Assembly (NCBI GenBank): GCA_937879955.1
Contig: CALFMK010000001.1
Location: 506,356-570,355, forward strand
Direction: 5' to 3'
DNA length: 64,000 nucleotides
DNA from: an uncultured bacterium
GTDB lineage: Bacteria > Patescibacteriota > Minisyncoccia > Phycocordibacterales > Phycocordibacteraceae
Each line of letters opens with the position of its first letter. The first letter of the stretch is position 1. This document shows positions 1-64,000 of this stretch, one piece after another. A program made the position numbers and the translations under genes. The notes below the pieces were generated by a model. The model made no database searches, was not told the origin of the DNA, and worked only from the letters and a program-made list of their open reading frames with translations.

Positions 1-67
1 TAATCGTGCTCCTGTTTCCACGGAGCTTATCTATTTGAACAGAACGGAACTGCTTTGCAAGCGTCGC

Positions 68-541
68 TTATGACGGACGTGTGGACAGCGCGCAGATGGC
101 GAGCGCTATGGCGTCGAGCTCGTCGTCGAGCCGCTTCTTGGGCGGGAGCTCGATGAGTCGCGGGATCATGAGCGCCACCGCCTTCTTGTCCGCGTTCCCG
201 TATCCCGTGACGGCGAGCTTCACCTGCTGCGGGGAATGCTCGGTCACGGAAAGCCCAGCCTCGGCCGTAGCGGAGAGGGCAGCGCCGCGGGCTTCCGCCA
301 CGCCGAGCGCGCTGCGCTTGTTGTTCGTGCTCCAGAACAGGCTCTCGATGGCGACGCGCTCAGGCATGTGCTCCGTTATCGCGCGCGCGACGGCGTCATG
401 GATGGCCGCGAGACGGTCTGCGGCTACTCCTTTTGGAGGGATGACACAGTCGCTCCAGACGTGGGTCGGGCGCGACGGGTCGCCCTCGAGCACGGCGAGA
501 CCCATGCGATCGTATCCGGGGTCTATCGCCAGGATGCGCAT
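68..541 (-). CDS. ruvC: Holliday junction resolvase RuvC
   Basis: 157 aa; N-terminus MRILAIDPGYDRMGLAV typical of RuvC RNase-H-like resolvase; followed by yebC and ruvB. Confidence 0.85.
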   Translation of the reverse strand: MRILAIDPGYDRMGLAVLEGDPSRPTHVWSDCVIPPKGVAADRLAAIHDAVARAITEHMPERVAIESLFWSTNNKRSALGVAEARGAALSATAEAGLSVTEHSPQQVKLAVTGYGNADKKAVALMIPRLIELPPKKRLDDELDAIALAICALSTRPS

Positions 542-1102
542 CTAGTCGCTCTCGTTATCCTCGTATCCGCGCGCGTTCGTGTAGACGCGCTGGATATCGT
601 CGTTCTCGTCGATCTGGTCGAAGATCTTCCCGAGGGATTCCTCGTCCGCTTCCGACAGGTCCATCAATGGCTCGTTCGGGGTGTAGGAGCCGTCCGGCGA
701 CTTCTTGAACGCCCACGCGGCAGAGCCCTGCGCGCCGAGCTCGAAGCCGTTCTTCGTTATGAGATGCTTCATCTCCTGGGTGGTGCGGTTCGTATTGTCG
801 GTGAGCGCGTCGATGATGATCGCGGTGCCGCCCGGGCCGTACCACTCGTAGACCACCTGCGTGAGCTCGCCTGCGTCCTTCGACGCACCCTTCGCGATCG
901 CACGGTCGATGCTGTCCTTCGGCATGTTTATCGCCTTCGCGCGCGCGATGGCGGCGGCGAGTCCCGGAGCCGATACGGCGCCCCCCGCCTTCTTCGATTC
1001 GAGGGCTATGAGCTTCGAGAAGCGGCCGAACGCCTTAGCCTTTGCGCCGTCCGCGGCGCCTTTCTGTCGCTTTATCTGCGACCATTTGCTGTGTCCTGAC
1101 AT
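542..1102 (-). CDS. yebC: YebC/PmpR family DNA-binding regulator
   Basis: 186 aa; MSGHSKWSQIKRQKG N-terminal signature of YebC family; start ATG abuts ruvC stop. Confidence 0.85.
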   Translation of the reverse strand: MSGHSKWSQIKRQKGAADGAKAKAFGRFSKLIALESKKAGGAVSAPGLAAAIARAKAINMPKDSIDRAIAKGASKDAGELTQVVYEWYGPGGTAIIIDALTDNTNRTTQEMKHLITKNGFELGAQGSAAWAFKKSPDGSYTPNEPLMDLSEADEESLGKIFDQIDENDDIQRVYTNARGYEDNESD

Positions 1103-1131
1103 GTATTCACTATATCAAATGCAGCCCATCC

Positions 1132-2133
1132 TTACGTCTTAAGGTATTCCTTTCCTTTGTTCGTGAGAATGCGTCCCCTCGGAGACCGTTCGACGAACCC
1201 AAGGCGCATGAGATACGGCTCGTAGACGTTCTCGACCGTGTCCGGATCCTCGTGGAGCGCAGACGCGAGCGCGCGGATACCGGAAGGCCCGCCCTTGAAC
1301 GAATCGCGGAGCGTCTCGAGATATCGGCGGTCGTCCTTGGTGAGGCCGAGTGCGTCGATGCCGAAGAGCTCGCAGGCGAGGTCCGCTACCTCCGCGGAAA
1401 GAGGACGTTCTTCTACTTCCGAATAATCGCGAACGCGCTTGAGGAGGGCGTTCGCGACGCGCGGCGTCGCTCGGCTCCTCGACGCCACGCGCTCGATGAC
1501 CTCCTCGGGCGCGTCGAGCTTCAGCACCTGCGCCGAACGGCGGATGATGCTCCGGAGATCGTCGTCGTTATAGAAATCGAGCTGGTACACGCCGCCTCCG
1601 AAGCGGGAGCGGAGCGGTGAGGAGAGCTGCGCCATGCGGGTCGTGGCGCCTACCAAGGTAAACGGCGGGAGCGCGAGCTCGACGGTGCGCGCGGACGGCC
1701 CCTTGCCGAGCACGATGTCGAGCGATCCGGACTCGAGGGCGGGGTAGAGGAGCTCCTCCACCTTCGAGGAGAGCTGATGAATCTCGTCGATGAAGAGGAC
1801 AGTGCCCGGTTCGAGGTTCGTGAGGATGCTCGCCAGGTCCGCGGCGCGCTCGATGGCGACGCCGGAGGTGCTCTTCAGCGGAGCGTCGAGCGAAGCCGCT
1901 ACGAGGTGCGCGAGGGTGGTCTTCCCGACGCCCGGAGGACCGTAGAAGAGGATGTGCTCGGGCATGTCCCCGCGCTTCTTCGCGGCCTCCAGGACCACGG
2001 AAACATTGGCTTTTACGTGACCCTGGCCGACATAATCGTCCCAGACGGATGGACGGAGCGCGGCGTCGAGCGCCTGGTCCCGGAGCTTCGGTGTATCAGT
2101 AGGGCTTGACATAAAGTTGCACTGTGCTAGCAT
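1132..2133 (-). CDS. ruvB: Holliday junction branch migration ATPase RuvB
   Basis: 333 aa; Walker A GPPGVGKTTLA, AAA+ layout, C-terminal winged helix typical of RuvB. Confidence 0.9.
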   Translation of the reverse strand: MLAQCNFMSSPTDTPKLRDQALDAALRPSVWDDYVGQGHVKANVSVVLEAAKKRGDMPEHILFYGPPGVGKTTLAHLVAASLDAPLKSTSGVAIERAADLASILTNLEPGTVLFIDEIHQLSSKVEELLYPALESGSLDIVLGKGPSARTVELALPPFTLVGATTRMAQLSSPLRSRFGGGVYQLDFYNDDDLRSIIRRSAQVLKLDAPEEVIERVASRSRATPRVANALLKRVRDYSEVEERPLSAEVADLACELFGIDALGLTKDDRRYLETLRDSFKGGPSGIRALASALHEDPDTVENVYEPYLMRLGFVERSPRGRILTNKGKEYLKT

Positions 2134-2400
2134 TCTATCACACCGGCTCTTTCACAGGGCCGATTCTCTTTTCAGATCGTACATAGCACCCTCTAGGCAA
2201 GGCTTGACGGCTTAAGGGCGTTTCCCCAAGGATCATCTGGTACCGCGCTTGTTCGCGGCTCGCTGGGTGCCTCCTCAGGCGACTCGTTCACCTTCCTTAA
2301 TTGGAAGGAGTGCCTGGAGGGTACTGTTTGGGATCTGCAGAGAGCAAACGGGAACAAAACGCACGCTACGGCGTGCGTTTTGCGTATATACTGGTGGCAA

Positions 2401-2582
2401 TGCAGGCCACTGACATACGCATCGCGTACGACGACATCGCAGATGCGCTTTCGAGAGAGCATCGCGACGAGCTCGCTTCCATCGAAGAGGCCGCGCTCGC
2501 GCTCAAGCGCTCCATCGCTGAGCGCGCGGCAGATACCAAGAAGGCATCGGTCCTCGACCGGCTCTTCAAGCGATCCGTATGA
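2401..2582 (+). CDS. small hypothetical helical protein (60 aa)
   Basis: internal ATG of ORF 2301..2582, downstream of hairpin 2357..2381 and a TATATACT box; its TGA overlaps the ATG of the next gene (ATGA). Confidence 0.3.
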
Positions 2583-3277
2583 GCCTCGAATCCCCGCACG
2601 AGTACGCAGAGATCGAGGTTGGGCATGAGTCCGTCTTCGACGACGTCGACGCGATAGCCGCCGACGCGGACAAGAGGGCTGAGGTTATGGAAGCGGGAGA
2701 GGGACGCGTCGCACAGACCCTCGAAGGGATACGGCCGCAGACTCCCGAGGACGAGCGTCTCCTTGCCGAACTCAGCGAGCGCCTCGCGGAACTCCCGGCC
2801 TCACGGGAGGATCTGAAGAACGTCACGCAGTCCGCCGCGCTCGATACGCTTCTGAGCGTTATCGCGTCCCCTGCGGAAGCGGATGACGGCACGCGCGAGG
2901 AGAAGGTGGCGCGCGTCCTTGCGGACAACCCGAGCCTCCTCGAGACCCTGGTACGAGGCCTCGCGAGCGTGACCCAGATGAACGTGCCGCAGCTCGACAA
3001 GCATCCTATCGACCACTCGGAACACGAGCGCCTCGCGTCCGAGACGAAGGCCATACTCGACGAGCTCGAGGCTGCGGACAAGAAGCTGTTCAAGGGCGTC
3101 GCGCTGCGCACCGCAGAGCGCGTCGCGCGCGCGATCCTGAGCGCGAGCACGCTCGGCATCGGCGGGCTCGTCTATGACTCCGCGAAGGACGCGTACCTGA
3201 ACATGCAGAAGCGCAAGGAGATACGGGCGCGCCGGAAGAAGCTGCTCGAATCCGCGAGCGCGTACGCGATGGCGTAA
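2579..3277 (+). CDS. hypothetical acidic alpha-helical protein
   Basis: 232 aa ORF ending just before a strong hairpin terminator; no family recognised. Confidence 0.5.
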   Translation: MSLESPHEYAEIEVGHESVFDDVDAIAADADKRAEVMEAGEGRVAQTLEGIRPQTPEDERLLAELSERLAELPASREDLKNVTQSAALDTLLSVIASPAEADDGTREEKVARVLADNPSLLETLVRGLASVTQMNVPQLDKHPIDHSEHERLASETKAILDELEAADKKLFKGVALRTAERVARAILSASTLGIGGLVYDSAKDAYLNMQKRKEIRARRKKLLESASAYAMA

Positions 3278-3284
3278 GCAACGA

Positions 3285-3314
3285 GAAACCCCGATACGGA
3301 CGTATCGGGGTTTC
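3285..3314. terminator. bidirectional rho-independent terminator hairpin
   Basis: GAAACCCCGATACGGACGTATCGGGGTTTC perfect inverted repeat between convergent genes. Confidence 0.7.
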
Positions 3315-3328
3315 TTCTATAAGACGGC

Positions 3329-5020
3329 TCAATCGCGCGGCAGGTCTACGACCCGGAACACCTCGTCGAGCGATGTCTCTCCGGCGAGCGCCTTCAGCAC
3401 GCCGTCCTGCGCCATGGTGAGGAATCCCTGGCGGCGGACCGACTTCGCGATGTCGCCCTCGCTCGGGTTGTCGCGCAGGAAGGTGCCGAGCTCGTCGTCC
3501 ATGAAAATCGCCTCGTAGAGCCCGGCGCGTCCCTTATACCCGGTCTCGTCCGGGCTCTTCGGGTCCGCAACCCAGAGCGTGTCGAGCGACGCCGGCATGA
3601 GGGACGGGTCCGCGAGGGTAGAGAGGACCTTCTCCATGAGCCGCTTCTGCTCGTCGGTGGCGGGTACCTGCTTCTTCGCGTCAGGGTCGAGCGTGCGCAC
3701 GAGGCGCTGCGCCATCGCGACTGATACTGCGGACGCGAAGGTCTTCGGGTCGACGCCGAGGTCGACGAGGCGGGGGAAGGTACCGGCCGCGTTGTTCGTG
3801 TGGAGCGTCGAGAACACGAAGTGTCCCGTGAGGGCAGCCTGGACCGCGGTCGCGGCAACCTCGCTGTCGCGCACCTCGCCGACCATGATCACGTCAGGGT
3901 CCTGGCGGAGCACGGAGCGGAGCCCGGAGGCGAACGTGTAGTCCGTCCCGTTGGTCTGCGTCTGCACGATGCCGGGAAGGTGATACTCGATCGGGTCCTC
4001 GATTGTCACGATCTTGATCTCGGGCGTATGGATATGGCGGAGGAACGCGTAGAGCGTCGTGGTCTTTCCGGAGCCGGTCGGTCCCGTCACGAGGAGCATG
4101 CCCGTCGGGCGGGTGATCTCGGTAGTGAGACGGTCGAGCAGGTTCTTCCTGATGCCGAGCCGCTCGAAGGTCACGCCGAGCATCGCCGGATCGAGGATGC
4201 GCATCACGAACGATTCGCCGTACGCGCCCGGGATGAGCGAGGTGCGGATCTCCACCTCCGTGTCCCCGGACGGGACCGAGAAGCGCCCGTCCTGCGCGCG
4301 GTCGCGGATGTTGAGCTTCAGGCCCGAGAGGAGCTTGATGCGCGAGGAGAGGAGCTGATACGTATGCGCGTCGAAGGTGTACGCGTCCGTGAGCTGGCCG
4401 TCGAGACGGAGCCTTAGGCGGATGCCCGCCTCTTCGGGCTCCAGGTGGATGTCGGACGCCTTCATGGCGAACGCGGTAGCGAGTATGAAATCGAGGACCC
4501 GCGAGACCTGCGCGCGGGCTCCCGCGACGAGCACCTCGTCGAGCTGTGCCCTGAGCGCGGCGAGGCTCGTGAGCTTTCCGCGAAGCTCCTTGAGCTCGCC
4601 GCCCGAGATCTCGAAGACGCCGGCCTTCGACTCGCTCGCGAACGAGAGCTCGGCGTAGCGGAGGAACGCCCGCTCGAGCGACTTCTTGGAGACGAGGAAG
4701 CGGGAGAGGATATACCCCTGGCTCTCGAGCGCGTGCTCTATCTGCGCGAGCGCGACGCTGCTCGGGTTCCGGAGCGCGATGGAGAGGTGCTTCCCGGTCT
4801 TCTCGAACACCACCATCTCCGCTTCACGCGCCTCCTTCTCGGGAACGAGCCGAAGCGCGTCCACGTTGATCGGCATGATGGTGAGGTCCGTGTACGTGTA
4901 GCCGTACTTCTCCGAGAGGACGCGCGCGAGGTCCTCCTCTTCCTGCGCGCGCACGCTCGCGAGCTTCGCGTCCTCTGCATCGGTATCGAACGGTCCAGGC
5001 ATAGCCTCATGATAGCGCAT
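3329..5020 (-). CDS. pilB: type IV pilus assembly / type II secretion ATPase (PilB/GspE family)
   Basis: GspE N-terminal domain, Walker A GPTGSGKTT, Asp/His boxes; ORF runs to 5206 but upstream part (MRERRLPRAE...) is non-GspE-like and would overlap tsaE, so start placed at MRYHEAMPGP (5020) or MPGP (5002). Confidence 0.8.
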   Translation of the reverse strand: MRYHEAMPGPFDTDAEDAKLASVRAQEEEDLARVLSEKYGYTYTDLTIMPINVDALRLVPEKEAREAEMVVFEKTGKHLSIALRNPSSVALAQIEHALESQGYILSRFLVSKKSLERAFLRYAELSFASESKAGVFEISGGELKELRGKLTSLAALRAQLDEVLVAGARAQVSRVLDFILATAFAMKASDIHLEPEEAGIRLRLRLDGQLTDAYTFDAHTYQLLSSRIKLLSGLKLNIRDRAQDGRFSVPSGDTEVEIRTSLIPGAYGESFVMRILDPAMLGVTFERLGIRKNLLDRLTTEITRPTGMLLVTGPTGSGKTTTLYAFLRHIHTPEIKIVTIEDPIEYHLPGIVQTQTNGTDYTFASGLRSVLRQDPDVIMVGEVRDSEVAATAVQAALTGHFVFSTLHTNNAAGTFPRLVDLGVDPKTFASAVSVAMAQRLVRTLDPDAKKQVPATDEQKRLMEKVLSTLADPSLMPASLDTLWVADPKSPDETGYKGRAGLYEAIFMDDELGTFLRDNPSEGDIAKSVRRQGFLTMAQDGVLKALAGETSLDEVFRVVDLPRD

Positions 5021-5059
5021 CAGGAGCGCGTTGCCGCCCCGCTTGGTACAATTCTCCCC

Positions 5060-5503
5060 ATGAGAGAACCCCGCACGCTCGACAGCCTCGAGGTCCTGGA
5101 AGCGGAAGCGGCAGCCTTCGCGCATTCGCTCGTGCCGAACGATGCGCATGCGACCCTCGTGACGCTCTCCGGTGGGCTCGGCGCGGGGAAGACGACGTTC
5201 ACGCAATCCGTGGCTCGCACGCTCGGCGTGACAGAGCCGGTCACGAGCCCGACCTTCGTGCTCGCGAAGTCATACCCGCTCCCTGCCGGGAACGCGTTCT
5301 CGACGCTCGTGCACATAGACGCGTACCGCCTCGAGGAAGGGAAGGACCTCGTGCCGCTCGCCTTCGACGAGATGATGAGGGACGCCGGCACGCTCGTCAT
5401 GCTCGAGTGGCCGGAGATGGTCGCTGACGGATTGCCTGCGGCAGACGTCGCGATCACCCTCGCACCGGTATCCGATACGAGCCGCACCATTTCCTATGCC
5501 TAA
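5060..5503 (+). CDS. tsaE: tRNA threonylcarbamoyladenosine biosynthesis ATPase TsaE
   Basis: 147 aa from internal ATG; P-loop GGLGAGKTTF and size typical of TsaE/YjeE. Confidence 0.75.
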   Translation: MREPRTLDSLEVLEAEAAAFAHSLVPNDAHATLVTLSGGLGAGKTTFTQSVARTLGVTEPVTSPTFVLAKSYPLPAGNAFSTLVHIDAYRLEEGKDLVPLAFDEMMRDAGTLVMLEWPEMVADGLPAADVAITLAPVSDTSRTISYA

Positions 5504-7901
5504 GAAGAACGAATCAACAGGGAAGACCCGCCTCGTGCTGCTCGACTCGCATGCGATCATCCATCGCGCGTACCATGCCCTCCCGGACTTCACGGCACCC
5601 GACGGCCAGCCTACCGGCGCGCTCTACGGCCTCACCTCGATGCTGATGCGCATCGCGACCGACCTCAAGCCCGATTACATCGTCGCTTGCTACGACCTCG
5701 CGGGCCCTACCGTGCGCCATGAGGCGTACGCCGAGTACAAGGGGACGCGCTCGGTTATCGACGACGCGCTCGTCACGCAGCTCAATACCTCGAGGAACGT
5801 CTTCAAGGCGTTCAACATCCCGATCTACGAGAAGGCGGGGTTCGAGGCCGACGACATCCTCGGCACGATCGTCGAGAAGCTGAAGGATGACGACTCGGTG
5901 GAGATCATCATCGCCTCGGGCGACATGGATACCATGCAGCTCATCGAGGGAAAGAAGGTGCAGGTCTACACCCTGAAGAAGGGACTGAACGACACCATCC
6001 TCTACGACGAGGCGGCCGTAATAGAGCGGTACGGCTTCGCCCCGGAGCGCATCGCGGACTACAAGGGCCTGCGGGGCGATCCTTCTGACAACATCAAGGG
6101 CGTGCCGGGCATCGGAGAGAAGACCGGGACGGAGCTCATCCAGAAGTTCGGCTCGGTAGAGGATATTTACAAGGCCATCAAGAAGGACGAGCCGAAGCTC
6201 CTTGAGGCCGGGATCAAGCCGCGCATCGTGAACCTGCTCAAGGAGCATGAGGAGGACGCGCTCTTCTCGAAGTCGCTCGCTACGATCCGTCATGATGCCC
6301 CGATCTCGTTCTCGCTTCCGGCGAAGGAATGGAGGGAGACGGTCGATGCTACCGCGCTGCTCGCGCTCTTCGACAAGCTCGGGTTCCGGTCGCTCAAGCC
6401 CCGCGTCCGCCTCTTGCTCGGCGAAGGGAATGACGAGGAGGACGAAGACGGGGACGAGCCGGCGGAAGACGAGGAGGATGTCCCGGAGGACCGCCTCGAG
6501 GAAGCGAAGGTGATGCTCTGGCTCCTGTATTCCGATTTCACGAATCCGACGCTCGACGACATATTCGCGTACACGAAGGCGAAGGACTTCGACGAGGCGT
6601 ACGCCGAGCTCGAGAAAGGCCTCGCCGAGACCGGCCGGCTGAAAGAGCTCTACGACACGATCGAGAAGCCGCTCATCGCCGTGCTTAGCGAGATGCACGA
6701 ATGCGGCGTGCGCATCGACACGAAGGTGCTCGAGCGGCTCCAGAAGGAATACCGGAGGGACCTGGAGCAGATCGAGAAGCGCATCTATGCGGCTGCGGGC
6801 AAGGAGTTCAACATAAGCTCGCCGAAGCAGCTCGGCGACGTACTCTTCGACGACCTCGAGCTCGGCGCGAAGGGGCAGAAGAAGACCTCGACCGGGCAGC
6901 GCTCAACGAAGGAGTCCGAGCTCGAGAAGCTCAAGGACCAGCACCCTATCGTCGCGGACGTGCTCGAGTTCCGCGGGCTGCAGAAGCTGCTCTCTACCTA
7001 CATCGAGGCGCTGCCGCCCTTGCTCGACGAGCACGGCCGCCTGCACGCGACCTTCCTCCAGTACGGCGCCGTCACGGGACGCATGGCGAGCCAGAATCCG
7101 GGCCTGCAGAACATCCCGATACGCACCGACCGCGGACGCGCGATCCGTCATGCGTTCGTGCCGCGCGACGGCTTCACGCTCGTAGGCCTCGACTACTCGC
7201 AGATCGAGCTGCGCCTCGCCGCCATACTCTCGGGAGACGAGAAGCTCATCGAGATATTCAAGAGCGGACGCGACGTCCACACCGAGGTGGCGGCCGCGGT
7301 CTTCAAGGTGGCTCCCGAGGACGTGGACCGCGAGATGCGCCGCCGCGCGAAGATCATCAACTTCGGCATCCTCTACGGCATGGGCGTGAACGCGCTCAAG
7401 ACGCAGCTCGGCACCTCCGCGGCAGATGCGCACACGTTCTATGACGACTATTTCGCGACGTTCGACACGCTCGCGAAGTACCTCGAGTCCACGCGCGGCT
7501 ATGCCCGCAAGCACGGCTACACGGAGACGATGTTCGGTCGCCGCCGCCAGTTCCCGGAGATGAAGTCCACGCTCCCGTACGTGCGCGCGCAGGCCGAGCG
7601 CATGGCGATCAACGCGCCGATACAAGGAACGCAGGCCGACATCATAAAGCTCGCCATGGTGCGCGTGGACCGTCTCCTCAAGGACGCGGGCGCGAGCGAG
7701 GACGCGCATCTCCTCCTCCAGGTGCATGACGAGCTCGTGTACGAGGTGCTCGATGCAAAGGTGGAGGAGCTGGCCCAGAAGATCCAGGAGACCATGGAGG
7801 ACGCGCTTCCGAAGGACCTTGCGCGCGGCGTGCCGATCATCGCCGAAGCGAAGGCCGGGCCTGACTGGGGAAACATGGAACCGCTTGCGAAGGGCAGGTA
7901 A
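5496..7901 (+). CDS. polA: DNA polymerase I (5'-3' exonuclease + polymerase; 3'-5' exonuclease domain absent)
   Basis: 801 aa; N-terminal 5'-3' exo (LLDSHAIIHRAYHAL), acidic linker, palm/fingers motifs (RRRAKIINFGILYGM, QVHDELV); only about 90 aa where the proofreading domain normally lies. Confidence 0.9.
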   Translation: MPKKNESTGKTRLVLLDSHAIIHRAYHALPDFTAPDGQPTGALYGLTSMLMRIATDLKPDYIVACYDLAGPTVRHEAYAEYKGTRSVIDDALVTQLNTSRNVFKAFNIPIYEKAGFEADDILGTIVEKLKDDDSVEIIIASGDMDTMQLIEGKKVQVYTLKKGLNDTILYDEAAVIERYGFAPERIADYKGLRGDPSDNIKGVPGIGEKTGTELIQKFGSVEDIYKAIKKDEPKLLEAGIKPRIVNLLKEHEEDALFSKSLATIRHDAPISFSLPAKEWRETVDATALLALFDKLGFRSLKPRVRLLLGEGNDEEDEDGDEPAEDEEDVPEDRLEEAKVMLWLLYSDFTNPTLDDIFAYTKAKDFDEAYAELEKGLAETGRLKELYDTIEKPLIAVLSEMHECGVRIDTKVLERLQKEYRRDLEQIEKRIYAAAGKEFNISSPKQLGDVLFDDLELGAKGQKKTSTGQRSTKESELEKLKDQHPIVADVLEFRGLQKLLSTYIEALPPLLDEHGRLHATFLQYGAVTGRMASQNPGLQNIPIRTDRGRAIRHAFVPRDGFTLVGLDYSQIELRLAAILSGDEKLIEIFKSGRDVHTEVAAAVFKVAPEDVDREMRRRAKIINFGILYGMGVNALKTQLGTSAADAHTFYDDYFATFDTLAKYLESTRGYARKHGYTETMFGRRRQFPEMKSTLPYVRAQAERMAINAPIQGTQADIIKLAMVRVDRLLKDAGASEDAHLLLQVHDELVYEVLDAKVEELAQKIQETMEDALPKDLARGVPIIAEAKAGPDWGNMEPLAKGR

Positions 7902-7943
7902 GGGGCTATAGTTTATCCGGGCAATAACACAAGGGAGGAAGAC

Positions 7944-8087
7944 ATGGCCCACTACGAGCTGGCACGCCCGTCCGCCGGTATCATGCGCGCGGGGAAGAAA
8001 CTGCCCGTCGCGATCGGCCTGCTCATTGCCGTCGCCGCGAGTTGCGCTCTTTGGAGCGTTATTCTCCGCGGATTGTCCCTGCTCTAA
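7944..8087 (+). CDS. small hydrophobic protein (47 aa)
   Basis: ATG preceded by AAGGGAGGAAGAC Shine-Dalgarno; one predicted TM helix; not in ORF track because <60 aa. Confidence 0.3.
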   Translation: MAHYELARPSAGIMRAGKKLPVAIGLLIAVAASCALWSVILRGLSLL

Positions 8088-8187
8088 GCACCTTAGGTTC
8101 CTGATGATTCTGGTTCGAGCATGTATGTAAGGCGTTCCCTGGCTATGCCATGGGGACGCCTTTCTCGTTCAGGTATAGTGAGAAGCG

Positions 8188-8838
8188 ATGATCTACCTCT
8201 TCCACGGAAGCGATACCGCTCGCGCTCGCGCGAAGGCGTTCACGTGGATCGCCGCTGCGCGCACGAAGGCGCCGGATGCGGCGTATGTCCGGCTGCAGGG
8301 AAGCCAGATAACCGAGGAGGCGCTGCGCGACGCCATAAGCGCGCAAGGGCTCTTCTTCGCGAAATCCCTCATCCTGATCGACGATCCGTTCGCGGACGAG
8401 GCGTCCGGAGAGACCGTGCTCACGATGCTCGATGAGCTCGCGGCGTCTGATAATCCGGTGGGCATACTCGCGCCGAAGCTGCTCGCTGCACGCGCGAAGA
8501 AGCTCGAAGCCGCTGCTGCGAAGGTATTCAAGGAGGATGCCGTGGCGAAGAAGGAGCGGGGATTCAACAGCGCGCTCGTGAACGCGCTCGGCGCGAAGGA
8601 CGGCAAGGCGCTCTGGAAGGAGATCGTGAAGGCGGAACGCGAGGGCGACGTGCCGGAATCGATACACGGCCTCCTGCACTGGAAGGCGCGCGACATGATG
8701 CAGAAGGGAGGCGGCGCGTGGGGCAAGGACGGCGCGCGCGAGCTCTCGCTCTCGCTCATAGAGCTCGTGTCATCCGCGCGCTCGGGAGATCTTCCGCTCG
8801 GCCCTTCGCTCGAGCGGTTCGCGCTCTCGCTCAAGTAG
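8188..8838 (+). CDS. holA: DNA polymerase III delta subunit-like protein (short HolA)
   Basis: 216 aa; N-terminus MIYLFHGSD resembles HolA start (YLLxGxD), clamp-loader-like helical remainder; weak. Confidence 0.45.
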   Translation: MIYLFHGSDTARARAKAFTWIAAARTKAPDAAYVRLQGSQITEEALRDAISAQGLFFAKSLILIDDPFADEASGETVLTMLDELAASDNPVGILAPKLLAARAKKLEAAAAKVFKEDAVAKKERGFNSALVNALGAKDGKALWKEIVKAEREGDVPESIHGLLHWKARDMMQKGGGAWGKDGARELSLSLIELVSSARSGDLPLGPSLERFALSLK

Positions 8839-8840
8839 CC

Positions 8841-9374
8841 ATGAACATCGGCGTCGGCTCGAAGAATAGGACGAAGGTGGAGGCGGTCGAGACCGTGCTC
8901 AAGGACTACGCACAGCTCAAGGACGCGGCGGTGAGCGGCGTCGCCGTTACCGTCGAAGAGTTCGGACATCCGAAGAATCTCCAGGAGACAGTAGATGGTG
9001 CTATCGGACGCGCGAAGCAAGCGTTCGTAGGGAACGACCTGGGCTTCGGCATCGAGGGCGGGCTCATGGAGGTTCCTGGCACCAAGTCCGGCTTCCTCGA
9101 AGTGGCGGTGTGCGCGATCTACGACGGAGGGAAGACGCACCTCGGGTTCTCGCCTGCGTTCGAGTGGCCGAAGAAGGCGATCGAGGGAATCCTGAATGAC
9201 GGTCTCGACGGGAGTCAGGCCATGAGAGCGGCCGGCCTCACGGACGAGGACAAGATAGGGGAGAGCGGCGGCGTGATACGCATGCTGACGGACGGACGCA
9301 TGGACCGCACAGCGTTCAACGCGCTCGCGATACGCATGGCGCTGATTCACGTGGAGCACCCCGAACTTTTCTAG
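8841..9374 (+). CDS. inosine/xanthosine triphosphatase-like (YjjX/DUF84, Ham1/Maf superfamily)
   Basis: 177 aa from internal ATG; similarity pattern to E. coli YjjX (GVAVTVEEFG...VPGTKSGFLEVAV). Confidence 0.6.
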   Translation: MNIGVGSKNRTKVEAVETVLKDYAQLKDAAVSGVAVTVEEFGHPKNLQETVDGAIGRAKQAFVGNDLGFGIEGGLMEVPGTKSGFLEVAVCAIYDGGKTHLGFSPAFEWPKKAIEGILNDGLDGSQAMRAAGLTDEDKIGESGGVIRMLTDGRMDRTAFNALAIRMALIHVEHPELF

Positions 9375-9385
9375 TGCCAAACGAA

Positions 9386-9415
9386 GAGGGCCTCTGACAT
9401 GCGTCAGAGGCCCGA
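9386..9415. terminator. bidirectional terminator hairpin
   Basis: GGGCCTCTGAC...GTCAGAGGCCC inverted repeat between convergent genes. Confidence 0.6.
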
Positions 9416-9418
9416 TTC

Positions 9419-9790
9419 TTACATGCCGAGGAGTCGCTGAACCGATTCTCTGAATGTCACCTGGTGCCTTTCGGTCTTGTTGGCATAAACCGCCCCCAGG
9501 GCTTCCACGACCCTCTGCGTCTCCGAAGGAAGGTCGGCCGAGAAAACAATGATCGGAGCCTCGCTTCGAAATCGGTGCGCCGCTTGAATGAGGTCGACGC
9601 TCGCGTTAGCGATATCGAGGAGCGTGTTGTCGAAGACGAGCAGGTCATGCCCTCCTTTACTGAGCGCCTGCATGCCCTCGCCATAGTCACGGGCGAGCGT
9701 CATGTCGGCATCGATCTCCCGCATATGGTCCGCCAGGAACTTCTGCCACAGTTCATGGTCCTCGACGACGAGGACGGATTTCTTACCCAT
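9419..9790 (-). CDS. stand-alone response regulator receiver domain (CheY-like)
   Basis: 123 aa from MGKKSVLVVEDHE; receiver-domain acidic pocket residues; SD AGAGAGG upstream. Confidence 0.75.
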   Translation of the reverse strand: MGKKSVLVVEDHELWQKFLADHMREIDADMTLARDYGEGMQALSKGGHDLLVFDNTLLDIANASVDLIQAAHRFRSEAPIIVFSADLPSETQRVVEALGAVYANKTERHQVTFRESVQRLLGM

Positions 9791-9858
9791 GGGCGCCTCT
9801 CTGTTCTGTGTCTGGAGAGACACTACGTGCACCGAGCAGTGCAGTCAATTCTCGATAG

Positions 9859-9931
9859 TGCGCCCACCTGGGCTCGAACCAGGGACCGTCTCCTTAAAAG
9901 GGAGCTGCTCTACCAGCTGAGCTATGGGCGC
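9859..9931 (-). tRNA. tRNA-Lys (anticodon TTT)
   Basis: cloverleaf GCGCCCA/TGGGCGC acceptor, anticodon loop CTTTTAA, T-loop TTCGAGC. Confidence 0.85.
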
Positions 9932-9954
9932 AAGGGAACCTGACCGTTATACCG

Positions 9955-10905
9955 CTAATACGTATAGAGGTCCACGGTCTTGCCGTCGCGATCGACGAGC
10001 TTCACGGCGTCCCGCGTCGTCTTCCAGAGCTCTGCCGGATCGCCGTCGCGGTCCTCGTACTCGAGATAGATGTGCCAGGTGCGTCCGAAGAAGCTCGAGT
10101 CGTTGCGGTGCTTCTCCATGCAGCCGTTGTAATTGAGATAGTCGTCGATGAGGCGGATGCAGGCGTTCGACATCCCGCTGTCGTCAGGCGTGACGCAGGA
10201 CGGCGCGCTGCGGACCCGATCGTAGCACTTCTGGTCGCGCAGCTCGTTGCCGGTGAAGAAGCGGTCGAACTCGTCGTAGGCGGTAGGGCACTGCGTCTGG
10301 ACCGCAGGATAGAACTTCTGGCTCTGTCCGAGGTAGCCGACGCACATGTTCTCCTTGAACGAGATGCCGTTCGGCGATTCGCCCGTGATCACGTAGGCCT
10401 GCTCTCCCGGCTTGAGGATGATGTGCGCCGTGTCGTTCACGCGCCCGCGCGTCGGGAGCTCCGCGCCTTCGGGTATGCGCGCGCCGCGTCCTGAAGCGCC
10501 TGAGACCAGTCGCCAGCCGGTTATGTCGACGCTCTGGTTCCCAGACGCGGTGAGCGTGACGTATTCCTTGTCCGGGTCGGTGGCGCTGACCCCGCTCGCG
10601 GACACGGTCACCTGGCCCTTGTACGGGGACGCCTCGCCGAACGCGCGGATCTCCGACGAATCCCGCTGCAGGCCCGCGACCGTGTTCTCTATGTTCATAA
10701 TGCTGGACCAGAAGCTTCCGCCGGAGCCGTTGTATCCGTCATAGGTCCCTACGGATCCGTAGCCGTACTGCTGCGAATCCACGTCGGTGATGGGCGTGAT
10801 GTAGGGACCGGCGAACGAGATGGGCTTGGACGGCCCTCCGGTCGAGAGCCAGAGTATGAAGAAGAACGCGAGGACGCCGAAGAAGAAGAGGCCGTCGCTT
10901 TTCAT
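9955..10905 (-). CDS. secreted lamin-tail-domain (LTD) protein with C-terminal Cys-rich region
   Basis: N-terminal TM/signal segment; EYVTLTASGNQSVDITGWRL matches LTD motif; at least 10 Cys in C-terminal half. Confidence 0.6.
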   Translation of the reverse strand: MKSDGLFFFGVLAFFFILWLSTGGPSKPISFAGPYITPITDVDSQQYGYGSVGTYDGYNGSGGSFWSSIMNIENTVAGLQRDSSEIRAFGEASPYKGQVTVSASGVSATDPDKEYVTLTASGNQSVDITGWRLVSGASGRGARIPEGAELPTRGRVNDTAHIILKPGEQAYVITGESPNGISFKENMCVGYLGQSQKFYPAVQTQCPTAYDEFDRFFTGNELRDQKCYDRVRSAPSCVTPDDSGMSNACIRLIDDYLNYNGCMEKHRNDSSFFGRTWHIYLEYEDRDGDPAELWKTTRDAVKLVDRDGKTVDLYTY

Positions 10906-10924
10906 GGGCTTATAGTAGCAAGCC

Positions 10925-12190
10925 CTACTTCAATCTACGAAGCTCTTCGCGCACCACCTGCGCATCGCTCCACGGCGTCTTCGCGCCGTCCGCTCCCATG
11001 ATGTACGGATCGGTGCCTTTGCCGGTTATGAGCACGGCGTCGCCGGTACGGGCGAGGGAGAGCGCGTGCGCGATAGCCTCGCGGCGGTCCATGATGATCG
11101 CGGGTTTCTTCTCCATGCCTGCTGCCATCGCGTCGACGATCGCTCTCGGGTCCTCGTCGTACGGGTCCTCGTTCGTGAGGATCACGGCATCGCAGTGCTC
11201 CTCGGCGATCCTGCCCATCTCCGGGCGCTTCCACGTGTCGCGTCCGCCGCCCGTGTTCCCGAGCACGCAGATGCGGCGCGTCGGGTAGGCCTCGTAGAGC
11301 GCCTTCAGGGAATCCGGTGTATGCGCGTAGTCGACGATGGCCTGGAAGTCCTGGCCCTCCTCGATGCGCTCGGTGCGGCCCGGGATGCGGTCGAGCTTCG
11401 CGAGCGCCTCGCTGATGGTTGGAAGCGGGACGCCGAGGAACCGTGCCGCACGTATCACCGCGAGCGCGTTCATCACGCTGAAGCTGCCGGGCAGCTTCAG
11501 GTCGAAGCGCGTGCCCTCGTAGGTGAACGAGACCGCGCCTGGCGCGTGCACGACGTCCGATACGTCCTTGAACGAGAAGGGAAGCTTCTCCTCGACGGGA
11601 AGCGCGAGATAGGGGGTGCTCTGTACGTCGTCCGCGTTCGCGATGATGGCGCGCGGGCGCTTCGGGGAGCGCGCGAGCTCCTTCCCGATCTCGAGCTTCG
11701 CCGCGGCGTAGTTCTCGAAGGAGCCGTGCGACTCGATGTGCTCCTTCTGGAGGTTCGTGAATATGAGCGCGTCCTGGAAGAGGTAGCGATGGCGGGACTG
11801 CCGCACGCTCTCCGACGTTATCTCCACGACCGCGTGCGTTACGCCTGCGGCTCGCGCACGTCCGAGGAAGTTATGGATGAAGCCGCGTCCGGGCATCGTC
11901 ATCTTATAGAGGTTCGGCTGCGACTCGTCGTTGATCGCGAAACGGATGGTGCCCGCCACGGCGGCCTTGATGCCTGCATGGCGCAGTACCGTGAAGAGCA
12001 TGTCGGAGACCGAAGACTTTCCTTTGGTGCCGGTCACGCCGACGATCGTCATGTGCTTCGCAGGGAAGCCGTAGGACGCGGCGAGGAGGTACGCGAGCAT
12101 GCGATGGTAGGCAGGAAGGAACGGCTTCACGAGCGAGCGCGGGAGCAGCTTCTTCAGGAACTCGATGAATCCGTTCAGGAGGGCGTACAT
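10925..12190 (-). CDS. murE: Mur ligase family protein (MurE-like, short form)
   Basis: 421 aa; ATP-binding VGVTGTKGKSS motif and Mur ligase central/C-terminal layout; N-terminal domain reduced. Confidence 0.7.
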   Translation of the reverse strand: MYALLNGFIEFLKKLLPRSLVKPFLPAYHRMLAYLLAASYGFPAKHMTIVGVTGTKGKSSVSDMLFTVLRHAGIKAAVAGTIRFAINDESQPNLYKMTMPGRGFIHNFLGRARAAGVTHAVVEITSESVRQSRHRYLFQDALIFTNLQKEHIESHGSFENYAAAKLEIGKELARSPKRPRAIIANADDVQSTPYLALPVEEKLPFSFKDVSDVVHAPGAVSFTYEGTRFDLKLPGSFSVMNALAVIRAARFLGVPLPTISEALAKLDRIPGRTERIEEGQDFQAIVDYAHTPDSLKALYEAYPTRRICVLGNTGGGRDTWKRPEMGRIAEEHCDAVILTNEDPYDEDPRAIVDAMAAGMEKKPAIIMDRREAIAHALSLARTGDAVLITGKGTDPYIMGADGAKTPWSDAQVVREELRRLK

Positions 12191-12192
12191 GC

Positions 12193-12738
12193 CTATTTCG
12201 CGGAGAGCGCTGCCTTGAGTCGTGCGTCCTTGCCGACGATGCTCGTCGGGATCTTCCCGAGCGTGGTCCGTGCCTCGCGCTCGGTGTAGCCGAGCGCCAC
12301 CAAGGTATCGAAGACCTCCGAGTCGTCGGCGTCCGGTGCCGTGCCGGTACCCACCTTCTCTGAGAGCTCTACCATGAGCTTCTCAGCCGCCTTCTTCCCG
12401 AGGCCGATCACGCGGGTGAGGTAGTCGAGGTCCCGCTTGCCGATCGCGCCCTGGAGCGCCTCGTGCGGCGCCTTCCGGAGAATCGAGAGCGCGGTCTTCG
12501 GTCCCACGCCCGGCACGCCGAGCAGGAGCTCGAAGAAGGCGCGTTCCGCCTCGTCCGGAAAGCCGTAGAGCTCCATCCCGTCCTGCTTCACGGCGAGGTA
12601 GGTCTTGAGCGTTATCTCCATGCCTTCGGCATAGGTCTCGGGGGAGGCGACGTTTACGAGCGTGCCCCAGCCGGCGACGTCCACCACGATGCCGGCGGCC
12701 TCCGCGCCCACGACGATTCCCCGTACCTGCCGTATCAT
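12193..12738 (-). CDS. ruvA: Holliday junction DNA helicase RuvA
   Basis: MIRQVRGIVV start, HhH pair (LLLGVPGVGPKTALSIL) and C-terminal domain III typical of RuvA. Confidence 0.85.
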   Translation of the reverse strand: MIRQVRGIVVGAEAAGIVVDVAGWGTLVNVASPETYAEGMEITLKTYLAVKQDGMELYGFPDEAERAFFELLLGVPGVGPKTALSILRKAPHEALQGAIGKRDLDYLTRVIGLGKKAAEKLMVELSEKVGTGTAPDADDSEVFDTLVALGYTEREARTTLGKIPTSIVGKDARLKAALSAK

Positions 12739-12796
12739 GCGCATATCCTAGCATTTCCTTGCGCATATCGGTGATATGCCGTACTATCCGGGACAC

Positions 12797-13060
12797 ATGG
12801 CAATCACGAAGAACGCGAAGAAGGCGCACCGCGCATCCCTCAAGAAGCACGTATTCAACGTGCGCAGGAAGCGTGCGCTCACCGACACCGTAAAGGTGGT
12901 GAAGAAGGCTATCGGCACCGACGTAAAGGAGGCCGAGAAGTCCCTCGCGGCGGCCTACAAGGCCATCGACAAGGCGGCGAAGGGCGGCGTCATCAAGAAG
13001 AACGCGGCATCCCGCAAGAAGTCCCGCCTCGCGAAGGCGATCGGACGCGCGAAGGCGTAA
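12797..13060 (+). CDS. rpsT: 30S ribosomal protein S20
   Basis: 87 aa basic protein MAITKNAKKAHRAS... matches S20; followed by terminator. Confidence 0.85.
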   Translation: MAITKNAKKAHRASLKKHVFNVRRKRALTDTVKVVKKAIGTDVKEAEKSLAAAYKAIDKAAKGGVIKKNAASRKKSRLAKAIGRAKA

Positions 13061-13072
13061 GCCGAAGCGAAG

Positions 13073-13100
13073 AAAAGCCCCGGATTATTCCGGGGCTTTT
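13073..13100. terminator. rho-independent terminator
   Basis: AAAAGCCCCGGATTATTCCGGGGCTTTT hairpin plus T tract. Confidence 0.75.
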
Positions 13101-13136
13101 CTCTTAGATGCATGGGCGGGTGATATCATCATCCGC

Positions 13137-13664
13137 ATGAAAGGCACGCGAGCGTTCACCCTCATCGAGCTCCTCGTCGTCATCGCGATCATCGGCATCC
13201 TCTCGAGCGTCGTGCTCGCATCGCTGAACACGGCTCGCATGAAGGCGCGCAATACGCAGCGCCTCGCTGCGGTGACGGAGCTGCGGAAGGCCGCACAGCT
13301 CGGATTCAACGATCTTGGATCGTATCCGTTGGTGACGACGTGGAAATGCGTCACGCAGTCCTGCTACGGCACCTGGAACTATCCGGCGGACGCGTCGGTG
13401 GATGCATTCTTCTCGCCTTATATGGGGAAGCCCGAGGATCCTGCGTCCGGCAGGTCCGGAATCGGCGGCATCCTGTACTCGAACTGGCCGGGCGGCACGT
13501 CGTCCGCGGGGCCGAATGCGGGCGTCTATTTCCCGTCAGGCTTCTACTTTACGTACATGCTCGAGCTCTCAGGCTCCACCGTCACTGACGCCATGTGCGG
13601 GCCCGGGAAGGTCTGGACCTTTGCAGCTAATACCTACTTCCAGTGCCTGCTAAGGCTCGAGTAA
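13137..13664 (+). CDS. type IV pilin / pseudopilin-like protein
   Basis: prepilin leader plus FTLIELLVVIAIIGILSSVVLASL N-methylation/TM segment. Confidence 0.75.
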   Translation: MKGTRAFTLIELLVVIAIIGILSSVVLASLNTARMKARNTQRLAAVTELRKAAQLGFNDLGSYPLVTTWKCVTQSCYGTWNYPADASVDAFFSPYMGKPEDPASGRSGIGGILYSNWPGGTSSAGPNAGVYFPSGFYFTYMLELSGSTVTDAMCGPGKVWTFAANTYFQCLLRLE

Positions 13665-13686
13665 TCTCGTGCCGTATACTTCGAAC

Positions 13687-14229
13687 ATGGAATCATCGCC
13701 TTCGCCTCGCGGCTTCACCCTCATCGAGCTCCTCGTCGTGATCGCGATCATCGGCATCCTCTCGAGCGTCGTGCTCGCGTCGCTCAGTACTGCGCGCACG
13801 AAGGGTCAGATCGCGGCGGCGAAGGCCGACATGAGCACGTTCGTGAAGGCGGTTACAATCGCGCAGGGCGAGGGCAGCAAGCGTCTCAGTACCATGTCTG
13901 CCGAGGGCGGCTCTGGCACGTCGAACTGCAGTCAGTGCGCGTGTACGGCGGCGACCGACCTTAGGAATATCTCATCCACGAGCCAGTGCTACATCAATTG
14001 GATCGGCGTCCTGACAGGCGTGCAGGCGAATACCGGTGGCCTCGTGACGAACCTCACGTCCATGACACGCGATCCCTGGGGAAGCCCGTATCTCGTGGAT
14101 GAGAATCAGGGAGAGGCGGGGAACTGTTCCTCATTCGACTCGCTTCGGTCTGCGGGTCCGGACGGCATCAAGAGCACCAGTGACGATGTCGTCGGTCCTC
14201 AGATACCACTCTCGCCGACGTGCCCGTAG
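13687..14229 (+). CDS. type IV pilin / pseudopilin-like protein
   Basis: GFTLIELLVVIAIIGILSSVVLASL prepilin N-terminus; 4 Cys in C-terminal region; alternative start 13669. Confidence 0.7.
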   Translation: MESSPSPRGFTLIELLVVIAIIGILSSVVLASLSTARTKGQIAAAKADMSTFVKAVTIAQGEGSKRLSTMSAEGGSGTSNCSQCACTAATDLRNISSTSQCYINWIGVLTGVQANTGGLVTNLTSMTRDPWGSPYLVDENQGEAGNCSSFDSLRSAGPDGIKSTSDDVVGPQIPLSPTCP

Positions 14230-14237
14230 ATAATCAG

Positions 14238-14309
14238 TGCTCTCAGTAGGAATCGAACCTACATCTCAGGCTTCGGAGGCCTACGCTCTATCCATTGAGC
14301 TATGAGAGC
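14238..14309 (-). tRNA. tRNA-Arg (anticodon CCG)
   Basis: GCTCTCA/TGAGAGC acceptor, anticodon stem TAGGC/GCCTG, loop CTCCGAA. Confidence 0.85.
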
Positions 14310-14983
14310 GTGCGGCCAATTTCACGGCCGAGCGCTATGAGTTCTCGCTGAATAGCACTCGAAGCATAGTGCACATTGCAGATGCCCGCAAAGTTTTCGC
14401 GGTAATTCTTTCCCGTGCCACGAGGTTTTACGTACGGCTTCCAGAATTGCGATTTCGGAACCCCTAACTTCTTAGACCAGAAAGTAAGCACCTTGGCTTG
14501 GATATGAGTCTCGTGTATCTGGAGCGCGATGCGTATACGCGACTCATCTATGCTGTATGCGCGCCTGAGTAAGGTGAGGAAAAGAAGGGCGAGATCGGCA
14601 TCGGTGTTGGTGAACTTCAAATTTCCCTCCTGCTTTCCTCCTTCTGCCCAGTAGAGCATCGCGAGTAGGGCTTTATCAAGATTCATGTCACGCAGATTCA
14701 GCGCGTCCGCTACTTTCTTTGCGCTGATTTCGGCGTTAGCGATCCGTTCGAGGCGCTTTCTTCGTATCGTTACGACTGCGAGCTTCCGGGCACTTCTCAA
14801 GTGACGCAGCTGACGTTCTGGATCTCGAGGTATCGCTTCGCGCGTAGCCCATAGCGAAAGGGTGCTCTTCGGAACTCCAAGGCGGGTGCATATTTCTGAA
14901 TAGGGAACCTTCTTCCTTAGCAGTGCCATTGCTTCCGACTTCACTTCGTCAGACCATCTGTTCATATTATAGATTATATACAA
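14300..14983 (-). CDS. HTH-domain protein with LAGLIDADG-like motif (putative homing-endonuclease-like, lower-GC gene)
   Basis: 227 aa; N-terminal HTH (EICTRLGVPKSTLSLW); LAMLYWAEGG resembles LAGLIDADG; about 50% GC versus about 65% flanks; stop overlaps 5' end of tRNA-Arg. Confidence 0.4.
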   Translation of the reverse strand: MYIIYNMNRWSDEVKSEAMALLRKKVPYSEICTRLGVPKSTLSLWATREAIPRDPERQLRHLRSARKLAVVTIRRKRLERIANAEISAKKVADALNLRDMNLDKALLAMLYWAEGGKQEGNLKFTNTDADLALLFLTLLRRAYSIDESRIRIALQIHETHIQAKVLTFWSKKLGVPKSQFWKPYVKPRGTGKNYRENFAGICNVHYASSAIQRELIALGREIGRTLS

Positions 14984-15026
14984 TATAAGAGTATCTATCT
15001 ATAATTGCTTTTCTGGTCATCACTAA

Positions 15027-15056
15027 AGCAAAAGCGCCCGCACGGGCGCTTTTGCT
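15027..15056. terminator. terminator hairpin
   Basis: GCAAAAGCGCCCGCACGGGCGCTTTTGC. Confidence 0.7.
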
Positions 15057-15062
15057 TATGTG

Positions 15063-15134
15063 TGCTCTCGGATGGAATCGAACCATCATTTTAACTTCCG
15101 CAAAGTTATGTCCTATCCATTGAACGACGAGAGC
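15063..15134 (-). tRNA. tRNA-Arg (anticodon GCG, unusual)
   Basis: GCTCTCG/CGAGAGC acceptor, anticodon stem TAACT/AGTTA, loop TTGCGGA (G37 consistent with CGN-reading tRNA). Confidence 0.7.
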
Positions 15135-15195
15135 AGGTCCGTTCCTCGGGAATGAGGGCTGGGTAGAACGACTCTACCGCACCAGGGCCCGTAAA

Positions 15196-15669
15196 TCAAA
15201 GGCGCAGCAGGTCGATGATGCGGTCGACGGCCGATTCGTCATGCTTTCCTTCCTCGATGTGGTCGGCGAAGAACTCGTACACCTCGAGCGGATCGGGGCC
15301 GACGATAGGGATGAGGAGATGCGGCGCGAACACCTTGCGAGTCCGGAGCGAGAGGGCAGGAGGCATCTTCGGGTCGAGGTACTCGAGCACCGAGAACGAG
15401 ATGATGCTGTCGTACTCGTAGAGGTTGTCGTCGATCATCACGCCGTCCTCCGTTATCCGGAACTGATGGAGACGCGGGCGCTTCAGGGTAGAGAGCGCGA
15501 GCGTGCCGCTCGCCGCGAGGATGAGGAGCGCGAGGATGACGTTGCCGAAGAGCGCGCTCGCGATCGCGGACGCGAGCGCCACGATGCCGAGCGACCAGTA
15601 CCAGTCAGCGCTCTTCTCCTCGAAGAGGTATCCGACCGCTTCCCATTCGAAGAAGACCGCGCGTGCCAT
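15196..15669 (-). CDS. hypothetical membrane protein
   Basis: two TM helices after MARAVFFEWE start; ORF extends to 15705. Confidence 0.5.
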   Translation of the reverse strand: MARAVFFEWEAVGYLFEEKSADWYWSLGIVALASAIASALFGNVILALLILAASGTLALSTLKRPRLHQFRITEDGVMIDDNLYEYDSIISFSVLEYLDPKMPPALSLRTRKVFAPHLLIPIVGPDPLEVYEFFADHIEEGKHDESAVDRIIDLLRL

Positions 15670-15732
15670 AGATAGGGGAATGATAGCACTCGTACGCGCG
15701 TCCATGGACGCGAAGTCACACGTTCTCCTGTG

Positions 15733-15817
15733 CGGACGGGGTGGGATTCGAACCCACGAGACCTCTCGGCCTGGCTGTTTTCAAGACAGCTCGTTTCGAC
15801 CACTCACGCACCCGTCC
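15733..15817 (-). tRNA. tRNA-Ser (anticodon TGA)
   Basis: type II tRNA with long variable arm, anticodon loop CTTGAAA, acceptor GGACGGG/CCCGTCC. Confidence 0.85.
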
Positions 15818-15830
15818 GTATCTATGAGTT

Positions 15831-16112
15831 TTACGCGTCCGTCGCGCTTGGCGCAACCGCAGGTGCCGGCGCGACGTAGGACTGCTTGTCCTTCCGGAAG
15901 GCGAAGAGATACACGAGCTCGAGTATGCCGAGCGTATTGAGGACGAGCACCGCCACGAACCAGTACGGCTGCCTGTTCCTCGCGGCGTACCAGAGCGCGA
16001 ACGCCTTGATGACGGTGGTCCAGATCGTGAGGAAGATGAATACGGTCAGGAGCGCGACGTGCGGTATGGCAGATATGAAAGGAAGGCTCTCGATGCTCGG
16101 GTACGGGATCAT
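15831..16112 (-). CDS. small membrane protein (93 aa)
   Basis: internal start MIPYPSIESLPF; two TM helices; upstream part of ORF would overlap ruvX. Confidence 0.45.
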   Translation of the reverse strand: MIPYPSIESLPFISAIPHVALLTVFIFLTIWTTVIKAFALWYAARNRQPYWFVAVLVLNTLGILELVYLFAFRKDKQSYVAPAPAVAPSATDA

Positions 16113-16160
16113 ATGCGCCCGAGTGTAGCATGCAGCCCGCAGGCACTGTACGATGCATCC

Positions 16161-16559
16161 ATGCGCTACATGGGCATCGATTTCGGCACGAAGAAGGTGG
16201 GCATCGCGTTTTCTGACGAGGCCGGCCAGATGGGATTCCCGTACGGGATCATCCCGAACGACGGACGGCTCATCGACGAGATCCTTGCGCTCATCGAGCG
16301 CAAGGAGGTAGGCGCCGTTGTGATCGGGGAATCTCGCGATTATGCGGGCAACGAGAACGCGGTGGCCAAGCACGCGAAGGAGTTCGCGATGCTGCTCGAG
16401 AGACGCTCGGGCCTGCGCGCCGCGTTCGAGCCGGAGATGCTCACCACCCAGGAGGCCCGACGCGACTTCGAGGGTGTGCGCGTTGCCGGGAGTCCGAACG
16501 TCGACGCGTCGGCCGCCGCCCTCATCCTTACCAGCTACCTATCCCGTACCCATGCCTGA
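16161..16559 (+). CDS. ruvX: Holliday junction resolvase-like protein RuvX/YqgF
   Basis: MGIDFGTKKVGIAFSD RNase-H-like motif, C-terminal DASAAALILTSYL as in YqgF. Confidence 0.8.
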   Translation: MRYMGIDFGTKKVGIAFSDEAGQMGFPYGIIPNDGRLIDEILALIERKEVGAVVIGESRDYAGNENAVAKHAKEFAMLLERRSGLRAAFEPEMLTTQEARRDFEGVRVAGSPNVDASAAALILTSYLSRTHA

Positions 16560-16941
16560 AGAGATTATTGAAGAGAAGCCTGAGGAGGTCGTCGAAGAGT
16601 CATCGACGCCGCGCATCTCCATAGACGAGTTCGCGAAGATCAAGGTGCAGGTGGGCACCGTCCTGTCCGCCGCGCTCGTACCCGAGACCGAGAAGCTGCT
16701 CCGCCTTTCGGTCGACTTCGGCGAGCCGAAAGGTCCGCGCCAGATCGTGTCGGGCATCCGCGCGTACGTGGAGGAGCCTGAGGACCTCGTCGGGCGCCAG
16801 CTCGCGTTCGTGACGAACCTCGCGCCGCGGAAGATCAAGGGGTTCGAGTCCGACGGCATGCTGTTCGCGGTGGGGGAGGCGGATGCGTTCGCGTTCCTCA
16901 CGCCTGACCGTCCGATCCCTCCTGGTACGTCCGCGCACTAG
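16552..16941 (+). CDS. tRNA-binding domain protein (Myf/CsaA-like, MetRS C-terminal-type domain)
   Basis: 129 aa; FAKIKVQVGTVLSAALVPETEKLLRLSVDFGE OB-fold tRNA-binding signature; start overlaps ruvX stop. Confidence 0.7.
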   Translation: MPEEIIEEKPEEVVEESSTPRISIDEFAKIKVQVGTVLSAALVPETEKLLRLSVDFGEPKGPRQIVSGIRAYVEEPEDLVGRQLAFVTNLAPRKIKGFESDGMLFAVGEADAFAFLTPDRPIPPGTSAH

Positions 16942-16988
16942 GCCCTCTTTCGTTGACCCCTCTGGTCGGGGCGGATACTGTTATTTAC

Positions 16989-17060
16989 GCCCCTATAGCT
17001 TAATGGATAAAGCTGCGGACTTCTAAGCCGTCGATCTTGGTTCGATTCCAGGTGGGGGCA
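16989..17060 (+). tRNA. tRNA-Arg (anticodon TCT)
   Basis: acceptor GCCCCTA/TGGGGGC, T-loop TTCGATT, loop CTTCTAA; anticodon stem has one mismatch so lower confidence. Confidence 0.65.
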
Positions 17061-17080
17061 CATTGTAGCGGCTCCGGTAT

Positions 17081-17575
17081 ATGATTAGGCGAGTGAACGA
17101 ATCGTCTCTCAACAGCCGGGGCTTCACCCTCATCGAGCTCCTCGTCGTGATCGCGATCATCGGCATCCTCTCGAGCGTCGTGCTCGCGTCCTTGAACAAC
17201 GCTCGCGCGAAGGCTCGTGACGCGGAGCGGAAGTCCGACATGCGTGCGGTGCTGAACGCGCTCGACCTCTACGCGTTCGACAATGGCGGGAAGTACCCGA
17301 TCGCGGCGAACCCGGGTACCGGCTGCGCAGGCGCTCGTCCAGGGTACTGTCTCGGTGACAGCAACGTGGTCGCGGCGCTCGTCCCGCAGTATCTCCCGGA
17401 GATGCCGCACGATCCGCTGTATGCGAACACGACGAACGACTATCTGTATCAGCAACTGAACCAGAGTGTGTACATCCTCCTCGCGAAGAGCGAGAAGCTC
17501 AACAGCTGGTGCGTGCCGCCATCGTCAGCGATGTACGTAGGGCATGCCTGGTTGACCTCCTATCCCTCCTGCTAG
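17081..17575 (+). CDS. type IV pilin / pseudopilin-like protein
   Basis: GFTLIELLVVIAIIGILSSVVLASL prepilin N-terminus; Cys pairs in C-terminal region. Confidence 0.75.
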   Translation: MIRRVNESSLNSRGFTLIELLVVIAIIGILSSVVLASLNNARAKARDAERKSDMRAVLNALDLYAFDNGGKYPIAANPGTGCAGARPGYCLGDSNVVAALVPQYLPEMPHDPLYANTTNDYLYQQLNQSVYILLAKSEKLNSWCVPPSSAMYVGHAWLTSYPSC

Positions 17576-17622
17576 CCTCCTGGGTTCATCTTGAGGACTG
17601 CAGGTGCTACAGTCCTACAGAC

Positions 17623-17707
17623 GCGCACGTGGCGGAATTGGTATACGCGTACGTCTCAGAAGCGTATGGAGCAATCCTTGGAGGTTCAAGTCCTCTCGTG
17701 CGCACCA
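17623..17707 (+). tRNA. tRNA-Leu (anticodon CAG), CCA encoded
   Basis: type II tRNA, anticodon stem TACGT/GCGTA loop CTCAGAA, T-arm GGAGGTTCAAGTCCTCT, 3' ACCA. Confidence 0.8.
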
Positions 17708-17708
17708 C

Positions 17709-17740
17709 GGAGAAAGGCCGGCGATATGCCGGCCTTTCTC
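17709..17740. terminator. perfect 13-bp stem hairpin between convergent tRNA genes
   Basis: GAGAAAGGCCGGC-GATA-TGCCGGCCTTTCTC. Confidence 0.6.
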
Positions 17741-17748
17741 GTTTCCGG

Positions 17749-17821
17749 TGCGCGATGCAAGACTCGAACTTGCGACCATCCCGGTGTAAACGGGGTGCTC
17801 TACCAACTGAGCTAATCGCGC
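17749..17821 (-). tRNA. tRNA-Val (anticodon TAC)
   Basis: GCGCGAT/ATCGCGC acceptor, anticodon stem CCCCG/CGGGA loop TTTACAC. Confidence 0.85.
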
Positions 17822-17893
17822 GCAGAGGTAGAGTAGCGCAGATTCCGGATATTTTGAAGTGACCTAGGCCAGTCGTGCTAGGTTCTTATCTAT

Positions 17894-18172
17894 ATGCCCG
17901 AACGCCTCGAAGCCATCGTCTCCGGAAGGGTGCAGCTCGTGATGTACCGGGATTTCGCGCAGCGCAAGGCTCGCGGAATGAAGCTCGCGGGCACCGTGCA
18001 GAATCTTTCGGACGGGACGGTCCGCGTCATCGCGGAAGGTCCGCGCGAATCGCTCGACCGCTATCTCGCGAAGCTTCATGGCGGGCCGCTCCTCGCGAAG
18101 GTGGATGGCGTGGACGCAACGTGGCTCCCTGCGACTGGCGAGTTCGAAGGATTCGAGATCATCTATGGATAA
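17894..18172 (+). CDS. acyP: acylphosphatase
   Basis: 92 aa; VSGRVQLVMYR and GxVQN motifs of acylphosphatase fold. Confidence 0.8.
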   Translation: MPERLEAIVSGRVQLVMYRDFAQRKARGMKLAGTVQNLSDGTVRVIAEGPRESLDRYLAKLHGGPLLAKVDGVDATWLPATGEFEGFEIIYG

Positions 18173-18845
18173 GGGGCCGCGCTCGATCGGCGTGATCATG
18201 GACGGGAACCGCCGATGGGCGAAGTCCCGGGGGCTGCCGACGCTCGAAGGGCATAAGGCTGGCGCGGAGAAGATATTCGAGCTCGCGGACTGGGCGCATG
18301 CGGCCGGCGTCGAGGAGGTGATCCTGTACACGTTCTCGACCGAGAACTGGCAGCGGGCGGAAGAGGAGGTCGGGTACCTGATGCGCCTCGCCGAGCATCT
18401 GTTCACGGAAGAGCTCGGGCGCTTCGAGGAGGCGGGCGTCCGCGTCCGCTTCATCGGCGACCTCTCGCGCGCGAGCGACCGCATCCAGTCCGTCATGAAG
18501 GAAGCGGAAGCGCGCACGAAGGACGGCACGAACGGCACTATCGTCTTCGCGTTCTCGTACGGCGGACGCCCTGAGATCCTCGCGGCGGTCAACCGGCTGC
18601 TCCTAGAAGGGAAGGGGTCCGTGGACGAGGAGGGGTTCAAGGACGCGATGTGGAGCGCCGGGCTCCTCGACCCGGATCTCATCCTGCGCACGGGCGGGGA
18701 TCATAGGCTCTCGAACTTCCTGCCGTGGCAGTCGGTGTACAGCGAGCTCTTCTTCCTCGACACGATGTGGCCGGACCTCTCGAAGGAGGAGTTCGACGGC
18801 GTCCTCGCCGCGTTCCGCGAGCGCGAGCGCAGGCACGGGAAATAG
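18165..18845 (+). CDS. uppS: undecaprenyl diphosphate synthase (cis-prenyltransferase)
   Basis: IGVIMDGNRRWA, YTFSTENWQR, RTGGDHRLSNFLPWQ signatures; ATG overlaps acyP stop. Confidence 0.85.
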   Translation: MDKGPRSIGVIMDGNRRWAKSRGLPTLEGHKAGAEKIFELADWAHAAGVEEVILYTFSTENWQRAEEEVGYLMRLAEHLFTEELGRFEEAGVRVRFIGDLSRASDRIQSVMKEAEARTKDGTNGTIVFAFSYGGRPEILAAVNRLLLEGKGSVDEEGFKDAMWSAGLLDPDLILRTGGDHRLSNFLPWQSVYSELFFLDTMWPDLSKEEFDGVLAAFRERERRHGK

Positions 18846-18867
18846 CCCTTTGTGCTAGGGTGTCCCT

Positions 18868-19599
18868 ATGAACCCCACCATCCTCTACGAGGACGACGAG
18901 ATCGTAGCCATCGCCAAGGAGGCGGGCTGGATGACGCACCCGGACGGCCACACTACGGACGAGACTCTGAGCGACTGGTTCGCGCGAGCGTATCCGGCGT
19001 CCGCTACCGTGGGCGAGACCCAGCGACTCAAGGACGGGACGGAGATCGCGCGCCCGGGCGTGGTGCACCGTCTCGACCGCGACACCTCAGGCGTGCTCGT
19101 CTTCGCGAAGACCCCCGAGTCGCACGAGCGCCTCAAGGAGGCCTTCAAGGGCCGCCAGGCGAAGAAGACCTATCTCGCGTTCGTGTACGGCGAACTGAAG
19201 GAAGAGAAGGGGGCGATCGACTTCGCCATTGGACGCAGCAACAAGGACTTCCGTCTTCGCAGTGCGCAGCCGAAGGCGAAGGGCATGCTGCGCGATGCGC
19301 TCACGAGGTACCAGGTGATCGACAGCATCGGCACGCACTCGCTCGTTCGAATGATGCCGGAGACCGGTCGCACGCATCAGATTCGCGTGCACCTGAAGGC
19401 GATTCATCACCCGGTGGTCTGCGACCCGCTCTATGCGCCGGGCCGTCCCTGCGATCTCGGCCTCCCGCGCCTCGGCCTCCATGCGTACTCCCTCGAGGTG
19501 CCGCTCGCGTCCGGCCGGAAGCTCATCACGGCGCCGGTGCCAGGCGACATGAAGGCCGCGATTGCGCGCTTCAATGCGGGAGAGTACGCTTCGGCCTAG
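18868..19599 (+). CDS. RluA-family pseudouridine synthase
   Basis: HRLDRDTSGVLVFAKT catalytic Asp motif, HQIRVHL motif. Confidence 0.85.
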   Translation: MNPTILYEDDEIVAIAKEAGWMTHPDGHTTDETLSDWFARAYPASATVGETQRLKDGTEIARPGVVHRLDRDTSGVLVFAKTPESHERLKEAFKGRQAKKTYLAFVYGELKEEKGAIDFAIGRSNKDFRLRSAQPKAKGMLRDALTRYQVIDSIGTHSLVRMMPETGRTHQIRVHLKAIHHPVVCDPLYAPGRPCDLGLPRLGLHAYSLEVPLASGRKLITAPVPGDMKAAIARFNAGEYASA

Positions 19600-19626
19600 A
19601 CAGTCATTTCAAATACGGAGGCTTCG

Positions 19627-20160
19627 ATGGAAGCACACGAGATCCTGACGAAGGTCAGGCGCTATCCCGGATACGACGAATGCGTCGTGAAGGACGAGAG
19701 GTCGTTCATCATCATGAACGTCATGTGGCATCTCGCGAAGAGCGTGCGCGTCTGCACCGAGGCTCGCAAGCGCGCGGAGGTCGGATACAGCTACGAGCAG
19801 TTCTGCGAAACGCTCGCCACGCTCATGCGCGGCGCGATCCTTGCCGCGCTTACGGGCGGCGTAGGCTCGGTGTCTCTCGAGAGCGTCCTGGACGAATGGA
19901 AGTCGGAACGGGAACCGTCCGCGGACCCCTTCAAGAAGGGACGGGACAGCCTCTACTTCCCGGATCTGTGCGACCGCCTGATCGAGGAGATCTTCCTGGT
20001 GCTCGAGCTCACCGCATCCTCCGAGCCTCGTTACCAGGATCTGGAGAAATCGCTCCTGCGTCTTGTCCAGCACACTCTCCGTCTGGCTACTATGTTCAGC
20101 TATGGTCGGGAGGAGTTCGAGCGATTCCTCACATCTCCGGCCCAAGGCCTTGCGGCCTGA
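19627..20160 (+). CDS. hypothetical protein
   Basis: 177 aa; GGAGG SD 7 nt upstream; no family recognised. Confidence 0.55.
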
Positions 20161-20175
20161 ACGCGCTATTTCTAC

Positions 20176-20201
20176 GGCGGCTTCCCTTGGGGAGCCGCCG
20201 T
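20176..20201. terminator. terminator hairpin
   Basis: CGGCGGCTTCCCTTGGGGAGCCGCCG. Confidence 0.6.
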
Positions 20202-20202
20202 T

Positions 20203-20230
20203 TTGCTTTTGGAAACCGCCGTGGTACAGT
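20203..20230 (+). promoter_or_regulatory. putative sigma-70-type promoter of rplS (TTGCTT-N16-TGgTACAGT)
   Basis: -35-like TTGCTT, extended -10 TGGTACAGT; same TGgTACAGT element upstream of rpsF (43161..43170) and rplJ leader (54745..54753). Confidence 0.4.
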
Positions 20231-20239
20231 ACCGCGGCA

Positions 20240-20782
20240 ATGAACGCAGTCCACACACCAGTCAAAACCGAAGAGCGCACCCAGCTCGGCATCCGCCCGG
20301 GCGATACCGTTCGCGTCCACCAGAAGGTGATCGAGAAGGGGAAGACGCGCCTCCAGGTATTCGAGGGCCTCGTCCTCGCCGTGAAGCACGGCACCGAGGC
20401 AGGCGCGACCTTCACGGTCCGCGCCATGATGTCCGGCATCGGCGTCGAGAAGATCTTCCCGCTCTACAGCCCGATCATCGACAAGATCGACATCGTCCGC
20501 CGCTCTAAGGTCCGCCGCGCGAAGCTCTACTTCATCCGCGAGAAGGTCGCCCGCGAGGTACGCCGCCAGCTCCGCAACATGCGCATGGTCAACCTCTCCA
20601 CGGCAGACTTCAAGGAAGAGGAGAAGCCGGAGGCTCCTATCGAGGAGGAGGTCGTCGCGACCGACGCCGCAGATGTCACCGTCGAGGTGGACACCGTCCC
20701 TGAGGGAGACCAGGATGTCGTCACTTCGGAGGAGACCGCCGCAGAGGAGGCTCGCGAGGAGAAGAAGAACGAGGAGGCGTAA
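20240..20782 (+). CDS. rplS: 50S ribosomal protein L19 with acidic C-terminal extension
   Basis: N-terminal 120 aa match L19 ([26 protein letters not shown]); extra 60 aa E/D-rich tail. Confidence 0.85.
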
Positions 20783-20803
20783 GCCACTCTTTCGCACGAG
20801 GAT

Positions 20804-20828
20804 GAAGAGCCGGCCATGCCGGCTCTTC
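20804..20828. terminator. terminator hairpin
   Basis: GAAGAGCCGGCC-ATG-CCGGCTCTTC followed by T-rich tract. Confidence 0.65.
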
Positions 20829-20865
20829 ATATTTTCATTACCGACGCAGCGTATGCTTCGGGTAT

Positions 20866-21549
20866 ATGGGACTGCGCGGGCCGAAGCCTAAGAGGCAGGA
20901 GATTAAATGGACCGAGGATTTCGCCTACGCGGTCGGGCTACTCGCGACCGACGGCTGCCTCTCTTCTGACGGGAGACATCTCTCGCTTGTATCGAAGGAT
21001 CGCGAGCAGGTAGAGGCAATCAAGAGGTGTCTCGGCTTAGGGGCGGGCATACGTCGTCATGATGCCGGAGTCGCTGGTAAGGACCGGGCATACTTTCGCA
21101 TCCAGTGGGGAGACGTGATTCTGTACGACTTCCTAAGGTCCATAGGGATCAGGGAGCGGAAATCTCTCACCATCGGCGCACTCCAGATACCGGACGAATA
21201 CTTCTTCGATTTCCTGCGAGGCTCGTTCGACGGGGATGGAAGCTTCTACAGCTATCGCGATCCTCGATGGAGCACGAGCTTCATGATCTATACGAGCTTC
21301 GCATCAGCCAGCCATGCCCATGTATGTTGGCTCCGCGAGACCGTACGACGCCTCGCTGGAATCGTCGGACACGTGTCTGTCAGCAAGAGGGGGAATGGCA
21401 TGTACAGCCTCCGGTACGCCAAGCGGGAATCGTTGCAGCTGCTCGCCCGGCTGTACTCTAAGGCCGGCTCGGCCTGCCTTGCGAGGAAAAGATTGAAAAT
21501 AGAGCGCAGTTTGCGTATAGTAGGCGAGTTGCTGCCGGCTGGCAGCTAG
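20866..21549 (+). CDS. double-motif LAGLIDADG homing endonuclease (free-standing)
   Basis: two LAGLIDADG motifs: FAYAVGLLATDGCLSSDG and FFDFLRGSFDGDGSFYSY; 227 aa; GC slightly below flanks; abuts tRNA-Leu. Confidence 0.8.
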   Translation: MGLRGPKPKRQEIKWTEDFAYAVGLLATDGCLSSDGRHLSLVSKDREQVEAIKRCLGLGAGIRRHDAGVAGKDRAYFRIQWGDVILYDFLRSIGIRERKSLTIGALQIPDEYFFDFLRGSFDGDGSFYSYRDPRWSTSFMIYTSFASASHAHVCWLRETVRRLAGIVGHVSVSKRGNGMYSLRYAKRESLQLLARLYSKAGSACLARKRLKIERSLRIVGELLPAGS

Positions 21550-21554
21550 AACGA

Positions 21555-21636
21555 GCCCGGGTGTCGAAATTGGTAGACGAGCATCCTTGAGGTGGATGTG
21601 CCGAAAGGCGTGGAGGTTCAAGTCCTCTCTCGGGCA
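21555..21636 (+). tRNA. tRNA-Leu (anticodon GAG)
   Basis: type II tRNA, anticodon stem CATCC/GGATG loop TTGAGGT, T-arm GGAGGTTCAAGTCCTCT. Confidence 0.8.
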
Positions 21637-21747
21637 CACTGTAAGGTAATCGAAGCAAAAGGGACTTCTTGTGGAGTCCCTTTTGCCGTCCAGGATAGAG
21701 ACAGGGACTCACCATTTCCCGGTTCTCGTGCTATAACCCTTCTACAT

Positions 21748-21821
21748 GGCGGCCTTAGCTCAGTTGGTAGAGCATCGGTTTGTGGTACCGACGGTCATGG
21801 GTTCGAGCCCCATAGGTCGCC
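21748..21821 (+). tRNA. tRNA-His (anticodon GTG) with genome-encoded G-1
   Basis: extra 5' G pairing with discriminator C, anticodon loop TTGTGGT, T-loop TTCGAGC. Confidence 0.85.
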
Positions 21822-21830
21822 CCTAGTTAT

Positions 21831-22232
21831 ATGAAGTCCTTCCTCGAAGAGTTCAAGAAGTTCGCGCTCCGCGGCAACGCCGTCGACCTCGCGATCGGCG
21901 TCGTGATCGGCGGGGCCTTCACGGCCATCACGAACTCGCTCGTGACGAACATCATCACGCCGCCTCTGTCGCTCCTGACCCGCGGCATCAACTTCGCGGA
22001 CCTCGCGTTCCAGATCCCGACCACGGACGCCGAGATCCAGTACGGCCTCTTCGTCCAGTCCGTGATCACCTTCGTCATCACGGCGTTCGCGCTCTTCCTC
22101 CTCGTGAAGCTCATCAATCACCTCACGATGCTCGCGCGCAGGGACCAGGAGCAAGGCAAGACCGAGCCTGCCGCGAAGAGTCCCGAGGTTATGGTGCTCG
22201 AGGAGATCCGCGACGCCCTCAAGAAGCAATAG
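21831..22232 (+). CDS. mscL: large-conductance mechanosensitive channel MscL
   Basis: 133 aa; FALRGNAVDLAIGVVIGGAFTAI signature. Confidence 0.85.
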   Translation: MKSFLEEFKKFALRGNAVDLAIGVVIGGAFTAITNSLVTNIITPPLSLLTRGINFADLAFQIPTTDAEIQYGLFVQSVITFVITAFALFLLVKLINHLTMLARRDQEQGKTEPAAKSPEVMVLEEIRDALKKQ

Positions 22233-22236
22233 GCGC

Positions 22237-22890
22237 ATGAAGCAGCTCCTCTCGCTCTCGGCCATCCTCCTTGTCGTCGGCATCGCGGGCTTCCTGTACC
22301 GCAACGCGGTAGAGAAGCCGTACGCGACGGAAGAGCGCGCCTGCACGCTCGAGGCGAAGGTCTGTCCGGACGGGTCGAGCGTAGGACGCAGCGGCCCGTC
22401 GTGCTCGTTCGCGCCGTGCGCGTTCCCGAATATGGAGCTGCCGGCCGCCGGCCTGAGCTTCATCGTGCCTGAGGGGTACACAGCCGATACGGACGCAGGG
22501 TCTGCGCTCGCGGCGTTCTCGAAGCCCGCGACGCTCGACTGGCCCGCGCACACTATCAGCGTGTACCGCTACCCGATCCCGGAAGGGGAGACCGCAGAGG
22601 ACGTCATGCTCGCGAACGTCAGGTTCCAGCCCGCCGATGAGCAGGCGACCGACCTCTCGCGCTTCCGCGATCTCAGGGCAGGCGGCAGGACCTTCAAGGA
22701 GGTGACCGTCGAGCGGTTCGAGGGCCTCGTGCATACCTCGTACTTCTTTGTCCGTGACTCCGACGTCGTCAGGTTCGATGTCTCGGAGAAGGGCGTGCAG
22801 GGCTGGACCGATGCCGCGCTCGACATCCGCGCGCTCCCGGAGCATAAGGCGCTCTCCCGCCTCCTCTCGAGCCTCCAGGCGGCGCCGTAA
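22237..22890 (+). CDS. hypothetical membrane-anchored/secreted protein
   Basis: N-terminal TM helix, Cys-containing segment, no family recognised. Confidence 0.5.
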   Translation: MKQLLSLSAILLVVGIAGFLYRNAVEKPYATEERACTLEAKVCPDGSSVGRSGPSCSFAPCAFPNMELPAAGLSFIVPEGYTADTDAGSALAAFSKPATLDWPAHTISVYRYPIPEGETAEDVMLANVRFQPADEQATDLSRFRDLRAGGRTFKEVTVERFEGLVHTSYFFVRDSDVVRFDVSEKGVQGWTDAALDIRALPEHKALSRLLSSLQAAP

Positions 22891-22947
22891 GACAAGGGGC
22901 GCTCGCACGTCGTGATACGATAAGTGCGATCCAATAACGAAGCCACC

Positions 22948-23751
22948 ATGAAAACGTTCCTCGACGAATTGACCAGCAACCGCACCGCGCGCATTGCCGC
23001 GGTCGCCGTGCTCGTGTTCCTCGCGCTCTTCCTCCTCGTGAAGACGTGGGACGCCGCGTTCGGCCGCGACATCAGTGATCCGTACAACACCATCACGGTG
23101 GAGGGTACAGGCCGCGCCGCGATGGTGCCGGACACCGCGCGCATCACGTTCACCGTCACCGAGTCCTCGGCGAACGTCGCTGACGCCCAGAAGAAGGCCA
23201 CCGACAAGACCGATGCCGTGCTCGCAGCGCTCAAGGACCAGGATATCGACGATCGCGACGTGAAGACGCTCTCGTACAACGTGTCCCCGCGCTACGAGTA
23301 CAATCAGCGCGCATGCCTCGCCGGCATGATCTGCCCGCCGGTCTCCGGAAGCCCGACCATCGTCGGCTACGACGTGTCGCAGACCATCCAGGTAAAGGTC
23401 CGCGAGACCGACAAGGCAGGCGACGTGCTCGCGTCCCTCGGCAGCCTCGGCGTGCAGAACGTGAATGGCCCCGAGTTCGTCGTGGATGACGAGACCGCCG
23501 TCCAGGCAGAGGCGCGCGAGGAGGCGATCGCTGAGGCTCGCGCGAAGGCGAAGGCGCTCGCGAAGGAGCTCGGCGTGCATCTCGGCGACATCGTGTCCTT
23601 CTACGAGGGTCCGACCGGCGGCGAGGCCTACGGCTACAAGGGCGGCGTCATGATGGACGCGTCCATGGCCGTCCCGCAGGCCGCGCCGACCCTCCCGGTG
23701 GGGGAGAACGAGACCGAGACCACCGTCTCGATCACCTACGAGATCCGCTAG
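22948..23751 (+). CDS. SIMPL-domain (DUF541) protein
   Basis: N-terminal TM anchor; ITVEGTGRAAMVPDTARITFTVTE and C-terminal pattern typical of SIMPL/26 kDa periplasmic immunogenic protein family. Confidence 0.7.
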   Translation: MKTFLDELTSNRTARIAAVAVLVFLALFLLVKTWDAAFGRDISDPYNTITVEGTGRAAMVPDTARITFTVTESSANVADAQKKATDKTDAVLAALKDQDIDDRDVKTLSYNVSPRYEYNQRACLAGMICPPVSGSPTIVGYDVSQTIQVKVRETDKAGDVLASLGSLGVQNVNGPEFVVDDETAVQAEAREEAIAEARAKAKALAKELGVHLGDIVSFYEGPTGGEAYGYKGGVMMDASMAVPQAAPTLPVGENETETTVSITYEIR

Positions 23752-23766
23752 GGATCGAGAGAGGAG

Positions 23767-23796
23767 ACAACAGCCCCGCACGCGCGGGGCTGTTGT
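23767..23796. terminator. terminator hairpin
   Basis: ACAACAGCCCCGCACGCGCGGGGCTGTTGT. Confidence 0.7.
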
Positions 23797-23798
23797 CG

Positions 23799-23827
23799 TT
23801 TGACACAGTATCCAGGCCGCAGTATGC
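23799..23827 (+). promoter_or_regulatory. putative promoter of secE-nusG-rplK (TTGACA-N17-TATGCT)
   Basis: consensus -35 TTGACA, 17-nt spacer, -10 TATGCT immediately after upstream terminator. Confidence 0.5.
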
Positions 23828-23873
23828 TATCGACATACAAGGCCCGCGGGGCTTTTTTATTTACACGACCACC

Positions 23874-24065
23874 ATGAAATCACTCTTCACCTACCTCAGG
23901 AACGTGCGCGGCGAGCTCGCCCATGTCGTCTGGCCTGACCGCACGCAGGCCATGGTGCATACGGTGCTCATCATCCTCATCTGCGCCGTCGTCGCGCTCT
24001 ACCTCTCCGGGCTCGACTACGTCTTCACCGGCGTGGTGAACCGCCTCGTCACGGGCTCCTACTAG
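23874..24065 (+). CDS. secE: preprotein translocase subunit SecE (short form)
   Basis: 63 aa, single TM helix, directly upstream of nusG as in conserved secE-nusG-rplK cluster. Confidence 0.7.
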   Translation: MKSLFTYLRNVRGELAHVVWPDRTQAMVHTVLIILICAVVALYLSGLDYVFTGVVNRLVTGSY

Positions 24066-24086
24066 TCTCCTAACTATCCCGCCACT

Positions 24087-24653
24087 ATGGAAATGACCGC
24101 ACCCCAGTTCAACGAAGAGGCCGCGGACCAGACCCCGCGCTGGTACACCATCCACACGTACGCCGGCTACGAGAACGCCGTCGAACGCAACCTCAAGCAG
24201 CGCATCGAGTCGCTCGGCATGGAGAACAAGATCTTCGACGTGGTCGTCCCGACCGAGAAGAAGATCCGCGTGAAGGGAGGAAAGCGCATCGTCGAGGAGG
24301 AGAAGATCTACCCGGGCTACATCCTCGTGCGCATGATCGTGGACGAGGACTCGTGGTTCGTCGTCCGCAACACCCCGCGCGTCACCGGCTTCGTCGGCGC
24401 CGGCAACACGCCGGTCCCTATGGAGGAGAACGAGGTCAACACGCTCATGAAGCGCATGGACCAGGAGGCGCCGAAGCATCGCATCGACCTTATGAAGGAC
24501 GACCCGGTGGCCATCGTCGACGGCCCGTTCAAGGACCTCGAGGGCAAGATCGGCGAGATCGACGAGGAGCGCGGCAAGGTGAAGGTCATGGTGGCCATGT
24601 TCGGCCGCGAGACCCCGGTCGAGCTCGACTTCCTCCAGATCCGCAAGCTCTAA
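24087..24653 (+). CDS. nusG: transcription termination/antitermination factor NusG
   Basis: NGN domain (WYTIHTYAGYENAV) and KOW domain (VDGPFKDLEGKIGEID). Confidence 0.9.
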   Translation: MEMTAPQFNEEAADQTPRWYTIHTYAGYENAVERNLKQRIESLGMENKIFDVVVPTEKKIRVKGGKRIVEEEKIYPGYILVRMIVDEDSWFVVRNTPRVTGFVGAGNTPVPMEENEVNTLMKRMDQEAPKHRIDLMKDDPVAIVDGPFKDLEGKIGEIDEERGKVKVMVAMFGRETPVELDFLQIRKL

Positions 24654-24701
24654 TCCGGCTCAAATTGACCCCGGTGTTTATTTAGGATACATTCCACTGA
24701 C

Positions 24702-25121
24702 ATGGCAAAAGCAATTAAGAAGATCAAGCTCCAGATCCCTGGAGGAAAGGCTACCCCGGCTCCTCCGGTCGGTACCGTGCTCGGCCCTGCCGGCGTGAAC
24801 ATCGGCGATTTCGTCAACAAGTTCAACGAGCAGACCCGCGACCAGATGGGCGTCATCATCCCGGTGGAGATGACCGTCTACGACGATCGCACGTTCACCT
24901 TCGTCCTCAAGGTGTCCCCGATGTCCCGCCTCATCCTCAAGGCGCTCGGCATCGAGAAGGGTTCCTCGAAGACCCCGTTCTCGAAGGCAGGCACCCTCAC
25001 CAAGGATCAGGTCCGCCAGATCGCGGAGACCAAGATGCCGGACCTCAACGCAGGCAGCATCGAGGCCGCAGAGCGCATCGTAGAGGGCACCGCCCGCTCG
25101 ATGGGAGTCACGGTCAAGTAA
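24702..25121 (+). CDS. rplK: 50S ribosomal protein L11
   Basis: [34 protein letters not shown] classic L11 N-terminus. Confidence 0.9.
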
Positions 25122-25140
25122 GGAAAGGAGACCGAAAGAT

Positions 25141-25170
25141 AAAAGCCCCGCGCGAGCGGGGCTTTTGCTT
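25141..25170. terminator. bidirectional terminator hairpin
   Basis: AAAAGCCCCGCGCGAGCGGGGCTTTTGCTT between convergent rplK and folA. Confidence 0.75.
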
Positions 25171-25678
25171 ATGGGCGCTCGAGATCGAGCCAGGCGTAAC
25201 GGAGCCCTTCGAAATCTCGCTCGTCACGGGCGACTTCCTTCGAGAACTGGCTCTCATACTCAGGGAAGAACGCATCACCCTCCTTCTTGTCGTCGATGAC
25301 GGTGAGGTAGAGGCGGTGCGCGAAGGGAAGCGCGCACTCGTATACCTGCTGGCCGCCGATGGTGAAGATCTCGTCCGCGCCTTCGGCATCGCGCGCGAGG
25401 GAGAGCGCCTCGGGGAAGGAGCGGGCGATTCTTGCGCCCGGTGCCTCGTACGCGCTGTCTCGCGTTATGACGATATTGGCGCGGCCGGGAAGGGGACGGA
25501 ACGTCTCCGGCAGGGACTCCCAGGTCCTGCGGCCCATGATCACGGGATGCCCTAGGGTGAGCGCCTTGAAGCGCTTCAGGTCGTCCGGGATGCTCCAGAG
25601 GAGCTTCCCGTCCTTGCCGAGGGCGCGGTTGCGGCCGAGGGCGGCGATGACGCTTATTTTTTCTCCTTCTTGTGCCAT
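25169..25678 (-). CDS. folA: dihydrofolate reductase
   Basis: ISVIAALGRNRALGKDGKLLW, VIMGRRTWESL, TIGGQQVY motifs of DHFR. Confidence 0.85.
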   Translation of the reverse strand: MAQEGEKISVIAALGRNRALGKDGKLLWSIPDDLKRFKALTLGHPVIMGRRTWESLPETFRPLPGRANIVITRDSAYEAPGARIARSFPEALSLARDAEGADEIFTIGGQQVYECALPFAHRLYLTVIDDKKEGDAFFPEYESQFSKEVARDERDFEGLRYAWLDLERP

Positions 25679-26370
25679 GCCTGCACTTTCTTTATGTCCT
25701 TGTCTCCCCAGAGCTTCGGGAGCATCATCTCCGGTTTCCAGGTCTTCTTGAGCTCGGAGAGGTTCGTGGAGGAAGCGTACTTGCCGGCCTTCGTGTAGTC
25801 ACGCTCGAGGATCGGGCCGGTCTCGAAGAAGATGATCTGCGCGATGCGGCGGCCGACCACGAGCGGGATGATGTAGTTCTTCGAGTTGTTCGTGATCTCC
25901 ATGGTCCAGCGGTTCACGTAGCCCACGTCGCCCCAGCCGGCGCACTTGCAGACCTCGATGAACTGGCGGCCGGTAGAGGAGCGCGCCTTCATCATCGTGG
26001 TGATGTGGTCCTTGCCGCCGATGAACTCGTTGGTGTGCGCGAGGATGGTCTCGCCGGGGCGCAGTACGATGACCTTGTCGTCCTTGTGGATGCCCTGGTC
26101 CCAGTCGAAGTTGTACTTCTTGAACGCCTCGGATGCCTTCACGGCGCGCTGGACCTTGTCGGCGCCCCACACGTGGCGCGTGTGCTCCTCGCTCCAGATG
26201 TTGTAGAGGCTGTGGTTGTAGTTGGGCGGCTGCTCGCGGTAGAACCATTCGCCGAGCGTCACGTCATAGCTCGACGTCGCGAGCTGCGACTGGTCGAACG
26301 GGGAGATCACGATGTCGCCCTTCTTCATCTCTTCGAGGATCCTGCGGTCAGATAGTGCCATAGTCCTCAA
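25654..26370 (-). CDS. dcd: dCTP deaminase / dUTPase-superfamily protein (Dcd-like)
   Basis: 238 aa; jelly-roll Dcd pattern (DIVISPF...SYDVTLG; ARSSTGRQFIEVCKCAGWGDVGYVNRWTMEITN); Lys-rich C-terminal tail; 3' end overlaps folA start. Confidence 0.6.
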   Translation of the reverse strand: MRTMALSDRRILEEMKKGDIVISPFDQSQLATSSYDVTLGEWFYREQPPNYNHSLYNIWSEEHTRHVWGADKVQRAVKASEAFKKYNFDWDQGIHKDDKVIVLRPGETILAHTNEFIGGKDHITTMMKARSSTGRQFIEVCKCAGWGDVGYVNRWTMEITNNSKNYIIPLVVGRRIAQIIFFETGPILERDYTKAGKYASSTNLSELKKTWKPEMMLPKLWGDKDIKKVQAWHKKEKK

Positions 26371-26388
26371 AGTGTACTCGCGCGGGGC

Positions 26389-27222
26389 CTAGACCGCCAT
26401 ATCCGCCTTGATGGTCGGATGGGATTCGTAATTCTCGAGCCTGATGTCGTCCATCGTGAAGCCGTCGATATCCTTCACATCGGGATTGAGCCACAAGGTA
26501 GGAGCCGGGAACGGTTCGCGCGTGAGCTGCTCGGTCACGGCGTCGAAATGGTTCTTATAGATATGCGCGTCACCAAGCGAATGGATGAACTCGTATGCCT
26601 CGAGGCCGGTGGCCTGAGCGACCATATGGAGGAGGAGGGAATAGGAGGCGATGTTGAACGGGACGCCGAGGAACATGTCGCAGGAGCGCTGGTGCATGAG
26701 GAGCGAGAGCTTCCCGTCCGCGACGAAGAACTGGAAGAACATGTGGCAGGGCGGGAGCGCCATCTGGTCGAGCTCGCCGGGGTTCCAGGCGGTGACGATG
26801 AGGCGGCGGTCGTTCGGGTTCGTCTTGATCTTCTCGATAACGTCCGCGAGCTGGTCGACGGTGGTGCCGTCGGGCTTCAGCCACTTCCGCCACTGCACGC
26901 CGTACACGCGGCCCAGGTCGCCCGGGAAGGCGGCCTTCGGGGTCCAGTAGTCGGCTTCCGCGTTCGCGGTCCAGATGGTCCGTTCGGAGCCGTTCAGCTC
27001 CTTGAGGCGGTTGTCGTCGCCCGAGCCCTCGATGATCCAGAGGAGCTCGCTCTTAACGGCCTTGAAGGCGAGCTTCTTAGTCGTGATGGCAGGGAAGCCG
27101 TCCTTCATGTTGAAGCGCATCTGGAGGCCGAAGAGCGCCCGGGTGCCCGTTCCGGTGCGGTCGCCGCGGTCCACCCCGTTCTCCATGATGTTCCTGAGGG
27201 CGTCGAGATAGGGCTGTTCCAT
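26389..27222 (-). CDS. thyA: thymidylate synthase (ThyA, folate-dependent)
   Basis: RTGTGT, VTAWNP, catalytic [24 protein letters not shown] signatures. Confidence 0.9.
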
Positions 27223-27242
27223 GCGCCTAGTATACTGGGGTC

Positions 27243-27935
27243 ATGAAGAAAGGCCTGTTCATAGTCCTCGACGGGAACGACGGCTCGGGGAAGGCCACCC
27301 AGGCGGCCCTGCTCATCCAGTACCTGGCGGATAACGGCATCGTGGGGCTGAAAGTGGATTTCCCGGCATATGAGCGGAACCTCTTCGGCGCGCTCATCGG
27401 CGAATGCCTCGCCGGCAAGCACGGGGACTTCGTGAACCTCGATCCAAAGATAGCCTCCACCCTGTATGCGGCCGATAGGTATGAGGCGACGCGCCCGATA
27501 CGCGAAGCGCTCAACAACGGGATGATCGTGGTCGCCGACCGCTTCGCGAGCTCGAACCAGATTCATCAGGGAGGGAAGATTGCGGACCCTGCGAAGCGCG
27601 AAGCGTTCCTCGTCTGGCTCGACCGCATGGAGCACGAGGTCTTCGGCATCCCGCGCCCGGACGCCATCGTCTATCTCAAGGTCCCGGTCGAGACGAGCCT
27701 CGCGCTGTTGCAGGAGAAGCGGGCCGTGAAGAACGGGCAGCTCGAGGAAGGAGAGAAGGACGCGGTCGAGGAGGACCGGAATTATCTCGAGCGCAGCAGC
27801 GAGACGGCGCAGTGGCTGCTCGAGACCCAGCCGAACTGGCATCTCGTCGACTGCATGGAAGATGGCCGGCTCCGCTCGCGTGAGGATGTCCATGAGGACG
27901 TGGTGCGCATAGTCGAGGACCTGCTCATTGCGTAG
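27243..27935 (+). CDS. tmk: thymidylate kinase
   Basis: P-loop FIVLDGNDGSGKATQ, DRF motif region, LID region. Confidence 0.85.
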   Translation: MKKGLFIVLDGNDGSGKATQAALLIQYLADNGIVGLKVDFPAYERNLFGALIGECLAGKHGDFVNLDPKIASTLYAADRYEATRPIREALNNGMIVVADRFASSNQIHQGGKIADPAKREAFLVWLDRMEHEVFGIPRPDAIVYLKVPVETSLALLQEKRAVKNGQLEEGEKDAVEEDRNYLERSSETAQWLLETQPNWHLVDCMEDGRLRSREDVHEDVVRIVEDLLIA

Positions 27936-28026
27936 TGCTTTTGCCGTTTCTGCATAAGGCGGTACGATTCAATCATCATGAGATAGGGTCACTGGCGAGC
28001 ACGCATTTACTACTAGGAACCGACCT

Positions 28027-29328
28027 ATGCATCCCTACGACCACATCAAGAACGAGGACCAGGACGTCTTCGCTGCCATAACGGGAGAAGAGACGCGCGA
28101 GGCAGAAGGCCTCGAGCTCATCCCGTCCGAGAACTACGTGTCCGCTGCCGTCCGCGAGGCGATGGGCAGCGTCCTCACGAACAAGTACGCGGAGGGCTAT
28201 CCGGGCAAGCGCTACTACGGCGGCCAGGAGTTCACTGACCAGGTGGAGACGCTCGCCATCGAGCGCGCGAAGGCGCTCTTTCGTGCGGATCACGCGAACG
28301 TACAGCCGCTCGGCGGCGCGGCCGCGAACATCGCTGCCTACTTCGCCTGGCTCGAGCCCGGCGACACGGTCCTCGGCATGGACCTCGCGCACGGGGGACA
28401 CCTCACGCACGGCTCGCCCGTGACCTACATGACGAAGCTCTACAACTTCGAGCGCTACGGCATGAAGGACGCGGACACCGGAGAGATCGACTACGACGAG
28501 ATGCTCCGCGTCGCGAAGGAGACGCGTCCGAAGATCGTGCTCGCGGGATTCTCCGGCTACCCGCGCTCCTTGGACTGGAAGCGCATCGCGGATATCGCGA
28601 GGGAGGTGGATGCGGTAGCAATGGCGGACGTGGCGCATATCGCGGGACTCATCGCTGGCGGCGCGCTCGAGAACCCGCTCGACTACGGGTTCCACGTCAT
28701 GACCACGACGACGCATAAGACGCTGCGCGGTCCGCGCGGCGCCATGATCCTCTCGAAGGGGACCGTGTCCTCGCCGCTCAAGGCGCCCGAGAAGACCATA
28801 GAGAACCTGCCGACCCTCATCGATCGCAGCGTGTTCCCGGGGTTCCAGGGCGGCCCGCATATGCACCAGATAGCAGCGAAAGCCATCGCGCTCAAGGAGG
28901 CGGGAACGCCCGCGTTCGCGGCCTACGCGCATCAGGTGGTGAAGAACGCGCAGGCGATGGCAGAGGTGTTCCTCGATGGCGGCGTACGCCTCATCACGGG
29001 CGGTACCGACAACCACCTCATCCTCGCGGATGTGTTCTCGTCGCTCGGGATCTCAGGCGGAGAAGCGGAGACGCTGCTGGACCGCGCTGGCATGACGCTC
29101 AATAAGAACTCAATCGCGGGCGATACCCGGAAGCCGTTCGACCCGTCCGGCATCCGCTTCGGCACGCCGGCGATGACCACGCGCGGCCTCGCCGAGGAGG
29201 ACGCGAAGGCCGTGGCGCACCTCATGCTCGAGGTCCTCACGAAGCGAGACGACGAGACCGTGGCACGCGCGAAGGAGACGGTGCGGCAGCTCGCGCTCGC
29301 GCACCCTGTACCGGACTCGTTCGTATAG
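28027..29328 (+). CDS. glyA: serine hydroxymethyltransferase
   Basis: 433 aa; NKYAEGYPGKRYYGG, TTTTHKTLRGPRGAMI PLP-Lys motif. Confidence 0.9.
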   Translation: MHPYDHIKNEDQDVFAAITGEETREAEGLELIPSENYVSAAVREAMGSVLTNKYAEGYPGKRYYGGQEFTDQVETLAIERAKALFRADHANVQPLGGAAANIAAYFAWLEPGDTVLGMDLAHGGHLTHGSPVTYMTKLYNFERYGMKDADTGEIDYDEMLRVAKETRPKIVLAGFSGYPRSLDWKRIADIAREVDAVAMADVAHIAGLIAGGALENPLDYGFHVMTTTTHKTLRGPRGAMILSKGTVSSPLKAPEKTIENLPTLIDRSVFPGFQGGPHMHQIAAKAIALKEAGTPAFAAYAHQVVKNAQAMAEVFLDGGVRLITGGTDNHLILADVFSSLGISGGEAETLLDRAGMTLNKNSIAGDTRKPFDPSGIRFGTPAMTTRGLAEEDAKAVAHLMLEVLTKRDDETVARAKETVRQLALAHPVPDSFV

Positions 29329-29404
29329 CATCACGCGCGCTTCACGCGGCTTCTGGTTAGATACGTGCATTAGCAGACGCACGACACTAACCAACCCATG
29401 CCCT

Positions 29405-29521
29405 ATGAATGCTCTCGGAAAGACGCTCTTGGAATCAGGCGCTGTGCTCGCGGTCGGTCTCGCCATCGTCGGCTCGATGATGTTCGCGTTCGGCCAGAAT
29501 GCCGCGGCGTTCGGCGCATAG
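29405..29521 (+). CDS. small hydrophobic peptide (38 aa)
   Basis: ATG..TAG ORF MNALGKTLLESGAVLAVGLAIVGSMMFAFGQNAAAFGA followed by hairpin terminator 29528..29570; below ORF-track size cutoff. Confidence 0.25.
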   Translation: MNALGKTLLESGAVLAVGLAIVGSMMFAFGQNAAAFGA

Positions 29522-29584
29522 GCTGATCCCTCGGAAATGCCAGGCCTCCTCACGGAGCCTGGCATTTTCTGCTAGTATCGCCCT

Positions 29585-31267
29585 ATGGAAGAGACCCTGT
29601 CGCTCGCGATCCGGAACGCCCTCGACGAGATGGGCGCGGCTGACGTCGCGTTCGCGCTCGAGTGGCCGGCAGACCTCGCGCACGGCGACTTCGCGACCAA
29701 TGCGGCCATGGCGGCAAGCAAGGCGCTCGGGAGGAATCCGCGCGAGATCGCCGAGGAGCTCGTGGGGAAGCTCAAGGAGTCGCTCGACGACTCGGTAGAG
29801 ACGGTCACGGCTGCAGGACCCGGCTTCGTGAACATCACGCTCGCGCGCGCCGCTATCGCCGCCGAACTCGCGCGTGCCACGTCGCTCAAGGGCGACTGGG
29901 GGAGGGGTGTCGCCCGCGACGGCGAGCGCGTCGCGTTCGAGTACTCCTGCCCGAACCCGTTCAAGGAGATGCACGTCGGCCACCTCATGAGCACCGTCAT
30001 CGGGGAGGCGGGAGCCCGCATCCTCGAGAACCAAGGCGCGCGCGTGCTGCGCGATACCTACGGCGGCGACGTCGGCCCGCACGTGGCGAAGGCGCTCTGG
30101 GCGCTCAAGCGCAGCGGCATCGACACCCCGACGACCGCCGAAGAGGTGGGGAACGCGTACGCGGAAGGCTCGAGGGCGTACGAGGAGAGCGAGAACGCCA
30201 AGGCCGAGATCGACGCGATAAATACGCAGCTGTACCGCGCGCTCGCGAAGGAGGATGCCGAGCGCGACGAGTCCGATCGTGCCTTGCTCGAGACCTGGCG
30301 CCACGGGCGCGAAGTGTCCTTCGAGGCGAACCGCGCGATCTGGAGCGCGCTCGGCACGAATTTCGATTACGTGATCCATGAGAGCGAGACCACGCCGCTC
30401 GGCATGCAGGTGGTGAAGGACGCGCTTTCTCGCGGCATCTTCGCCGAGAGCGAAGGCGCCGTCATCTACGAGGGCGAGAAGAAGGGGCTCCATACGCTCG
30501 TCTTCCTCACGTCCCGCGGCAACCCGACGTACGAGGCCAAGGAGGTCGGCCTCGCGTTCCTCAAAGAAGAGCGCATGGGTCCGCTCGACCGGGTCTACAT
30601 AACCACCGCCGCGGAGCAGAAGGGGCACTTCCAGGTGTTCCTCGCGGCGCTCGAGGATATCGCGCCGGCGCTCGCCGCAAAGACTGCGCATGTCCCGCAC
30701 GGGTTCCTCCGCCTCACCACCGGCAAGATGTCGTCTCGCGAGGGCAATATCGTCACGGCCGCCGGCCTCATCGAGGAGATCGTGGCGAAGGCGTCCGAGC
30801 GCAACGAGGATCCGCTCGTGGCGCAGGCGGTAGCGATCGGCGCCATAAAGTACATGATCCTGCGCCAGGCCGCGGGAGGGGATATCGTCTTCGATCCGGA
30901 GAAGTCCCTTTCGCTCGACGGCGATTCGGGCCCGTATCTCCAGTACGCGTTAGTTCGCGCGAAGTCCGTCATCGCGCAGTCCGAGAAGAAGGCGGATAGC
31001 GCAGACGCTCCTCCCGAAGCGTACGATCTCGAACGGCTTCTCATCCGCTTCCCGGAGGTAGCGCGGAAGGCGGAGAGCCTGCGCGCATCGCATCAGGTGA
31101 CGCAGTACCTCACGCAACTGGCAAGCGAGTGGAACTCGTTCTATGCGAACGAGCGCATCCGTGATGGCGCGCATGAGGCGTACAAGCTCCTTATCGCGAG
31201 CGCGTTCGTTACGACCATGGAGAATGGGCTCGCGCTCCTCGGCATCCCGGTCCCGGAACGTATGTAG
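29585..31267 (+). CDS. argS: arginine--tRNA ligase
   Basis: 560 aa; class I HIGH-type motif NPFKEMHVGHLMSTVIGEA, KMSSR-like GKMSSREGN, DALR anticodon-binding C-terminus. Confidence 0.9.
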   Translation: MEETLSLAIRNALDEMGAADVAFALEWPADLAHGDFATNAAMAASKALGRNPREIAEELVGKLKESLDDSVETVTAAGPGFVNITLARAAIAAELARATSLKGDWGRGVARDGERVAFEYSCPNPFKEMHVGHLMSTVIGEAGARILENQGARVLRDTYGGDVGPHVAKALWALKRSGIDTPTTAEEVGNAYAEGSRAYEESENAKAEIDAINTQLYRALAKEDAERDESDRALLETWRHGREVSFEANRAIWSALGTNFDYVIHESETTPLGMQVVKDALSRGIFAESEGAVIYEGEKKGLHTLVFLTSRGNPTYEAKEVGLAFLKEERMGPLDRVYITTAAEQKGHFQVFLAALEDIAPALAAKTAHVPHGFLRLTTGKMSSREGNIVTAAGLIEEIVAKASERNEDPLVAQAVAIGAIKYMILRQAAGGDIVFDPEKSLSLDGDSGPYLQYALVRAKSVIAQSEKKADSADAPPEAYDLERLLIRFPEVARKAESLRASHQVTQYLTQLASEWNSFYANERIRDGAHEAYKLLIASAFVTTMENGLALLGIPVPERM

Positions 31268-31304
31268 ATAAGCGCTATTGCGCATTTGACGGGCGAGCGG
31301 TAGT

Positions 31305-31592
31305 GTGGCATCTGACTCCATTCGGGGGTCATTGATATTTAGGGAGCTACCGTTGAGCAAGAAGAGCGATCGTAAGACGGACCGTGTCCGCAAGGCCTGC
31401 AAGAGCTTCGGCATGTCGGCCATCGCCCTCTTCCAGAGGGCGTACCAGTGGTACCACGGCACGCTTGTCCCGAAAGCGGCCCGTCTGGCCCATACGGCCT
31501 ATGTGCGGACGAAGAAGGCCCCGAGCTGGGTCCTCAACTACATCAGTCGCGGGCATAAGGAATGGCTCGACAGGGCCGCCGTTGCCGCCTGA
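31305..31592 (+). CDS. hypothetical basic protein
   Basis: 95 aa ORF ending before hairpin terminator 31607..31640; possible alternative TTG start with AGGGAG SD. Confidence 0.4.
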   Translation: MASDSIRGSLIFRELPLSKKSDRKTDRVRKACKSFGMSAIALFQRAYQWYHGTLVPKAARLAHTAYVRTKKAPSWVLNYISRGHKEWLDRAAVAA

Positions 31593-31681
31593 CACTGCTT
31601 CATCGGTTTTGTATCAACGGCCGTCGCACTACGCGACGGCCGTTTTCCTTTTGGTACGCAAAACGCTAGGATGAAGAGACT

Positions 31682-34600
31682 ATGGCAGATACCGAGAAGA
31701 CAGAGGTCGCTAAGCGCGAAGAGGCCATACAGGCTTTCTGGAAGGACCGGAATATCTTCAAGAAGACGCTCGAGAAGGACGCGCCGAAGGGTGAGTTCGT
31801 CTTCTACGACGGTCCGCCGTTCGCGACCGGCCTTCCGCACTCAGGCTCGCTTCTGTCCTCGGTCTCGAAGGACCTCATGCCGCGCTATAAGACGATGCGC
31901 GGGTACCGCGTCCGCAGGCGCTGGGGCTGGGATACGCATGGGCTTCCGATCGAGTCGCTCGTGGAAAAGAAACTCGGTCTCAAGAACAAGAAAGAGATCC
32001 TCCAGGTTGGGGTAGAGACCTTCAACGAGACGGCGCGCTCGATGGTGCTCGAGTACGTGCATGAATGGAAGCGCTACGTGGAGCGCGTCGGCCGGTTCGT
32101 GGATTTCGACAACTCGTACAAGACCATGGACAACACGTTCATCGAGTCGGTGTGGTGGGGACTGAAGCAGATCCACGGAAAGGGCCGCCTCTACGAGGGG
32201 CGGAAGGTGCTCATGTATTGCCCGCACTGCGAGACGCCGCTGGCGAAGGCGGAGATCGCGATGGACAACACCTACAAGGACATCACGGAAGAGACCGCTA
32301 CCGTGAAGTTCAGGCTCACGGAGCCATCGAAGAACGGTCTGCCGGAGAATACCTATCTTCTTGCCTGGACGACCACCCCGTGGACGCTTCCGGGCAATGT
32401 CGCGCTCGCCGTGGGGCCGGACATCATGTACGGCATCTACGAGCACGAGGGGAAGAACCTCGTCGCGGCAAAGGATCTCGCCGAGAAGCTCGGTCTCGGA
32501 CCGATCAAGCACGAGCTCTCCGGGACGGTGCTCCTCGGAGCCGAGTACGAGCCGCTCTACGAGATTTCGAAGGTGCGCGCCCATGAAGGGAAGAAGTGGC
32601 TCGTCCTTCCGGCAGATTTCGTGACGACTACCGACGGTACGGGCATCGTGCACACGGCCGTCATCTACGGCGAGGACGACTACCAGCTCGGGGTCAAGGA
32701 AGGGCTCCCGATGATACCGATCCTGAATCCGAACGCGACCTACAACGATGACGCGCCGGAGTTCCTCCGCGGAAAGTACATCAAGAAGGCTGAGGCCGAG
32801 ATAAAAGAGGACCTCGCATCGCGCGGGCTATTGTTCGCGCGCGATATGCATACGCACTCGTACCCGCACTGCTACCGGTGCGGCACCGCGCTCATCTATA
32901 ACGCCGTCTCGTCCTGGTTCATCGACATCCAGGCGGTGAAGGACCGCATGCTCGCCGAGAACGAGAAGATCACGTGGGTGCCCGGGCACCTCAAGCACGG
33001 CCGCTTCCAGAAGAACCTCGAGACCGCGCCGGACTGGACGATATCGCGCAATCGCTTCTGGGCGAGTCCGCTCCCGATATGGAAGGGGCAGGACGGGAGC
33101 GTTCTCGTTGTCGGGTCGCTCGACGAGCTCAAGGAGCGGACGAAGAAGAGCGGGAACCGGTACCTCGCGATGCGTCACGGCGAGACTGAGAACACGCTCG
33201 CCTCGATACTCAGCAGCGACCCCCTGAAGAACCCTCTCACGGAGAGTGGGCGCGAGGACGTGCTCGCACGGGCACGGGAACTGAAGGCGAATCCTCCGAC
33301 GCGCATATACGCATCGCCGGTGCTGCGTGCGCGCGAGACTGCCGAGATCCTGCGGAAGGAGCTCGGCCTCGAGGAGGACCTGCTCGTGTTCGATGATCGG
33401 CTCCGCGAGCTCTCGCTCGGCGAGTTCGAGAATAAGAATCTTGAAGACCTCCTCAGCTGGCGCGCGACGCACGCGTACGATGAGGCGTCGGAAGGAGGCG
33501 AGAGCTATCTCGAGGCGAAGCGCCGTTTCGGCGATTTCCTGTACGAGATAGAAGGACGGCACGAAGACGAGACCATACTCATCGTGACGCACGGCGTCGG
33601 TCTCGAGTCGCTGTCTATGCTCGCGCAGGGCCTCGATACGGACGCCTCGAAGCAGGCGATAGAGACCATGTCGTTCAAGCCTGCGGAACTGATCGAGATT
33701 CCGTTCGTGCCGTTGCCGCATAACCGCGACTACGCGCTCGATTTCCATCTTCCCTATATCGACCGCATCCAGCTCGTGGACGAGCAGGGAGGGGCGCTTA
33801 CGCGCATACCTGAGGTGGTCGACTGCTGGGTAGAGTCCGGATCGATGCCGTTTGCGGAGTACCACTATCCGTTCGAGAACAAGGCTGAGTTCGAGCGCCG
33901 GACGCCGGGAGATTTCATATCGGAGTACATCGGGCAGACACGCGCCTGGTTCTACTACATGCATGCGATAAGCCTCGAGCTGTTCGACCATCTCGCGTTC
34001 AAGAACGTGATAACGACCGGGAACGTGCTTGCCGCGGATGGCGCGAAGCTCTCAAAGAGCAAGAACAACTACACCGATCCATATATCCTCTTCGACAAGT
34101 ACGGAGCGGATGCGTACCGCTACGCGCTCATGTCGAGCGTCGTGATGCAGGCAGAGGACCTCACGTTCAGGGATGACGACGTGAAGGATGCGCATGCCCG
34201 TATCGTGAACATGCTCCGGAACATATACGGCTTCTACGAGCTCTACAAGGATGATCTTATCGAGGGAACGAAGCTCTCTAACGAGCATCCGCTCGACCGC
34301 TGGATACAGGCGCGCCTCCAGGCACTCGTATCCGATGTCACGGATTCGTTCGACCGCTATGACGTGCCGCGCGGCGTCCGCGCATATCGTGATTTCATCG
34401 ACGATCTCTCCAACTGGTACGTGCGACGTTCCCGCGATCGCGCCAAGGGAGATAATGAGGCTGACAAGCAGCACGTCCTCGTCATGCTGCGCGAGGTGCT
34501 CATGACCTTCTCGAAGGTCATAGCTCCGGTGATGCCGTTCATCGCTGAGGAGGTGTACCAGGGCGTCCGGACCGATACGGACCCTGAAAGCGTGCACCTC

Positions 34601-35059
34601 GCTTCGTGGCCCGAGCATCATGTGGGCGTTCTCGATACGCTCCTCGGAAAGCAGAAGAAGGATGCGCAGCTCGTCGAGGATATGAAGCGTGTCCGCTCCC
34701 TCGCGTCCGATGCGCTCCGTCTTCGCCAGAAGGCCGACATAAAGGTGCGCCAGCCGCTCGCATCGCTTTCCATTCCGGGAACGCTTTTGCCTGAGCTCGC
34801 CGCGATCCTCGCGGACGAGGTGAACGTGAAGGAGGTGGTCATGAACGCGGAGGAGATGGTACTCGATACCGAGCTCACGCCAGAGCTCGTCGCCGAGGGA
34901 GACGAGCGTGCGTTCGCGCGCGCGGTCGCCGAGGCTCGTAAGAATGAGGACCTGTCGCCGAAGGATATCGTCAGGGTAGAGAAGCGCGAGGACGGGACGC
35001 ATGTCGCGGAGCTCTCGACCGGTCCGGTCCGGTTCTCGCTCGTACGGGATGCGGCATAA
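31682..35059 (+). CDS. ileS: isoleucine--tRNA ligase with inserted histidine-phosphatase-like domain
   Basis: 1125 aa; HIGH region PFATGLPHSGSLL, CP1 editing region, DWTISRNRFWASPLPIW, KMSKS-like KLSKSKNN; about 180 aa RHG...H domain inserted between the SRNRFW motif and HLPYIDRI. Confidence 0.9.
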   Translation: MADTEKTEVAKREEAIQAFWKDRNIFKKTLEKDAPKGEFVFYDGPPFATGLPHSGSLLSSVSKDLMPRYKTMRGYRVRRRWGWDTHGLPIESLVEKKLGLKNKKEILQVGVETFNETARSMVLEYVHEWKRYVERVGRFVDFDNSYKTMDNTFIESVWWGLKQIHGKGRLYEGRKVLMYCPHCETPLAKAEIAMDNTYKDITEETATVKFRLTEPSKNGLPENTYLLAWTTTPWTLPGNVALAVGPDIMYGIYEHEGKNLVAAKDLAEKLGLGPIKHELSGTVLLGAEYEPLYEISKVRAHEGKKWLVLPADFVTTTDGTGIVHTAVIYGEDDYQLGVKEGLPMIPILNPNATYNDDAPEFLRGKYIKKAEAEIKEDLASRGLLFARDMHTHSYPHCYRCGTALIYNAVSSWFIDIQAVKDRMLAENEKITWVPGHLKHGRFQKNLETAPDWTISRNRFWASPLPIWKGQDGSVLVVGSLDELKERTKKSGNRYLAMRHGETENTLASILSSDPLKNPLTESGREDVLARARELKANPPTRIYASPVLRARETAEILRKELGLEEDLLVFDDRLRELSLGEFENKNLEDLLSWRATHAYDEASEGGESYLEAKRRFGDFLYEIEGRHEDETILIVTHGVGLESLSMLAQGLDTDASKQAIETMSFKPAELIEIPFVPLPHNRDYALDFHLPYIDRIQLVDEQGGALTRIPEVVDCWVESGSMPFAEYHYPFENKAEFERRTPGDFISEYIGQTRAWFYYMHAISLELFDHLAFKNVITTGNVLAADGAKLSKSKNNYTDPYILFDKYGADAYRYALMSSVVMQAEDLTFRDDDVKDAHARIVNMLRNIYGFYELYKDDLIEGTKLSNEHPLDRWIQARLQALVSDVTDSFDRYDVPRGVRAYRDFIDDLSNWYVRRSRDRAKGDNEADKQHVLVMLREVLMTFSKVIAPVMPFIAEEVYQGVRTDTDPESVHLASWPEHHVGVLDTLLGKQKKDAQLVEDMKRVRSLASDALRLRQKADIKVRQPLASLSIPGTLLPELAAILADEVNVKEVVMNAEEMVLDTELTPELVAEGDERAFARAVAEARKNEDLSPKDIVRVEKREDGTHVAELSTGPVRFSLVRDAA
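33143..33676 (+). other. histidine phosphatase (phosphoglycerate mutase-like) domain embedded in ileS
   Basis: RYLAMRHGETENT (RHG catalytic motif) and LIVTHGVGL (second catalytic His) with intervening helical region; in frame within IleRS. Confidence 0.6.
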
Positions 35060-35600
35060 GTACGTCACGAGCTCCTTCGTTCTCGCCCGGACACCGCTCG
35101 CGGAATCCGCGACGCTCGTCACGCTCCTCACCGACGAGTTCGGCCTCATACGGGCGCGCGCGGAAGGACTCAGGAAGCCCGGCGCGAAGCTCGCGCATGC
35201 GCTGCAGACCCTCGACCGTTCCGAGGTGACGCTCGTGCGCGGGAAGGAAGGATGGCGCCTGTCGGGCGCGATCCTCGACGCGCACTGGTTCGAGAAGCTC
35301 GACCGGGCTTCACGGCTGCGTGCCGGACGCATCGCCGGCCTTTTGCTGCGCCTTGTGCACGGAGAAGCGAACGAACCCGCGCTCTTCGACCTCTTCGCGG
35401 ATTTCATGCGTGCGCTATCCAGCCTTCCCGAGGCGTCGCAGGACACGCTCGAGTGCGTGACCGCGCTCCGCATGCTCGCCCTGCTCGGTCTCGATGCCGG
35501 ACCTCTGCCGGCGACGGATGCGTACGAGCCGCTCTCGGCAGAGGAGCGCCGCGCGATGGTGACGCGCATCAATCACGGCATACTCGCGTCGGGACTCTGA
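35049..35600 (+). CDS. recO: DNA repair protein RecO-like (short)
   Basis: 184 aa; N-terminal OB-fold pattern VLARTPLAESATLVTLLTDEFGLIRARAEGLRKPGAKLAHALQ like RecO; start overlaps ileS 3' end by 11 nt. Confidence 0.55.
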   Translation: MRHKYVTSSFVLARTPLAESATLVTLLTDEFGLIRARAEGLRKPGAKLAHALQTLDRSEVTLVRGKEGWRLSGAILDAHWFEKLDRASRLRAGRIAGLLLRLVHGEANEPALFDLFADFMRALSSLPEASQDTLECVTALRMLALLGLDAGPLPATDAYEPLSAEERRAMVTRINHGILASGL

Positions 35601-35633
35601 TTCGCGCACGCGCGTTGCTATACTAGGGGGACG

Positions 35634-37526
35634 ATGCCACCGACCCCTGAAGACGACCTCAGTACGCTCGAGCGCATGCGTCGCAGGCTCTACGCTGCCG
35701 ACGCGCCGGAGGAATTCAAGGCCCCGGCCCTCGCGCACGCAGATGCGCCGGCGCCTGCGGCAGAGGAGGGCTGGGCGCCTCCGGTCGTCGCGCCTAAGAA
35801 GCGCCGCGTATCCTACGCCGCGCTCTTCCTCGGGGGCGCCGCGCTCTTCTTCGTGCTCGCGACCGCCGCCGCCGCGTACTTCCTCATCTTCGGCGGGCGC
35901 TCGGTCTCGACCGATCACATAACCGTCACCACAGACGGCCCGACGAGCATAAGCAGCGGCGACACCGTCACGCTCCTCATCGCGGTAGAGAACGGGAACC
36001 CGGTGGCCGCGAAAGGGACCACGCTCTCCGTGGAGCTCCCCGATACGGCCCGGTCTCCGGAGAACCAGGAGGAGCCGTTCGCGCGGTACGAGGACACGCT
36101 CGGCGACATCGCGCCGGGCGAGACCGAATCGCGCTCGGTCCGCATGGTGCTGTTCGGCGCGGAGAACGAGCGCGTGGCCATCCCGATACGCCTCGAGTAC
36201 CGCGTGGACGGATCGAATGCGGTGTACGTGAAGGAGGCCGAGTACGACGTCGTCATCACGTCCTCGCCGATAAGCATCAGCGCGGAAGCCGTGACCGAGG
36301 CGTCGGCAGGGCAGACAATCACGTTCGCCGTGAAGGTGCGCTCGAACGCGAAGGAGACGATAGAGAACGTGGCGGTCCTCGCCGAGTACCCGTTCGGGTT
36401 CCAGGCGGCGCGCGGCCAGGGCCCGGTCTATCAGGTGGGTACGCTCGAGCCGGGAGAGGAACGCACCATCGCGGTGTCGGGCACGCTCTCGGGCGAGGAC
36501 AGCGACGAGCGCGTCTTCCGCTTCACGGCAGGCACCCGCAAGGACGCGTCGGCGAACCTCCTGACCGTCTCCTACGCGACGACTCCGGTATCGGTGGGGC
36601 TCAAGAAGCCGTTCCTGCAGACGACGCTCTCGATCGATCGCGATACGAGCACGTCGCCTGTCGTCGCGGCAGGGGCGCAGATCCAGAGCATCATCTCGTG
36701 GGTGAACACGCTCACCTCGCCGATCCTCGACGGACAGGTGTCCGTGAAGCTCTCGGGAACCGCGCTCGACGCCTCGTCGGTGACCGCCTACAGCGGCTTC
36801 TACCGCTCCTCCGACATGACGATCGTTTATTCCAAGGAGTCGGACCGCGGCCTCGCGAACCTTGCGCCGGGTGCGACCGGCAGCGGCTCGTTCATCTTCA
36901 GGGTGAAGCCGAACGCGTCGCTTGCGAACGTGAAGAACCCGACGATCGTCGCGACTGTCTCGGTAGCCGGGCGCCGCTATGACGAGAACAACGTGCCCGA
37001 GAGCGTCTCGTCCACGCTCGTGCGCACCATAAAGGTGGGTACCGAGCTCGAGCTCGCCGGGACCTCTCGCTACACGACGGGCCCGTTCAAGAACACCGGT
37101 CCGTGGCCGCCGGTCGCCGACCAGGAGACCACCTACACGCTCGACCTCGCGCTCTCGAACACCGTGAATTCGGTGGCGGACGCGGTCGTGACCGGCACGC
37201 TCCCGTCCTACGTGCGCTACGTAGGCGCCACGAACCCGGCTGACGGCTCCATCACCTATAACGCTGCGTCCCGTACCGTCACCTGGAAGGCAGGGGATGT
37301 CGCGATCGGCAGCGGGCACGGCACGGCTGCGCGCCAGGCCTCGTTCCAGGTCGCGCTGTTGCCAAGCATCTCGCAGCGCGGTACAAGTCCTGTACTCATG
37401 TCCGGGCTGAAGGCGACCGGATTCGACCGCTTCACGGAGCGGCAGCTCTCGGTCGGGCAGTCCGACATAACCACCCAGACGCTCGGCGATCCGGCCTTCG
37501 TCCAGGGGAAGGCAGAAGTGAAATAA
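35634..37526 (+). CDS. large membrane-anchored extracellular protein (repeated beta-domain architecture)
   Basis: 630 aa; N-terminal cytoplasmic segment, one TM helix, then long Thr/Ser/Val-rich beta-type repeats; no family recognised. Confidence 0.6.
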   Translation: MPPTPEDDLSTLERMRRRLYAADAPEEFKAPALAHADAPAPAAEEGWAPPVVAPKKRRVSYAALFLGGAALFFVLATAAAAYFLIFGGRSVSTDHITVTTDGPTSISSGDTVTLLIAVENGNPVAAKGTTLSVELPDTARSPENQEEPFARYEDTLGDIAPGETESRSVRMVLFGAENERVAIPIRLEYRVDGSNAVYVKEAEYDVVITSSPISISAEAVTEASAGQTITFAVKVRSNAKETIENVAVLAEYPFGFQAARGQGPVYQVGTLEPGEERTIAVSGTLSGEDSDERVFRFTAGTRKDASANLLTVSYATTPVSVGLKKPFLQTTLSIDRDTSTSPVVAAGAQIQSIISWVNTLTSPILDGQVSVKLSGTALDASSVTAYSGFYRSSDMTIVYSKESDRGLANLAPGATGSGSFIFRVKPNASLANVKNPTIVATVSVAGRRYDENNVPESVSSTLVRTIKVGTELELAGTSRYTTGPFKNTGPWPPVADQETTYTLDLALSNTVNSVADAVVTGTLPSYVRYVGATNPADGSITYNAASRTVTWKAGDVAIGSGHGTAARQASFQVALLPSISQRGTSPVLMSGLKATGFDRFTERQLSVGQSDITTQTLGDPAFVQGKAEVK

Positions 37527-37539
37527 CCTTTAGATACCT

Positions 37540-38865
37540 ATGAACGTCACGCTCGAACAGATAGTCTCGCTCGCGAAGCGCCGCGGATTCGTATTCCCGG
37601 GCTCAGAGATCTACGGCGGCCTCGCCGGCACCTTCGACTACGGGCCGCTCGGCGTGACGCTCAAGAAGAACATCGAGAACCTCTGGTGGCGCATGTTCGT
37701 GGAGGAGCGCGACGACATGTACGGCATCGACGCCGCCATCCTCATGAACCCGAAGGCGTGGGAGTCGTCCGGCCACGTGGCAGGATTCTCCGATCCTCTC
37801 GTCGACTGCAGCAACTGCAAGAAACGCTTCCGTGCGGATCATCTCGAGGACCCGAACGTATGCCCGGCATGCGGCAAGGAGGGAACGCTCGGCGAGGCGC
37901 GCCAGTTCAACATGATGTTCGCCACGAAGGCAGGCGCGTCCGAGGACGAGTCCGCCACCGTCTACCTCCGTCCCGAGACCGCGGGCGGCATGTTCGTGAA
38001 CTTCAAGAACGTCGTCGACTCCTTCCATCCGAAGCTCCCGTTCGGCCTCGCGCAGATCGGCAAGGCGTTCAGGAACGAGATCGCGCCGCGCGAGTTCGTG
38101 TTCCGCGTCCGCGAGCTCGAGCAGATGGAGGTGGAGTACTTCGTGCGCCCGGAGGAGTGGGAGGCCTCGTTCGAGGCATGGCGCGTAGGCATGCTCGCGT
38201 TCGCAGACGCTATCGGCCTCCCGAAGGACATGCTCCACGAGCTCGAGGTGTCGGCGGAGGACCGCGCGCACTACTCGAAGCGCACCATCGACTTCGAGTT
38301 CGACTATCCGTTCGGCCGCCGCGAGCTCTGGGGCCTCGCGTACCGCACCGACTTCGACCTGAAGGCGCACCAGGAGGGCTCGAGCGTGAGTCTCGAGTAC
38401 CAGGACGAGGAGACGAAGACGAAGTTCCTCCCGCACGTCATCGAGCCGTCGCTCGGCGTCGGCCGCACCATGCTCGCGGTCCTCGCGTCCGCGTACCGCG
38501 AGGACGAGCTCGGCGGCGAGACGCGCACCTACCTCGCGCTCAAGCCTGCGCTCGCTCCGGTGAAGGCCATGGTCTCGCCGCTCCTGAAGAACAAGCCCGA
38601 GCTCGTCGAGAAGGCGAAGGAGGTGCGCAAGCTCCTCCAGAAGGTGCATCCGGCAATCGCCTGGGACGATAACGGCAACATCGGCAAGCGGTACCGCCGC
38701 CAGGACGAGATCGGCACGCCGTTCTGCGTCACGGTTGATTTCGATACGCTCGGCGAGAACCCTGAGCTCGAGGGCACCGTCACGCTCCGCCATCGCGATA
38801 CGGGCGCGCAGGAGCGCCTCTCGATCGAGGAGGTCGCGGAGCGCATCCGCGCGTCCCTCGCCTAG
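37540..38865 (+). CDS. glyQS: glycine--tRNA ligase (dimeric GlyQS type)
   Basis: 441 aa; class II motifs, zinc-knuckle CSNCKKRFRADHL...CPACG, anticodon-binding C-terminus. Confidence 0.9.
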   Translation: MNVTLEQIVSLAKRRGFVFPGSEIYGGLAGTFDYGPLGVTLKKNIENLWWRMFVEERDDMYGIDAAILMNPKAWESSGHVAGFSDPLVDCSNCKKRFRADHLEDPNVCPACGKEGTLGEARQFNMMFATKAGASEDESATVYLRPETAGGMFVNFKNVVDSFHPKLPFGLAQIGKAFRNEIAPREFVFRVRELEQMEVEYFVRPEEWEASFEAWRVGMLAFADAIGLPKDMLHELEVSAEDRAHYSKRTIDFEFDYPFGRRELWGLAYRTDFDLKAHQEGSSVSLEYQDEETKTKFLPHVIEPSLGVGRTMLAVLASAYREDELGGETRTYLALKPALAPVKAMVSPLLKNKPELVEKAKEVRKLLQKVHPAIAWDDNGNIGKRYRRQDEIGTPFCVTVDFDTLGENPELEGTVTLRHRDTGAQERLSIEEVAERIRASLA

Positions 38866-38925
38866 CTTGACGGAGCGGGGAGGCGGGCGCATGCTCGCAC
38901 CAGACCAGGTCCCAAGGAGGAAGCC

Positions 38926-39249
38926 ATGCATGAAGGAAAGGCGCTCTGCGCCGTCCTGCTCGTGTTCGGATCTTCATCCGTACGCGCGCAGGAGATACAT
39001 CCCGATTTCCGGATCATCCGCTATTACGACCAGAGATTCTATGATGGCGCCGACGTGCCGTTCGCGGTATCGCCCCCGGAGATCTTATTCCGGCAGGGCA
39101 TATCCGAGCGGAGCATCGAGTCCGTCGTACGGAGGAAGGGCGTCGTTATAGAGGTCTGCGCGCCCATGAGAGAGAGGGATGGGTCGCTCCGGTGGCCGGT
39201 GCTCCGTGAGGAGCGGGAACGCTACTGCGTGCGGTACCGGAGACAATGA
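38926..39249 (+). CDS. small secreted protein
   Basis: 107 aa with signal peptide MHEGKALCAVLLVFGSSSVRA; GGAGG SD. Confidence 0.5.
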   Translation: MHEGKALCAVLLVFGSSSVRAQEIHPDFRIIRYYDQRFYDGADVPFAVSPPEILFRQGISERSIESVVRRKGVVIEVCAPMRERDGSLRWPVLREERERYCVRYRRQ

Positions 39250-39308
39250 GCGAAGCGGCAGTCAGGGACCCTGACTGCCGCTTTTCCGTTTCGTGGTACC
39301 ATTTCGCC

Positions 39309-40370
39309 ATGAATAAGAACGTCTCGATCAACATCACCGCGGGCACCATGCTGCTCGCGCTCGTCATCGGCGCCGCGGCCTACGCCCTCTGGCTCCTCCG
39401 CGATATCGCGCTCCTGGTGCTCACGGCCATCGTGATCGCCTCGGCGATCGAGCCTGGCGTCATGTTCTTCACGAAGCACCGCGTCCACCGCATCGTAGCC
39501 GTCACGGTCATGTATCTCCTGGTCTTCGGGTCGCTCTTCGGCCTCATCTACGCGTTCCTCCCGCCGATACTCGCGGAGACGCAGAGCTTCCTCATGAGCG
39601 CGCCGCAGTACCTGGATACGCTCAATCTGCCGTCCTCGCTCTCGGGCGTGGCCGAGACCGCGCGCACGGCCGCGGGCCCTGACCAGGCGCAGTCCATCTT
39701 CGACACGCTCCTCGCGTTCCAGTCCGCGTTCGCCGACACCTCGGGCGGCGCCATCCGCGTCATCTCGACCTTCTTCGGCGGCATCTTCTCGCTCATCCTC
39801 GTGGTGGTGCTGTCCTTCTACTTCGCTATCCAGTCGACCGGCGTCGAGGACTTCATCCGCCTCGTGACCCCTGCGAACCATGAGAAGTACGCGGTCGGCC
39901 TCTGGCAGCGCGCCCAGCGCAAGATAGGGCAGTGGATGCAGGGCCAGCTCCTCCTCTCGCTCATCGTGGGCGTCATCGTGTATCTCGGCCTCCTCATACT
40001 CGGGGTCCCGTACGCGCTCCTGCTCGCGGTCATCGCGGCGCTCCTCGACCTCATCCCGATCTTCGGGTCCTTCATCGCGGGCATCCTCGCGACCATCGTC
40101 GCGCTCGGCTCGGGCGGCATCACGCTCGCGCTCATCGTGGCGGGCCTCTTCCTCATCGTGAACCAGTTCGAGGGCAACCTCCTCTATCCGCTCGTGGTGA
40201 ACAAGGTGGTAGGCATACCGCCGCTCCTCGTTATCCTCGCCTTACTTGTCGGCGGCAGCCTCGCCGGCTTCCTCGGCGTGGTGCTTTCCATCCCGCTCGC
40301 CGCGGCCTTCCGCGAGTTCCTCTCGGACGTCGAGCGCACCAAGCGCCAGAAGGCGGCGTCCCTCGCATAG
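39309..40370 (+). CDS. AI-2E family transporter (UPF0118/PerM-like permease)
   Basis: 353 aa, about 8 TM helices, overall pattern of AI-2E family. Confidence 0.75.
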   Translation: MNKNVSINITAGTMLLALVIGAAAYALWLLRDIALLVLTAIVIASAIEPGVMFFTKHRVHRIVAVTVMYLLVFGSLFGLIYAFLPPILAETQSFLMSAPQYLDTLNLPSSLSGVAETARTAAGPDQAQSIFDTLLAFQSAFADTSGGAIRVISTFFGGIFSLILVVVLSFYFAIQSTGVEDFIRLVTPANHEKYAVGLWQRAQRKIGQWMQGQLLLSLIVGVIVYLGLLILGVPYALLLAVIAALLDLIPIFGSFIAGILATIVALGSGGITLALIVAGLFLIVNQFEGNLLYPLVVNKVVGIPPLLVILALLVGGSLAGFLGVVLSIPLAAAFREFLSDVERTKRQKAASLA

Positions 40371-40374
40371 GCGT

Positions 40375-41817
40375 ATGGCGCGCTACCTCACGACGACGCT
40401 CCCGTACGTGAACAGCGATCCCCATATCGGGTTCGCGCTCGAAATCGTGCAGGCGGACGCGCTCGCGCGCGCATGGCGCCTTTCCGGCGAGGAGGTCTTC
40501 TTCTCGACCGGCACCGACGAGCACGGGCAGAAGATCCTCCAGGCGGCACAGAAGGCGGGGCAGGGGGTACAGACATACGTCGACCATTACGCCGGCGAGT
40601 TCGAGAAGCTGAAGGGCGCGCTCGCGATAAGCAACGACGCGTTCATCCGTACTACGGACCCGCGCCACGTCCTCGCGGCGCAGGAGATGTGGCGCCGATG
40701 CGAGAAGGCAGGTGATATCTATAAGAAGAGCTATACGGGCCTGTACTGCGTCGGCTGCGAGGCGTACAAGACCGAGAAGGAGGTCTCCGAGGACGGGCAC
40801 TGTCTCATCCACACGAACCTGCTCCTCGAGGAGATCGTGGAGGAGAACTACTTCTTCCGCCTCTCGAAGTACCAGGACCGGCTGCTCGCGTACCTCGAGA
40901 AGCCTGAGTCCGTTATCCCGGACTGGCGTCGCCAAGAGGCGATCAACTTCGTGAAGGGCGGCCTTGAGGACTTCAGCATCTCGCGCGACGTGGCGAGGCT
41001 CTCGTGGGGCATCCCGGTGCCGGGTGACGATACGCAGGTGATGTACGTCTGGTTCGACGCGCTCACGAACTACGTCTCCACGCTCGGCTGGCCCGAGGAA
41101 GGAGGGAATTTCGATGCGTTCTGGAACGAAGGGACGGTGCTCCAGGTTGCCGGGAAGGATCAGGTCCGCTTCCAGTCCGTCATGTGGCAGGCGATGCTCA
41201 TGTCGGCGGAGCTGAAGGCCACCGACCGGGTCTTCTATCACGGCTTCATAAACTCGGGCGGACAGAAGATGTCGAAGTCCCTCGGGAACGTCATCAGCCC
41301 GTACGAGCTCAAGGACAAGTACGGCACCGACGCGACCCGGTACCTCCTCCTGCGCCACGTGCATCCGACCGAGGACTCCGACGTCACCTGGGAGCGTCTC
41401 GACGAGTGGTACACCGCGAACCTCGTGAACGGCCTCGGGAACCTCGTGGCCCGCGTGATGAAGCTCGCGGAGGACAACCTCACGGGCCCGGTCAAGCTCG
41501 AGAAGGGCGATATGGACATCGATCCGGCCTTCGCCCATGCGCTCGATCGCTTCGCCTTCAACGAGGCTGTCGATTACGTCTTCGCCATCATCGGCGAGTG
41601 CGACGCGTACATGACCGCGAAGGAGCCGTACAAGAAGGTGAAGAGCCCGGACGACGGCATCGCGAACGACGGCAGGGAGGATATCTCGTTCCTGGTCCGG
41701 AAGCTCGCCCTCGTCGGTACGCACCTGGCGCCTCTCATGCCTGCCACGAGCGAGCGCATCCTCGAGGCGGTCGCGAGCAACGCGAAGCCGGAGAACCTGT
41801 TCCCTCGTTTGACATAG
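40375..41817 (+). CDS. metG: methionine--tRNA ligase (short form, no C-terminal tRNA-binding domain)
   Basis: HIGH motif PYVNSDPHIGFALE, zinc knuckle CVGCEAY...DGHC, KMSKS motif QKMSKSLGN. Confidence 0.9.
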   Translation: MARYLTTTLPYVNSDPHIGFALEIVQADALARAWRLSGEEVFFSTGTDEHGQKILQAAQKAGQGVQTYVDHYAGEFEKLKGALAISNDAFIRTTDPRHVLAAQEMWRRCEKAGDIYKKSYTGLYCVGCEAYKTEKEVSEDGHCLIHTNLLLEEIVEENYFFRLSKYQDRLLAYLEKPESVIPDWRRQEAINFVKGGLEDFSISRDVARLSWGIPVPGDDTQVMYVWFDALTNYVSTLGWPEEGGNFDAFWNEGTVLQVAGKDQVRFQSVMWQAMLMSAELKATDRVFYHGFINSGGQKMSKSLGNVISPYELKDKYGTDATRYLLLRHVHPTEDSDVTWERLDEWYTANLVNGLGNLVARVMKLAEDNLTGPVKLEKGDMDIDPAFAHALDRFAFNEAVDYVFAIIGECDAYMTAKEPYKKVKSPDDGIANDGREDISFLVRKLALVGTHLAPLMPATSERILEAVASNAKPENLFPRLT

Positions 41818-41869
41818 GCGGTCCAGGAACCCATCCTGACGACAGGGTCCATCAAGGAAGGGTCTTTCG

Positions 41870-42262
41870 ATGTTCGCACTATCCAGGATATCCGGGTACG
41901 TCACGCTCTCCGCGCTGATCGTGTTCGGTCTCGCGCATGCGGTGCTGGTCCATACGGGCGTCCGGTCCGAGACGATCGCCATGATCCACTGGATCGCGCT
42001 CTGCGCTGCCGTCTTCGGAAACCTCGTCATGGCTGCGAGCCGCCGGGCACCGCTCTCGTACTGTCTTGCGGTCATGATGGCGGTCGCGCTGCCGTGCATC
42101 CTTAGCGCGTACGCGGTCTATGAGCCGGGACGGGCGCTCGTCGTCGGCTCGCTGTACGGAGGCGTGATTGCCGCGCTCCTGTATGCAGAGAGCGGCCAGT
42201 ACGCCGACCCTACCGGCTTCATGGGCGACGCTCCGTCCGAGGCGTCGGACGGCGATGCATAG
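41870..42262 (+). CDS. hypothetical membrane protein
   Basis: 130 aa, 4 predicted TM helices. Confidence 0.5.
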   Translation: MFALSRISGYVTLSALIVFGLAHAVLVHTGVRSETIAMIHWIALCAAVFGNLVMAASRRAPLSYCLAVMMAVALPCILSAYAVYEPGRALVVGSLYGGVIAALLYAESGQYADPTGFMGDAPSEASDGDA

Positions 42263-42317
42263 TACGGTCACGGGCCCGTCTTCGGACGGGCCCTCTTTCT
42301 GTGCTACGGTATCCTCC

Positions 42318-43109
42318 ATGAAGTATTTCGACGCGCACTGCCACGTCCAGTTCGATCCGTACGACGCGGACCGTGCGGACGTCATCCGCACGATGCAGGA
42401 GAAGGAGGTGGGCGGCATGGTCGTCGGCGTCGACCTCGACTCGTCGGTGAAGGCGCTCCGGCTCGTCGAGAACCTGCCGGGCTTCTACGCGGCGGCCGGC
42501 CTCCATCCGAATTACGTCACGGAAGAGCGCTTCGATATGGAATCGTTCCGCGCGATCCTCCGCCATCCGAAGATGAAGGCGGTAGGGGAGTGCGGCCTCG
42601 ACAATTACCGTCCTGAAGACGTTGAGGCGGCGAAGGAAGAACAGAAGAAGGTATTCGTGCAGCATATCGAGCTCGCTATCGAGGCCGACAAGCCGCTCAT
42701 GATCCACTCCCGTCCGTCGAAGGGGACGCAGGACGCGTACCGGGACATGATCGACATCCTCTGCTCCTACAAGAAGGACCATGGGGACCGGCTCCGGGGC
42801 GACATCCATTTCTTCGTAGGAGGCGTCGAGGAGGCGAGGGACTTCGTCGACCTCGGATTCACCATGTCCTTCACGGCGGTCCTCACCTTCGCGCGCGACT
42901 ATGACGAGGTGGTCAGGTACCTGCCGCTTTCGAGCATCATCACGGAGACCGACTCCCCGTACCTGGCTCCCAAGCGCATCCGCGGGAAGCGCAACGAGCC
43001 CGTCTCGGTGATCGACGTGGTCGAGGCCATGGCAGAGATCCGCGGCGAGGACCCCGAATCGGTCCGGGCGGCCGTCCTCGCGAACGCCACGAGGCTCTTC
43101 GAGCTCTGA
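42318..43109 (+). CDS. tatD: TatD-family metal-dependent hydrolase/DNase
   Basis: FDAHCHVQF N-terminal His pair, GECGLD, downstream H/D metal ligands in TIM-barrel spacing. Confidence 0.85.
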   Translation: MKYFDAHCHVQFDPYDADRADVIRTMQEKEVGGMVVGVDLDSSVKALRLVENLPGFYAAAGLHPNYVTEERFDMESFRAILRHPKMKAVGECGLDNYRPEDVEAAKEEQKKVFVQHIELAIEADKPLMIHSRPSKGTQDAYRDMIDILCSYKKDHGDRLRGDIHFFVGGVEEARDFVDLGFTMSFTAVLTFARDYDEVVRYLPLSSIITETDSPYLAPKRIRGKRNEPVSVIDVVEAMAEIRGEDPESVRAAVLANATRLFEL

Positions 43110-43141
43110 TTTGCATAAAAGCGAGCATCTATAAGGGTTTC

Positions 43142-43170
43142 TTGCCGCCCATGCCTTTGCGTGGTACAGT
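43142..43170 (+). promoter_or_regulatory. putative promoter of rpsF-ssb-rpsR (TTGCCG-N17-TGgTACAGT)
   Basis: same extended -10 element as upstream of rplS and rplJ. Confidence 0.4.
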
Positions 43171-43181
43171 GCGCGAGTTAT

Positions 43182-43670
43182 ATGAACACAGACATCGAAA
43201 ACGGTGCAGGCAGCACCGAGCAGGAGCTTGAAGCGGGATATAACGAGTCCCGTGTGTATGAGCTCGGCTTCCATATCGATCCTGAACTGCCTCAGGAAGA
43301 AGTGAAGAAGACCTACCAGTCGATCCGCGAGAAGGCATCGACCCTCGTCGCCGAGGGCGAGCCGCAGAAGATCCCGCTCGCGTACACCATCTCCCGCAAG
43401 GTGCAGGGAGGCGGCCGCCGGGACTACGACAGCGCGTACTTCGCCTGGATCGCCTACGAGGCAGCCGCTCCGGAGCACGAGGCGCTCCTCGAGGCCGTGA
43501 AGGCCGAGGGCCGCATCATCCGCTTCATCGACCTCCGCACCGACGCTGACGCGGCGAAGCACGCAGCCGAGATGCACGAGATCTACGCGAAGATGGGCGA
43601 GAGTCAGATCGCAGAGACCGAGGTGAACGACACCGAGCTCGACGCGGCACTCAAGGAGGCGGGCGCTTAA
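43182..43670 (+). CDS. rpsF: 30S ribosomal protein S6 (with N- and C-terminal extensions)
   Basis: core RVYELGFHIDPEL...IRFIDLRTD resembles S6 fold; heads canonical rpsF-ssb-rpsR arrangement; alternative GTG start 43161. Confidence 0.7.
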   Translation: MNTDIENGAGSTEQELEAGYNESRVYELGFHIDPELPQEEVKKTYQSIREKASTLVAEGEPQKIPLAYTISRKVQGGGRRDYDSAYFAWIAYEAAAPEHEALLEAVKAEGRIIRFIDLRTDADAAKHAAEMHEIYAKMGESQIAETEVNDTELDAALKEAGA

Positions 43671-43692
43671 CACGGGGTATACTTAAGGGCAT

Positions 43693-44160
43693 ATGTATCT
43701 CAACAAAGTCCTTCTCTACGGAAACCTTACCCGCGACCCTGAGCTCAAGGCGCTGCCTTCGGGCCAGCAGGTAGCATCCTTCGGCCTCGCGACGAACCGC
43801 TCCTTCAAGGGCAAGGACGGCGCGCAGCAGGAGCAGACCGAGTTCCACAACATCGTGGCGTTCGGCCGCACCGCGGAGGTCATGGGCCAGTACCTGAAGA
43901 AGGGACGCCCGATCTACGTCGAGGGCCGCATCCAGACCCGCTCGTGGGATAAGGATGGCCAGAAGCAGTACCGCACCGAGATCGTCGTCGATACCTTCCA
44001 GTTCGGCGCGCAGGCAGGAGGCGATGGCGCGTCTCGCAGCTACGGCAGCTCTGCTCCTCGCGAGGAGTCGAGCGCTCCTGCAGCCCAGGCTCCGGCCGAC
44101 ATGGGCGCGGACATCCAGTACCCGGACGAAGAGATCAACCCAGAAGACATCCCATTCTAG
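43693..44160 (+). CDS. ssb: single-stranded DNA-binding protein
   Basis: OB fold MYLNKVLLYGNLTRDPEL..., acidic tail ending DIPF. Confidence 0.9.
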   Translation: MYLNKVLLYGNLTRDPELKALPSGQQVASFGLATNRSFKGKDGAQQEQTEFHNIVAFGRTAEVMGQYLKKGRPIYVEGRIQTRSWDKDGQKQYRTEIVVDTFQFGAQAGGDGASRSYGSSAPREESSAPAAQAPADMGADIQYPDEEINPEDIPF

Positions 44161-44180
44161 TTTCAGATTAAACAATTACC

Positions 44181-44387
44181 ATGGCACATCACTCAGACCG
44201 TGAAGAGATAGAGCAGAAGAAGTTCGTGGACTACAAGGACGTCCAGTACCTCCGCCAGTTCATGTCGCCGCACGCGAAGATCCTCGCGAAGAAGCGCACG
44301 AACGTCCAGGCGAGCCGCCAGCGCGAGATCGCGCTCGCGATCAAGCGCGCCCGCTACATGGCGCTCCTCCCGTACCTCGCCGCGTAA
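44181..44387 (+). CDS. rpsR: 30S ribosomal protein S18
   Basis: 68 aa; KKFVDYKDVQYLRQFMSPHAKILAKKRTNVQASRQREIALAIKRARYMALLPY. Confidence 0.9.
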   Translation: MAHHSDREEIEQKKFVDYKDVQYLRQFMSPHAKILAKKRTNVQASRQREIALAIKRARYMALLPYLAA

Positions 44388-44400
44388 GCGAAGAGGGAAG

Positions 44401-44436
44401 GATGACAAGACCCGCTCATGGCGGGTCTTGTCATTT
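44401..44436. terminator. terminator hairpin
   Basis: GATGACAAGACCCGC-TCAT-GGCGGGTCTTGTCATT plus T tract. Confidence 0.75.
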
Positions 44437-44508
44437 TCATCCGTACATGGTTTCCTTCGCTCGGAAGGACGGCACGAGGCCGTTCCCAAAGAAGGAAAGG
44501 GAGGACCT

Positions 44509-44679
44509 ATGTCCACCAAGAAGAAAAGTGGCGGCGTGCCCGGCTGGCTCATCGCCGTGGTCGTGATCGCTCTGGCCGGCCTGGGCTACTGGCTGCTCAA
44601 CTACAAGCCGGCGCAGTCGCAGACGCTCGCTCCCGCCCCCATGGACGCCGTGCCGGTCACCTCCCAGACCGCGCACTAG
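44509..44679 (+). CDS. small membrane protein (56 aa)
   Basis: GGGAGG SD then ATG; MSTKKKSGGVPGWLIAVVVIALAGLGYWLL single TM helix; track ORF start 44428 lies inside terminator so internal start preferred. Confidence 0.4.
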   Translation: MSTKKKSGGVPGWLIAVVVIALAGLGYWLLNYKPAQSQTLAPAPMDAVPVTSQTAH

Positions 44680-44803
44680 CGCGCACCGAGGCCCTCTTCG
44701 CGAGAAGGGGGCCTTTCGCTTTGCACATGAGCCTGGCATAGGACGCGTCATGCAAAAAGGGCGGCGGATACAATCCGCCGCCCTTTAGCTGCATCCTCTC
44801 GAG

Positions 44804-45379
44804 CTATGCCTTCTCGACGCGCTCGACGTACTCGCCGGTGTCGGTGTTGATGCGCAGGACATCCCCCTCGTTGATGAAGAGCGGGGTGGTGACATAGGCG
44901 CCGCTCTCGAGCATGACCTTCTTGTCGCCGCCGGTGGCGGTGTCGCCCTTCACCGCAGGAGGGGCCTCCTTCACCTTGAGGTCCACCTTGATCGGGATGG
45001 AGATGGTCATCGGCTCGTCATTGTAGAGCATGACCTCCACCGGCGCGTTCTGCACCAGCCACTGGAGCTTCTCGTGGATGGCATCCTCAGGGAAGGAGAA
45101 GCGGTTCTTCGGGTTGCCCGCCTCCGTGAACCAGGACTCGCCGCGGTTCGTGTAGAGGTAGGTCGCCTGCATGCGGCCGATGTCGGCCTCAGGGACGGTC
45201 TCGCTCTGGTGGAAGGAGATCTCGAGGACCTTGCCCGAGACGAGGTGCTTGAGCTTCGTCTGGTTCACCGGCTTCCTCTGCTGCATGCGGAAGACGTGCG
45301 AGGACAGGACCTCGTACGGCTCATTGTTGTACACGATGACCTTCTTCTGCGTGATCTCGTTGTAGGAAAGTATTGCCAT
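44804..45379 (-). CDS. efp: elongation factor P
   Basis: 191 aa from internal ATG (MAILSYNEI...); three OB/KOW-like domains typical of EF-P; upstream extension of the ORF would overlap the sigma factor gene. Confidence 0.85.
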   Translation of the reverse strand: MAILSYNEITQKKVIVYNNEPYEVLSSHVFRMQQRKPVNQTKLKHLVSGKVLEISFHQSETVPEADIGRMQATYLYTNRGESWFTEAGNPKNRFSFPEDAIHEKLQWLVQNAPVEVMLYNDEPMTISIPIKVDLKVKEAPPAVKGDTATGGDKKVMLESGAYVTTPLFINEGDVLRINTDTGEYVERVEKA

Positions 45380-45416
45380 GGATGTAACGAAGGGAGCGGT
45401 GGGCGCGTTATAAAAA

Positions 45417-46040
45417 ATGCCGGGCTCCCGGATAGGGGGTATGATACAGGACACCATGCGGGAAGCAACCACGCCGCCGGAGGTCCTGTCCGACGAGGAC
45501 ATCCTCAGGGCCTCGAACGAGGACCCGGCACTCTTCGCGACCCTCGTCTCTAGGTATGAGGCGGCGTTCCTCCGGAAGGCGCAGTCCATCGTCCGCTCGC
45601 CCGAGGACGCCGAGGAAGTGGTCCAGGACGCCTTCACCCGCATCTACCTGTATGCGGACCGGTATCAGGCGCAGGAGGGCGCCAGCTTCTCCTCCTGGGC
45701 GTACATGATCCTCACGAGGCTCGCGTTCACCCGGTACCAGAAGCTGAAGGCGAAGAACGTCCGGTTCCCGGAGCTCGACCCAGAAGCGTACGAGCGGATA
45801 CCGGAGGAGGGTACCTTCCTCGACGGCCTCACGCTCCGGAACGAGGTGCTCATGGCGCTGGCCAAGCTCCCGGAGGCTGCCGCCCGGGTCCTCTCGCTCC
45901 AGTTCCTCGAGGGGAAGACGCAGGAGGAGATCGCGGCGAGCGAGGGCTCTACGGTCCCGGCCGTGAAGACCAGGGTGCATCGCGCGAAGAAGCTATTAAA
46001 GGAAGCGCTCGAACGTAACGCTAAGACCCATGAACGATAG
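45417..46040 (+). CDS. ECF-type RNA polymerase sigma-70 factor
   Basis: region 2 (VVQDAFTRIYLYADRY) and region 4 HTH (LSLQFLEGKTQEEIAASEGSTVPAVKTRVHRAKKLL). Confidence 0.8.
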   Translation: MPGSRIGGMIQDTMREATTPPEVLSDEDILRASNEDPALFATLVSRYEAAFLRKAQSIVRSPEDAEEVVQDAFTRIYLYADRYQAQEGASFSSWAYMILTRLAFTRYQKLKAKNVRFPELDPEAYERIPEEGTFLDGLTLRNEVLMALAKLPEAAARVLSLQFLEGKTQEEIAASEGSTVPAVKTRVHRAKKLLKEALERNAKTHER

Positions 46041-46353
46041 CTCATCCATTTCGAATACTGTTATGCGCCGCGTGCGCGCGATACATCTCCTGCGCGCCGT
46101 TTCGTCGATCGCGCTATCCGCCATGCTCCTCCTGCTCGCGCTCTATACCATAGGCAGGGAAGTGTGGGTGTCCAAGGTTGTCGAGAACGTGCTCGCGCTC
46201 GCGAACCCATCCTCGATGCTCGCGTACCTCGCGAGTGCGTTCCTCCATACGGACCTCCTCGTGCAGGTTGTCTCCGTCATCGCGGTCTTCGCTACGGTCT
46301 GGCTGGCACGGGAGCTCGCTCGAGCCATGGCGCCGTCTACGCACTTCGCGTAG
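46030..46353 (+). CDS. putative membrane anti-sigma factor
   Basis: 107 aa, start overlaps sigma stop by 11 nt, two TM segments; role by genomic context only. Confidence 0.45.
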   Translation: MNDSSSISNTVMRRVRAIHLLRAVSSIALSAMLLLLALYTIGREVWVSKVVENVLALANPSSMLAYLASAFLHTDLLVQVVSVIAVFATVWLARELARAMAPSTHFA

Positions 46354-46428
46354 TGGAAAAAGGCTCTTCGTGTGGTAAAAAGGGACGAGTGACCTCATAA
46401 GAGGCCGTGTTCCATTAGGAGAAGAACC

Positions 46429-46659
46429 ATGCCCTGGATTGGCGATGATGCAGTAAGCGGCAATACGTGCCTTTGCTGCGGTCGGACCAAAGAAGGCTGT
46501 GCCTGCATGAACCCTGGCACGCGTCGTTCGAAGGTCATCCCGACGGAGTTCGACGCACGAATCAGCGCTGAAGACTCGGCTCTCGACCGCTTCGCGAGGA
46601 TGTCGCTCGTGAACGGCGACCCCGACGCTACGGTCAGTCAACTGTGTCACCCGACCTGA
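46429..46659 (+). CDS. small Cys-rich protein (76 aa)
   Basis: GGAG SD; CLCCGRTKEGCAC cluster suggestive of a metal-binding knuckle; terminator hairpin 46665..46691. Confidence 0.4.
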   Translation: MPWIGDDAVSGNTCLCCGRTKEGCACMNPGTRRSKVIPTEFDARISAEDSALDRFARMSLVNGDPDATVSQLCHPT

Positions 46660-46714
46660 ACGACGAAGCCCGCATCGAAAGATGCGGGCTCGACTCTTTT
46701 AATAATGTCTGACT

Positions 46715-47779
46715 CTAGTCCTGCGCCAGCTTCTCGCGGATCTGCTTGAGGATCTCGTTCGCTACCGGCTTGTTCTCGCGGAGGAACGTGCGGGTCGCGT
46801 CGTAGCCGCGTCCGATGGACTGCTCCTTATACTTGTAGCTCGATCCCGACTTCTGGAGGATATCGTACTTCTCGCCGAGCGCGATGATCTCGCCTTCGCG
46901 GCTGATGCCCTCGTTGTAGAGGAGGTCGAACTCCGTGGTCTTGAACGGGGCAGCCACCTTGTTCTTCACGACCTTCACGCGCACGCGGCCTCCGACGATC
47001 TCCTCGCCCTTCTTGATCTGGGCGATACGGCGGATATCGAGACGGACGGACGTGTAGAACTTGAGGGCCTTTCCGCCGGTGGTGGTCTCAGGGTTGCCGA
47101 ACATCACGCCGATCTGCATGCGGATCTGGTTGATGAAGATGATGATGGTGTTCGACTTCGCGGTGATGGCGGTGAGCTTGCGGAGCGCCTGGGACATGAG
47201 GCGCGCCTGCTTACCCATCTGGGAGGAGCCCATGTCGCCCTCGATCTCGTCCTTCGGGGTCAGTGCCGCCACCGAGTCCACGACGATCACGTCGATGGAG
47301 TTCGCGCGGACCAGGGACTCGACGATCTCGAGCGCCTGCTCGCCGGTGTCCGGCTGGGAGATGAGGAGCTCAGGGAGCTTCACGCCGATCTTGCGGGCGT
47401 ACTCGGGGTCGAGCGCGTGCTCCGCGTCCACGAACGCGCAGATGCCGCCCTTCTTCTGGGCCTCCGCGATCACGTGGAGGGCAAGGGTGGTCTTTCCGGA
47501 CGATTCCGGGCCGAATATCTCGATGATGCGGCCGCGGGGGAGTCCGCCGATGCCGAGGGCCGCGTCGAGCCCGAGCGAGCCGGTCGGGATGGAATCGATG
47601 GATGCGACCTTGCCGCTGCCGTAGGTCATGATCGACTCGTCGCCGAACTTGGTCTGGATCTCCTTGATGGCGAGGTCGATAGCGCGCTGCTTCGCGTCGG
47701 CGGAGGATGCTCCTTCTACGGCTTCGGGCGCTGCTGAGGCCTTCACGGCCTTCTTTGCTGCTGGTTTCTTTGCGGGCAT
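46715..47779 (-). CDS. recA: recombinase RecA
   Basis: 354 aa; Walker [14 protein letters not shown]1/L2 loops, overall RecA pattern. Confidence 0.95.
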
Positions 47780-47786
47780 AGGATGA

Positions 47787-48113
47787 TTAGTTAACGAATA
47801 CGGAACGTCGCTCAGTTACTTCGCGCCCGAAGCGGTCTGTCGCGGTTAAGGATAGTATAGCGCCCCCTGAAGGAAGGGTGAGGGCGGTCGAGAAGCGACC
47901 CTGCTCGTCCATGAGGAGGGGCGCGCCGTTCAGCCACAGGGTTTCCGTGTGCTTCGCGGTGCCCTCGATGAGGGTGTAGCCGTTCGGAAGGAGCTGGAAG
48001 CCGTCCGGGGAGGCGATGGAGAGCGTCGGACCTGAGAGGATGGGGAGGGCGGCTACCACGCCGTAGGCGGCGAGCGCGAGGAGGAAGACGGCAGCTATTG
48101 TGCGGGTAGGCAT
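47787..48113 (-). CDS. hypothetical secreted/membrane-anchored protein
   Basis: 108 aa, N-terminal hydrophobic signal-like segment; sits between ftsK and recA on same strand. Confidence 0.5.
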
Positions 48114-48116
48114 AGG

Positions 48117-50297
48117 CTAGATATCGTCCTCGTCGTCGCTCCCGCCGCCTTCGCCTGCGCGTGAGAGCACCTCGCGCGGGCGGGAGCCGTCCGCGGGGCC
48201 GATGACACCCTTCTCCTCGAGGAGGTCCATGAGGCGGGCGGCACGGGAGTAGCCGATGCGGAGCTTGCGCTGGAGGTAGGAGGTGGACGCGCGTCCGGCC
48301 TCTTCTACGGCCTCGCGGGCCTGACCGTAGAGGTCATCGTCCACGTCGTCGTCCTCGCCGGCGAGCATGATGGCGTCGTTCGCCTCATGGACGCCCGTGC
48401 CACCGGTGCCACCGCCAAGGTCCAGGGAAGAGAGGGTGCCCGCATTGCGCTCCTTGATGAAGCTCACGACCTTCTTCACCTCCTGCTCGCTTATGTACGC
48501 CGTCTGGAGGCGGACCGGCTTCTGCATGTCAGCCGACTGATAGAGCATGTCGCCGGCTCCGAGGAGGAGCTCTGCGCCCGATGCGTCGAGGATGGTCCTG
48601 GAGTCGATCTGGCTCGCCACCTGGAGCGCGAGGCGGGTAGGGACGTTCGCCTTGATGAGGCCGGTGATGACGTTCACCGACGGGCGCTGGGTGGAGAGGA
48701 CCAGGTGGATGCCCACGGCGCGAGACATCTGGGCGAGGCGGACGATGGCGGCCTCGAGCTCTCTCGGGTAGGTCTGCATGATGTCGGCCAGCTCGTCGAT
48801 GACGATGACGATATACGGCATGGCCTCAGGGATCTCCTTCGCCTTGCGCTTCTTCGCGGGCTCGAGGACGGTCGAGTGGTAGGACTCGATGTCGCGGACT
48901 TGGCAGTCCTCGAGGATGCCGTAGCGGCGATCCATCTCCTTCGCGGCCCACTTGAGAGCGAAGATGGCCTTCTTCGGGTCGGTGATGACCGGGGTAAGGA
49001 GGTGCGGGATGCCGTTATAGAGGGTGAGCTCCACGCGCTTCGGGTCGATCATGATGAACCGGAGCTGGTTCGGCCCGTTCCTGAAGAGGAGGGAGGTGAT
49101 GACGGCGTGGATCGCTACGGACTTTCCGGAGCCGGTGGCGCCGGCGATGAGGCCGTGCGGCATCTTCGCCACGTTCACGTAGTGCGGAGTACCGGCAATG
49201 TCGCGGCCGACCGCTGCGAGGAGGGGCTTCTTCGAGGCGTTCCATTCTGGAGCGCCGATGACGCCGCCGAGGCCGACCATGGCCTTCGAGGCGTTCGGCA
49301 CCTCGATGCCCACGAGCGACTTGCCTGGGATCGGCGCCTCGATGCGGACCGGGTGCGCAGCAAGCGCGAGCTCGAGGTTCGTCTGGAGGCCGACGATCTT
49401 CTGGAGGCGGACGCCTTCGGCTGGCTTTATGGCGTAGCGGGTGACGGTAGGGCCGACGGATACCTCGTCCATCTCGACGGAGATGCCGAAGTTCTGGAAG
49501 GTGCGCTTGATGATGTTCGCGTTCGCCTTGATGTCGCCGACGCCCGGCTTGCCCTTATCCTCGCCGAGGAGCGAGAGAGGGGGAGCCTCGTACTCTGCGT
49601 CCACGTTCGGGATGGCTGCAGCGCTTGGCGCGACCGCGTCGTTGAACATGGTCACCACCGGTTCCTTCTCTACGTGCGCGCGTGCCGGAGCCGCGTCCTC
49701 TTCCTCAGCCTCCTCTTCTGCCTCGGGTCCCTCGTCCTCTTCTTCGTCCTTCTTGTTCGCCTTACGCTCCTTCTTCTCAGGGAGCGAGAGCTTCACGCTT
49801 GAGAGCTTCGCCGAAGCGGCGTCAGCCGCCTCCTTGAGTGCCTTGAGGATGGCGACCACGTCTGTGGCGATGATGAGGCCGATCGCGATTATCGCGAGGA
49901 GGATGATGATCGCGCCGGCGAGTCCGAAGGCCTGCGCTGCGGCATGCCCGAGGGATGCTCCTGCGGCGCCTCCGAGCGCGTCGGTCACGATGCCGAGGAA
50001 GGTGAGGGTGGCGATGATTATGAGCACGACGCCGGTCGCGGTGAGAGGGGCGATGAAGCTCTTCTCGAGCATGACCGAGAGGCCTACCGCTATAAGGAGT
50101 ACTGGGAGGAGGAAGGTGGCGACGCCGATGAGGCTGAACCCGAACCCGAAGATTGCGGTGCCCGCGAGGCCCGCGAGCCCGAGGCAGGCGAGCCCGAATA
50201 TGAGCCCAAAGGCGATGAGCACGATGCTCGTCGTTATCTTCGCGAGCGCCTTGTAATCGTTCTCTGCCTTGCTCTTCCTGCGGCGCTTTTTCATCAC
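48117..50297 (-). CDS. ftsK: DNA translocase FtsK/SpoIIIE
   Basis: 726 aa; N-terminal TM segment, acidic linker, motor domain Walker A GATGSGKSV, C-terminal gamma winged helix. Confidence 0.9.
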   Translation of the reverse strand: MMKKRRRKSKAENDYKALAKITTSIVLIAFGLIFGLACLGLAGLAGTAIFGFGFSLIGVATFLLPVLLIAVGLSVMLEKSFIAPLTATGVVLIIIATLTFLGIVTDALGGAAGASLGHAAAQAFGLAGAIIILLAIIAIGLIIATDVVAILKALKEAADAASAKLSSVKLSLPEKKERKANKKDEEEDEGPEAEEEAEEEDAAPARAHVEKEPVVTMFNDAVAPSAAAIPNVDAEYEAPPLSLLGEDKGKPGVGDIKANANIIKRTFQNFGISVEMDEVSVGPTVTRYAIKPAEGVRLQKIVGLQTNLELALAAHPVRIEAPIPGKSLVGIEVPNASKAMVGLGGVIGAPEWNASKKPLLAAVGRDIAGTPHYVNVAKMPHGLIAGATGSGKSVAIHAVITSLLFRNGPNQLRFIMIDPKRVELTLYNGIPHLLTPVITDPKKAIFALKWAAKEMDRRYGILEDCQVRDIESYHSTVLEPAKKRKAKEIPEAMPYIVIVIDELADIMQTYPRELEAAIVRLAQMSRAVGIHLVLSTQRPSVNVITGLIKANVPTRLALQVASQIDSRTILDASGAELLLGAGDMLYQSADMQKPVRLQTAYISEQEVKKVVSFIKERNAGTLSSLDLGGGTGGTGVHEANDAIMLAGEDDDVDDDLYGQAREAVEEAGRASTSYLQRKLRIGYSRAARLMDLLEEKGVIGPADGSRPREVLSRAGEGGGSDDEDDI

Positions 50298-50419
50298 CTC
50301 ATTCTAACATTCTGAATTGAGAAACGCCTGATTCTAGGCCGTCATTTACGTGTCCGTAAGGGACGGTTGCGGTCGCTGTCTTAGAGACATATACTGACCT
50401 TGACGGAATAAAGGACACT

Positions 50420-51256
50420 ATGAGCGATAAAGGACAGAACAAGGATTCCCACTCGCTAAAGGCATCTCGAAACAATGCCGATATTTCTGATTTTGTCCTA
50501 GATAAAGCTATATTCTCGAACGTATTTGAAAAGGACATACGTCGCGTCTATCTCTACAAGAAGGCCGAGCGGCTTGCGAAAGCGGTCCATCTCATCGGTC
50601 CGGCATTCATCTCCTCGGGTCCTCTGAAGGACCGTCTCGATCGCATCGCGATTGGTCTCGTTGACGCTGCGGTGCTCCCGCCGATGGCGTCCCGCGAAGC
50701 CCTCTCGCGCGAGCTCCTCGCGCTCTCGAGCATCCTCGGGATCGCCCGCACCGGCGGCATGCTCTCGGCCATGAATGCCGACCTGATCATCCGCGAAGCG
50801 CACGTGCTGCTCGCTGAGGCAGCGGGGTACGAGGAGCCGCGTCTCGCGCTCGAAGATATGCCTTCCTTGGCAGCGCTCGCGAAGTCTTCCTCCGCGCTCT
50901 CCTCCGGAACCGATACTCGCGAAGTCGCACGCCTCCGGTCGCTCGCGCGCGTCGAATACGATCCGTCGCTCGGCACCGAGGAGGTCGCGGATGGTATCGG
51001 ACATGATAAAGGACACGTAAAGGACACTGCACCTGTAGCGAAGAAGATGCCTGAGAAGGTGGTGGGGAACAGTAGCCGCCGCGACAGCATCCTCGCCGTG
51101 CTCGGCTCGAAGGGCCCTTCGTATATAAAGGATATCTCTCTCGTGATACGCGACGTGAGCGAGAAGACCATCCAGCGCGAGCTCGCCGGACTCGTGTCCG
51201 AAGGGAAGGTTATCCGGAAGGGAGACCGTCGCTGGACCACGTACGAGCTCGCGTAG
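50420..51256 (+). CDS. hypothetical protein with C-terminal winged-HTH-like domain (AT-rich 5' half)
   Basis: 278 aa; C-terminal RDSILAVLGSKGPSYIKDISLVIRDVSEKTIQRELAGLVSEGKVI resembles wHTH; first about 150 nt and upstream region about 42% GC. Confidence 0.55.
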   Translation: MSDKGQNKDSHSLKASRNNADISDFVLDKAIFSNVFEKDIRRVYLYKKAERLAKAVHLIGPAFISSGPLKDRLDRIAIGLVDAAVLPPMASREALSRELLALSSILGIARTGGMLSAMNADLIIREAHVLLAEAAGYEEPRLALEDMPSLAALAKSSSALSSGTDTREVARLRSLARVEYDPSLGTEEVADGIGHDKGHVKDTAPVAKKMPEKVVGNSSRRDSILAVLGSKGPSYIKDISLVIRDVSEKTIQRELAGLVSEGKVIRKGDRRWTTYELA

Positions 51257-51855
51257 GCTCGAGCAGGGACCTGAAGGGGAGGTGAAGCGGATACATTGAC
51301 GATTGGCCCTAATCGGCCTAGTATTCACCCCGTGGTACCCGCAAGGATCCAGTCGTAAGAAAAGGCCGGCAACGGCCTGTTTTGCGTTTGGTTCTGAGCG
51401 GGTTATCCACACGGTTTTTACCGGTTCGCGAAGCTGTATCTCTGTATACTAGGGATATCGCGCTAGGGTTCTCCTTAGCGCGAGATTCTGAAAAGGCTGG
51501 CGCGGTCCGCGGACGCAAGATACGTCCGGTGCGATCCTTGATAAAGGAATAGGGAATAGAAAGACCTGCGGCGTAAGAAGCCGTAGGCACGTCCGTCTTC
51601 ATGAATAGACGTACGGCTGAAACGACTGATTTTGATAGACCACGATTGGACGATAGAAGGACTGAACATTCGCCAGCTAGCCGATGGGACGCTCGTCGAT
51701 AAAGCGCCCTGTCGGGTAGTGTGAACCGTTCGAAAAAACTCACTCCCTTCCTCTCGGGGAGGGGAGGAGATTAAAAAGAGAGAAAAAGGTTCGTGTGCGA
51801 TGCGTACATTTATTAGTATCCGCATCGCATGCGCGCTTCCAATTAATTAGAACGC

Positions 51856-53844
51856 ATGACTACAACAAACAACACGATCGCAAAGTTTGCGGCTGTCGTT
51901 GCTATGCTCGGTCTCGTTGCTTCTTCGGCTTTCGCTTTTGCTCCAGCAGCAAAGGCAGCTGATTCTGCAACTGACCTCCAGGCACAGATCAACGCACTTC
52001 TCGCACAGATCGCAGCGCTCCAGGGTAACACCGGTACGACTGCAGCGGTCTCGTTCACGCAGGACCTCACCCTCGGCTCTTCCGGAGCTCAGGTTACGGC
52101 TCTTCAGAACTGGCTTATCAGCAAGGGCTTCACTATCGCAGCTGGCGCGACCGGATACTTCGGCGCACAGACGCAGGCAGCTCTCGCTAAGTACCAGGCT
52201 TCGGCAGGTATCACCCCAGCTTCCGGTTACTTCGGCCCGATCACTCGCGCTAAGGTAAACGCAGCTGCAGGCACCGGCACCGGAACTGGCACTGGCACGG
52301 GTACCGGCACCGGTACTTCGACTGGCGGCCTTTCTGGCGGCGAGGCAAACCTCACCGACTACGATCTCAAGCGCGAGGAGTCTTCCGGCGCTGAGGGAGA
52401 GCAGGAGGTACAGGTTGCTACGGCTGAGTTCGACGTAGAGGATGGCGACGTTCGCGTCGAGCGCCTCGAGGTCGAGTTCCAGGCTGCTTCCACGGCAAAC
52501 GGTGTTAGCACCAAGCCTTGGGACTTCATCGACAACGTATCTGTCTGGGCAGACGGCAAGAAGATCGACGACATGGATGTCGACGGTCGCGCTGACTGGG
52601 ACGAGAACAACGATGATTCCGACCACTCCGGTTCGACTGCTGACTACTACAGCCTTTCCTTCACGGGTCTGGACTACGTAGTTGAGGAGGGCGACACTGC
52701 AGAGATCACCATCGCAGTTGATGTTTCTGACAACATCGACAGCGACGACCTCGCACAGTCCTTCGTCGTTACCATCCCAACCGATGGTATCCGCGCTGTC
52801 GATGCAGAGGGTATCCAGCAGTACACCGGTAAGGTGTCTGATGCGATCACCTTCAGCTTCGACTCTGAGGAGAACGGCGACCTCTCGGTCCGCGAGAACA
52901 GCGACAACCCAGATGCAGCTAACCTCAAGGTTGAGGATGACAAGACTTCGGAGGAGTACTCCGTATTCAAGTTCGACATCCGCAACACTGACGATGCTGA
53001 CTCGCTCCTCACCGAGCTCAAGATTGGTACGACCATCTCTGGTTCCACGACGACTGACCGTGTCATCCGCAAGGCTACTCTCGTAGTAGACGGCGATGAG
53101 TACGATGCAGACATCGCTACGACCGACGATGGTAACCTCACCTTCGATGACCTCGATGTTGAGCTCGCTGGCGACAGCACCACTGAGTTCGAGCTCCTCG
53201 TTGAGTTCAACCGCCAGGCTGGCAACTTCGCTTCTGGCGACACTGTTGTCTTCTCTGTCGACCCAGCTGATATTGACGCTGAGGGCCTCGAGAGCGGTGA
53301 CGACGTTGCTGATATCAGCGGCGGTGCTGACTCTGAGACTCACACCCTCTCTCTCACCGGCTTCGCTGTTGAGGCAGTATCCACCAGCCAGTCTTCGGAC
53401 AACGCTGACACTGCTTCTGCATCGACTGGTACCTTCACGATCAAGTTCGACGTGACGGCTGATGAGGATGATGCTCTCTACATCGACAACGTTGCTGCTA
53501 ACGCTTCGACTACGGCTTCTACGACGGCTGGCGCAAGCTACCGCGTGTTCCGCAACGGTGCTGCTGCTTCCCTCGCATTCACGTCTGAGAACGCTGTTCT
53601 CACTTCGACGGCGAAGATGGAGGGTGGTGCATACCGTGTCGACGCTGGCGACACCGAGACCTTCACCCTCACGGTGACGATCGATCCAGCACAGTCCGGA
53701 CTCTTCGCAGTCGAGCTCGATGCTGTCAACTACGCAACGTCTGCAGCCCTCGCTACCTCCGGTAACGCGGCTGACAACCTGACGCTCGATGTTGATGGAA
53801 ACAACTCTGACTTCGAGACTGATCCAACTAACATCAACAACTAA
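51856..53844 (+). CDS. large secreted surface protein (peptidoglycan-binding domain + GT-repeat linker + acidic beta-rich region), S-layer-like candidate
   Basis: signal peptide; PG-binding-like repeat (LTLGSSGAQVTALQNWLISKGF...GYFGAQTQAALAKYQ); (GT)8 linker; D/E/T/S-rich 450 aa remainder; codon usage shifted to A/T-ending codons versus neighbours. Confidence 0.7.
   Translation: MTTTNNTIAKFAAVVAMLGLVASSAFAFAPAAKAADSATDLQAQINALLAQIAALQGNTGTTAAVSFTQDLTLGSSGAQVTALQNWLISKGFTIAAGATGYFGAQTQAALAKYQASAGITPASGYFGPITRAKVNAAAGTGTGTGTGTGTGTGTSTGGLSGGEANLTDYDLKREESSGAEGEQEVQVATAEFDVEDGDVRVERLEVEFQAASTANGVSTKPWDFIDNVSVWADGKKIDDMDVDGRADWDENNDDSDHSGSTADYYSLSFTGLDYVVEEGDTAEITIAVDVSDNIDSDDLAQSFVVTIPTDGIRAVDAEGIQQYTGKVSDAITFSFDSEENGDLSVRENSDNPDAANLKVEDDKTSEEYSVFKFDIRNTDDADSLLTELKIGTTISGSTTTDRVIRKATLVVDGDEYDADIATTDDGNLTFDDLDVELAGDSTTEFELLVEFNRQAGNFASGDTVVFSVDPADIDAEGLESGDDVADISGGADSETHTLSLTGFAVEAVSTSQSSDNADTASASTGTFTIKFDVTADEDDALYIDNVAANASTTASTTAGASYRVFRNGAAASLAFTSENAVLTSTAKMEGGAYRVDAGDTETFTLTVTIDPAQSGLFAVELDAVNYATSAALATSGNAADNLTLDVDGNNSDFETDPTNINN
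52270..52317 (+). repeat. hexanucleotide tandem repeat (GGYACN)8 encoding (Gly-Thr)8
   Basis: ggcaccggcaccggaactggcactggcacgggtaccggcaccggtact. Confidence 0.8.
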
Positions 53845-54018
53845 TAGTCATTCGAGATACGTCTCGATAGCTACTAGCTAGATGTTTGCAAAACCCCCGC
53901 GGTACGCCGCGGGGGTTTTGCTTTATCTCGCAGGGAAGGGAAGCCTTCTCCTGCGGAAACGGGACTTGGCCCTCATGTCCGAGTCTCGTTTCCGCAGCTG
54001 GCTTGATAGAATGGATGA

Positions 54019-54588
54019 ATGCTCACACCTAAGGCCGCGTATCGGCTCATCCTCGTTCAAGACCTTGCTTTCATCGTCTTGAGCATCGTCGTTGCGATAG
54101 CTCTGGTGAAGACCGGAGTACTCGAGAGTGTGCTCACAATGACGCGCGAGCTCGACTACCTTGGAAGCTTCCTCGCTGGACTCTTCTTCACGTCTATATT
54201 CACGACAGCGCCTGCCATCGTGACGCTCGGAGAGATCGCGCAGCTGAATGGCATCTGGACAACAGCATTGTTCGGTGCGCTCGGCGCCGTGGCGGGGGAC
54301 CTCGTCATCTTCCGCTTCATAAAGGATGGTCTCAGCGAGCATGTTGCCCAGTTGCGAAGCGCGCCTTCGCCGAAGGTGTGCCTCGAGCAGTGCCTGAAGA
54401 ACAGGCGCATGTTCCGCTGGATAACCTTCGTCGCAGGAGGTCTCGTCATAGCGTCGCCACTGCCGGACGAGCTCGGGGTGAGCATGCTCGGCATGTCGAA
54501 GATGCGGCTCGCGATGTTCGTCCCCATCTCGCTCGCGTTCAATTTCCTCGGGATCCTCGCGATCGGGCTCGTGGCATCCGCCCTCTAG
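54019..54588 (+). CDS. hypothetical integral membrane protein
   Basis: 189 aa, about 5 TM helices. Confidence 0.55.
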   Translation: MLTPKAAYRLILVQDLAFIVLSIVVAIALVKTGVLESVLTMTRELDYLGSFLAGLFFTSIFTTAPAIVTLGEIAQLNGIWTTALFGALGAVAGDLVIFRFIKDGLSEHVAQLRSAPSPKVCLEQCLKNRRMFRWITFVAGGLVIASPLPDELGVSMLGMSKMRLAMFVPISLAFNFLGILAIGLVASAL

Positions 54589-54715
54589 GGGTACGTGGTA
54601 TCCTCGGTAGACCTGTATGGAGTACTTCTACCATTTCCTCAAGTTCCTCGGCGTCTTCACCATAATCATCGCCCTGTCCCTCTTCAGCATGCAGTTCATG
54701 GGCGGGGCGGTCTAG

Positions 54716-54930
54716 GAACGTCCGTTGCAGGGAAGGCCCCGCTGCGGTACAGTGCCCGGGTACGGACCGAAGACAGCCAGCAGCCCTTTCGAGGGCATGA
54801 GCCTGGCCGAGGACTCAAAAGGGGAACGCCGTTATTCTATTGGCGCGAACCGGTCGAATGTCTCCTCACAACGGTCCCGATTAGGGACCGTTGTCCGTTT
54901 CCGTACGAAGCCTCACGGCAAAACACACAC
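54716..54930 (+). promoter_or_regulatory. rplJ 5' leader (candidate L10(L12)4 autoregulatory leader) with upstream TTGCAG-N17-TACAGT promoter
   Basis: 215-nt untranslated region upstream of rplJ containing promoter-like element 54725..54753; position equivalent to bacterial L10 leader. Confidence 0.4.
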
Positions 54931-55428
54931 ATGGCAATCACCAAAGCAAAGAAGCAGGAAGTGACGGAGAAGATCGCAGACGCCGTAAAGGATGCTGCAT
55001 CGATCGTCTTCGTGCATTTCAAGGGCCTCACGGTCGGAGACACGAGCGCGATGCGCAAGAGCCTCCGCGAGGGAGGCGTCGGCTACTACGTGGCCAAGAA
55101 GACGCTCATCCGCCGCGCGCTCGCTGACAAGGGATACGAGGGCACCATGCCTGAGCTCCCTGGCGAGATCGCGATCGCATGGAGCAAGGACGACGCGACC
55201 CAGGCTGCGCGCGACGTGTTCGAGCACGGCAAGAAGCACAAGGGAGCGCTCGCAATCATGGGCGGTATCTTCGAAGGGAAGTTCACGGATGCAGCCGGCA
55301 TGAACGCCGTCGCGCTCATCCCATCGGTACCGGTCCTCCGTGGCATGTTCGTCAACGTGATCAACAGCCCTATCCAGGGTCTCGTTATCGCGCTCGACAA
55401 GATCGCCGAGAAGAAGGCTGCTGCATAA
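54931..55428 (+). CDS. rplJ: 50S ribosomal protein L10
   Basis: 165 aa; MAITKAKKQEVTEKIADAVKDAASIVFVHFKGLTV typical of L10. Confidence 0.9.
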   Translation: MAITKAKKQEVTEKIADAVKDAASIVFVHFKGLTVGDTSAMRKSLREGGVGYYVAKKTLIRRALADKGYEGTMPELPGEIAIAWSKDDATQAARDVFEHGKKHKGALAIMGGIFEGKFTDAAGMNAVALIPSVPVLRGMFVNVINSPIQGLVIALDKIAEKKAAA

Positions 55429-55464
55429 GCAGACGATTAGTTACTCACACATAAACGATTACGT

Positions 55465-55938
55465 ATGGCTGATGAAGAGATCAAGCAGGAGGAGGCGGTC
55501 GAGGAGACTGCAGCCCCTGTAGCAGAGGCAGCAGCTCCGGCTGCTCCAGAGGCAGAGGTAGAGGTTCCTGAGAAGTTCAAGAAGATCGTCGCTTCGATCG
55601 AGGAGATGTCCGTCCTCGAGCTCTCCGAGCTCGTGAAGGTCTTCGAGAAGAAGTTCGGGGTGTCGGCAGCGGCAGTCGCCGTTGCTGGTCCTGCGGCAGG
55701 CGGCGCAGCGGGCGGCGAGGATGCGAAGAGCACCTTCACCGTCGAGCTCTCCGACGCAGGTGCGAACAAGATCCAGGTGATCAAGGTCGTGAAGGAGGCC
55801 CTCGGCCTCGGCCTCAAGGAGGCAAAGGACCTCGTCGATGGCGCTCCTTCCGTCGTGAAGGAAAACCTCGGCAAGGACGATGCAGACGCCCTCAAGGCGA
55901 AGATCGAGGAGGCAGGAGGCAAGGTTACCCTCAAGTAA
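55465..55938 (+). CDS. rplL: 50S ribosomal protein L7/L12 (extended Ala/Glu-rich N-terminus)
   Basis: C-terminal domain [56 protein letters not shown] is canonical L7/L12. Confidence 0.9.
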
Positions 55939-55953
55939 CACCCCCCTGTTCCA

Positions 55954-55990
55954 AGCGAAAGGCATCCGCGAAAGCGGGTGCCTTTCGCTT
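55954..55990. repeat. 37-bp terminator hairpin, copy 1 of direct repeat flanking Fic gene
   Basis: AGCGAAAGGCATCCGCGAAAGCGGGTGCCTTTCGCTT; 36/37 identical to 57221..57257. Confidence 0.8.
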
Positions 55991-56079
55991 TTAAAGATAG
56001 TTGCGATAGGTTGACGACATATTAACTAAATACTAAGATAGTATCTATTAGATTAATAGATGCCAACTAACATATCTCC

Positions 56080-57207
56080 ATGCTGATCGGCAAAAACATA
56101 AAGCAAAAAGAGGGTTTCTCTGCGTTCGTTCCTGAGCCTTTCCCGCCCGTGGGACTGGGTGATTTTTCGCATGAGCTCCTCATTAAGGCGGCAGAAGCGG
56201 ACCGTCTGGTGGGGAAGCTCGATGGTGTAACGCACACGCTTCCGGATCTCGACTTCTTCCTCAAGATGTTCGTGACGAAGGACGCTACGTCGTCAGCGCA
56301 GATCGAAGGGACGAAGGCGACGATCATTGATGCTATCGAGATGGATGCTGGTATCGCTACGACGCAGACCGATGCGGATGACATTCTCTACTACGTGAAA
56401 GCGCTTCATTATGGAAGCGAGAGGCTCGCCAATTTCCCGCTATCGCTCAGGCTTATACGGGAGATACACGGACAGCTCATGACAGGAGCGCGCTCCTCGC
56501 ATTTTGCCGACCCAGGCTCCTTTCGGAGGACGCAGAATTGGATTGGAGGAACGTCGCCATCGAACGCGCTCTTCGTGCCGCCTCCGGTTCAGGAGATGAT
56601 GCGGGCGCTCGGCGACCTCGAGGCATTCCTTCACGACGAGATGCAGACGCTCCCAATAATGCATATCGCCCTCACTCACGCGCAGTTCGAAACGATCCAC
56701 CCGTTTCTCGATGGTAACGGGCGTACCGGGCGCTTGCTTATAACCATGATGCTCTGTCATCGTGAACTGCTTGAGCGTCCGGTGCTCTTCCTTTCTTCCT
56801 ATTTCAAGAAGCATCAGAAGACCTACTACACGCGCCTGAACGGATACCACGAAGGGGACGTGGAGCCCTGGGTGGACTTCTTCCTCGATGGCGTAATAGA
56901 GACTGCGAATAATTCGATCGCGATCTCTAAGGAAGTCAGAAAAATCAGAGACGAAGACATGGCGAAGATCCTCAAGCTCGCGAAGCGGGAATCGGAGAGC
57001 GGCGTGCTCGTGCTCTCGAAGCTATTCGGAAATCCTATCGTAACGACCCGTACGATAATGGAGTGGACCAATTTCTCCCGAGCGGGAGCACAAAAGCTCA
57101 TCGAACGCTTCATCGTGCTCGGCATCTTGCAGGCCCGGGAGGAGAAGGGGACCTACGATCGCACGTACGTGTACAAGACCTATCTCGACGTGTTCACGAA
57201 GTCGTAA
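56080..57207 (+). CDS. fic: Fic/Doc family protein (putative AMPylator) with N-terminal inhibitory helix motif and C-terminal wHTH
   Basis: Fic motif HPFLDGNGRTGRLL; N-terminal SSAQIEGT (S/TxxxE(G/N) inhibitory motif); lower GC than flanks; AT-rich promoter region 55991..56079. Confidence 0.9.
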   Translation: MLIGKNIKQKEGFSAFVPEPFPPVGLGDFSHELLIKAAEADRLVGKLDGVTHTLPDLDFFLKMFVTKDATSSAQIEGTKATIIDAIEMDAGIATTQTDADDILYYVKALHYGSERLANFPLSLRLIREIHGQLMTGARSSHFADPGSFRRTQNWIGGTSPSNALFVPPPVQEMMRALGDLEAFLHDEMQTLPIMHIALTHAQFETIHPFLDGNGRTGRLLITMMLCHRELLERPVLFLSSYFKKHQKTYYTRLNGYHEGDVEPWVDFFLDGVIETANNSIAISKEVRKIRDEDMAKILKLAKRESESGVLVLSKLFGNPIVTTRTIMEWTNFSRAGAQKLIERFIVLGILQAREEKGTYDRTYVYKTYLDVFTKS

Positions 57208-57220
57208 TCAGAGTCCGCTG

Positions 57221-57257
57221 AGCGAAAGGCACCCGCGAAAGCGGGTGCCTTTCGCTT
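57221..57257. repeat. 37-bp terminator hairpin, copy 2 of direct repeat flanking Fic gene
   Basis: AGCGAAAGGCACCCGCGAAAGCGGGTGCCTTTCGCTT. Confidence 0.8.
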
Positions 57258-57311
57258 GATTCGTCAAGGTTGCGCCCCCAGGTCCGGAATAGGTACAATG
57301 CCCCCACGTTC

Positions 57312-57890
57312 ATGGATCCGCTTGCCCGACTCTTTGGTTCTCCTGCGCGCGTAAAGCTCCTGCGCCTCTTCCTGTTCAACGATGAGCTCACGTTCCTCGC
57401 GGCAGATGCCGCGTTCCGCGCGCGCCTCTCGAAGGATGCGACCCGCAAGGAGCTGACCCAGCTCGTGGCCGCAGGCATCGTCCGCAAGAAGACGGGGAAG
57501 GGTCCGCTCGGCTACACGGCCGACAAGCGCTTCGCGCACTTCGAGGCGCTCAAGGTGTTCCTGCGCACCACGACCGACGTGAGCGATACGGCGATCGTGA
57601 CCTCGCTCAAGAAGGCCGGCACCGTCCGCCTCGTGGTGCTCTCGGGCCTCTTCACCGGCGCGATCGAGTCGAAGGTGGACGTTCTCATTGTGGGGGACCG
57701 GATGGAGGAGAAGCCGCTCGCGTCTGCGATCCACGTGCTCGAGGCCGAGCTCGGCCGCGAGCTCCGCTACGCCTGCTTCTCGACCGAGCAGTTCAAGTAC
57801 CGTCTCGGCGTCTACGACCGCCTCCTCAGGGATGTCTTCGATTATCCGAACCGGATCATCATCGACAAGATCGGGCTCGCAGCGAAGTAA
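57312..57890 (+). CDS. hypothetical protein
   Basis: about 192 aa from MDPLARLFG (ORF begins 57270); no family recognised. Confidence 0.5.
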   Translation: MDPLARLFGSPARVKLLRLFLFNDELTFLAADAAFRARLSKDATRKELTQLVAAGIVRKKTGKGPLGYTADKRFAHFEALKVFLRTTTDVSDTAIVTSLKKAGTVRLVVLSGLFTGAIESKVDVLIVGDRMEEKPLASAIHVLEAELGRELRYACFSTEQFKYRLGVYDRLLRDVFDYPNRIIIDKIGLAAK

Positions 57891-58019
57891 GGCCGGCAGG
57901 GAAGCCGGCTTTTCTCGTTCCCGGACTGTCCACACGCACCCCTTTCATGAAGCCGCACCTTGCTACACTTATTCTATTAACGGAGTCATGCCGCTAATAC
58001 GCTAATTAATACCAATCCT

Positions 58020-58697
58020 ATGTTCCTCACTACCTGGGCAGATGTGCTCACACAGTCCTTCCAGAACCTGTTCTACGGACTCGTCGCGTTCATCCCTAAC
58101 TTAGTCATCGCGCTCGTCATCTTCGTGATCGGCTGGCTCGTGGGTGCCGGCATCGGCCGCCTCATCGCGCAGGTCGTCTCGTCGCTCCGCGTCGACCAGG
58201 CGCTCCGCGCCGCCGGCGTCGAGCGCGTCGTCGAGCGTGCAGGGTTCTCGCTCAACGCGGGCGCGTTCCTCGGCTTCCTCGTGAAGTGGTTCTTCATCAT
58301 CGTATTCCTCGTGGCGGCCCTCGACGTGCTCGGCCTCACGCAGGTGACGGCATTCCTCACGGGCGTCGTCCTCGGCTACCTCCCGCAGGTGATCGTGGCG
58401 GTGTTCATTCTCCTCCTCGCGGCGGTCATCGCCGAGGCAGCGCAGCGCGTCGTCGCGGGCGCTGCTCGCGCGGCGAACGTCCGCGCGGCGAACCTGCTCG
58501 GTGCGGTCGCTCGCTGGGCTATCTGGATCTTCGCGATCCTCGTAGCGCTCGAGCGCCTCGGCGTCTCGCCGCTCATACAGACCCTTTTCACGGGCATCGT
58601 CGTAGCGCTCGCGCTCGCGTTCGGTCTCGCGTTCGGTCTCGGCGGCCAGGCAGCCGCAGCGAAGTACATCGAGAAGATCCAGCACGAGATCAAGTAG
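58020..58697 (+). CDS. membrane protein with repeated conserved-TM-helix motifs
   Basis: 225 aa; internal duplication (RAAGVERVVERAGFSLNAGAFLGFLVKWFFII / RAANLLGAVARWAIWIFAILVALERLGVS), 4-5 TM helices; terminator 58722..58752. Confidence 0.55.
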   Translation: MFLTTWADVLTQSFQNLFYGLVAFIPNLVIALVIFVIGWLVGAGIGRLIAQVVSSLRVDQALRAAGVERVVERAGFSLNAGAFLGFLVKWFFIIVFLVAALDVLGLTQVTAFLTGVVLGYLPQVIVAVFILLLAAVIAEAAQRVVAGAARAANVRAANLLGAVARWAIWIFAILVALERLGVSPLIQTLFTGIVVALALAFGLAFGLGGQAAAAKYIEKIQHEIK

Positions 58698-58783
58698 GTC
58701 TCACTGGCAGAAGGCAAAAGCCCCGCATCTGCGGGGCTTTTGCTATACCGGACCCCTCGGAGGAGGGGAGCCCGGTCCGTAAT

Positions 58784-58812
58784 TTGACACTGGTAATGCA
58801 GCCGTATATACT
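58784..58812 (+). promoter_or_regulatory. putative rRNA promoter (TTGACA-N17-TATACT)
   Basis: near-consensus sigma-70 hexamers about 240 nt upstream of 23S; second weaker TTGACA-N18-TAATCA at 58931. Confidence 0.5.
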
Positions 58813-59594
58813 CCTCTTACGTGTTAAAGACCAAGAAATTAGTAACCAAACGGAGCGGATAAGCGAAAGCCGTAAGGCTCTCGACACCGCCCCGCACGGG
58901 GCTTTTTTCTTGAAAGGGCACGCAGGTCGTTGACAGACGAATATGCAAATAGGTAATCAACGCCGCTAGGCGTGGACGTTCGCGTCCATGGCTGGCGGAT
59001 TGAATATTGCAGAATCACACAATCGTTAGAAAGTGGTGTTCAGGTTTCCGCACAGGAGACATGAAGGGTGCACGGTGGATGCCTAGGCTTGCGACAGCGA
59101 TGAAGGACGCGACTAATCAGCGAAATGCTTCGGGGAGGCGATTTGTAGCCTTTGATCCGGAGGTGTCCGAATGGGGAAACCCAACCAGCAATGGTTACCT
59201 CTCAATATTTTGTAGAGGAGCGAACCCAGGGAAGTGAAACATCTCAGTACCTGGAGGAATAGAAAACAACAACGAGTTGCGTTCCGTCTATTCGATGCTT
59301 CGAGTAGATGGAACGCGACTCTCGTGATTCCCTAAGTAGCGGCGAGCGAAACGGGAATAGCCCAAACCTGATACTTCGGTATCAGGGGTTGTAGGGCGGA
59401 AGCGCCGTACTTGATACGGCACAAGTTACAAAAGTTCTACATAGCAGAAGAAGCTGGAAAGCTTCGCCCCAGAGGGTAATGGCCCCGTATGCGAAATGTA
59501 AAACCCTTGTGAGCTTCCGATCCTGAGTAGTTCGAGACACGAATAGCTCGGATGAATCTGCCGGAACTAACCGGTAAGGCTAAATATGTCGCAG

Positions 59595-59640
<46 letters not shown>

Positions 59641-61079
59641 GAGAGGGGAGTGAAATAGAACTGAAACCGTGTACTTACAAAGGGTTAGGGTGGGCTCCGG
59701 TCCATCCTAGCGTGCCTATTGAAGAATGAGCCTGCGAGTTTATGTATGTCGCTTCGGCTAAGCCCGTTACGGGGCGGAGCCACAGGGAAACCGAGTGTTA
59801 ATAGCGCGTCCGTGTCATACATAAGACCCGAAGCCAGGTGAGCTTGCCATGAGCAGGGTGAAGTCTGTCGAAAGACAGATGGAGGCCCGAACCCGTATGT
59901 CGTACAACGCATTGGGATGACTTGTGGTAAGGAGTGAAAAGCTAATCGAACCTGGTAATAGCTGGTTCTCTCCGAAACATCTTTTGGGATGGCGTCGCGT
60001 GGTCCCCTTGGGGGTAGAGCACTGGAAGGGATGAACAGGGAGAAATCTCGTCATTCCTATCAAACTCCGAATACCAAGGATTATGAGCGCGGCAGTTAGA
60101 CGGTGGGGGCGAAGCTCCACACGTCGAAGGGGGAAGAGCCCTGGATCGCCAGTTAAGGTCCCTAAATCTACGCTAAGTACAACTTAAGGAAGTGAGGATT
60201 CATTGACAATGAGGATGTTGGCTTAGAAGCAGCCACCATTTAAAGAAAGCGTAACAGCTCACTCATCGAGAGTCCTTGCGCCGAAGATGATCGGGGTTAA
60301 GCGTAGTACCGAAACTGCGGGAATGGAGATCCTCCGGGATCTCCATTCGGTAGGAGAGCGTTCCGTTCTGCTGTGAAGCTAAAGGGGTGACCCATAGTGG
60401 AGCGTACGGAAGTGAGAATGCAGGCACAAGTAACCACAATGCGGGTGAGAACCCCGCACGTCGAAAGAACGAGGTTTCCTCAGCTATGACGATCAACTGA
60501 GGGTTAGTCGGGCCTTAGGGGATGGCGAAAGCCGCACCTGATGGACACAGGGTTAATATTCCCTGACCGATCATATGTGCGATGGAGTGACGGATTGCTG
60601 TATCTATGGCCCATTATTGGATTTGGGTTGGTGCCGTGAGGAGGCTTGGTAGGTAAATCCGCCAGGCGCTACTCCGAGCGGAAAAACAATGTTCTCCTTC
60701 GGGGGAGCAGAGCATAGAGAGCGCGGTTCCAAGAAAAACTTCTAAGCTTCAGCATATGACGACCGTACCGGAAACCGACACAGGTGTTCAGGTCGAGTAG
60801 ACTAAGACGAACGAGTGAGAGGTCCTCAAGGAACTCGGCAAAAAAGCGGCCGTAAGTTAGCGATAAGGCCTGCCCCTAGCAATAGGGGCCGCAGCGAAAG
60901 ATTTTCTGCCAACTGTTTACCAAAAACACAGCTCCCTGCGAACTCGTAAGAGGATGTATAGGGGGTGACGCCTGACCAATGCCGGAAGGTCAAGCAGGGA
61001 CGGTACATTGATTTCGATTGATGTGCTAGGCCCTATAAGCCCCGGTGAATGTCGGCGATAACTATAATCGTCCTAAGGT

Positions 61080-61275
61080 CCTGCATCTGAGCGATCGGAT
61101 GCAGGACGGATTGGGGCGGTTATAGGAGACCGTAAACAGTTCTGAGAAGATTACGTCATCAAAAGCTACCTCTTCAGACCGGAAGGTCTGTTGAATCCGC
61201 GACTCACATGAGAGGCCATACGTCGCGCCCCTAGCAATAGGGTGAAGATATGGTCCTACGTTAAAGGAATAGTAG
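61080..61275 (+). mobile_element. putative group I intron (about 196 nt, no ORF) in 23S domain IV
   Basis: interrupts conserved CCUAAGGU|AGCG; 5' exon ends in U, insert ends in G, contains GAAGATATGGTCC resembling group I P7/P9.0 consensus AAGAUAUAGUCC. Confidence 0.5.
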
Positions 61276-61936
61276 AGCGTAATTCCTTGTCTGGTAAGTT
61301 CAGACGTGCACGAATGGCGTAATGAGTGGAAAACTGTCTCGAGGACTTGCTCGGTGAAAATGCAATACCGGTGAAGATGCCGGTTACCTGTAGTTAGACG
61401 AAAAGACCCCAGGAGCTTTACTACAGCTTGGTATTGGGGTTGTGTGTCGTATGCGTAGCATAGGTGGGAGACTTTGAAGCGTACCTCTTGGGGTACGTGG
61501 AGTCGCCAGTGAAATACCACTCTTACGATGTGCAACTTCTAACCCGCGTAAGAACTACGTGGGGACAGTGCCTGGCGGGTAGTTTTGGTGGGGCGCTATC
61601 CTCCTAAAAAGTAACGGAGGAGTCTATTAAGGTTGGCTAGGCGCGAATGGAAACCGTGCCGATAGTGTAATGGCACAAGCCAGCTTAACTGTAAGGGGTA
61701 CATCCCGCACAGATGCGAAAGCAGAGCATAGTGAACCGATGGTCCGCCTTAGATGCGGCCAGAGATTAACGGATAAAAGTTACCCTGGGGATAACAGGCT
61801 AGTTCCGCCCAAGCGTCCATAGCGACGGCGGAGTTCGGCACCTCGATGTCGGCTCACCTTAGCGCGGGGCTGGAGAAGGTCCCAAGCGTATGGCTGTTCG
61901 CCATTTAAAAAGGTACGCGAGCTGGGTTCAAACCGT

Positions 61937-62249
61937 GTGGGGCTCGAATCTTCGGATTCGTTCCTCACACCGTTTGAATCCCTTCGAGATTTCTGTTGTC
62001 AGAATTCGAAAAAGTGCGAAAGAATGAGAGTGAATGTCTTTTCGTCTTGAAACTAAGATAGAACCAACCACGACACGGCGGCGTGTTCCTGAAAGGGGAC
62101 ACGGGAAGCTGACTGGTATCGGTGGAACCCTACTCGAAAGAGGGGCGACACCGAGGGAAGCCGAAAGGCGCCCGTAGAGACTGAACGTCAGACACCCGGA
62201 AGGGTGATATTACAGTCCGATCCTCCGAGTAATCGGAGCAAACGAAATG
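61937..62249 (+). mobile_element. putative group I intron (about 313 nt, no ORF) in 23S domain V at the I-CreI/I-CeuI-type site
   Basis: interrupts conserved AACGU|CGUGAGACAG; ends in G; contains GATATTACAGTCCGATCC resembling AAGAUAUAGUCGGACC of group I introns. Confidence 0.5.
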
Positions 62250-62643
62250 CGTGAGACAGGTTGGTCTCCTATCTACTACAGGCGTTGATTCTTGAGGAGA
62301 CTTGCCCCTAGTACGAGAGGACCGGGGTGAACTGACCTCTGGTCTACGAGCTGTCACGCCAGTGGCATCGCTCGGTAGCTATGTCGGGATGTGATAACTG
62401 CTGAAAGCATATAAGCGGGAAGCACGCTCCAAGATTAGGAATCGTTATGAGGCTCCTAGAAGATGACTAGGTTGATAGGCTTTAGATGGAAGCGCAGTAA
62501 TGCGTTGAGTCGAGAAGTACTAATATGCCCAGACTTCTGTGCGGAACTCTGTATGTCACATCTGATGATGCGTGACTGCAATATTGAATGGAGATCCTAT
62601 TTGCATATTCGTCCGTCTGCGAAGACGGAGAAAACGTGCGTAT

Positions 62644-62754
62644 GATGCTGGTGATTTATCGGGAGGGCCACACCCGTTCTCATTCCGAACACGGCAGTTA
62701 AGCCTCCTTGAGCCGATGGTACTCGTAAGGGGAGAGTAGGTTGTCGCCAGCATC
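62644..62754 (+). rRNA. rrf: 5S ribosomal RNA
   Basis: helix I GATGCTGGTGA/TCGCCAGCATC, loop CCGAACACGGCAGTTAAGC, GGTACTCGTAAGGGGAGAGTAGG; about 100 nt after 23S. Confidence 0.85.
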
Positions 62755-62778
62755 ATGCGCATGTTCTTTCCATACGGT

Positions 62779-62805
62779 TAAAGCCGCCCTCACGGGCGGC
62801 TTTTG
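62779..62805. terminator. rRNA operon terminator hairpin
   Basis: AAAGCCGCCCTCACGGGCGGCTTTT. Confidence 0.75.
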
Positions 62806-62858
62806 CTATTTCCTGCGGGAGTGATAGAACGGGTGAGGACAGTGAAAGGAGGGCGCGT

Positions 62859-63326
62859 ATGCCCGATGAGACAATCACGTTTTTGGGTGGCAGGCTCTAT
62901 GACGTCCTGCCTTCCTCGGATGGCGCGCGATATGCCGAGGAGTCGTACTACTTTTTCACGGGCTACGTACCGTCCGTAGCCGGGTTCATGGAGCTTCGTG
63001 CGCTCTTTGAGGAGCGCGCGGCCGCCGATTCGTGCAAGAGCATCATCGTGCTCGGCGCGTTCGATGATTTCGCCGGCCTGCCTGATCCGTCGGGTCTGGC
63101 GCGGATCCCGAGCCTCGTGTTCTGGGCACGGGCTCGTCCCGCGGTCGGTGCTGAGCGCATCGGCATCAGTCTCCTCGAGTACCGGTACGAGGAGCCGTCC
63201 CCGCCAGTACCCTCACGCGACTGCGTCATCGGGCCCATCGTCTCTACGGAGCCGTACTATACGCGGTTCCTCGATCAGTGGGGTCGTCCGCCACGGACGC
63301 TCGGGAGGATGGCCCAGAAGAGATGA
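62859..63326 (+). CDS. hypothetical protein
   Basis: 155 aa; AAGGAGGG SD; followed by hairpin terminator 63326..63362. Confidence 0.5.
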   Translation: MPDETITFLGGRLYDVLPSSDGARYAEESYYFFTGYVPSVAGFMELRALFEERAAADSCKSIIVLGAFDDFAGLPDPSGLARIPSLVFWARARPAVGAERIGISLLEYRYEEPSPPVPSRDCVIGPIVSTEPYYTRFLDQWGRPPRTLGRMAQKR

Positions 63327-63380
63327 AGCCGGCCGCCGCGTTCTCGAACGCGGCGGCTTTTCCTATATACTGGTACGCAT

Positions 63381-64000
63381 ATGGCACTCACCTGGTCCGA
63401 TAGGCGCCGCGCGTGGATCATCGCAGGATTCGCGATCGTCGCCCTGCTCGTAGTCTCCGGCATCGCCTTCGCGGTCATGTACCAGGTGCCGTCCTGCACG
63501 GACGGGAAGCAGAACGCGGACGAGGCGGGAGTGGACTGCGGCGGGTCCTGCGCATACCTCTGCACGGCGGATGTGGACGCGCCGCGCGTTACCTTCGCGC
63601 GCACGGTCGCAAGCGCGGGACGCACCGACGTGATCGCGTACGTGGAGAACAGGAACCGCGATGCGGAGGCGAAGGCCGCGACGTTCTCGGTGGAGGTGTT
63701 CGACGAGGCCGGCGCGCCGCTCGGCAAGCGCGAGGGAACGATCGACCTCCCGGCGCGCGCCGTGGTGCCTGTCTTCGTCCCGGGCATCCTCGCCGGCATC
63801 GGTACCGCTCCGCGCGCATTCATCTCCTTCGATGACAGCATGCAGTGGCGCACGCCGACCGGAGACGCGTCGTCGTTCGTGGTGTCGAGCGTCGCGCTCA
63901 CGCAGGGCGCGCAGCCGCGCGTGACCGCGAAGATAGGGAACACGTCCGCGACGGCCGCCTATGGCCGGACCGCGATCGCTACCGTCTTCGACGCGGACGG
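63381..64000 (+). CDS. hypothetical membrane-anchored protein (5' partial, continues beyond window)
   Basis: ATG after TATATACTGGT box; MALTWSDRRRAWIIAGFAIVALLVVSGIAFAV TM anchor then Cys-containing extracellular segment; open to window end, not in ORF track for lack of stop. Confidence 0.4.
   Translation, partial: MALTWSDRRRAWIIAGFAIVALLVVSGIAFAVMYQVPSCTDGKQNADEAGVDCGGSCAYLCTADVDAPRVTFARTVASAGRTDVIAYVENRNRDAEAKAATFSVEVFDEAGAPLGKREGTIDLPARAVVPVFVPGILAGIGTAPRAFISFDDSMQWRTPTGDASSFVVSSVALTQGAQPRVTAKIGNTSATAAYGRTAIATVFDAD

Follow-up and report, generated by a model that had tools for sequence, protein, structure and literature searches.

The open reading frame (ORF) lodged between two tRNA-Arg genes in the 64,000-nucleotide stretch of DNA analyzed here (hereafter the window) is probably, at about 60% by our own estimate, a free-standing homing-endonuclease-like selfish gene from a family that dwells at tRNA genes. 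This family is large and has hitherto been neither annotated nor described: it comprises 3,025 clusters at 50% identity, collected at E ≤ 1e-10, and it occurs in Patescibacteria, Omnitrophota, and large viral contigs. The window protein is a putative nuclease.

The ORF and Its Genomic Context

As originally predicted, the ORF lies between tRNA-Arg(GCG) and tRNA-Arg(CCG), with a tRNA-Ser gene nearby, and the ARAGORN and Rfam calls agree on this arrangement (table 1). The stop codon was also correctly placed inside the 5′ end of tRNA-Arg(CCG): TAG (14300–14302) constitutes U8-A9-G10 of the tRNA, and the overlap is visible in the sequence. The protein had been given as 227 aa long. This length is obtained from an in-frame TTG at 14983, upstream of the ATG (ORF list, 14300–14983, minus strand). 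The ATG at 14965 is the likelier start, and the 221-aa translation from it is 100% identical to the database protein P0001.

Table 1. Features of the Locus and of the Encoded Protein
Feature	Position	Strand	Description	Source
CDS	14300..14965	−	HTH and LAGLIDADG-like protein, 221 aa from ATG	ORF list, translation, family alignment
Helix-turn-helix	14846..14947	−	Transposase type, N-terminal, EVKSEAMALLRKKVPYSEICTRLGVPKSTLSLWA	Pfam, translation
C-terminal domain	14303..14701	−	Alpha/beta, 133 aa, putative catalytic	AF2 model
LAGLIDADG-like motif	14633..14668	−	LLAMLYWAEGGK, helix with terminal invariant Glu-Gly	Translation
ORF/tRNA overlap	14300..14309	−	ORF 3′ end and tRNA 5′ end, 10 nt	Sequence
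tRNA-Arg(CCG)	14237..14309	−	Adjoined by the ORF	ARAGORN, Rfam
tRNA-Arg(GCG)	15062..15134	−	Upstream of the ORF	ARAGORN, Rfam
tRNA-Ser(UGA)	15732–15817	−		ARAGORN, Rfam
Putative promoter	14973..15001	−	Sigma-70-like, TAGATA-17-TATAAT, AT-rich spacer	Consensus scan
Terminator-like hairpin	15021..15062		20-nt inverted repeat, 90% complementary, 2-nt loop	Repeat search

The GC content is 0.47–0.56 over 14300–14999 and about 0.61–0.65 in the flanks; the drop is real, although the 50% against 65% initially quoted made it slightly too large. Codon usage departs from the surroundings, with a GC3 of 0.57 in the ORF versus 0.77–0.95 in real neighboring genes. The tRNA-Arg(CCG) gene has a GC content of 0.52, compared with 0.56–0.63 for most other tRNA genes of the window, and that of tRNA-Arg(GCG), which is the usual tRNA partner for the protein clade of the window ORF, is 0.45. 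The observation first made at 14238–15134 is confirmed.

In a consensus scan of positions 14000–16000, the only promoter-like sites were those of the sigma-70-like promoter in table 1, which is predicted to end 7 nt upstream of the ORF ATG. The terminator announced upstream together with tRNA-Arg(GCG) was recovered as an inverted repeat directly 3′ of that tRNA, dividing it from the ORF unit. This unit would run from the promoter (about 15001) through the ORF to tRNA-Arg(CCG). As there is no separate promoter-like site for tRNA-Arg(CCG), its co-transcription with the ORF is probable. Cleavage by RNase P at the tRNA 5′ end would strip the stop codon from the ORF message and, by this loss, would keep protein output low. 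Short direct repeats had been proposed at 14310 and about 15020. They are absent: in a repeat search of 14100–15300, no direct repeats flanking the ORF were found, only 10-nt matches at chance level. Terminal inverted repeats and target-site duplications were likewise missing from this interval, which yielded the terminator hairpin and 10- to 22-nt chance-level matches.

Domain Organization of the Protein

The N-terminal helix-turn-helix (HTH) proposed for the window protein is recognized by two Pfam profiles above their gathering scores, HTH_23 (27.7 bits, E = 2.2e-6) and HTH_Tnp_1 (26.8 bits, E = 6.3e-6). Compared with the PDB, the family profile matches the PAI subdomain of Sleeping Beauty (2m8e, E = 9e-4). 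When the protein or the family profile was searched against PDB sequences, nothing beyond the HTH was matched, and matches in PHROGs were limited to HTH-type DNA-binding families. Pfam detected no transposase catalytic domain, DDE or other, in the window protein, but the HTH only.

The C-terminal domain corresponds to no family in Pfam or NCBIfam. In its AF2 model (mf119ab6aae25, pLDDT 91.9), the helix of the motif spans residues 95–109 and ends with E109, followed by G110. Among 93 diverse members of the family, Y106, E109, G110, and K112 are invariant (100%) and N121 and D123 are conserved at ≥97%; about 15 residues of the domain are conserved at ≥85%. The segment LLAMLYWAEGGK had been likened to a single LAGLIDADG motif, and it indeed combines a helix, a conserved acid, and then a glycine, a resemblance at the motif level only. 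The acidic residue occupies the C-terminal end of the helix, a position shared with LAGLIDADG enzymes, and the segment after the motif recalls the strand-helix pattern of LAGLIDADG_3.

Fold searches lean in the same direction. The best superpositions in BFVD are with intein/DOD homing-endonuclease domains (TMq 0.43–0.47, E ≥ 0.14), and a PDB fold search returned I-Tsp061I and I-DmoI at probabilities of 0.87–0.91, OmpA-like domains equaling LAGLIDADG domains in score. With Foldseek, neither the full-length nor the C-terminal model matched a PDB entry at E < 1e-3. According to DSSP, the topology is a-b-a-b-a-b-b-a; relative to alpha-beta-beta-alpha-beta-beta-alpha, the canonical first hairpin is missing and one helix is extra. 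Profile comparisons do not establish the assignment. The LAGLIDADG Pfam profiles PF00961, PF03161, and PF14528 do not match the window protein at E ≤ 10. LAGLIDADG_3 reaches E = 0.1 on the family protein P0046 and E = 0.042 on one of ten diverse C-terminal domains, both under the gathering score. When the C-terminal profile was aligned by hhalign with the bona fide LAGLIDADG_3 family also encoded in the window, the result was not significant (P = 0.039, probability 1.3%) before and after profile diversification, although the motifs align in register. PF14527 was matched faintly by a relative of the second family of ORFs only. The LAGLIDADG identity originally suggested is not established: the motif and the leaning of the fold searches favor it, Pfam and profile–profile alignment do not. 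Homology of the C-terminal domain to LAGLIDADG is plausible, if unproven; the domain could also be a new nuclease fold that only mimics the motif.

A Family Linked to tRNA Genes

We examined 216 loci. All 97 near-full-length family ORFs in them have a tRNA gene at most 160 nt away, and for 85 of them the tRNA 5′ end (the 3′ end in the convergent clade) is located between −90 and +60 nt of the stop codon. About half of the same-strand copies take their stop codon from inside the tRNA, and 15 copies show an identical 10-nt ORF/tRNA overlap. The stop inside tRNA-Arg(CCG), which could have passed for a local accident, is a family-wide trait. As a rule, family members adjoin a single tRNA gene, usually tRNA-Arg(GCG), on its 5′ side. 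The wedge between two tRNA-Arg genes, real in the window, is a clade-specific variant seen in the window and in three relatives (L001–L003). Other arrangements include convergent copies (L012, L015, L018, L019, L041, and L055) and an Arg-CCT clade with the tRNA upstream of the ORF.

Protein subfamilies follow tRNA identity: depending on the clade, the partner is tRNA Arg-GCG, Arg-CCG, Arg-TCT, Arg-CCT, Trp, Tyr, Lys-CTT, Val, Gly, Ala, or Ser. The 16 relatives found on viral contigs are all in or beside tRNA clusters. A tblastn search of the INPHARED phages gave no match. Two family copies occur within 12 kb at L061, L062, L066, and L079; copies sharing a genome fragment are diverged paralogues located at different tRNA genes. 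In some sources, relatives are named "transposase-like."

Patchy Distribution and Decay

An unbiased scan for CPR-type tRNA-Arg(GCG) genes, in which upstream sites were counted if at least 800 nt of upstream sequence was available, revealed the ORF next to the syntenic tRNA at 1 of 88 upstream sites and 0 of 80 downstream sites; as the empty sites come from assorted Patescibacteria, the distribution of lineages could explain part of this low figure. Empty sites keep the mem169–tRNA–rpsT synteny. With 87 of the 88 homologous sites sampled lacking it, the gene is accessory with a patchy distribution, and this occupancy rules out a conserved core host gene. A direct view of presence and absence at a homologous site is given by the occupied L012 and its empty counterpart L144, whose flanks are 83% identical; we found no recent pair of this kind with more than 90% identity.

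Several copies are decaying: L021 is frameshifted, and L031, L058, and L047 are deleted at their N-terminus with the tRNA still abutted. AT content is higher in the ORF than in its flanks at 80 of 80 loci. The window ORF is also incongruent with its surroundings. L007 is the closest locus to the window by its flanks, with flanking proteins 76–92% identical and a tRNA-Arg(TCT) 99% identical, and its ORF, on the opposite side of tRNA-Arg(GCG), shares 45% identity with the window ORF. The original view of a small selfish, endonuclease-like insertion at tRNA genes is supported by the empty sites, the decay, the AT-richness, and the diverged, differently placed ORF of L007; its LAGLIDADG assignment is not established, its direct repeats are absent, and the wedge is a clade-specific variant.

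Candidate Cases of tRNA Genes Carried with the ORF

At particular loci, the sequences support the arrival of the ORF with a foreign tRNA copy that displaced the resident one. At L012, a foreign tRNA-Arg(GCG) in inverted orientation accompanies the ORF, and the resident tRNA persists as a 17/18-nt 3′ remnant. Similar 3′ remnants are present at L003, L059, and L060, and the foreign tRNA and the remnant occur together at L012, L059, and L060. The remnant junctions of L012, L003, and L060 coincide with the T-arm/T-loop or are close to it; that of L059 lies further 5′.

The window tRNA-Arg(CCG) tracks the ORF clade and not the host: it is 90% identical to that of L001, a relative in the ORF clade, and 73% identical to that of L007, the closest by host. 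The control tRNA-Arg(TCT) behaves in the opposite way (84% to L001, 99% to L007), and the sequence of the window tRNA-Arg(GCG) goes with host relatives (90% to L006, 86% to L004). On these identities, tRNA-Arg(CCG) probably belongs to the same inherited cassette as the ORF. Across 33 loci of the GCG clade, the correlation between tRNA and ORF similarities is only rho = 0.06, so tRNA co-transfer is supported for particular cases and not as a rule. Since two host markers correlate with each other at rho = 0.28 only, the global correlation between ORF, tRNA, and host markers is uninformative, and we claim no general phylogenetic decoupling.

Comparison of tRNA positions 8–13 between occupied and empty sites, as a test for an "immune allele," showed no enrichment, and occupied sites have no distinctive (immune) allele of the 5′ half of the tRNA. 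A chimeric tRNA at L023, in which the element would have given the 5′ half, was considered and rejected: the acceptor strand of the upstream 5′ fragment mispairs with the 3′ strand of the intact tRNA.

Proposed Mechanism and Alternatives

We propose that the N-terminal HTH would bind the DNA of a tRNA gene and that the protein would act as a dimer. The LAGLIDADG-like domain, through Glu109, Asp123, and Lys112, would cut tRNA alleles devoid of the ORF, at a site that the remnant junctions suggest is near the T-arm. Repair off an ORF-bearing donor would then copy the ORF and the adjoining tRNA into the broken site, following the same logic as demonstrated for T4 SegB. Such an element may move with a replacement tRNA, in the manner of a homing endonuclease. 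A more far-reaching version, which we advance tentatively, is that the family represents an unrecognized drive for tRNA gene replacement, in which a nuclease gene fused to the tRNA 5′ end forms one cassette with it and shares its stop. The cassette would destroy the resident tRNA copy and take its place, bringing a functional copy of its own. Loss of the element would then cost the host an essential tRNA or a tRNA promoter. With CPR bacteria and large phages as hosts, the family would have radiated to more than 10 tRNA identities.

A domesticated or never nucleolytic DNA-binding protein is an unlikely alternative. With its HTH and a dimerizing alpha/beta domain, the protein would control the transcription of the neighboring tRNA or simply drive it, the gene being kept where its promoter became that of the tRNA and lost elsewhere. 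The HTH is the sole domain with significant matches, the downstream tRNA in the window lacks a promoter-like site, the family is highly conserved, as in the C-terminal residues listed above, and WhiA sets a precedent for a LAGLIDADG-like protein with an HTH that acts as a regulator. However, occupancy of a single site in 88 indicates that the tRNA can do without the gene. Neither diversification over more than 10 tRNA identities, nor paired copies within 12 kb, nor placement in viral tRNA clusters, nor arrival with foreign tRNAs that oust resident ones is expected of a regulator. In domesticated LAGLIDADG proteins, the acidic residue of the motif is typically lost; here, it is invariant.

A new IS-like transposase targeting tRNA genes, with a transposase-type HTH and a novel small catalytic domain, appears improbable. 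The HTH_Tnp_1, HTH_23, and Sleeping Beauty matches, the label given to relatives in some sources, and the tRNA fragments beside some copies would suit it. Yet the protein has no DDE, serine, or tyrosine recombinase domain, and the NCBIfam models for IS3 and IS481 score 14.9 and 11.8 bits against cut-offs of 160 and 224, respectively. The element consists essentially of the ORF alone, its surroundings lacking both terminal inverted repeats and target-site duplications, and copies on the same fragment have diverged instead of being the near-identical copies of an IS.

We give least credence to an RNA-binding, maturase-like factor acting on the tRNA or on the ORF–tRNA co-transcript in processing, protection, or repair, as an optional accessory carried with tRNA genes. 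LAGLIDADG proteins may act as RNA maturases, all copies are linked to tRNA genes, those in viral clusters included, and the physical overlap would place ORF and tRNA on one transcript. Against this, the protein begins with a classical DNA-binding HTH domain, and displacement of a resident tRNA gene is an event at the DNA level. Moreover, the convergent copies and the Arg-CCT copies with an upstream tRNA are linked to the tRNA without being co-transcribed, and recognition of the gene (DNA) therefore fits better than recognition of the transcript. A role in defense was dropped, as PADLOC gave nothing relevant.

If the homing-endonuclease-like reading is correct, Patescibacteria and large phages harbor a large unannotated family of selfish nucleases specific to tRNA genes. 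The recurrent AT-rich ORFs annotated as "hypothetical" or "transposase-like" by tRNA genes would be explained, a mechanism would be at hand for horizontal tRNA gene replacement in reduced genomes, and the SegB paradigm would be widened from T-even phages to cellular lineages. Subfamilies appear to be specialized by tRNA gene; in that case, they would form a natural series of DNA-recognition modules that are compact (about 220 aa) and differ in specificity. The conserved layout with the stop inside the tRNA provides a testable coupling of tRNA processing to selfish-gene expression.

Comparison with Known Systems

WhiA is a transcription regulator encoded by a conserved core gene, with two degenerate LAGLIDADG domains devoid of the catalytic acids and a C-terminal HTH. 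The window protein similarly joins a LAGLIDADG-like domain with an HTH, and it differs from WhiA on each of these counts: its domain is single and keeps an invariant Glu, its HTH is N-terminal, and about 1% of the sites sampled carry its gene. With the I-CreI-type single-motif LAGLIDADG and DOD-intein domains (I-DmoI, I-Tsp061I, PF14528), it shares the helix LLAMLYWAEG with its invariant acid and Gly, a domain size of about 130 aa, and best superpositions on DOD endonuclease domains. Unlike them, it shows no significant sequence or profile match, the first beta hairpin is missing from its predicted structure, which includes one additional helix, and its gene lies outside introns and inteins and encodes an N-terminal transposase-type HTH.

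In CPR bacteria, LAGLIDADG homing endonucleases are encoded in rRNA insertions (PMC11270868), in a study that mentions neither tRNA nor HTH. The host phylum, the general class of selfish nuclease, and the targeting of a stable-RNA gene are common to both families; the rRNA endonucleases reside within intervening sequences, whereas members of the present family border the 5′ edge of the RNA gene from outside. The HNH homing endonuclease all8564 is conserved upstream of long tRNA arrays in cyanobacteria and was proposed to promote the spread of horizontally moving tRNA genes (PMC8421152). The parallel lies in an endonuclease gene kept next to tRNA genes that spread horizontally, but the nuclease family is another one, the arrays contain up to 43 tRNAs and not one, and no ORF–tRNA overlap was reported.

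The T4 SegB protein is a free-standing GIY-YIG homing endonuclease encoded in the T4 tRNA gene cluster; the site that it recognizes includes the T-psi-C stem-loop motif conserved among tRNA genes, and the enzyme drives its own inheritance together with that of neighboring tRNA genes (PMC2330249). Both SegB and the present proteins are encoded by free-standing ORFs located among tRNA genes and missing in related genomes. In the present family, most remnant junctions fall in the T-loop or close to it, at some loci the ORF appears to have been inherited along with its tRNA, and distant members are found in viral tRNA clusters. The HTH and LAGLIDADG-like protein is unrelated to GIY-YIG enzymes, and its hosts are mainly cellular (Patescibacteria and Omnitrophota). 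Its ORF is joined to the 5′ end of the tRNA, which often supplies the stop codon, and its subfamilies each appear to be specialized on single tRNA identities.

The low-GC ORF and its tRNA setting

ARAGORN, Rfam and the ORF call place the low-GC ORF between two tRNA-Arg genes, as in the original prediction. We took the ATG at 14965 as its start, because the 221-aa product is then identical to a database protein (P0001) and the N-termini of homologues agree. The predicted position of the stop codon inside the tRNA-Arg(CCG) 5' end was likewise confirmed: ORF and tRNA share 10 nt, and in the tRNA start GCUCUCA-UAG the stop TAG corresponds to positions U8-A9-G10. The GC content, described as lower than that of the flanks, is 0.47–0.56 across 14300–14999 versus about 0.61–0.65 nearby, and third-position GC is 0.57 versus 0.77–0.95 in real genes of the window. 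The flanking direct repeats that had been suggested are absent around the ORF. The promoter-like −10 hexamer ends just 7 nt from the ATG, and no Shine-Dalgarno motif could be recognized before it, so that translation may start on a leaderless mRNA.

Coordinates of features in the window
Feature	Position	Strand	Remarks
Type IV pilin-like gene	13137-13664	+	Tandem with next; N_methyl motif
Type IV pilin-like gene	13669-14229	+	N_methyl motif; 7 nt short of tRNA-Arg(CCG) 3' end
tRNA-Arg(CCG)	14237-14309	-	ARAGORN, Rfam
Low-GC ORF	14300-14983	-	Between both tRNA-Arg genes; 227 aa counted from TTG
Promoter-like site	14973-15001	-	TAGATA-17-TATAAT; ends 7 nt ahead of ATG
20-nt inverted repeat	15021-15062		Directly after tRNA-Arg(GCG)
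tRNA-Arg(GCG)	15062-15134	-	ARAGORN, Rfam
tRNA-Ser(UGA)	15732-15817	-	ARAGORN, Rfam
tRNA_bind-domain protein gene	16342-16941	+	PF01588; ends 48 nt before tRNA-Arg(TCT)
tRNA-Arg(TCT)	16989-17061
LAGLIDADG_3 ORF	20866-21549	+	227 aa; two motifs, GLLATDG and GSFDGDGS; Pfam E=4.7e-7
tRNA-Leu(GAG)	21555-21637		Begins past LAGLIDADG_3 ORF, which ends 6 nt before
Fic/DOC-family ORF	56080-57207	+	Fic_N + Fic; GC 0.547
23S rRNA	59050-62544		3,495-nt match
ORF in 23S rRNA insertion	61062-61535	-	157 aa; GC 0.49; no Pfam match

A large family linked to tRNA genes

A word-indexed search returned 259 relatives, every one of Patescibacteria-type source, and an exhaustive search yielded 5,671 50%-identity clusters at E<=1e-3 (3,025 at E<=1e-10). 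GTDB contigs, with one genome per species, gave at least 551 loci (individual loci are cited here with the prefix L). tRNA-Arg(GCG) lies directly 3' of the ORF in 56 of the 60 closest loci; L001–L003, like the window, have tRNA-Arg(GCG) just upstream and tRNA-Arg(CCG) downstream. Members at 28–35% identity adjoin tRNA-Arg(TCT), Trp, Tyr, Lys(CTT), Val(GAC), Gly(GCC), Ala, and Ser genes in the same manner, and an Omnitrophota clade is found just downstream of tRNA-Arg(CCT). Each of the 16 remote relatives from IMG/VR is placed within or next to a tRNA cluster, on contigs of 11–500 kb, mostly >59 kb.

All 97 near-full-length copies have a tRNA within 160 nt. In 85 of these, one end of a tRNA (with few exceptions the 5' one) is located −90 to +60 nt from the stop, and two read through the entire tRNA. 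About half of the copies obtain their stop codon from the tRNA (U8-A9-G10 or a D-loop TAA or TAG), and overlap lengths of 10, 15, and 22 nt are seen repeatedly. In a neighbor-joining tree, copies are sorted by tRNA partner and arrangement: the window groups with L001–L003, the sole copies between GCG and CCG tRNA genes, and six convergent copies form one clade. An activity of the ORF product at the RNA level fits poorly with this distribution, as the convergent and upstream-tRNA clades retain the linkage though ORF and tRNA have no common transcript. Single 12-kb fragments (L061, L062, L066, L079, L045, and L007) carry two diverged members at different tRNAs, for example, Trp and Tyr, Trp and Arg-CCT, or Arg-TCT and Gly-GCC, which indicates that the family spread within genomes toward new tRNA targets.

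Patchy occupancy and replacement of resident tRNA genes

For a sampling independent of the ORF, metagenome contigs were searched with a tRNA-Arg(GCG) pattern of the CPR (Patescibacteria) type, giving 120 loci. The ORF was found against the tRNA at 1 of the 88 sites having at least 800 nt upstream, and on the downstream side at 0 of 80. The ORF-less loci are true empty sites, since in dozens of them the tRNA lies between a gene for a 169-aa membrane protein and rpsT, the same neighbors as in the window. Decay is also seen: the L021 copy carries a frameshift, and in L031, L058, and L047 the HTH region is gone. Relative to its flanks, the ORF is richer in AT at every one of 80 loci, yet follows host GC. 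L007, the locus nearest to the window by its flanks (membrane protein 76%, S20 92%, RuvX 69%, and tRNA-Arg(TCT) 99%), has an ORF upstream of tRNA-Arg(GCG), not between the two Arg genes, and 45–46% identical to that of the window, no nearer than copies of distant genomes. A global correlation of identities was uninformative, as even two host markers correlate weakly with each other (rho 0.28). The low occupancy, the decay, the AT-richness, and the incongruence of L007 support the small selfish insertion originally proposed.

The best pair of occupied and empty sites, L012 and L144, shows 83% flank identity. In the empty L144, the membrane-protein gene is followed after 35 nt by tRNA-Arg(GCG). 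In L012, it is followed by the ORF, an intact inverted tRNA-Arg(GCG) clearly unlike the resident type, about 60 nt, and then GATTCCTGGCGGGAGGAC, which matches the 3' end of the resident-type tRNA at 17 of 18 nt and precedes homologous downstream sequence. The ORF of L012 therefore brought its own tRNA, displacing the 5' two-thirds of the resident gene. In L003, L059, and L060, too, the intact tRNA is succeeded by a similar 3' remnant, and the junctions are at or near the T-loop TTCGATTCC motif in three of the four remnant loci. L023 harbors two extra tRNA-Arg(GCG) 5' halves (2372–2409 and 3225–3269), each ending in the anticodon loop; they flank the ORF upstream of the intact tRNA, with breakpoints unlike the T-loop junctions elsewhere.

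The tRNA-Arg(CCG) of the window is 90% identical to that of L001, a locus of the same ORF clade, versus 73% for L007, whereas the unlinked control tRNA-Arg(TCT) is 84% identical to that of L001 versus 99% for L007. These opposite affinities indicate that the ORF and tRNA-Arg(CCG) were probably inherited as a cassette. Among the copies partnered with tRNA-Arg(GCG), we did not find co-inheritance as a general statistical trend, and no particular allele of the tRNA 5' half set the occupied sites apart. If the product were a non-nucleolytic regulator, the 1% occupancy, the radiation across many tRNAs, and the displaced resident tRNA genes would be difficult to explain.

The encoded protein and its possible relation to LAGLIDADG endonucleases

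The N-terminus is the sole part with significant matches: HTH_23, HTH_Tnp_1, and Phage_CI_repr each score above gathering, and a profile of the family additionally hits the Sleeping Beauty PAI subdomain. Searches of NCBIfam, PHROGs, PADLOC, and PDB sequences contributed nothing on the C-terminal 130 residues. Confident AlphaFold models (full-length pLDDT 92.3; C-terminal domain, 91.9) predict an HTH of three helices, a helix of 40 residues, and an alpha/beta domain whose first helix is LLAMLYWAE, ending exactly at Glu109-Gly110. Among 93 diverse members, Y106, E109, G110, and K112 are invariant and L105, W107, N121, D123, W164, and G195 show conservation of 97% or more.

The HTH of the original prediction is thus confirmed, and the LAGLIDADG resemblance is present at the motif level but not in sequence statistics. 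Pfam LAGLIDADG_3 was seen in two relatives only (E=0.1 and E=0.04), and hhalign against a bona fide LAGLIDADG_3 family of the same genome gave P=0.039 and a probability of 1.3%, with the motifs aligned in register. The best BFVD superpositions are intein/DOD endonuclease domains (prob 0.92–0.99, TMq 0.43–0.47, rmsd about 4 A, but E>=0.14); in the PDB, I-DmoI and I-Tsp061I reach prob about 0.9, ranked below OmpA-like domains. The predicted fold leans toward LAGLIDADG, and such an ancestry of the C-terminal domain is plausible, at about even odds. Sources label relatives "hypothetical" or "transposase-like"; an IS-type transposase would here be without catalytic domain, inverted repeats, or target-site duplications.

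Other features of the window

A second, unrelated ORF is a bona fide LAGLIDADG_3 member with >1,262 relatives. The order rplS, ORF, tRNA-Leu(GAG), with gaps of 2–10 nt, recurs at four further loci that were retrieved, representing three distinct proteins. With this second case, the placement of endonuclease-type genes at tRNA 5' ends may be a common trait in these genomes.

Bacterial tRNA-Arg is usually of the ACG (inosine) type, and GCG is unusual; these Patescibacteria (the window and L001–L200) have GCG, and some viral contigs ACG. The tandem pilin-like genes look like a separate local insertion, as rpsT is much nearer the tRNAs in related loci. The neighborhood of RuvX and the tRNA_bind protein is kept in many related loci. 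The Fic/DOC-family ORF is below the window mean GC of 0.616. Compared with the 2,925-nt model, the 23S rRNA match implies an insertion of about 570 nt, probably a CPR-type rRNA insertion, with an ORF on the opposite strand.

Comparison with known systems

Established features of this family are its linkage to tRNA genes, its patchy distribution, the decay of copies, a foreign composition, subfamilies specific to particular tRNAs, and single events of replacement. In both anatomy and distribution, it corresponds to a homing-endonuclease gene of the free-standing type. The C-terminal domain would cut the DNA of ORF-less tRNA genes, with the HTH assisting recognition; the ORF promoter would drive a joint transcript of ORF and tRNA, and RNase P processing would remove the ORF stop codon.

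Searches of the full-text literature gave no account of the family, nor of CPR endonuclease genes located at the 5' ends of tRNAs; the LAGLIDADG genes treated for CPR bacteria are those within rRNA insertions. What appears to be new is the family itself, together with its architecture, its fusion to the 5' end of the tRNA, and its spread over CPR bacteria and phages; as a kind of element, free-standing homing endonuclease genes located at tRNA genes are already known. An HNH endonuclease by cyanobacterial tRNA arrays has been read in the same way (PMC8421152). [quoted passage not shown]

Follow-up and report, generated by a model that had tools for sequence, protein, structure and literature searches.

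What is a homing endonuclease gene of the LAGLIDADG type doing on its own in a bacterial chromosome, between a ribosomal protein gene and a tRNA gene? To our knowledge, the homing endonucleases described in cellular bacteria come mainly from introns, inteins and rRNA insertions, and free-standing homing endonucleases are a phage speciality that draws on other nuclease families. The original prediction, made on the 64,000-nucleotide stretch of DNA analysed here (the window), described a free-standing, double-motif enzyme gene, and proposed that it could be a mobility factor for introns in the 23S rRNA gene, or else a domesticated or selfish gene directed at a tRNA locus. The features on which our analysis is built are the following.

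20240..20782, + strand: rplS (ribosomal protein L19), conserved gene to the left of the insertion site (translation, tblastn synteny)
20802..20830, + strand: Rho-independent terminator-like hairpin 3' of rplS, 13-bp stem and T tail (terminator scan)
20836..20865, + strand: spacer, in relatives the site of a partial tRNA-Leu(GAG) copy and of the homing endonuclease gene (HEG) promoter (by position only)
20866..21549, + strand: free-standing, double-motif LAGLIDADG homing endonuclease gene, 227 aa, ATG start (ORF list, Pfam, AF2, Foldseek)
20929..20955, + strand: LAGLIDADG motif 1, AVGLLATDG, with catalytic D29
21214..21240, + strand: LAGLIDADG motif 2, LRGSFDGDG, with catalytic D124
21493..21521, + strand: predicted sigma-70-type promoter TTGAAA-N17-TATAGT, ORF codons 210-219 (promoter scan, codon bias)
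21555..21637, + strand: tRNA-Leu(GAG), invariant right flank and putative endonuclease target (ARAGORN, Rfam)
21749..21823, + strand: tRNA-His(GTG), neighbour outside the cassette (same tRNA searches)

The identity of the protein is supported by both profile and structure searches. Pfam LAGLIDADG_3 (PF14528) matched the ORF over two stretches with 30.4 bits, above its curated cutoff of 22.5, while LAGLIDADG_1 (PF00961) remained sub-threshold (13.2, cutoff 23.1) and an NCBIfam search of the protein gave no match. An AF2 model of the 227 residues (pLDDT 89.3, pTM 0.86) showed the repeated order of helices and strands expected of two alpha-beta-beta-alpha-beta-beta-alpha domains packed via their motif helices. 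The best match in a Foldseek search of the PDB was I-Tsp061I (2dch, E = 1.9e-11), to which sequence similarity is remote (phmmer E = 0.14); all top matches were LAGLIDADG enzymes, including intein endonuclease domains, I-AniI, I-SceI and I-DmoI, and 118 matches reached E <= 0.001, with the bI3 maturase and WhiA also among the fold matches. Both predicted motifs were located, and the aspartate at the end of each is kept: D29 and G30 are unchanged in 24 close homologs and at least 90% conserved across subfamilies, and D122-G123-D124-G125 is invariant in the same homologs and in all distant subfamilies. The ORF is under purifying selection of a strength similar to that on flanking host genes, with a dN/dS of ~0.11 compared to 0.07 for rplS and 0.09 for rluD. 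These observations confirm that 20866..21549 is an intact, free-standing double-motif LAGLIDADG gene. Enzymes of this superfamily cleave double-stranded DNA site-specifically, leaving 4-nt 3' overhangs, and the window protein would be expected to cleave DNA likewise.

The surroundings of the gene bear out the placement originally described, between the rplS terminator and tRNA-Leu. The hairpin at 20802..20830 precedes the ORF, 5 nt separate the stop codon from tRNA-Leu(GAG), which begins at the sixth nucleotide, and tRNA-His(GTG), expected about 110 nt further on, follows after a gap of 111 nt. An Rfam search of 20600..21950 at E <= 1 returned the two tRNAs only and no intron, in agreement with the claim that the gene lies outside any intron or intein; the ORF stands alone after the terminator. 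Related occupied loci have equivalent hairpins between rplS and the ATG. At the closest empty sites, the gap from rplS to the tRNA is 1-29 nt, and therefore has no room for the hairpin.

For comparison we used about 170 related loci, with 80 fetched genome loci chosen through relatives of the gene and an RplS-anchored sample of 63 loci that was not selected for the LAGLIDADG gene. The remark that such genes are rare in bacteria proved an understatement of the case, because the family is large: 1262 homologs of the window protein were found, counting the Patescibacteria branch alone, relatives occur in at least 581 species genomes, and they fall into 282 clusters at 50% identity (E <= 1e-30). 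Their position is fixed. In essentially all 80 genome loci rplS adjoins the ORF upstream by tblastn synteny, and in 77 of them the next feature after the ORF, in the same orientation, is tRNA-Leu(GAG), the other three being two ambiguous calls at that place and one contig end, which puts the order rplS, ORF, tRNA-Leu(GAG) at 77-79 of 80; across the fetched species loci the stop codon lies -44 to +46 nt from this tRNA. The distance from tRNA-Leu to tRNA-His varies so widely in related loci (~30 nt to 6 kb) that tRNA-His is not linked to the ORF.

Conserved synteny had first prompted the idea of a core gene, which was dropped after the RplS-anchored sample showed mostly empty loci. About 12 of its 63 loci are occupied, and in 51 tRNA-Leu(GAG) directly follows rplS; the spacers between rplS and the tRNA measure 734-848 nt when occupied versus -35 to +150 nt when empty. 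Presence and absence at the tRNA locus, a comparison recommended at the outset, is polymorphic among related genomes, with both states found in close relatives of the window organism, and decayed copies occur as well. About five "empty" sites contain remnants (L085, L154, L096, L098 and L111), and in the L154 remnant the catalytic D29 has become N; in addition, one nonsense codon each is present in three of the 80 copies (L006, L010 and L018); these codons are genuine and no artefact of coordinates, though an assembly error is possible. On an RplS tree of 60 taxa, at least nine state changes (gains or losses) are required, compared to 11.9 with shuffled labels, and the sister of a remnant locus is often an occupied one. 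Repeated loss alone would likewise yield a patchy distribution.

Divergence of the gene is decoupled from that of its neighbours. Distances in short, near-saturated proteins, on which this comparison is based, correlate at r = 0.76 between the two host genes and at 0.35-0.45 between the LAGLIDADG protein and host genes. One pair of loci (L027/L040) differs by 0.17 in host genes and by 0.49 in the HEG, and another (L066/L070) by 0.58 and 0.29, respectively. At the DNA level, rplS is 85-93% identical but the ORF no more than 41-55%, and identity recovers over the 3' end of the ORF and the tRNA. Together, the distances, the identity drops and the state changes point to a probable exchange of the element between lineages. 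A search of 2.9 million viral contigs for a phage vector found no close relative, only phage relatives of at most 35% identity, and a check of 65 remote phage LAGLIDADG loci found no tRNA near any of them.

The link to tRNA-Leu extends well beyond this branch. Distant subfamilies, hosted by other, unrelated, GC-rich bacteria, lie directly upstream of tRNA-Leu(CAA), (TAA) and (GAG) or adjacent to (CAG), and one subfamily is fused to HTH domains. These genomic neighbourhoods suggest a mobile family of bacterial genes, apparently undescribed so far, whose members are always found just upstream of tRNA-Leu genes. The target of the endonuclease probably lies in or beside the tRNA-Leu gene, because this is the sole sequence at the site conserved enough across species. 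The placement of the subfamilies, and the partial tRNA-Leu copies found upstream of the ORF in many relatives, likewise speak for a tRNA-related target. Occupied genomes retain an intact tRNA-Leu(GAG), so an occupied allele would presumably have to avoid being cut by its own enzyme. In the tRNA, no single position tells occupied and empty alleles cleanly apart, as an immunity polymorphism would; softer differences, confounded by phylogeny, were seen at position 26 and in the anticodon stem, where A-CTACC is present in 22 of 51 empty and 7 of 88 occupied alleles.

The only promoter-like site in 20600..21950 is the one embedded in the ORF at 21493..21521, with tRNA-Leu(GAG) 33 nt downstream. At this position, matches of at least 10/12 were found in 41 of 88 occupied loci and in 0 of 231 control windows inside ORFs. 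Codon choice is biased accordingly in genomes of 30-61% GC: L210 is TTG in 77% (background 19%), R217 is CGT in 82% (background 13%) and I218 is ATA in 89% (background 33%). Decayed sites retain exactly the piece that carries the embedded promoter. This pattern suggests that members of the family often carry the promoter of the tRNA in the last codons of the ORF. The geometry of a TTGACAAA motif at -13 fits neither a -35 nor a -10 box, and it does not suit a leader element or half-site either; nor does the motif replace the embedded promoter. Neither this promoter nor the family-wide link to tRNA-Leu had figured in the original prediction.

At the other end of the ORF, 64 of 80 loci have a -10 box whose last base lies 4-9 nt ahead of the start codon, compared to one of 75 rplS controls, and most relatives thus appear to be leaderless. 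The window's own HEG promoter is weak, consisting of a -10-like TATGCT (20852..20857) 8 nt before the ATG. The same spacer holds a second element in many relatives. Using gapped local alignments with shuffled controls, we found a match between this spacer and the tRNA-Leu of the same locus in 35 of 73 related loci (z > 3); a gapless fixed-column comparison is near-random (0.32-0.34 versus 0.26 when shuffled), which is an artefact of a 1-nt offset. The partial copy covers tRNA positions ~14-39, lacks positions 1-12 and most often stops at position 39, the 3' edge of the anticodon loop. The window spacer gives z = -0.5 against its own tRNA-Leu and no match to the fragment profile, and the fragment site was assigned there by position only because the window copy is degenerate or undetectable. 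Half-tRNA copies sought upstream of the distant subfamilies were not found, and the single apparent case among them was traced to cross-similarity to a neighbouring tRNA-Cys.

The ORF is likely to be a LAGLIDADG HEG that is free-standing, selfish and active, inserted as a cassette into the gap between rplS and tRNA-Leu(GAG). Of the roles first proposed, the selfish gene targeting a tRNA locus is the one that fits the polymorphism at a fixed site, the decayed copies, the discordance with host genes and the kept catalytic residues. The enzyme would introduce a double-strand break in or next to tRNA-Leu(GAG) of a cassette-free chromosome, and repair of the break would copy the cassette from an occupied allele, in a form of intronless homing like that of the phage T4 Seg and Mob genes. 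The insertion leaves the tRNA uninterrupted but cuts it off from its former upstream sequence, for which the cassette would compensate with a replacement promoter, TTGAAA-N17-TATAGT, contained in the final ten codons of the ORF. The HEG's own promoter would, in most relatives, start transcription at the ATG and yield a leaderless mRNA. The element may then pass through a cycle of invasion, point inactivation, deletion to a promoter-bearing stub and complete absence, with alleles exchanged between lineages by a presumed horizontal route.

The strongest challenge to selfishness comes from a possible function for the host. Host-like purifying selection and an ORF-embedded promoter would also fit a role that was acquired, and a domesticated LAGLIDADG protein kept by host selection, acting as a WhiA-like regulator of tRNA-Leu transcription or as another tRNA-Leu factor, would account for a dN/dS as low as that of flanking host genes, for a position and orientation beside tRNA-Leu that are fixed across distant bacteria, for the tRNA promoter inside the ORF, and for the HTH-fused subfamily and the presence of WhiA among the fold matches. 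WhiA-type domesticated domains have, however, lost their catalytic acidic residues, and WhiA is universal in its clades; here, the catalytic aspartates are invariant, most related loci lack the gene, even in close relatives, independent decayed copies and nonsense mutants occur, and the gene is scattered over the host tree with a divergence decoupled from host genes. Pure domestication, which the original prediction had named as an option, is on this balance unlikely. Somewhat better placed, though still doubtful, is a joint reading in which promoter capture, through loss of the native sequence upstream of an essential tRNA-Leu gene, makes the 3' end of the element indispensable and the protein doubles as a regulator, so that the family would be partway to domestication in several phyla. 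The protein may play such a part because it must recognise tRNA-Leu gene DNA; it may regulate transcription of tRNA-Leu or of its own leaderless mRNA, with the half-tRNA as operator, by analogy with I-TevI, which acts at its own promoter.

Two further explanations look to introns. The 23S rRNA gene of the same genome (59050..62544) carries insertions, because its 3495 nt exceed the 2925-position model by ~570 nt, and no ORF of at least 90 aa was found on its strand, so that the LAGLIDADG protein might act in trans as their mobility factor or maturase ("collaborative homing"), as originally proposed. I-AniI and the bI3 maturase are among its fold matches, and this phylum commonly has LAGLIDADG enzymes encoded in its rRNA insertions (PMC11270868). 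Yet nothing ties the gene to 23S: group I intron models gave no match to the 23S gene even at E <= 1, similarity to rRNA genes was looked for around homologs and none was found, presence and absence are a property of the rplS/tRNA-Leu site, and the gene is tied to tRNA-Leu in every examined locus, including the subfamilies of other bacteria. We give this explanation almost no weight. It is also very improbable, if a little less so, that the ORF is the relic of an intron in the anticodon loop of tRNA-Leu(GAG), whose intron RNA was lost while the tRNA was regenerated downstream and half a tRNA was left upstream. Group I introns are known in bacterial tRNA anticodon loops (PMC3984707), and the upstream copy in 35 of 73 loci does end at the 3' edge of that loop, but the cassette contains no intron-like RNA detectable with Rfam, the downstream tRNA is complete and canonical, and the upstream fragment lacks tRNA positions 1-12 and is missing from the distant subfamilies. 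Such a history would explain the origin of the gene, not its present mode of action.

The finding points to a large family of LAGLIDADG genes, chromosomal and free-standing, that appears specialised on the 5' flank of tRNA-Leu, across isoacceptors and distant bacteria. If confirmed, it would provide a natural system of invasion, decay and loss in uncultivated bacteria with every stage sampled, a case of an essential tRNA promoter overprinted on selfish coding sequence, and evidence of gene flow among ultra-small, host-dependent bacteria. It would also supply monomeric meganuclease scaffolds of compact size (~225 aa), with targets expected in a well-conserved gene. For annotation, the family accounts for a recurrent 'hypothetical protein' beside tRNA-Leu and for frequent contig breaks there.

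The closest parallels in behaviour are SegA-G and MobE of T4-like phages, which likewise lie between genes, outside introns and inteins. These free-standing HEGs cleave the neighbouring conserved gene in genomes that lack the element, and flanks are co-converted; we infer the same mode of spread here. SegB even sits in the T4 tRNA gene cluster and cuts within tRNA genes (PMC2988022, PMC13096335). The Seg and Mob nucleases are, however, GIY-YIG or HNH enzymes of phage genomes that spread in co-infections, whereas the window family is of the LAGLIDADG type, resides in bacterial chromosomes, is fixed to one tRNA species and seems to carry the promoter of that tRNA in its coding sequence.

In scaffold, the family resembles domesticated LAGLIDADG proteins of the WhiA/HO type, which are likewise chromosomal and free-standing, and one of its subfamilies also has HTH domains; unlike WhiA, it keeps its catalytic acidic residues and is patchily distributed, with decaying copies. 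Transfer RNA genes also host I-Ssp6803I, which is encoded by an intron of tRNA-fMet and belongs to a nuclease family other than LAGLIDADG. Group I introns in bacterial tRNA anticodon loops, such as that of cyanobacterial tRNA-Leu(UAA), are likewise mobile elements that exploit a tRNA gene (PMC3984707), and the upstream half-tRNA of the relatives ends at this classical group I intron site; the window locus, in contrast, has no intron RNA, an intact tRNA and an ORF outside it. The same monomeric double-motif fold is shared by the archaeal enzymes I-Tsp061I and I-DmoI and by the LAGLIDADG enzymes of rRNA insertions in Patescibacteria/CPR, the latter of which occur in the same host phylum and likewise target a highly conserved RNA gene (PMC11270868). 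Where the rRNA-intron enzymes are embedded in their target, within a self-splicing or excised insertion, the window gene stands beside an uninterrupted tRNA.

The open reading frame (ORF) between rplS and tRNA-Leu(GAG) encodes a protein with two LAGLIDADG motifs, in the following arrangement:

20240..20782, rplS, upstream of the ORF
20802..20830, strong terminator-like hairpin after rplS
20866..21549, + strand, LAGLIDADG ORF, 227 aa, ATG start
20929..20955, LAGLIDADG motif 1 (AVGLLATDG), ending at D29
21214..21240, LAGLIDADG motif 2 (LRGSFDGDG), ending at D124
21493..21521, promoter-like TTGAAA-N17-TATAGT from a promoter scan, embedded in ORF codons 210–219
21555..21637, tRNA-Leu(GAG), five nt past the ORF stop codon
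21749..21823, tRNA-His(GTG)

Both motifs quoted in the original prediction were found at these positions, and the placement it described, between the rplS terminator and tRNA-Leu, was confirmed. The LAGLIDADG fold that it suggested is supported by a match to Pfam LAGLIDADG_3 (30.4 bits, curated cutoff 22.5). Similarity to solved structures by plain sequence is marginal (2dch, E = 0.14); for a confident AlphaFold2 model (pLDDT 89.3, pTM 0.86, from an alignment of 24 homologs), Foldseek returned I-Tsp061I first (E = 1.9e-11, TM 0.65/0.72), with further matches to intein endonuclease domains and the monomeric LAGLIDADG enzymes I-AniI, I-SceI and I-DmoI. The acidic residues proposed as catalytic, D29 and D124, are invariant in close homologs and kept in distant subfamilies. 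The gene also lies outside any intron, as predicted, with no intron-like RNA detectable around it in a search as permissive as E <= 1.

Homologs of the ORF protein number 1,262 at the limit of detection, almost all of 215–245 aa, and the few that are named by source all come from Patescibacteria; searching 1.84 billion cluster representatives with a profile gave 282 clusters at E <= 1e-30. Relatives are encoded by at least 581 species-representative genomes, and 80 loci fetched from these underlie our synteny counts (handles beginning with L stand for loci, here and below). tRNA-Leu(GAG) lies directly 3' of the ORF on the same strand in 77/80; of the other three, two have odd ARAGORN calls in that place and one stops at a contig edge. 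The distance from stop codon to tRNA is −44 to +46 nt, rplS lies 52–156 nt 5' of the ORF in nearly all loci, and the neighbourhood past the tRNA varies. The ORF overlaps the tRNA by 10–44 nt in 16/80 loci, and in seven loci where it runs into the tRNA gene (L023, L033, L041, L053, L060, L065 and L070) its stop is the TGA that the anticodon loop of tRNA-Leu(GAG) provides at U33-G34-A35. Taken alone, synteny suggests a conserved core gene, a reading that we rejected; homing inserts always at the same site and gives the same picture, so synteny cannot decide between a core gene and a mobile element.

Presence or absence at the tRNA locus, put forward originally as a check, was assessed in an independent metagenome scan anchored on RplS and unbiased as to the ORF. 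The usual order was rplS then tRNA-Leu(GAG), with the tRNA starting −35 to +150 nt past the rplS stop in 51 loci, against 12 occupied loci, ten of them complete with a spacing of 734–848 nt and two cut by contig ends. Among close relatives of the window organism, L081 (84% RplS identity) and L082 (79%) are occupied, whereas L151 (77%), L105 (73%) and L084 (72%) are empty, with an rplS–tRNA gap of 1–29 nt. About five "empty" sites hold decayed pieces of the ORF: the last ~38 codons, flush with the tRNA, in L085; ~31 codons of the N terminus, with Asn in place of the catalytic Asp, in L154; and short relics of the 3' end in L096, L098 and L111. Three of the 80 full-length copies (L006, L010, L018) are each interrupted by one nonsense codon (TGA as codon 5, TAG in place of the invariant Q48, TAA as codon 178), reflecting either very recent inactivation or low-coverage assembly errors. 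A neighbour-joining RplS tree with 60 taxa requires a minimum of 9 gains or losses (shuffled labels, 11.9), and remnant loci tend to adjoin occupied ones on it. Polymorphism, remnants and nonsense copies therefore sample all stages of a cycle of invasion, decay and loss.

The history of the gene appears to depart from that of its hosts. The two flanking host genes agree well with each other in pairwise distance (r = 0.76), whereas the LAGLIDADG protein correlates weakly with either (0.35 and 0.45), its distance levelling off near 0.47 while host distance spans 0.14–0.65; close hosts can carry unlike proteins (L027/L040, host distance 0.17, endonuclease 0.49) and distant hosts similar ones (L066/L070, 0.58 and 0.29). 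When loci of close relatives are aligned, identity at the DNA level is 85–93% in rplS and 41–55% in the ORF, is back to 70–90% over the last ~80 nt of the ORF and the tRNA, and is gone beyond. The protein is under purifying selection (dN/dS ~0.11 vs 0.07 for rplS and 0.09 for rluD, with dS near saturation), and it exceeds its flanks in divergence between neighbours but falls below them at depth. On the basis of pairwise distances, this pattern would be best explained by exchange, at a fixed site, of alleles of a cassette that occupies the gap between rplS and tRNA-Leu(GAG).

A scan of 20600..21950 returned one promoter-like site, the TTGAAA-N17-TATAGT located 33 nt 5' of tRNA-Leu(GAG). A promoter scoring at least 10/12 occurs at this position in 41/88 occupied loci vs 0/231 control windows within ORFs. 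Across genomes of 30–61% GC, codon use at this site is biased, with TTG at L210 in 77% (background 19%), CGT at R217 in 82% (13%) and ATA at I218 in 89% (33%), while neighbouring L205 and R207 follow the background. As read from these sequences, codon choice at the three biased positions shows a DNA-level constraint. The promoter-bearing piece is kept in decayed sites, and the remaining half of occupied loci have another C-terminal tail with weaker promoter-like arrangements. Occupied loci carry a terminator hairpin after rplS (within 20782..20865 in the window), for which the 1–29-nt gap of empty L151, L084 and L105 leaves no room, so that the cassette seems to make transcription of the tRNA independent of that of rplS.

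Upstream of the ORF, a strong −10 box ends 4–9 nt 5' of the start codon in 64/80 loci (exactly 6 nt in 51), compared with 1/75 for rplS and 6/62 for rluD, a placement that predicts leaderless expression in most relatives; the window equivalent is a weaker TATGCT, 8 nt 5' of the ATG. The rplS-to-ATG spacer of many relatives holds AATTGGTAGACGCTAT..CTTGAGGT, which duplicates positions ~14–39 of tRNA-Leu(GAG), anticodon included. Gapped alignment of the spacer with the tRNA of its own locus gave z > 3 in 35/73 loci and z > 5 in 18. Where this half-tRNA has its long form, an extended −10 box (GGTGATATAAT) follows it directly; its counterpart in the window spacer is degenerate and escapes detection (z = −0.5). 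The motif TTGACAAA(n)TAAT lies at a fixed register of −13 from tRNA-Leu(GAG) +1 in 33/88 occupied loci vs 2.6 by chance (coverage including L001–L080, L102 and L116). Some loci have it within coding sequence and others outside; it is present in decayed L096 and L111, and does not occur in the window.

Distant members of the family (30–44% identity) lie immediately 5' of tRNA-Leu(GAG) in L226, (CAA) in L227 and L228, and (TAA) in L229 and L231; the L230 member adjoins tRNA-Leu(CAG) on the opposite strand, and one further contig ends too early. One subfamily, of ~300 aa, joins N-terminal HTH domains to the LAGLIDADG core and counts 553 members at E <= 1e-20; in 5/5 loci examined it lies 8–12 nt 5' of, or overlaps, tRNA-Leu(CAA), followed by tRNA-Ala(GGC). 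Its genomes have 62–74% GC with chemotaxis and secretin genes, so its hosts are not Patescibacteria. Catalytic residues are kept in all subfamilies compared. Among 65 remote phage LAGLIDADG loci, none has a tRNA within 500 nt downstream. What members of the family share is therefore the tRNA-Leu gene, which is also the most plausible target of their endonucleases.

The HTH subfamily loci L227, L228 and L233–L237 all place the gene directly 5' of tRNA-Leu(CAA)-tRNA-Ala(GGC). In L233, L236 and L237 a Type ISP restriction-modification enzyme (PF18135) lies on its other side, a neighbour that hints at a variable island at tRNA-Leu(CAA). L138:5858-6291 encodes a paralog (44% identity, residues 6–149) ~600 nt 3' of tRNA-Val(TAC), possibly a second insertion site; the rplS/tRNA-Leu(GAG) site of L138 is itself empty, and the locus ends before the paralog's 3' neighbour. 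A window tRNA cluster (14237..17821) containing tRNA-Arg(TCT), tRNA-Leu(CAG), tRNA-Val(TAC) and others has counterparts 1.5–4 kb 5' of rplS in many relatives (loci L002–L044), with varying tRNA-Val orientation; no LAGLIDADG gene lies beside the tRNA-Leu(CAG) of the window cluster.

We consider the ORF to be, probably, a selfish free-standing homing endonuclease gene. Its enzyme would cleave in or beside the tRNA-Leu gene of a chromosome without the cassette, at a presumed site, and the cassette would be copied into the break during repair, settling beside the tRNA, not within it, and giving it a promoter; a horizontal transfer route and self-immunity of occupied genomes would be further steps. 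The data support the fold, catalytic residues, site specificity, polymorphism, decay and discordance in pairwise distances, as well as the promoter-like sequence with its codon bias and the tRNA-Leu linkage. No tRNA position cleanly parts occupied from empty alleles as an immunity polymorphism. Softer differences, at position 26 and in the anticodon-stem type A-CTACC (22/51 empty vs 7/88 occupied sites), and the slightly closer match of upstream half-tRNA fragments to empty-site tRNAs, may be explained by shared ancestry.

The selfish gene at a tRNA locus envisaged in the original prediction is supported by polymorphism at a fixed site, decayed copies, distances discordant with those of host genes, and retained catalytic residues. 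Its domesticated alternative, a host factor at the tRNA-Leu locus, fits the strong constraint on the protein and the promoter overlapping the ORF, but absence from most relatives, decaying copies and intact catalytic residues make it unlikely. The half-tRNA could be accounted for if the cassette derived from an intron inserted in the anticodon loop of the tRNA; with no intron RNA present, we find this improbable. Least credible is the proposed trans-acting mobility factor for ORF-less 23S introns, since the insertions in the 23S gene fit no group I model and the ORF and its relatives always lie at tRNA-Leu genes. The 23S rRNA gene itself (59050..62544) spans 3495 nt vs a 2925-position model, with ~570 nt of insertions; it has no ORF of at least 90 aa on its strand, and group I intron models gave no match even at E <= 1. 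A weak c-di-GMP-II match at 61458..61526 (E = 0.39), well under the gathering threshold, is probably due to chance.

In function, the nearest parallels are free-standing endonucleases of T4-like phages, Seg and Mob, above all SegB, which lies in a tRNA cluster (PMC2988022, PMC13096335). These phage enzymes belong to the GIY-YIG or HNH classes, whereas the ORF encodes a LAGLIDADG protein whose closest structural relatives are archaeal rRNA-intron enzymes. LAGLIDADG genes so far described in this phylum sit inside rRNA insertions (PMC11270868, PMC11809585), and a full-text collection that lacks most subscription journals yielded no account of bacterial LAGLIDADG genes associated as a family with tRNA-Leu. 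There is precedent both for the LAGLIDADG enzyme class and for the free-standing lifestyle; what seems to be new is the family's breadth, its dedicated location at tRNA-Leu genes and a promoter written over coding sequence.

What the first reader, a model, noticed from the sequence alone, without database searches (positions are those of the whole stretch)
33143..33676. Isoleucyl-tRNA synthetase carries an in-frame histidine-phosphatase (phosphoglycerate-mutase-like) domain insertion
IleS is 1125 aa. Between the conserved DWTISRNRFWASPLPIW segment and the HLPYIDRI segment, type-2 IleRS enzymes have only a few dozen residues. Here there are about 215 residues. They contain a complete branch-1 histidine phosphatase signature: the RHG motif in LAMRHGETE, conserved Arg/Glu positions, and the second catalytic His in IVTHGVG. 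No stop codon or frameshift separates it from the synthetase, so it appears to be a genuine domain insertion rather than a neighbouring gene. A phosphatase module inside an aminoacyl-tRNA synthetase is not a standard architecture. It could be a moonlighting or regulatory function, or a degenerate mobile insertion.
Basis: partly seen in the sequence, partly recalled or inferred. Interest (0 to 1): 0.75.

Follow-up and report, generated by a model that had tools for sequence, protein, structure and literature searches.

The report
Active phosphatase domain nested inside IleRS
This uncultured (candidate-phyla-radiation) bacterium's isoleucyl-tRNA synthetase carries a complete histidine-phosphatase domain, apparently active, spliced into a surface hairpin of its catalytic core; over a hundred related protein families share this layout, one lineage instead has a separate phosphatase gene directly in front of ileS, and I found no published description.

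Summary

It is not an artefact or a degenerate mobile insert. All 120 best full-length homologs (62-100% identity, Patescibacteria/Paceibacterota) carry it. So do 121 of the 150 best 50%-identity cluster representatives. The catalytic residues R498, H499, R549, E607 and H637 are essentially invariant in about 300 domain copies, although the insert is the fastest-evolving part of the protein.

New finding: in a Staskawiczbacteria-like lineage and in L081, the orthologous phosphatase is a separate ~190-aa gene between argS and an insert-free ileS (7 of 7 loci). Other relatives carry 2-4 tandem copies or extra GNAT domains.

The substrate is unknown. My best reading is an active PhoE-like small-molecule phosphomonoesterase permanently partnered with IleRS. 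Coupling to aminoacylation is possible but untested. I found no literature description. It is a new variant of a known kind.

The parts
31682..35059 (+). ileS: 1125-aa type-2 (eukaryote-like) isoleucyl-tRNA synthetase with a nested phosphatase domain (stop codon included)
   Evidence: ORF. TIGR00392 774.5 bits against cutoff 621.4. PDB phmmer best hits are 1ILE and P. megaterium IleRS2. AlphaFold pLDDT 92.3, pTM 0.84. Foldseek TM (normalised to target) 0.80 to 8C8V and 0.90 to 1ILE.
31682..33148 (+). IleRS N-terminal part (aa 1-489): first Rossmann half, CP core, CP1 editing domain (WTTTPWT, GTGIVH, first CxxC...CxxC zinc site), DWTISRNRFWASPLPIW strand, first arm of the former zinc hairpin
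   Evidence: Aligns to 1ILE residues 11-482. Conserved columns.
31838..31849 (+). Class I signature motif, here HSGS instead of HxGH
   Evidence: Translation. Column counts: Ser at the 4th position in 105/119 close relatives, His in 35/40 diverged ones.
33149..33709 (+). Nested histidine phosphatase domain (aa 490-676, SGNRY...EIPFV)
33170..33649 (+). Pfam His_Phos_1 (PF00300) match, aa 497-656
   Evidence: E 8.1e-30, 104.4 bits.
33173..33181 (+). RHG motif: R498, nucleophile H499, G500
   Evidence: R and H are 303/303 in aligned domain copies.
33326..33328 (+). R549, second phosphate-binding arginine (SPxxR)
   Evidence: 311/311. Aligns with the SxxxRAxETAE segment of PhoE; its role as the phosphate-binding Arg is inferred from family knowledge.
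33500..33502 (+). E607, presumed proton donor (GGES)
   Evidence: 307/313. Aligns with the GE of PhoE; the proton-donor role is inferred from family knowledge.
33590..33592 (+). H637, second catalytic histidine (VTHG)
   Evidence: 309/310. Aligns with the VTHGV segment of PhoE.
33710..35056 (+). IleRS C-terminal part (aa 677-1125): return arm of the hairpin (PLPHNRDYALDFHLPYID), DCWVESG strand, KLSKS loop (34046-34060), anticodon-binding and type-2 C-terminal domains
   Evidence: Aligns to 1ILE residues 488-814. Pfam Anticodon_1 at 872-1026 and a weak DUF5915 match. KLSKS confirmed.
29585..31267 (+). argS (ArgRS), conserved upstream neighbour. In the split lineage the stand-alone phosphatase gene lies between argS and ileS.
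   Evidence: Pfam. Synteny.
35001..35600 (+). recO, conserved downstream neighbour (start codon uncertain; the listed ORF overlaps the ileS end)
   Evidence: Pfam RecO_N. Synteny.

Best explanation
The gene encodes a bifunctional protein: a complete type-2 IleRS with a second enzyme, a PhoE/PspA/GpgP-like branch-1 histidine phosphatase, nested in it.

Where the insert sits. It is at the tip of the surface hairpin that follows the DWxISRxRxW..P.P.W strand. This is the second zinc knuckle of Thermus IleRS. By its order in the chain I infer it is the element called CP3 in recent IleRS nomenclature.

Shown:
- The insert folds as an autonomous domain whose first and last strands enter and leave side by side.
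- The synthetase halves on either side are intact.
- The phosphatase catalytic set (R498, H499, R549, E607, H637) is under strict purifying selection, while the rest of the insert evolves faster than any other part of the protein.
- The architecture is old and widespread in Patescibacteria.
- The orthologous phosphatase exists as a separate gene immediately upstream of an insert-free ileS in another CPR lineage.

Inferred:
- The domain is an active phosphomonoesterase that uses the standard family chemistry. His499 attacks the phosphate to give a phospho-histidine intermediate. Glu607 protonates the leaving group and then activates water.
- It most likely acts on a small phosphorylated metabolite or nucleotide.
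- It runs its own catalytic cycle. IleRS provides obligatory 1:1 co-expression and co-localisation through a permissive loop; the phosphatase is not a step of aminoacylation.

My estimates: real conserved nested domain 0.97; catalytically active 0.8; small-molecule substrate 0.6; mechanistically independent of aminoacylation about 0.5.
For: Architecture:
- (ORF, Pfam E 8e-30, ileS equivalog above cutoff, insert delimited against 1ILE).
- full-length AlphaFold pLDDT 92.3, pTM 0.84, insert blocks 92-97.
- host part superposes on IleRS2 structures.
- closest solved sequence is the broad-specificity phosphatase PhoE (E 6e-18).

Selection:
- insert identity 45% against 81% for the catalytic core among close relatives.
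- catalytic residues invariant in about 300 copies, including both or all copies of tandem arrays.

Breadth:
- 120 of 120 best homologs carry PF00133 + PF00300.
- 121 of 150 representatives are embedded in IleRS.
- Yanofsky-, Staskawicz-, Spechtbacteria, Minisyncoccia, Peregrinibacteria/Peribacteria. Non-CPR IleRS lack the insert.

Autonomy of the module:
- a stand-alone ~190-aa ortholog lies between argS and an insert-free ileS in 7 of 7 loci.
- those proteins hit nested domains best, not other stand-alone phosphatases.
- 2-4 tandem copies, and GNAT domains elsewhere in IleRS, indicate a permissive site and a dosage-tolerant passenger rather than a precisely positioned part of the synthetase.
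Against: - No enzymatic data, and the substrate is unknown.
- No curated phosphatase or mutase family is reached (dPGM_arch 88 against 225, CobC 69 against 163, PspA 45 against 350, SixA 26 against 74.5), so specificity cannot be transferred.
- The persistent pairing with ileS, whether fused or adjacent, is what Rosetta-stone logic predicts for functionally linked proteins. That argues against complete independence.
- However, argS-ileS-recO is itself a conserved block of functionally unrelated genes, so adjacency alone is weak evidence.
- The window clade also has a non-canonical HSGS signature motif, so full IleRS activity is itself an inference from conservation.
Confidence: 0.5

Rival explanations
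1. The phosphatase is mechanistically coupled to aminoacylation. It would be held at the synthetase because it acts on something IleRS makes, needs or is inhibited by. Candidates:
- Nucleotide by-products (AMP, ADP, PPi, ApnA-derived species).
- A blocked tRNA(Ile) 3' end (3'-phosphate, or the 3'-pyrophosphate added by toxSAS/CapRel-type toxins).
- An inhibitory phosphoserine on the KMSKS loop of the kind HipA-type toxin kinases place on other synthetases.
For: - The phosphatase-IleRS pair is conserved in two genetic forms: nested, or a separate gene 2-7 nt upstream of ileS in 6 of 7 split loci.
- The ileS-adjacent stand-alone proteins belong to the same clade as the nested domains.
- The insertion point is only about 35 residues upstream of the DCWVESG strand. 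By homology to other class Ia enzymes (my knowledge), that strand lines the amino-acid pocket.
- Some relatives also carry GNAT domains inside IleRS. From my knowledge, GNAT is a fold known to act on aminoacyl-tRNA and aminoacyl-adenylate analogues.
Against: - Tandem arrays of 2-4 fully active copies are hard to reconcile with a precise geometric relationship to the active site.
- The closest structural relatives are metabolite phosphatases, not protein or RNA phosphatases.
- To my knowledge no histidine phosphatase is known to act on RNA 3' ends.
- Some CPR IleRS lack the insert, and no phosphatase was found within 6 kb (L038, L043, L070). Any coupled function is therefore dispensable.
- Geometry was not testable here.
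Confidence: 0.33
2. The domain is a structural or regulatory pseudo-enzyme. It would replace the lost zinc knuckle as a folding or stability element, or bind a phosphorylated ligand as a sensor that tunes IleRS, without turnover.
For: - In the window's clade the four cysteines of the second zinc knuckle are gone (G469, D471, Q702 in place of Cys), so the insert could have taken over a structural role.
- The domain packs with high predicted confidence in the full-length model (pTM 0.84).
Against: - About half of the diverged insert-bearing relatives still keep the zinc cysteines, so the insert predates and does not depend on zinc loss.
- The nucleophile His, both Arg, the Glu and the second His are invariant in about 300 copies while the surrounding sequence drifts to 30-45% identity. 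This is the signature of catalysis, not scaffolding.
- The same protein persists as a free-standing gene.
Confidence: 0.08
3. The apparent fusion is not biological: a frameshift or assembly chimera joining two genes, or a recent degenerate mobile insertion (intein-like or transposon-borne).
For: - Metagenome-assembled CPR genomes do contain mis-assemblies.
- One fragmentary relative (P0002) shows a frameshifted 3' end.
- One relative (P0263) really does carry a RAYT/IS200 transposase domain inside IleRS.
Against: - The reading frame is continuous, with IleRS sequence on both sides of the insert.
- The identical junctions recur in more than 100 independent assemblies down to about 31% insert identity.
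- No compositional break.
- No intein, endonuclease or transposase domain in this protein.
- The insert carries a conserved active site.
Confidence: 0.02

Closest known systems
Type-2 (eukaryote-like, mupirocin-resistant) IleRS, e.g. Thermus thermophilus 1ILE and Priestia megaterium IleRS2 8C8U/8C8V
   Same: - Same domain order and fold outside the insert (Foldseek TM normalised to target 0.80-0.90).
- ileS equivalog score above cutoff.
- Editing-domain motifs, first zinc site, KMSKS-type loop and type-2 C-terminal domains are present.
   Different: - A 187-aa enzyme domain sits at the tip of the second zinc hairpin, where Thermus has about 5 residues.
- The hairpin's four cysteines are lost in this clade.
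- The HxGH motif reads HSGS.
PhoE broad-specificity phosphatase of (Geo)bacillus stearothermophilus (1EBB/1H2E) and its structural neighbours PspA phosphoserine phosphatase (4IJ5) and GpgP (6S2Q)
   Same: - Same RHG / R / E / H catalytic constellation.
   Different: - Those are free-standing proteins.
- The insert reaches none of the curated family cutoffs, so substrate specificity cannot be transferred.
- The domain here is nested inside another enzyme or encoded directly upstream of it.
NCBIfam NF040702 'isoleucine--tRNA ligase, N-acetyltransferase domain-containing'
   Same: The only curated IleRS family I found that is defined by an extra small-molecule enzyme domain inside or attached to IleRS. 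Some relatives of the window protein carry GNAT domains together with the phosphatase (P0260, P0263).
   Different: - The window protein has no GNAT domain and scores 300 bits against a cutoff of 1999.
- The extra domain here is a phosphatase.
Other fusions of a His_Phos_1 domain to nucleic-acid or nucleotide enzymes: mycobacterial MutT1 (Nudix + histidine phosphatase; 9CXX, 3FJY) and Rv2228c-type RNase H / acid phosphatase (NCBIfam NF005567)
   Same: A branch-1 histidine phosphatase module joined to an enzyme of nucleotide or nucleic-acid metabolism. Weak similarity is seen.
   Different: - Those are end-to-end fusions, not nested insertions.
- Scores are far below cutoff (58.7 against 326).
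- The partner enzyme is different.
CP1 editing domain of class Ia synthetases
   Same: Precedent for a whole catalytic domain nested in a connective peptide of the Rossmann fold of IleRS, ValRS and LeuRS (established knowledge; domain nomenclature in PMC11685878).
   Different: - CP1 is universal in these enzymes and acts on the enzyme's own product.
- The phosphatase insert is lineage-specific, sits in a different connective element, and has no known role in aminoacylation.

Membership tests
Isoleucyl-tRNA synthetase (TIGR00392 ileS equivalog) | Full-length HMM score above the curated cutoff | tested here: met
   774.5 bits against cutoff 621.4, matched in two stretches either side of the insert.
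Isoleucyl-tRNA synthetase (class I) | HxGH (HIGH) signature motif | tested here: not met
   The motif reads HSGS. Ser at the 4th position is conserved in 105/119 close relatives, so it is a clade-wide variant, not a lesion. The functional consequence is untested. The only published IleRS2 variant I found is GxHH (PMC10485003).
Isoleucyl-tRNA synthetase (class I) | KMSKS loop | tested here: met
   KLSKS at aa 789-793. K789, S791 and K792 are invariant.
Isoleucyl-tRNA synthetase (class Ia) | CP1 editing domain with Thr-rich and GTGxVH motifs | tested here: met
   WTTTPWT (229-235) and GTGIVH (319-324) are invariant or nearly so. The editing-domain PDB entries 1WK8 and 1UDZ match aa 198-396.
Type-2 IleRS (IleRS2) | Closer to the eukaryote-like / MupA-MupB group than to IleRS1; type-2 C-terminal domains without the C-terminal zinc-binding domain | tested here: met
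   - PDB best hits are 1ILE, P. megaterium IleRS2 and yeast IleRS (E 1e-185 to 1e-195), against IleRS1 at E 1e-74 to 1e-90.
- Foldseek gives the same order.
- Weak DUF5915 match at the C-terminus.
Histidine phosphatase superfamily, branch 1 (Pfam PF00300) | HMM score above the gathering threshold | tested here: met
   104.4 bits against 21.7, E 8.1e-30, aa 497-656.
Histidine phosphatase superfamily, branch 1 | Catalytic core: RHG nucleophile His, two Arg, proton-donor Glu, second His | tested here: met
   R498, H499, R549, E607 and H637 are present, align with the corresponding conserved motifs of PhoE, and are invariant in about 300 copies.
Histidine phosphatase superfamily, branch 1 | Alpha/beta fold of the family | tested here: met
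   [not shown]
Histidine phosphatase superfamily, branch 1 | Phosphatase (or mutase) activity | not testable with these tools
   Requires enzymology. Activity is inferred only from active-site conservation.
Cofactor-dependent phosphoglycerate mutase (dPGM; NF038349, TIGR01258, NF002339) | Equivalog HMM score above cutoff | tested here: not met
   [not shown]
Named phosphatase subfamilies (CobC alpha-ribazole phosphatase, PspA, GpmB, SixA) | Equivalog HMM score above cutoff | tested here: not met
   CobC 68.8 against 162.9; PspA 44.9 against 350; GpmB 43.7 against 261; SixA 25.8 against 74.5.
IleRS with GNAT domain (NF040702) | Exception-level HMM score and presence of an acetyltransferase domain | tested here: not met
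   300.5 bits against 1999, and no GNAT domain in Pfam.
Intein or mobile-element insertion | Hint/intein splicing motifs, homing endonuclease or transposase domain; compositional break | tested here: not met
   Pfam finds only synthetase and His_Phos_1 domains. GC is flat across the insert.

The most novel reading that the evidence does not exclude
The phosphatase is a previously unrecognised accessory activity of an aminoacyl-tRNA synthetase: a built-in (or operon-encoded) repair or counter-defence module. It would restore chargeable tRNA(Ile) or an active synthetase. It could do this by removing a 3'-terminal phosphate or pyrophosphate from tRNA, of the kind left by ribonuclease toxins or added by toxSAS/CapRel-type enzymes. 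Alternatively it could strip an inhibitory phosphate from the KMSKS loop, or clear an inhibitory phosphorylated nucleotide at the active site. CPR bacteria would then have hard-wired an antitoxin-like or proofreading-like phosphatase into IleRS, in analogy to the CP1 editing domain.
Probability: 0.15. Interest if true: 0.9.

Novelty: new variant of a known kind. Interest (0 to 1): 0.66.

Why it matters
Aminoacyl-tRNA synthetases are among the most conserved enzymes known. In bacteria their architecture is considered essentially fixed, and extra catalytic domains are rare and usually meaningful (CP1 editing, eukaryotic appended domains).

Here a second, apparently active enzyme has been nested in the catalytic core of IleRS and kept across a large part of the Patescibacteria. 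These organisms have tiny genomes, where every retained activity is likely to matter. A split-gene counterpart gives a natural experiment for testing whether the two activities need each other.

If the phosphatase is independent, this shows how genome-reduced symbionts use permissive loops of essential proteins as carriers for other enzymes. It also identifies a loop that tolerates 190-800 extra residues, which is useful for engineering.

If the phosphatase is coupled, it would be a new kind of synthetase accessory function.

Practically, current pipelines under-annotate these proteins: PGAP calls them 'class I tRNA ligase family protein', and JGI calls some stand-alone phosphatases 'isoleucyl-tRNA synthetase'. 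The altered HSGS signature motif also adds a further natural variant to the HxGH/GxHH story of mupirocin resistance in IleRS2.

Tried and rejected
1. Frameshift or two-gene artefact. Rejected: continuous ORF with synthetase sequence on both sides, and junctions reproduced in more than 100 assemblies.

2. Degenerate or mobile insertion. Rejected: invariant active site, flat GC, no mobile-element domains.

3. True phosphoglycerate mutase. Rejected as a family assignment: all dPGM models are far below cutoff, and the phosphatases are closer in sequence and structure.

4. A known lineage-specific IleRS insertion. The published 'INS' of IleRS2 lies in the C-terminal ARD2 domain, not here. The papers on IleRS2 structure and evolution do not mention a phosphatase.

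5. Literature searches for IleRS or aaRS combined with histidine phosphatase, phosphoglycerate mutase, CPR, Patescibacteria or GNAT found nothing relevant. The library covers open-access papers only, so absence is not proof.

6. Gene neighbourhood as a clue to the substrate. The block argS-ileS-recO-DUF11 protein-class II aaRS is housekeeping and uninformative. More distant stand-alone homologs sit among NUDIX, GNAT, Peptidase_S51 and serine-hydrolase genes, which is suggestive but not decisive.

7. A neighbour-joining tree of the IleRS core, meant to decide whether nested or split is ancestral. It gave a paraphyletic, poorly resolved picture with midpoint rooting. I draw no conclusion from it beyond L020 and L081 grouping together inside CPR IleRS.

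An exact-sequence contig look-up of the window protein found nothing, so the organism could not be named beyond its Paceibacterota/Patescibacteria relatives.

9. The spatial relation of the phosphatase pocket to the synthetic site could not be computed, because model coordinates are not exposed.
Full report
**1. The observation**

The window holds one uninterrupted ORF at 31682-35059 (+) encoding 1125 aa. Its identity as IleRS is clear:
- Pfam finds tRNA-synt_1 (E 4e-119) and Anticodon_1.
- It scores 774.5 bits against NCBIfam TIGR00392 ileS (cutoff 621.4).
- Its closest solved relatives are type-2 enzymes: T. thermophilus 1ILE, P. megaterium IleRS2 and yeast IleRS.

Pfam also finds His_Phos_1 (PF00300) at aa 497-656 with E 8.1e-30.

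The Thermus enzyme aligns to query 10-489 and 686-1004, using its own residues 11-482 and 488-814. About 196 residues are therefore inserted where Thermus has about 5. By sequence the insert is aa 490-676 (SGNRY...EIPFV), nt 33149-33709.

Composition is flat across the insert.

**2. Where it sits**

In Thermus, the segment WVCQACGKEE...ELACACGG on either side of this point holds four cysteines. From my memory of the 1ILE description they form the second zinc site. The phosphatase is spliced into the tip of that hairpin.

In the window's clade the cysteines are replaced (G469, D471, Q702). About half of the more diverged insert-bearing relatives still have them, so the insertion came first and the zinc loss later.

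Recent IleRS papers divide the connective peptides into CP core, CP1 (editing), CP2 and CP3 (PMC11685878). By its order in the chain this hairpin should be CP3. That assignment is my inference.

**3. Structure**

- AlphaFold on a 90-sequence alignment gives mean pLDDT 92.3 and pTM 0.84, with the insert at 92-97.
- The non-insert part superposes on IleRS2 structures (TM normalised to target 0.80 for 8C8V, 0.90 for 1ILE).
- The domain alone gives pLDDT 96.0 and pTM 0.92.
- By sequence the nearest solved protein is PhoE (E 6e-18).
- No curated subfamily cutoff is reached. The domain is a branch-1 histidine phosphatase of unassigned specificity. 'Phosphoglycerate-mutase-like' applies to the fold only.

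**4. Distribution**

- A full-length search returned 120 best hits of 1108-1187 aa at 62-100% identity. Every one carries PF00133 + PF00300. Source names are Patescibacteria, Candidatus Paceibacterota or Kaiserbacteria, and PGAP calls them only 'class I tRNA ligase family protein'.
- An exhaustive HMMER scan of 1.84 billion 50%-identity representatives, using the insert plus short flanks, found 52 proteins at E<=1e-30 and 606 at E<=1e-10. Of the best 150, 121 carry IleRS flank motifs.
- In GTDB species genomes the insert-bearing form appears in Yanofsky-, Staskawicz- and Spechtbacteria, Minisyncoccia, Peregrinibacteria/Peribacteria and some MAGs labelled Saccharibacteria.

**5. Selection**

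- Among close relatives the insert is 45% identical to the window protein, against 81% for the Rossmann core, 69% for the editing domain and 59% for the C-terminus.
- Yet R498 and H499 (303/303), R549 (311/311), E607 (307/313) and H637 (309/310) are essentially invariant across all aligned domain copies.
- This pattern is expected for an active enzyme and is the main argument against a scaffold or a decaying insert.

**6. Variants**

- Some relatives have two tandem phosphatase domains (typical of Peribacteria loci L015, L018, L019, L021), and one has four. All copies but one (the first copy of P0282) retain the full catalytic set.
- Others add GNAT acetyltransferase domains (P0260, P0263).
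- P0263 also carries a RAYT/IS200-type transposase domain inside the editing region.
- CPR IleRS therefore looks unusually permissive to nested domains.

**7. The split form**

The best stand-alone homolog with a long contig, P0006, lies between argS and a 989-aa insert-free ileS with canonical HYGH and intact zinc cysteines, followed by recO (L081).

The GTDB locus L020 (Ca. Staskawiczbacteria) has the same order. The phosphatase stop codon lies 4 nt before the ileS start (stop ends at 5998, ileS starts at 6003).

A search with the L020 phosphatase found at least 298 clusters of ~190-aa stand-alone proteins. Five of them on long contigs were looked up. All five lie between argS and an insert-free ileS of 938-958 aa (called as two ORFs in L091). 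In one case a RHH/YafQ toxin-antitoxin pair and two other ORFs sit in between. That makes 7 of 7 loci.

By BLAST the two ileS-adjacent phosphatases tested (L020, P0006) hit nested domains best. More distant stand-alone homologs (P0005, P0010, P0013) hit each other best. Those that were looked up (P0010, P0013, P0020, P0030) sit in unrelated contexts with NUDIX, GNAT, Peptidase_S51 and serine-hydrolase genes.

In the window itself the order is SHMT-argS-ileS(with insert)-recO-DUF11 protein-class II aaRS. The phosphatase has therefore either moved about 1.4 kb from the upstream gene into the hairpin, or moved out of it. My rough NJ tree cannot say which.

**8. Interpretation**

Shown:
- A real, ancient, conserved nested domain with an intact active site.
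- A module that can also exist on its own and stays next to ileS.

Inferred:
- It is an active phosphomonoesterase (His499 phospho-intermediate, Glu607 acid/base).
- It most likely acts on a small phosphorylated metabolite or nucleotide, given its nearest structural relatives.

Whether it serves aminoacylation is open.
- For independence: tandem multiplication, a loop that also accepts other domains, and the fact that argS-ileS-recO is itself a conserved block of unrelated genes.
- For coupling: the Rosetta-stone pairing in two genetic forms, the tight operon packing, and proximity in sequence to the strand that lines the amino-acid pocket.

I put about 0.5 on an autonomous passenger enzyme, 0.33 on functional coupling (nucleotide by-products, tRNA 3'-end healing, or removal of inhibitory phosphorylation), 0.08 on a non-catalytic scaffold or sensor, and 0.02 on artefact.

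**9. Novelty**

Searches of the open-access library for the synthetase together with histidine phosphatase, phosphoglycerate mutase, CPR, Patescibacteria or GNAT found nothing describing this. Two recent IleRS2 structure and evolution papers do not mention it.

The sequences are public but unremarked and under-annotated. I class it as a new variant of a known kind: a known enzyme with a known domain in a new, nested and evolutionarily stable combination, plus a split-gene counterpart.

**10. Side observations**

- The class I signature reads HSGS here, and Ser at the fourth position occurs in 105/119 close relatives. Diverged relatives have HxGH or the GxHH motif that confers mupirocin hyper-resistance in IleRS2 (PMC10485003).
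- The 23S rRNA gene is about 570 nt longer than the Rfam model and has no 16S gene in the 58 kb upstream.

Noticed in passing
window 31838-31849 (aa 53-56 of IleRS): The class I HxGH signature motif reads HSGS. Ser at the 4th position is conserved in 105/119 close relatives. Diverged insert-bearing relatives have HxGH (27/40) or GxHH (12/40). GxHH is the non-canonical motif shown to give mupirocin hyper-resistance in IleRS2 (PMC10485003). The papers I read do not describe an H-x-G-S variant.
   Followed up: partly
window 33086-33094 and 33785-33790 (aa 469-471, 702-703): The four cysteines of the second zinc knuckle (Thermus CQAC...CAC) are replaced in the window's clade. About half of the diverged insert-bearing relatives keep them, so zinc loss followed the domain insertion.
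   Followed up: partly
relatives P0171, P0232, P0259, P0261, P0283; loci L015, L018, L019, L021: IleRS relatives with two tandem phosphatase domains at the same site (Peribacteria) and one protein with four. In the multi-copy proteins all copies but one (in P0282) keep the full catalytic set.
   Followed up: partly
relatives P0260 (aa 305-413) and P0263 (aa 326-472 and 921-1065): Further domains nested in or appended to CPR IleRS: GNAT acetyltransferases, and in P0263 a RAYT/IS200-type tyrosine transposase domain inside the editing region (81.3 bits against cutoff 80). CPR IleRS seems unusually tolerant of inserted domains.
   Followed up: no
L020 5390-5998; L081 1958-2527; L090-L094 around 5001-5600: Stand-alone orthologs of the nested phosphatase always lie between argS and an insert-free ileS (7 of 7 loci). 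JGI annotates two such 195-197-aa proteins as 'isoleucyl-tRNA synthetase', and PGAP names the nested form only 'class I tRNA ligase family protein'.
   Followed up: yes
L093 5678-6161: A RHH antitoxin / YafQ-like toxin pair, plus two unknown ORFs, is inserted between the stand-alone phosphatase gene and ileS in one locus.
   Followed up: no
window 59050-62544 and 62647-62752: The 23S rRNA match spans 3495 nt against a 2925-nt model, about 570 nt extra. There is no endonuclease-like ORF of 120 aa or more and no group I intron hit at gathering threshold. 5S follows. No 16S gene lies in the 58 kb upstream, so the rRNA genes are unlinked, as is common in CPR bacteria.
   Followed up: partly
[not shown]
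   Followed up: no
window 29585-38865: Three aminoacyl-tRNA synthetase genes lie within 10 kb: argS, ileS and a class II enzyme with an HGTP anticodon domain at 37540-38865. They are interleaved with recO and a 630-aa DUF11 protein. The block is syntenic across many Paceibacteria loci.
   Followed up: partly
window 9858-21823: A loose cluster of nine tRNA genes on both strands (Lys, Arg x3, Ser, Leu x2, Val, His). No tRNA-Ile lies within the window.
   Followed up: no
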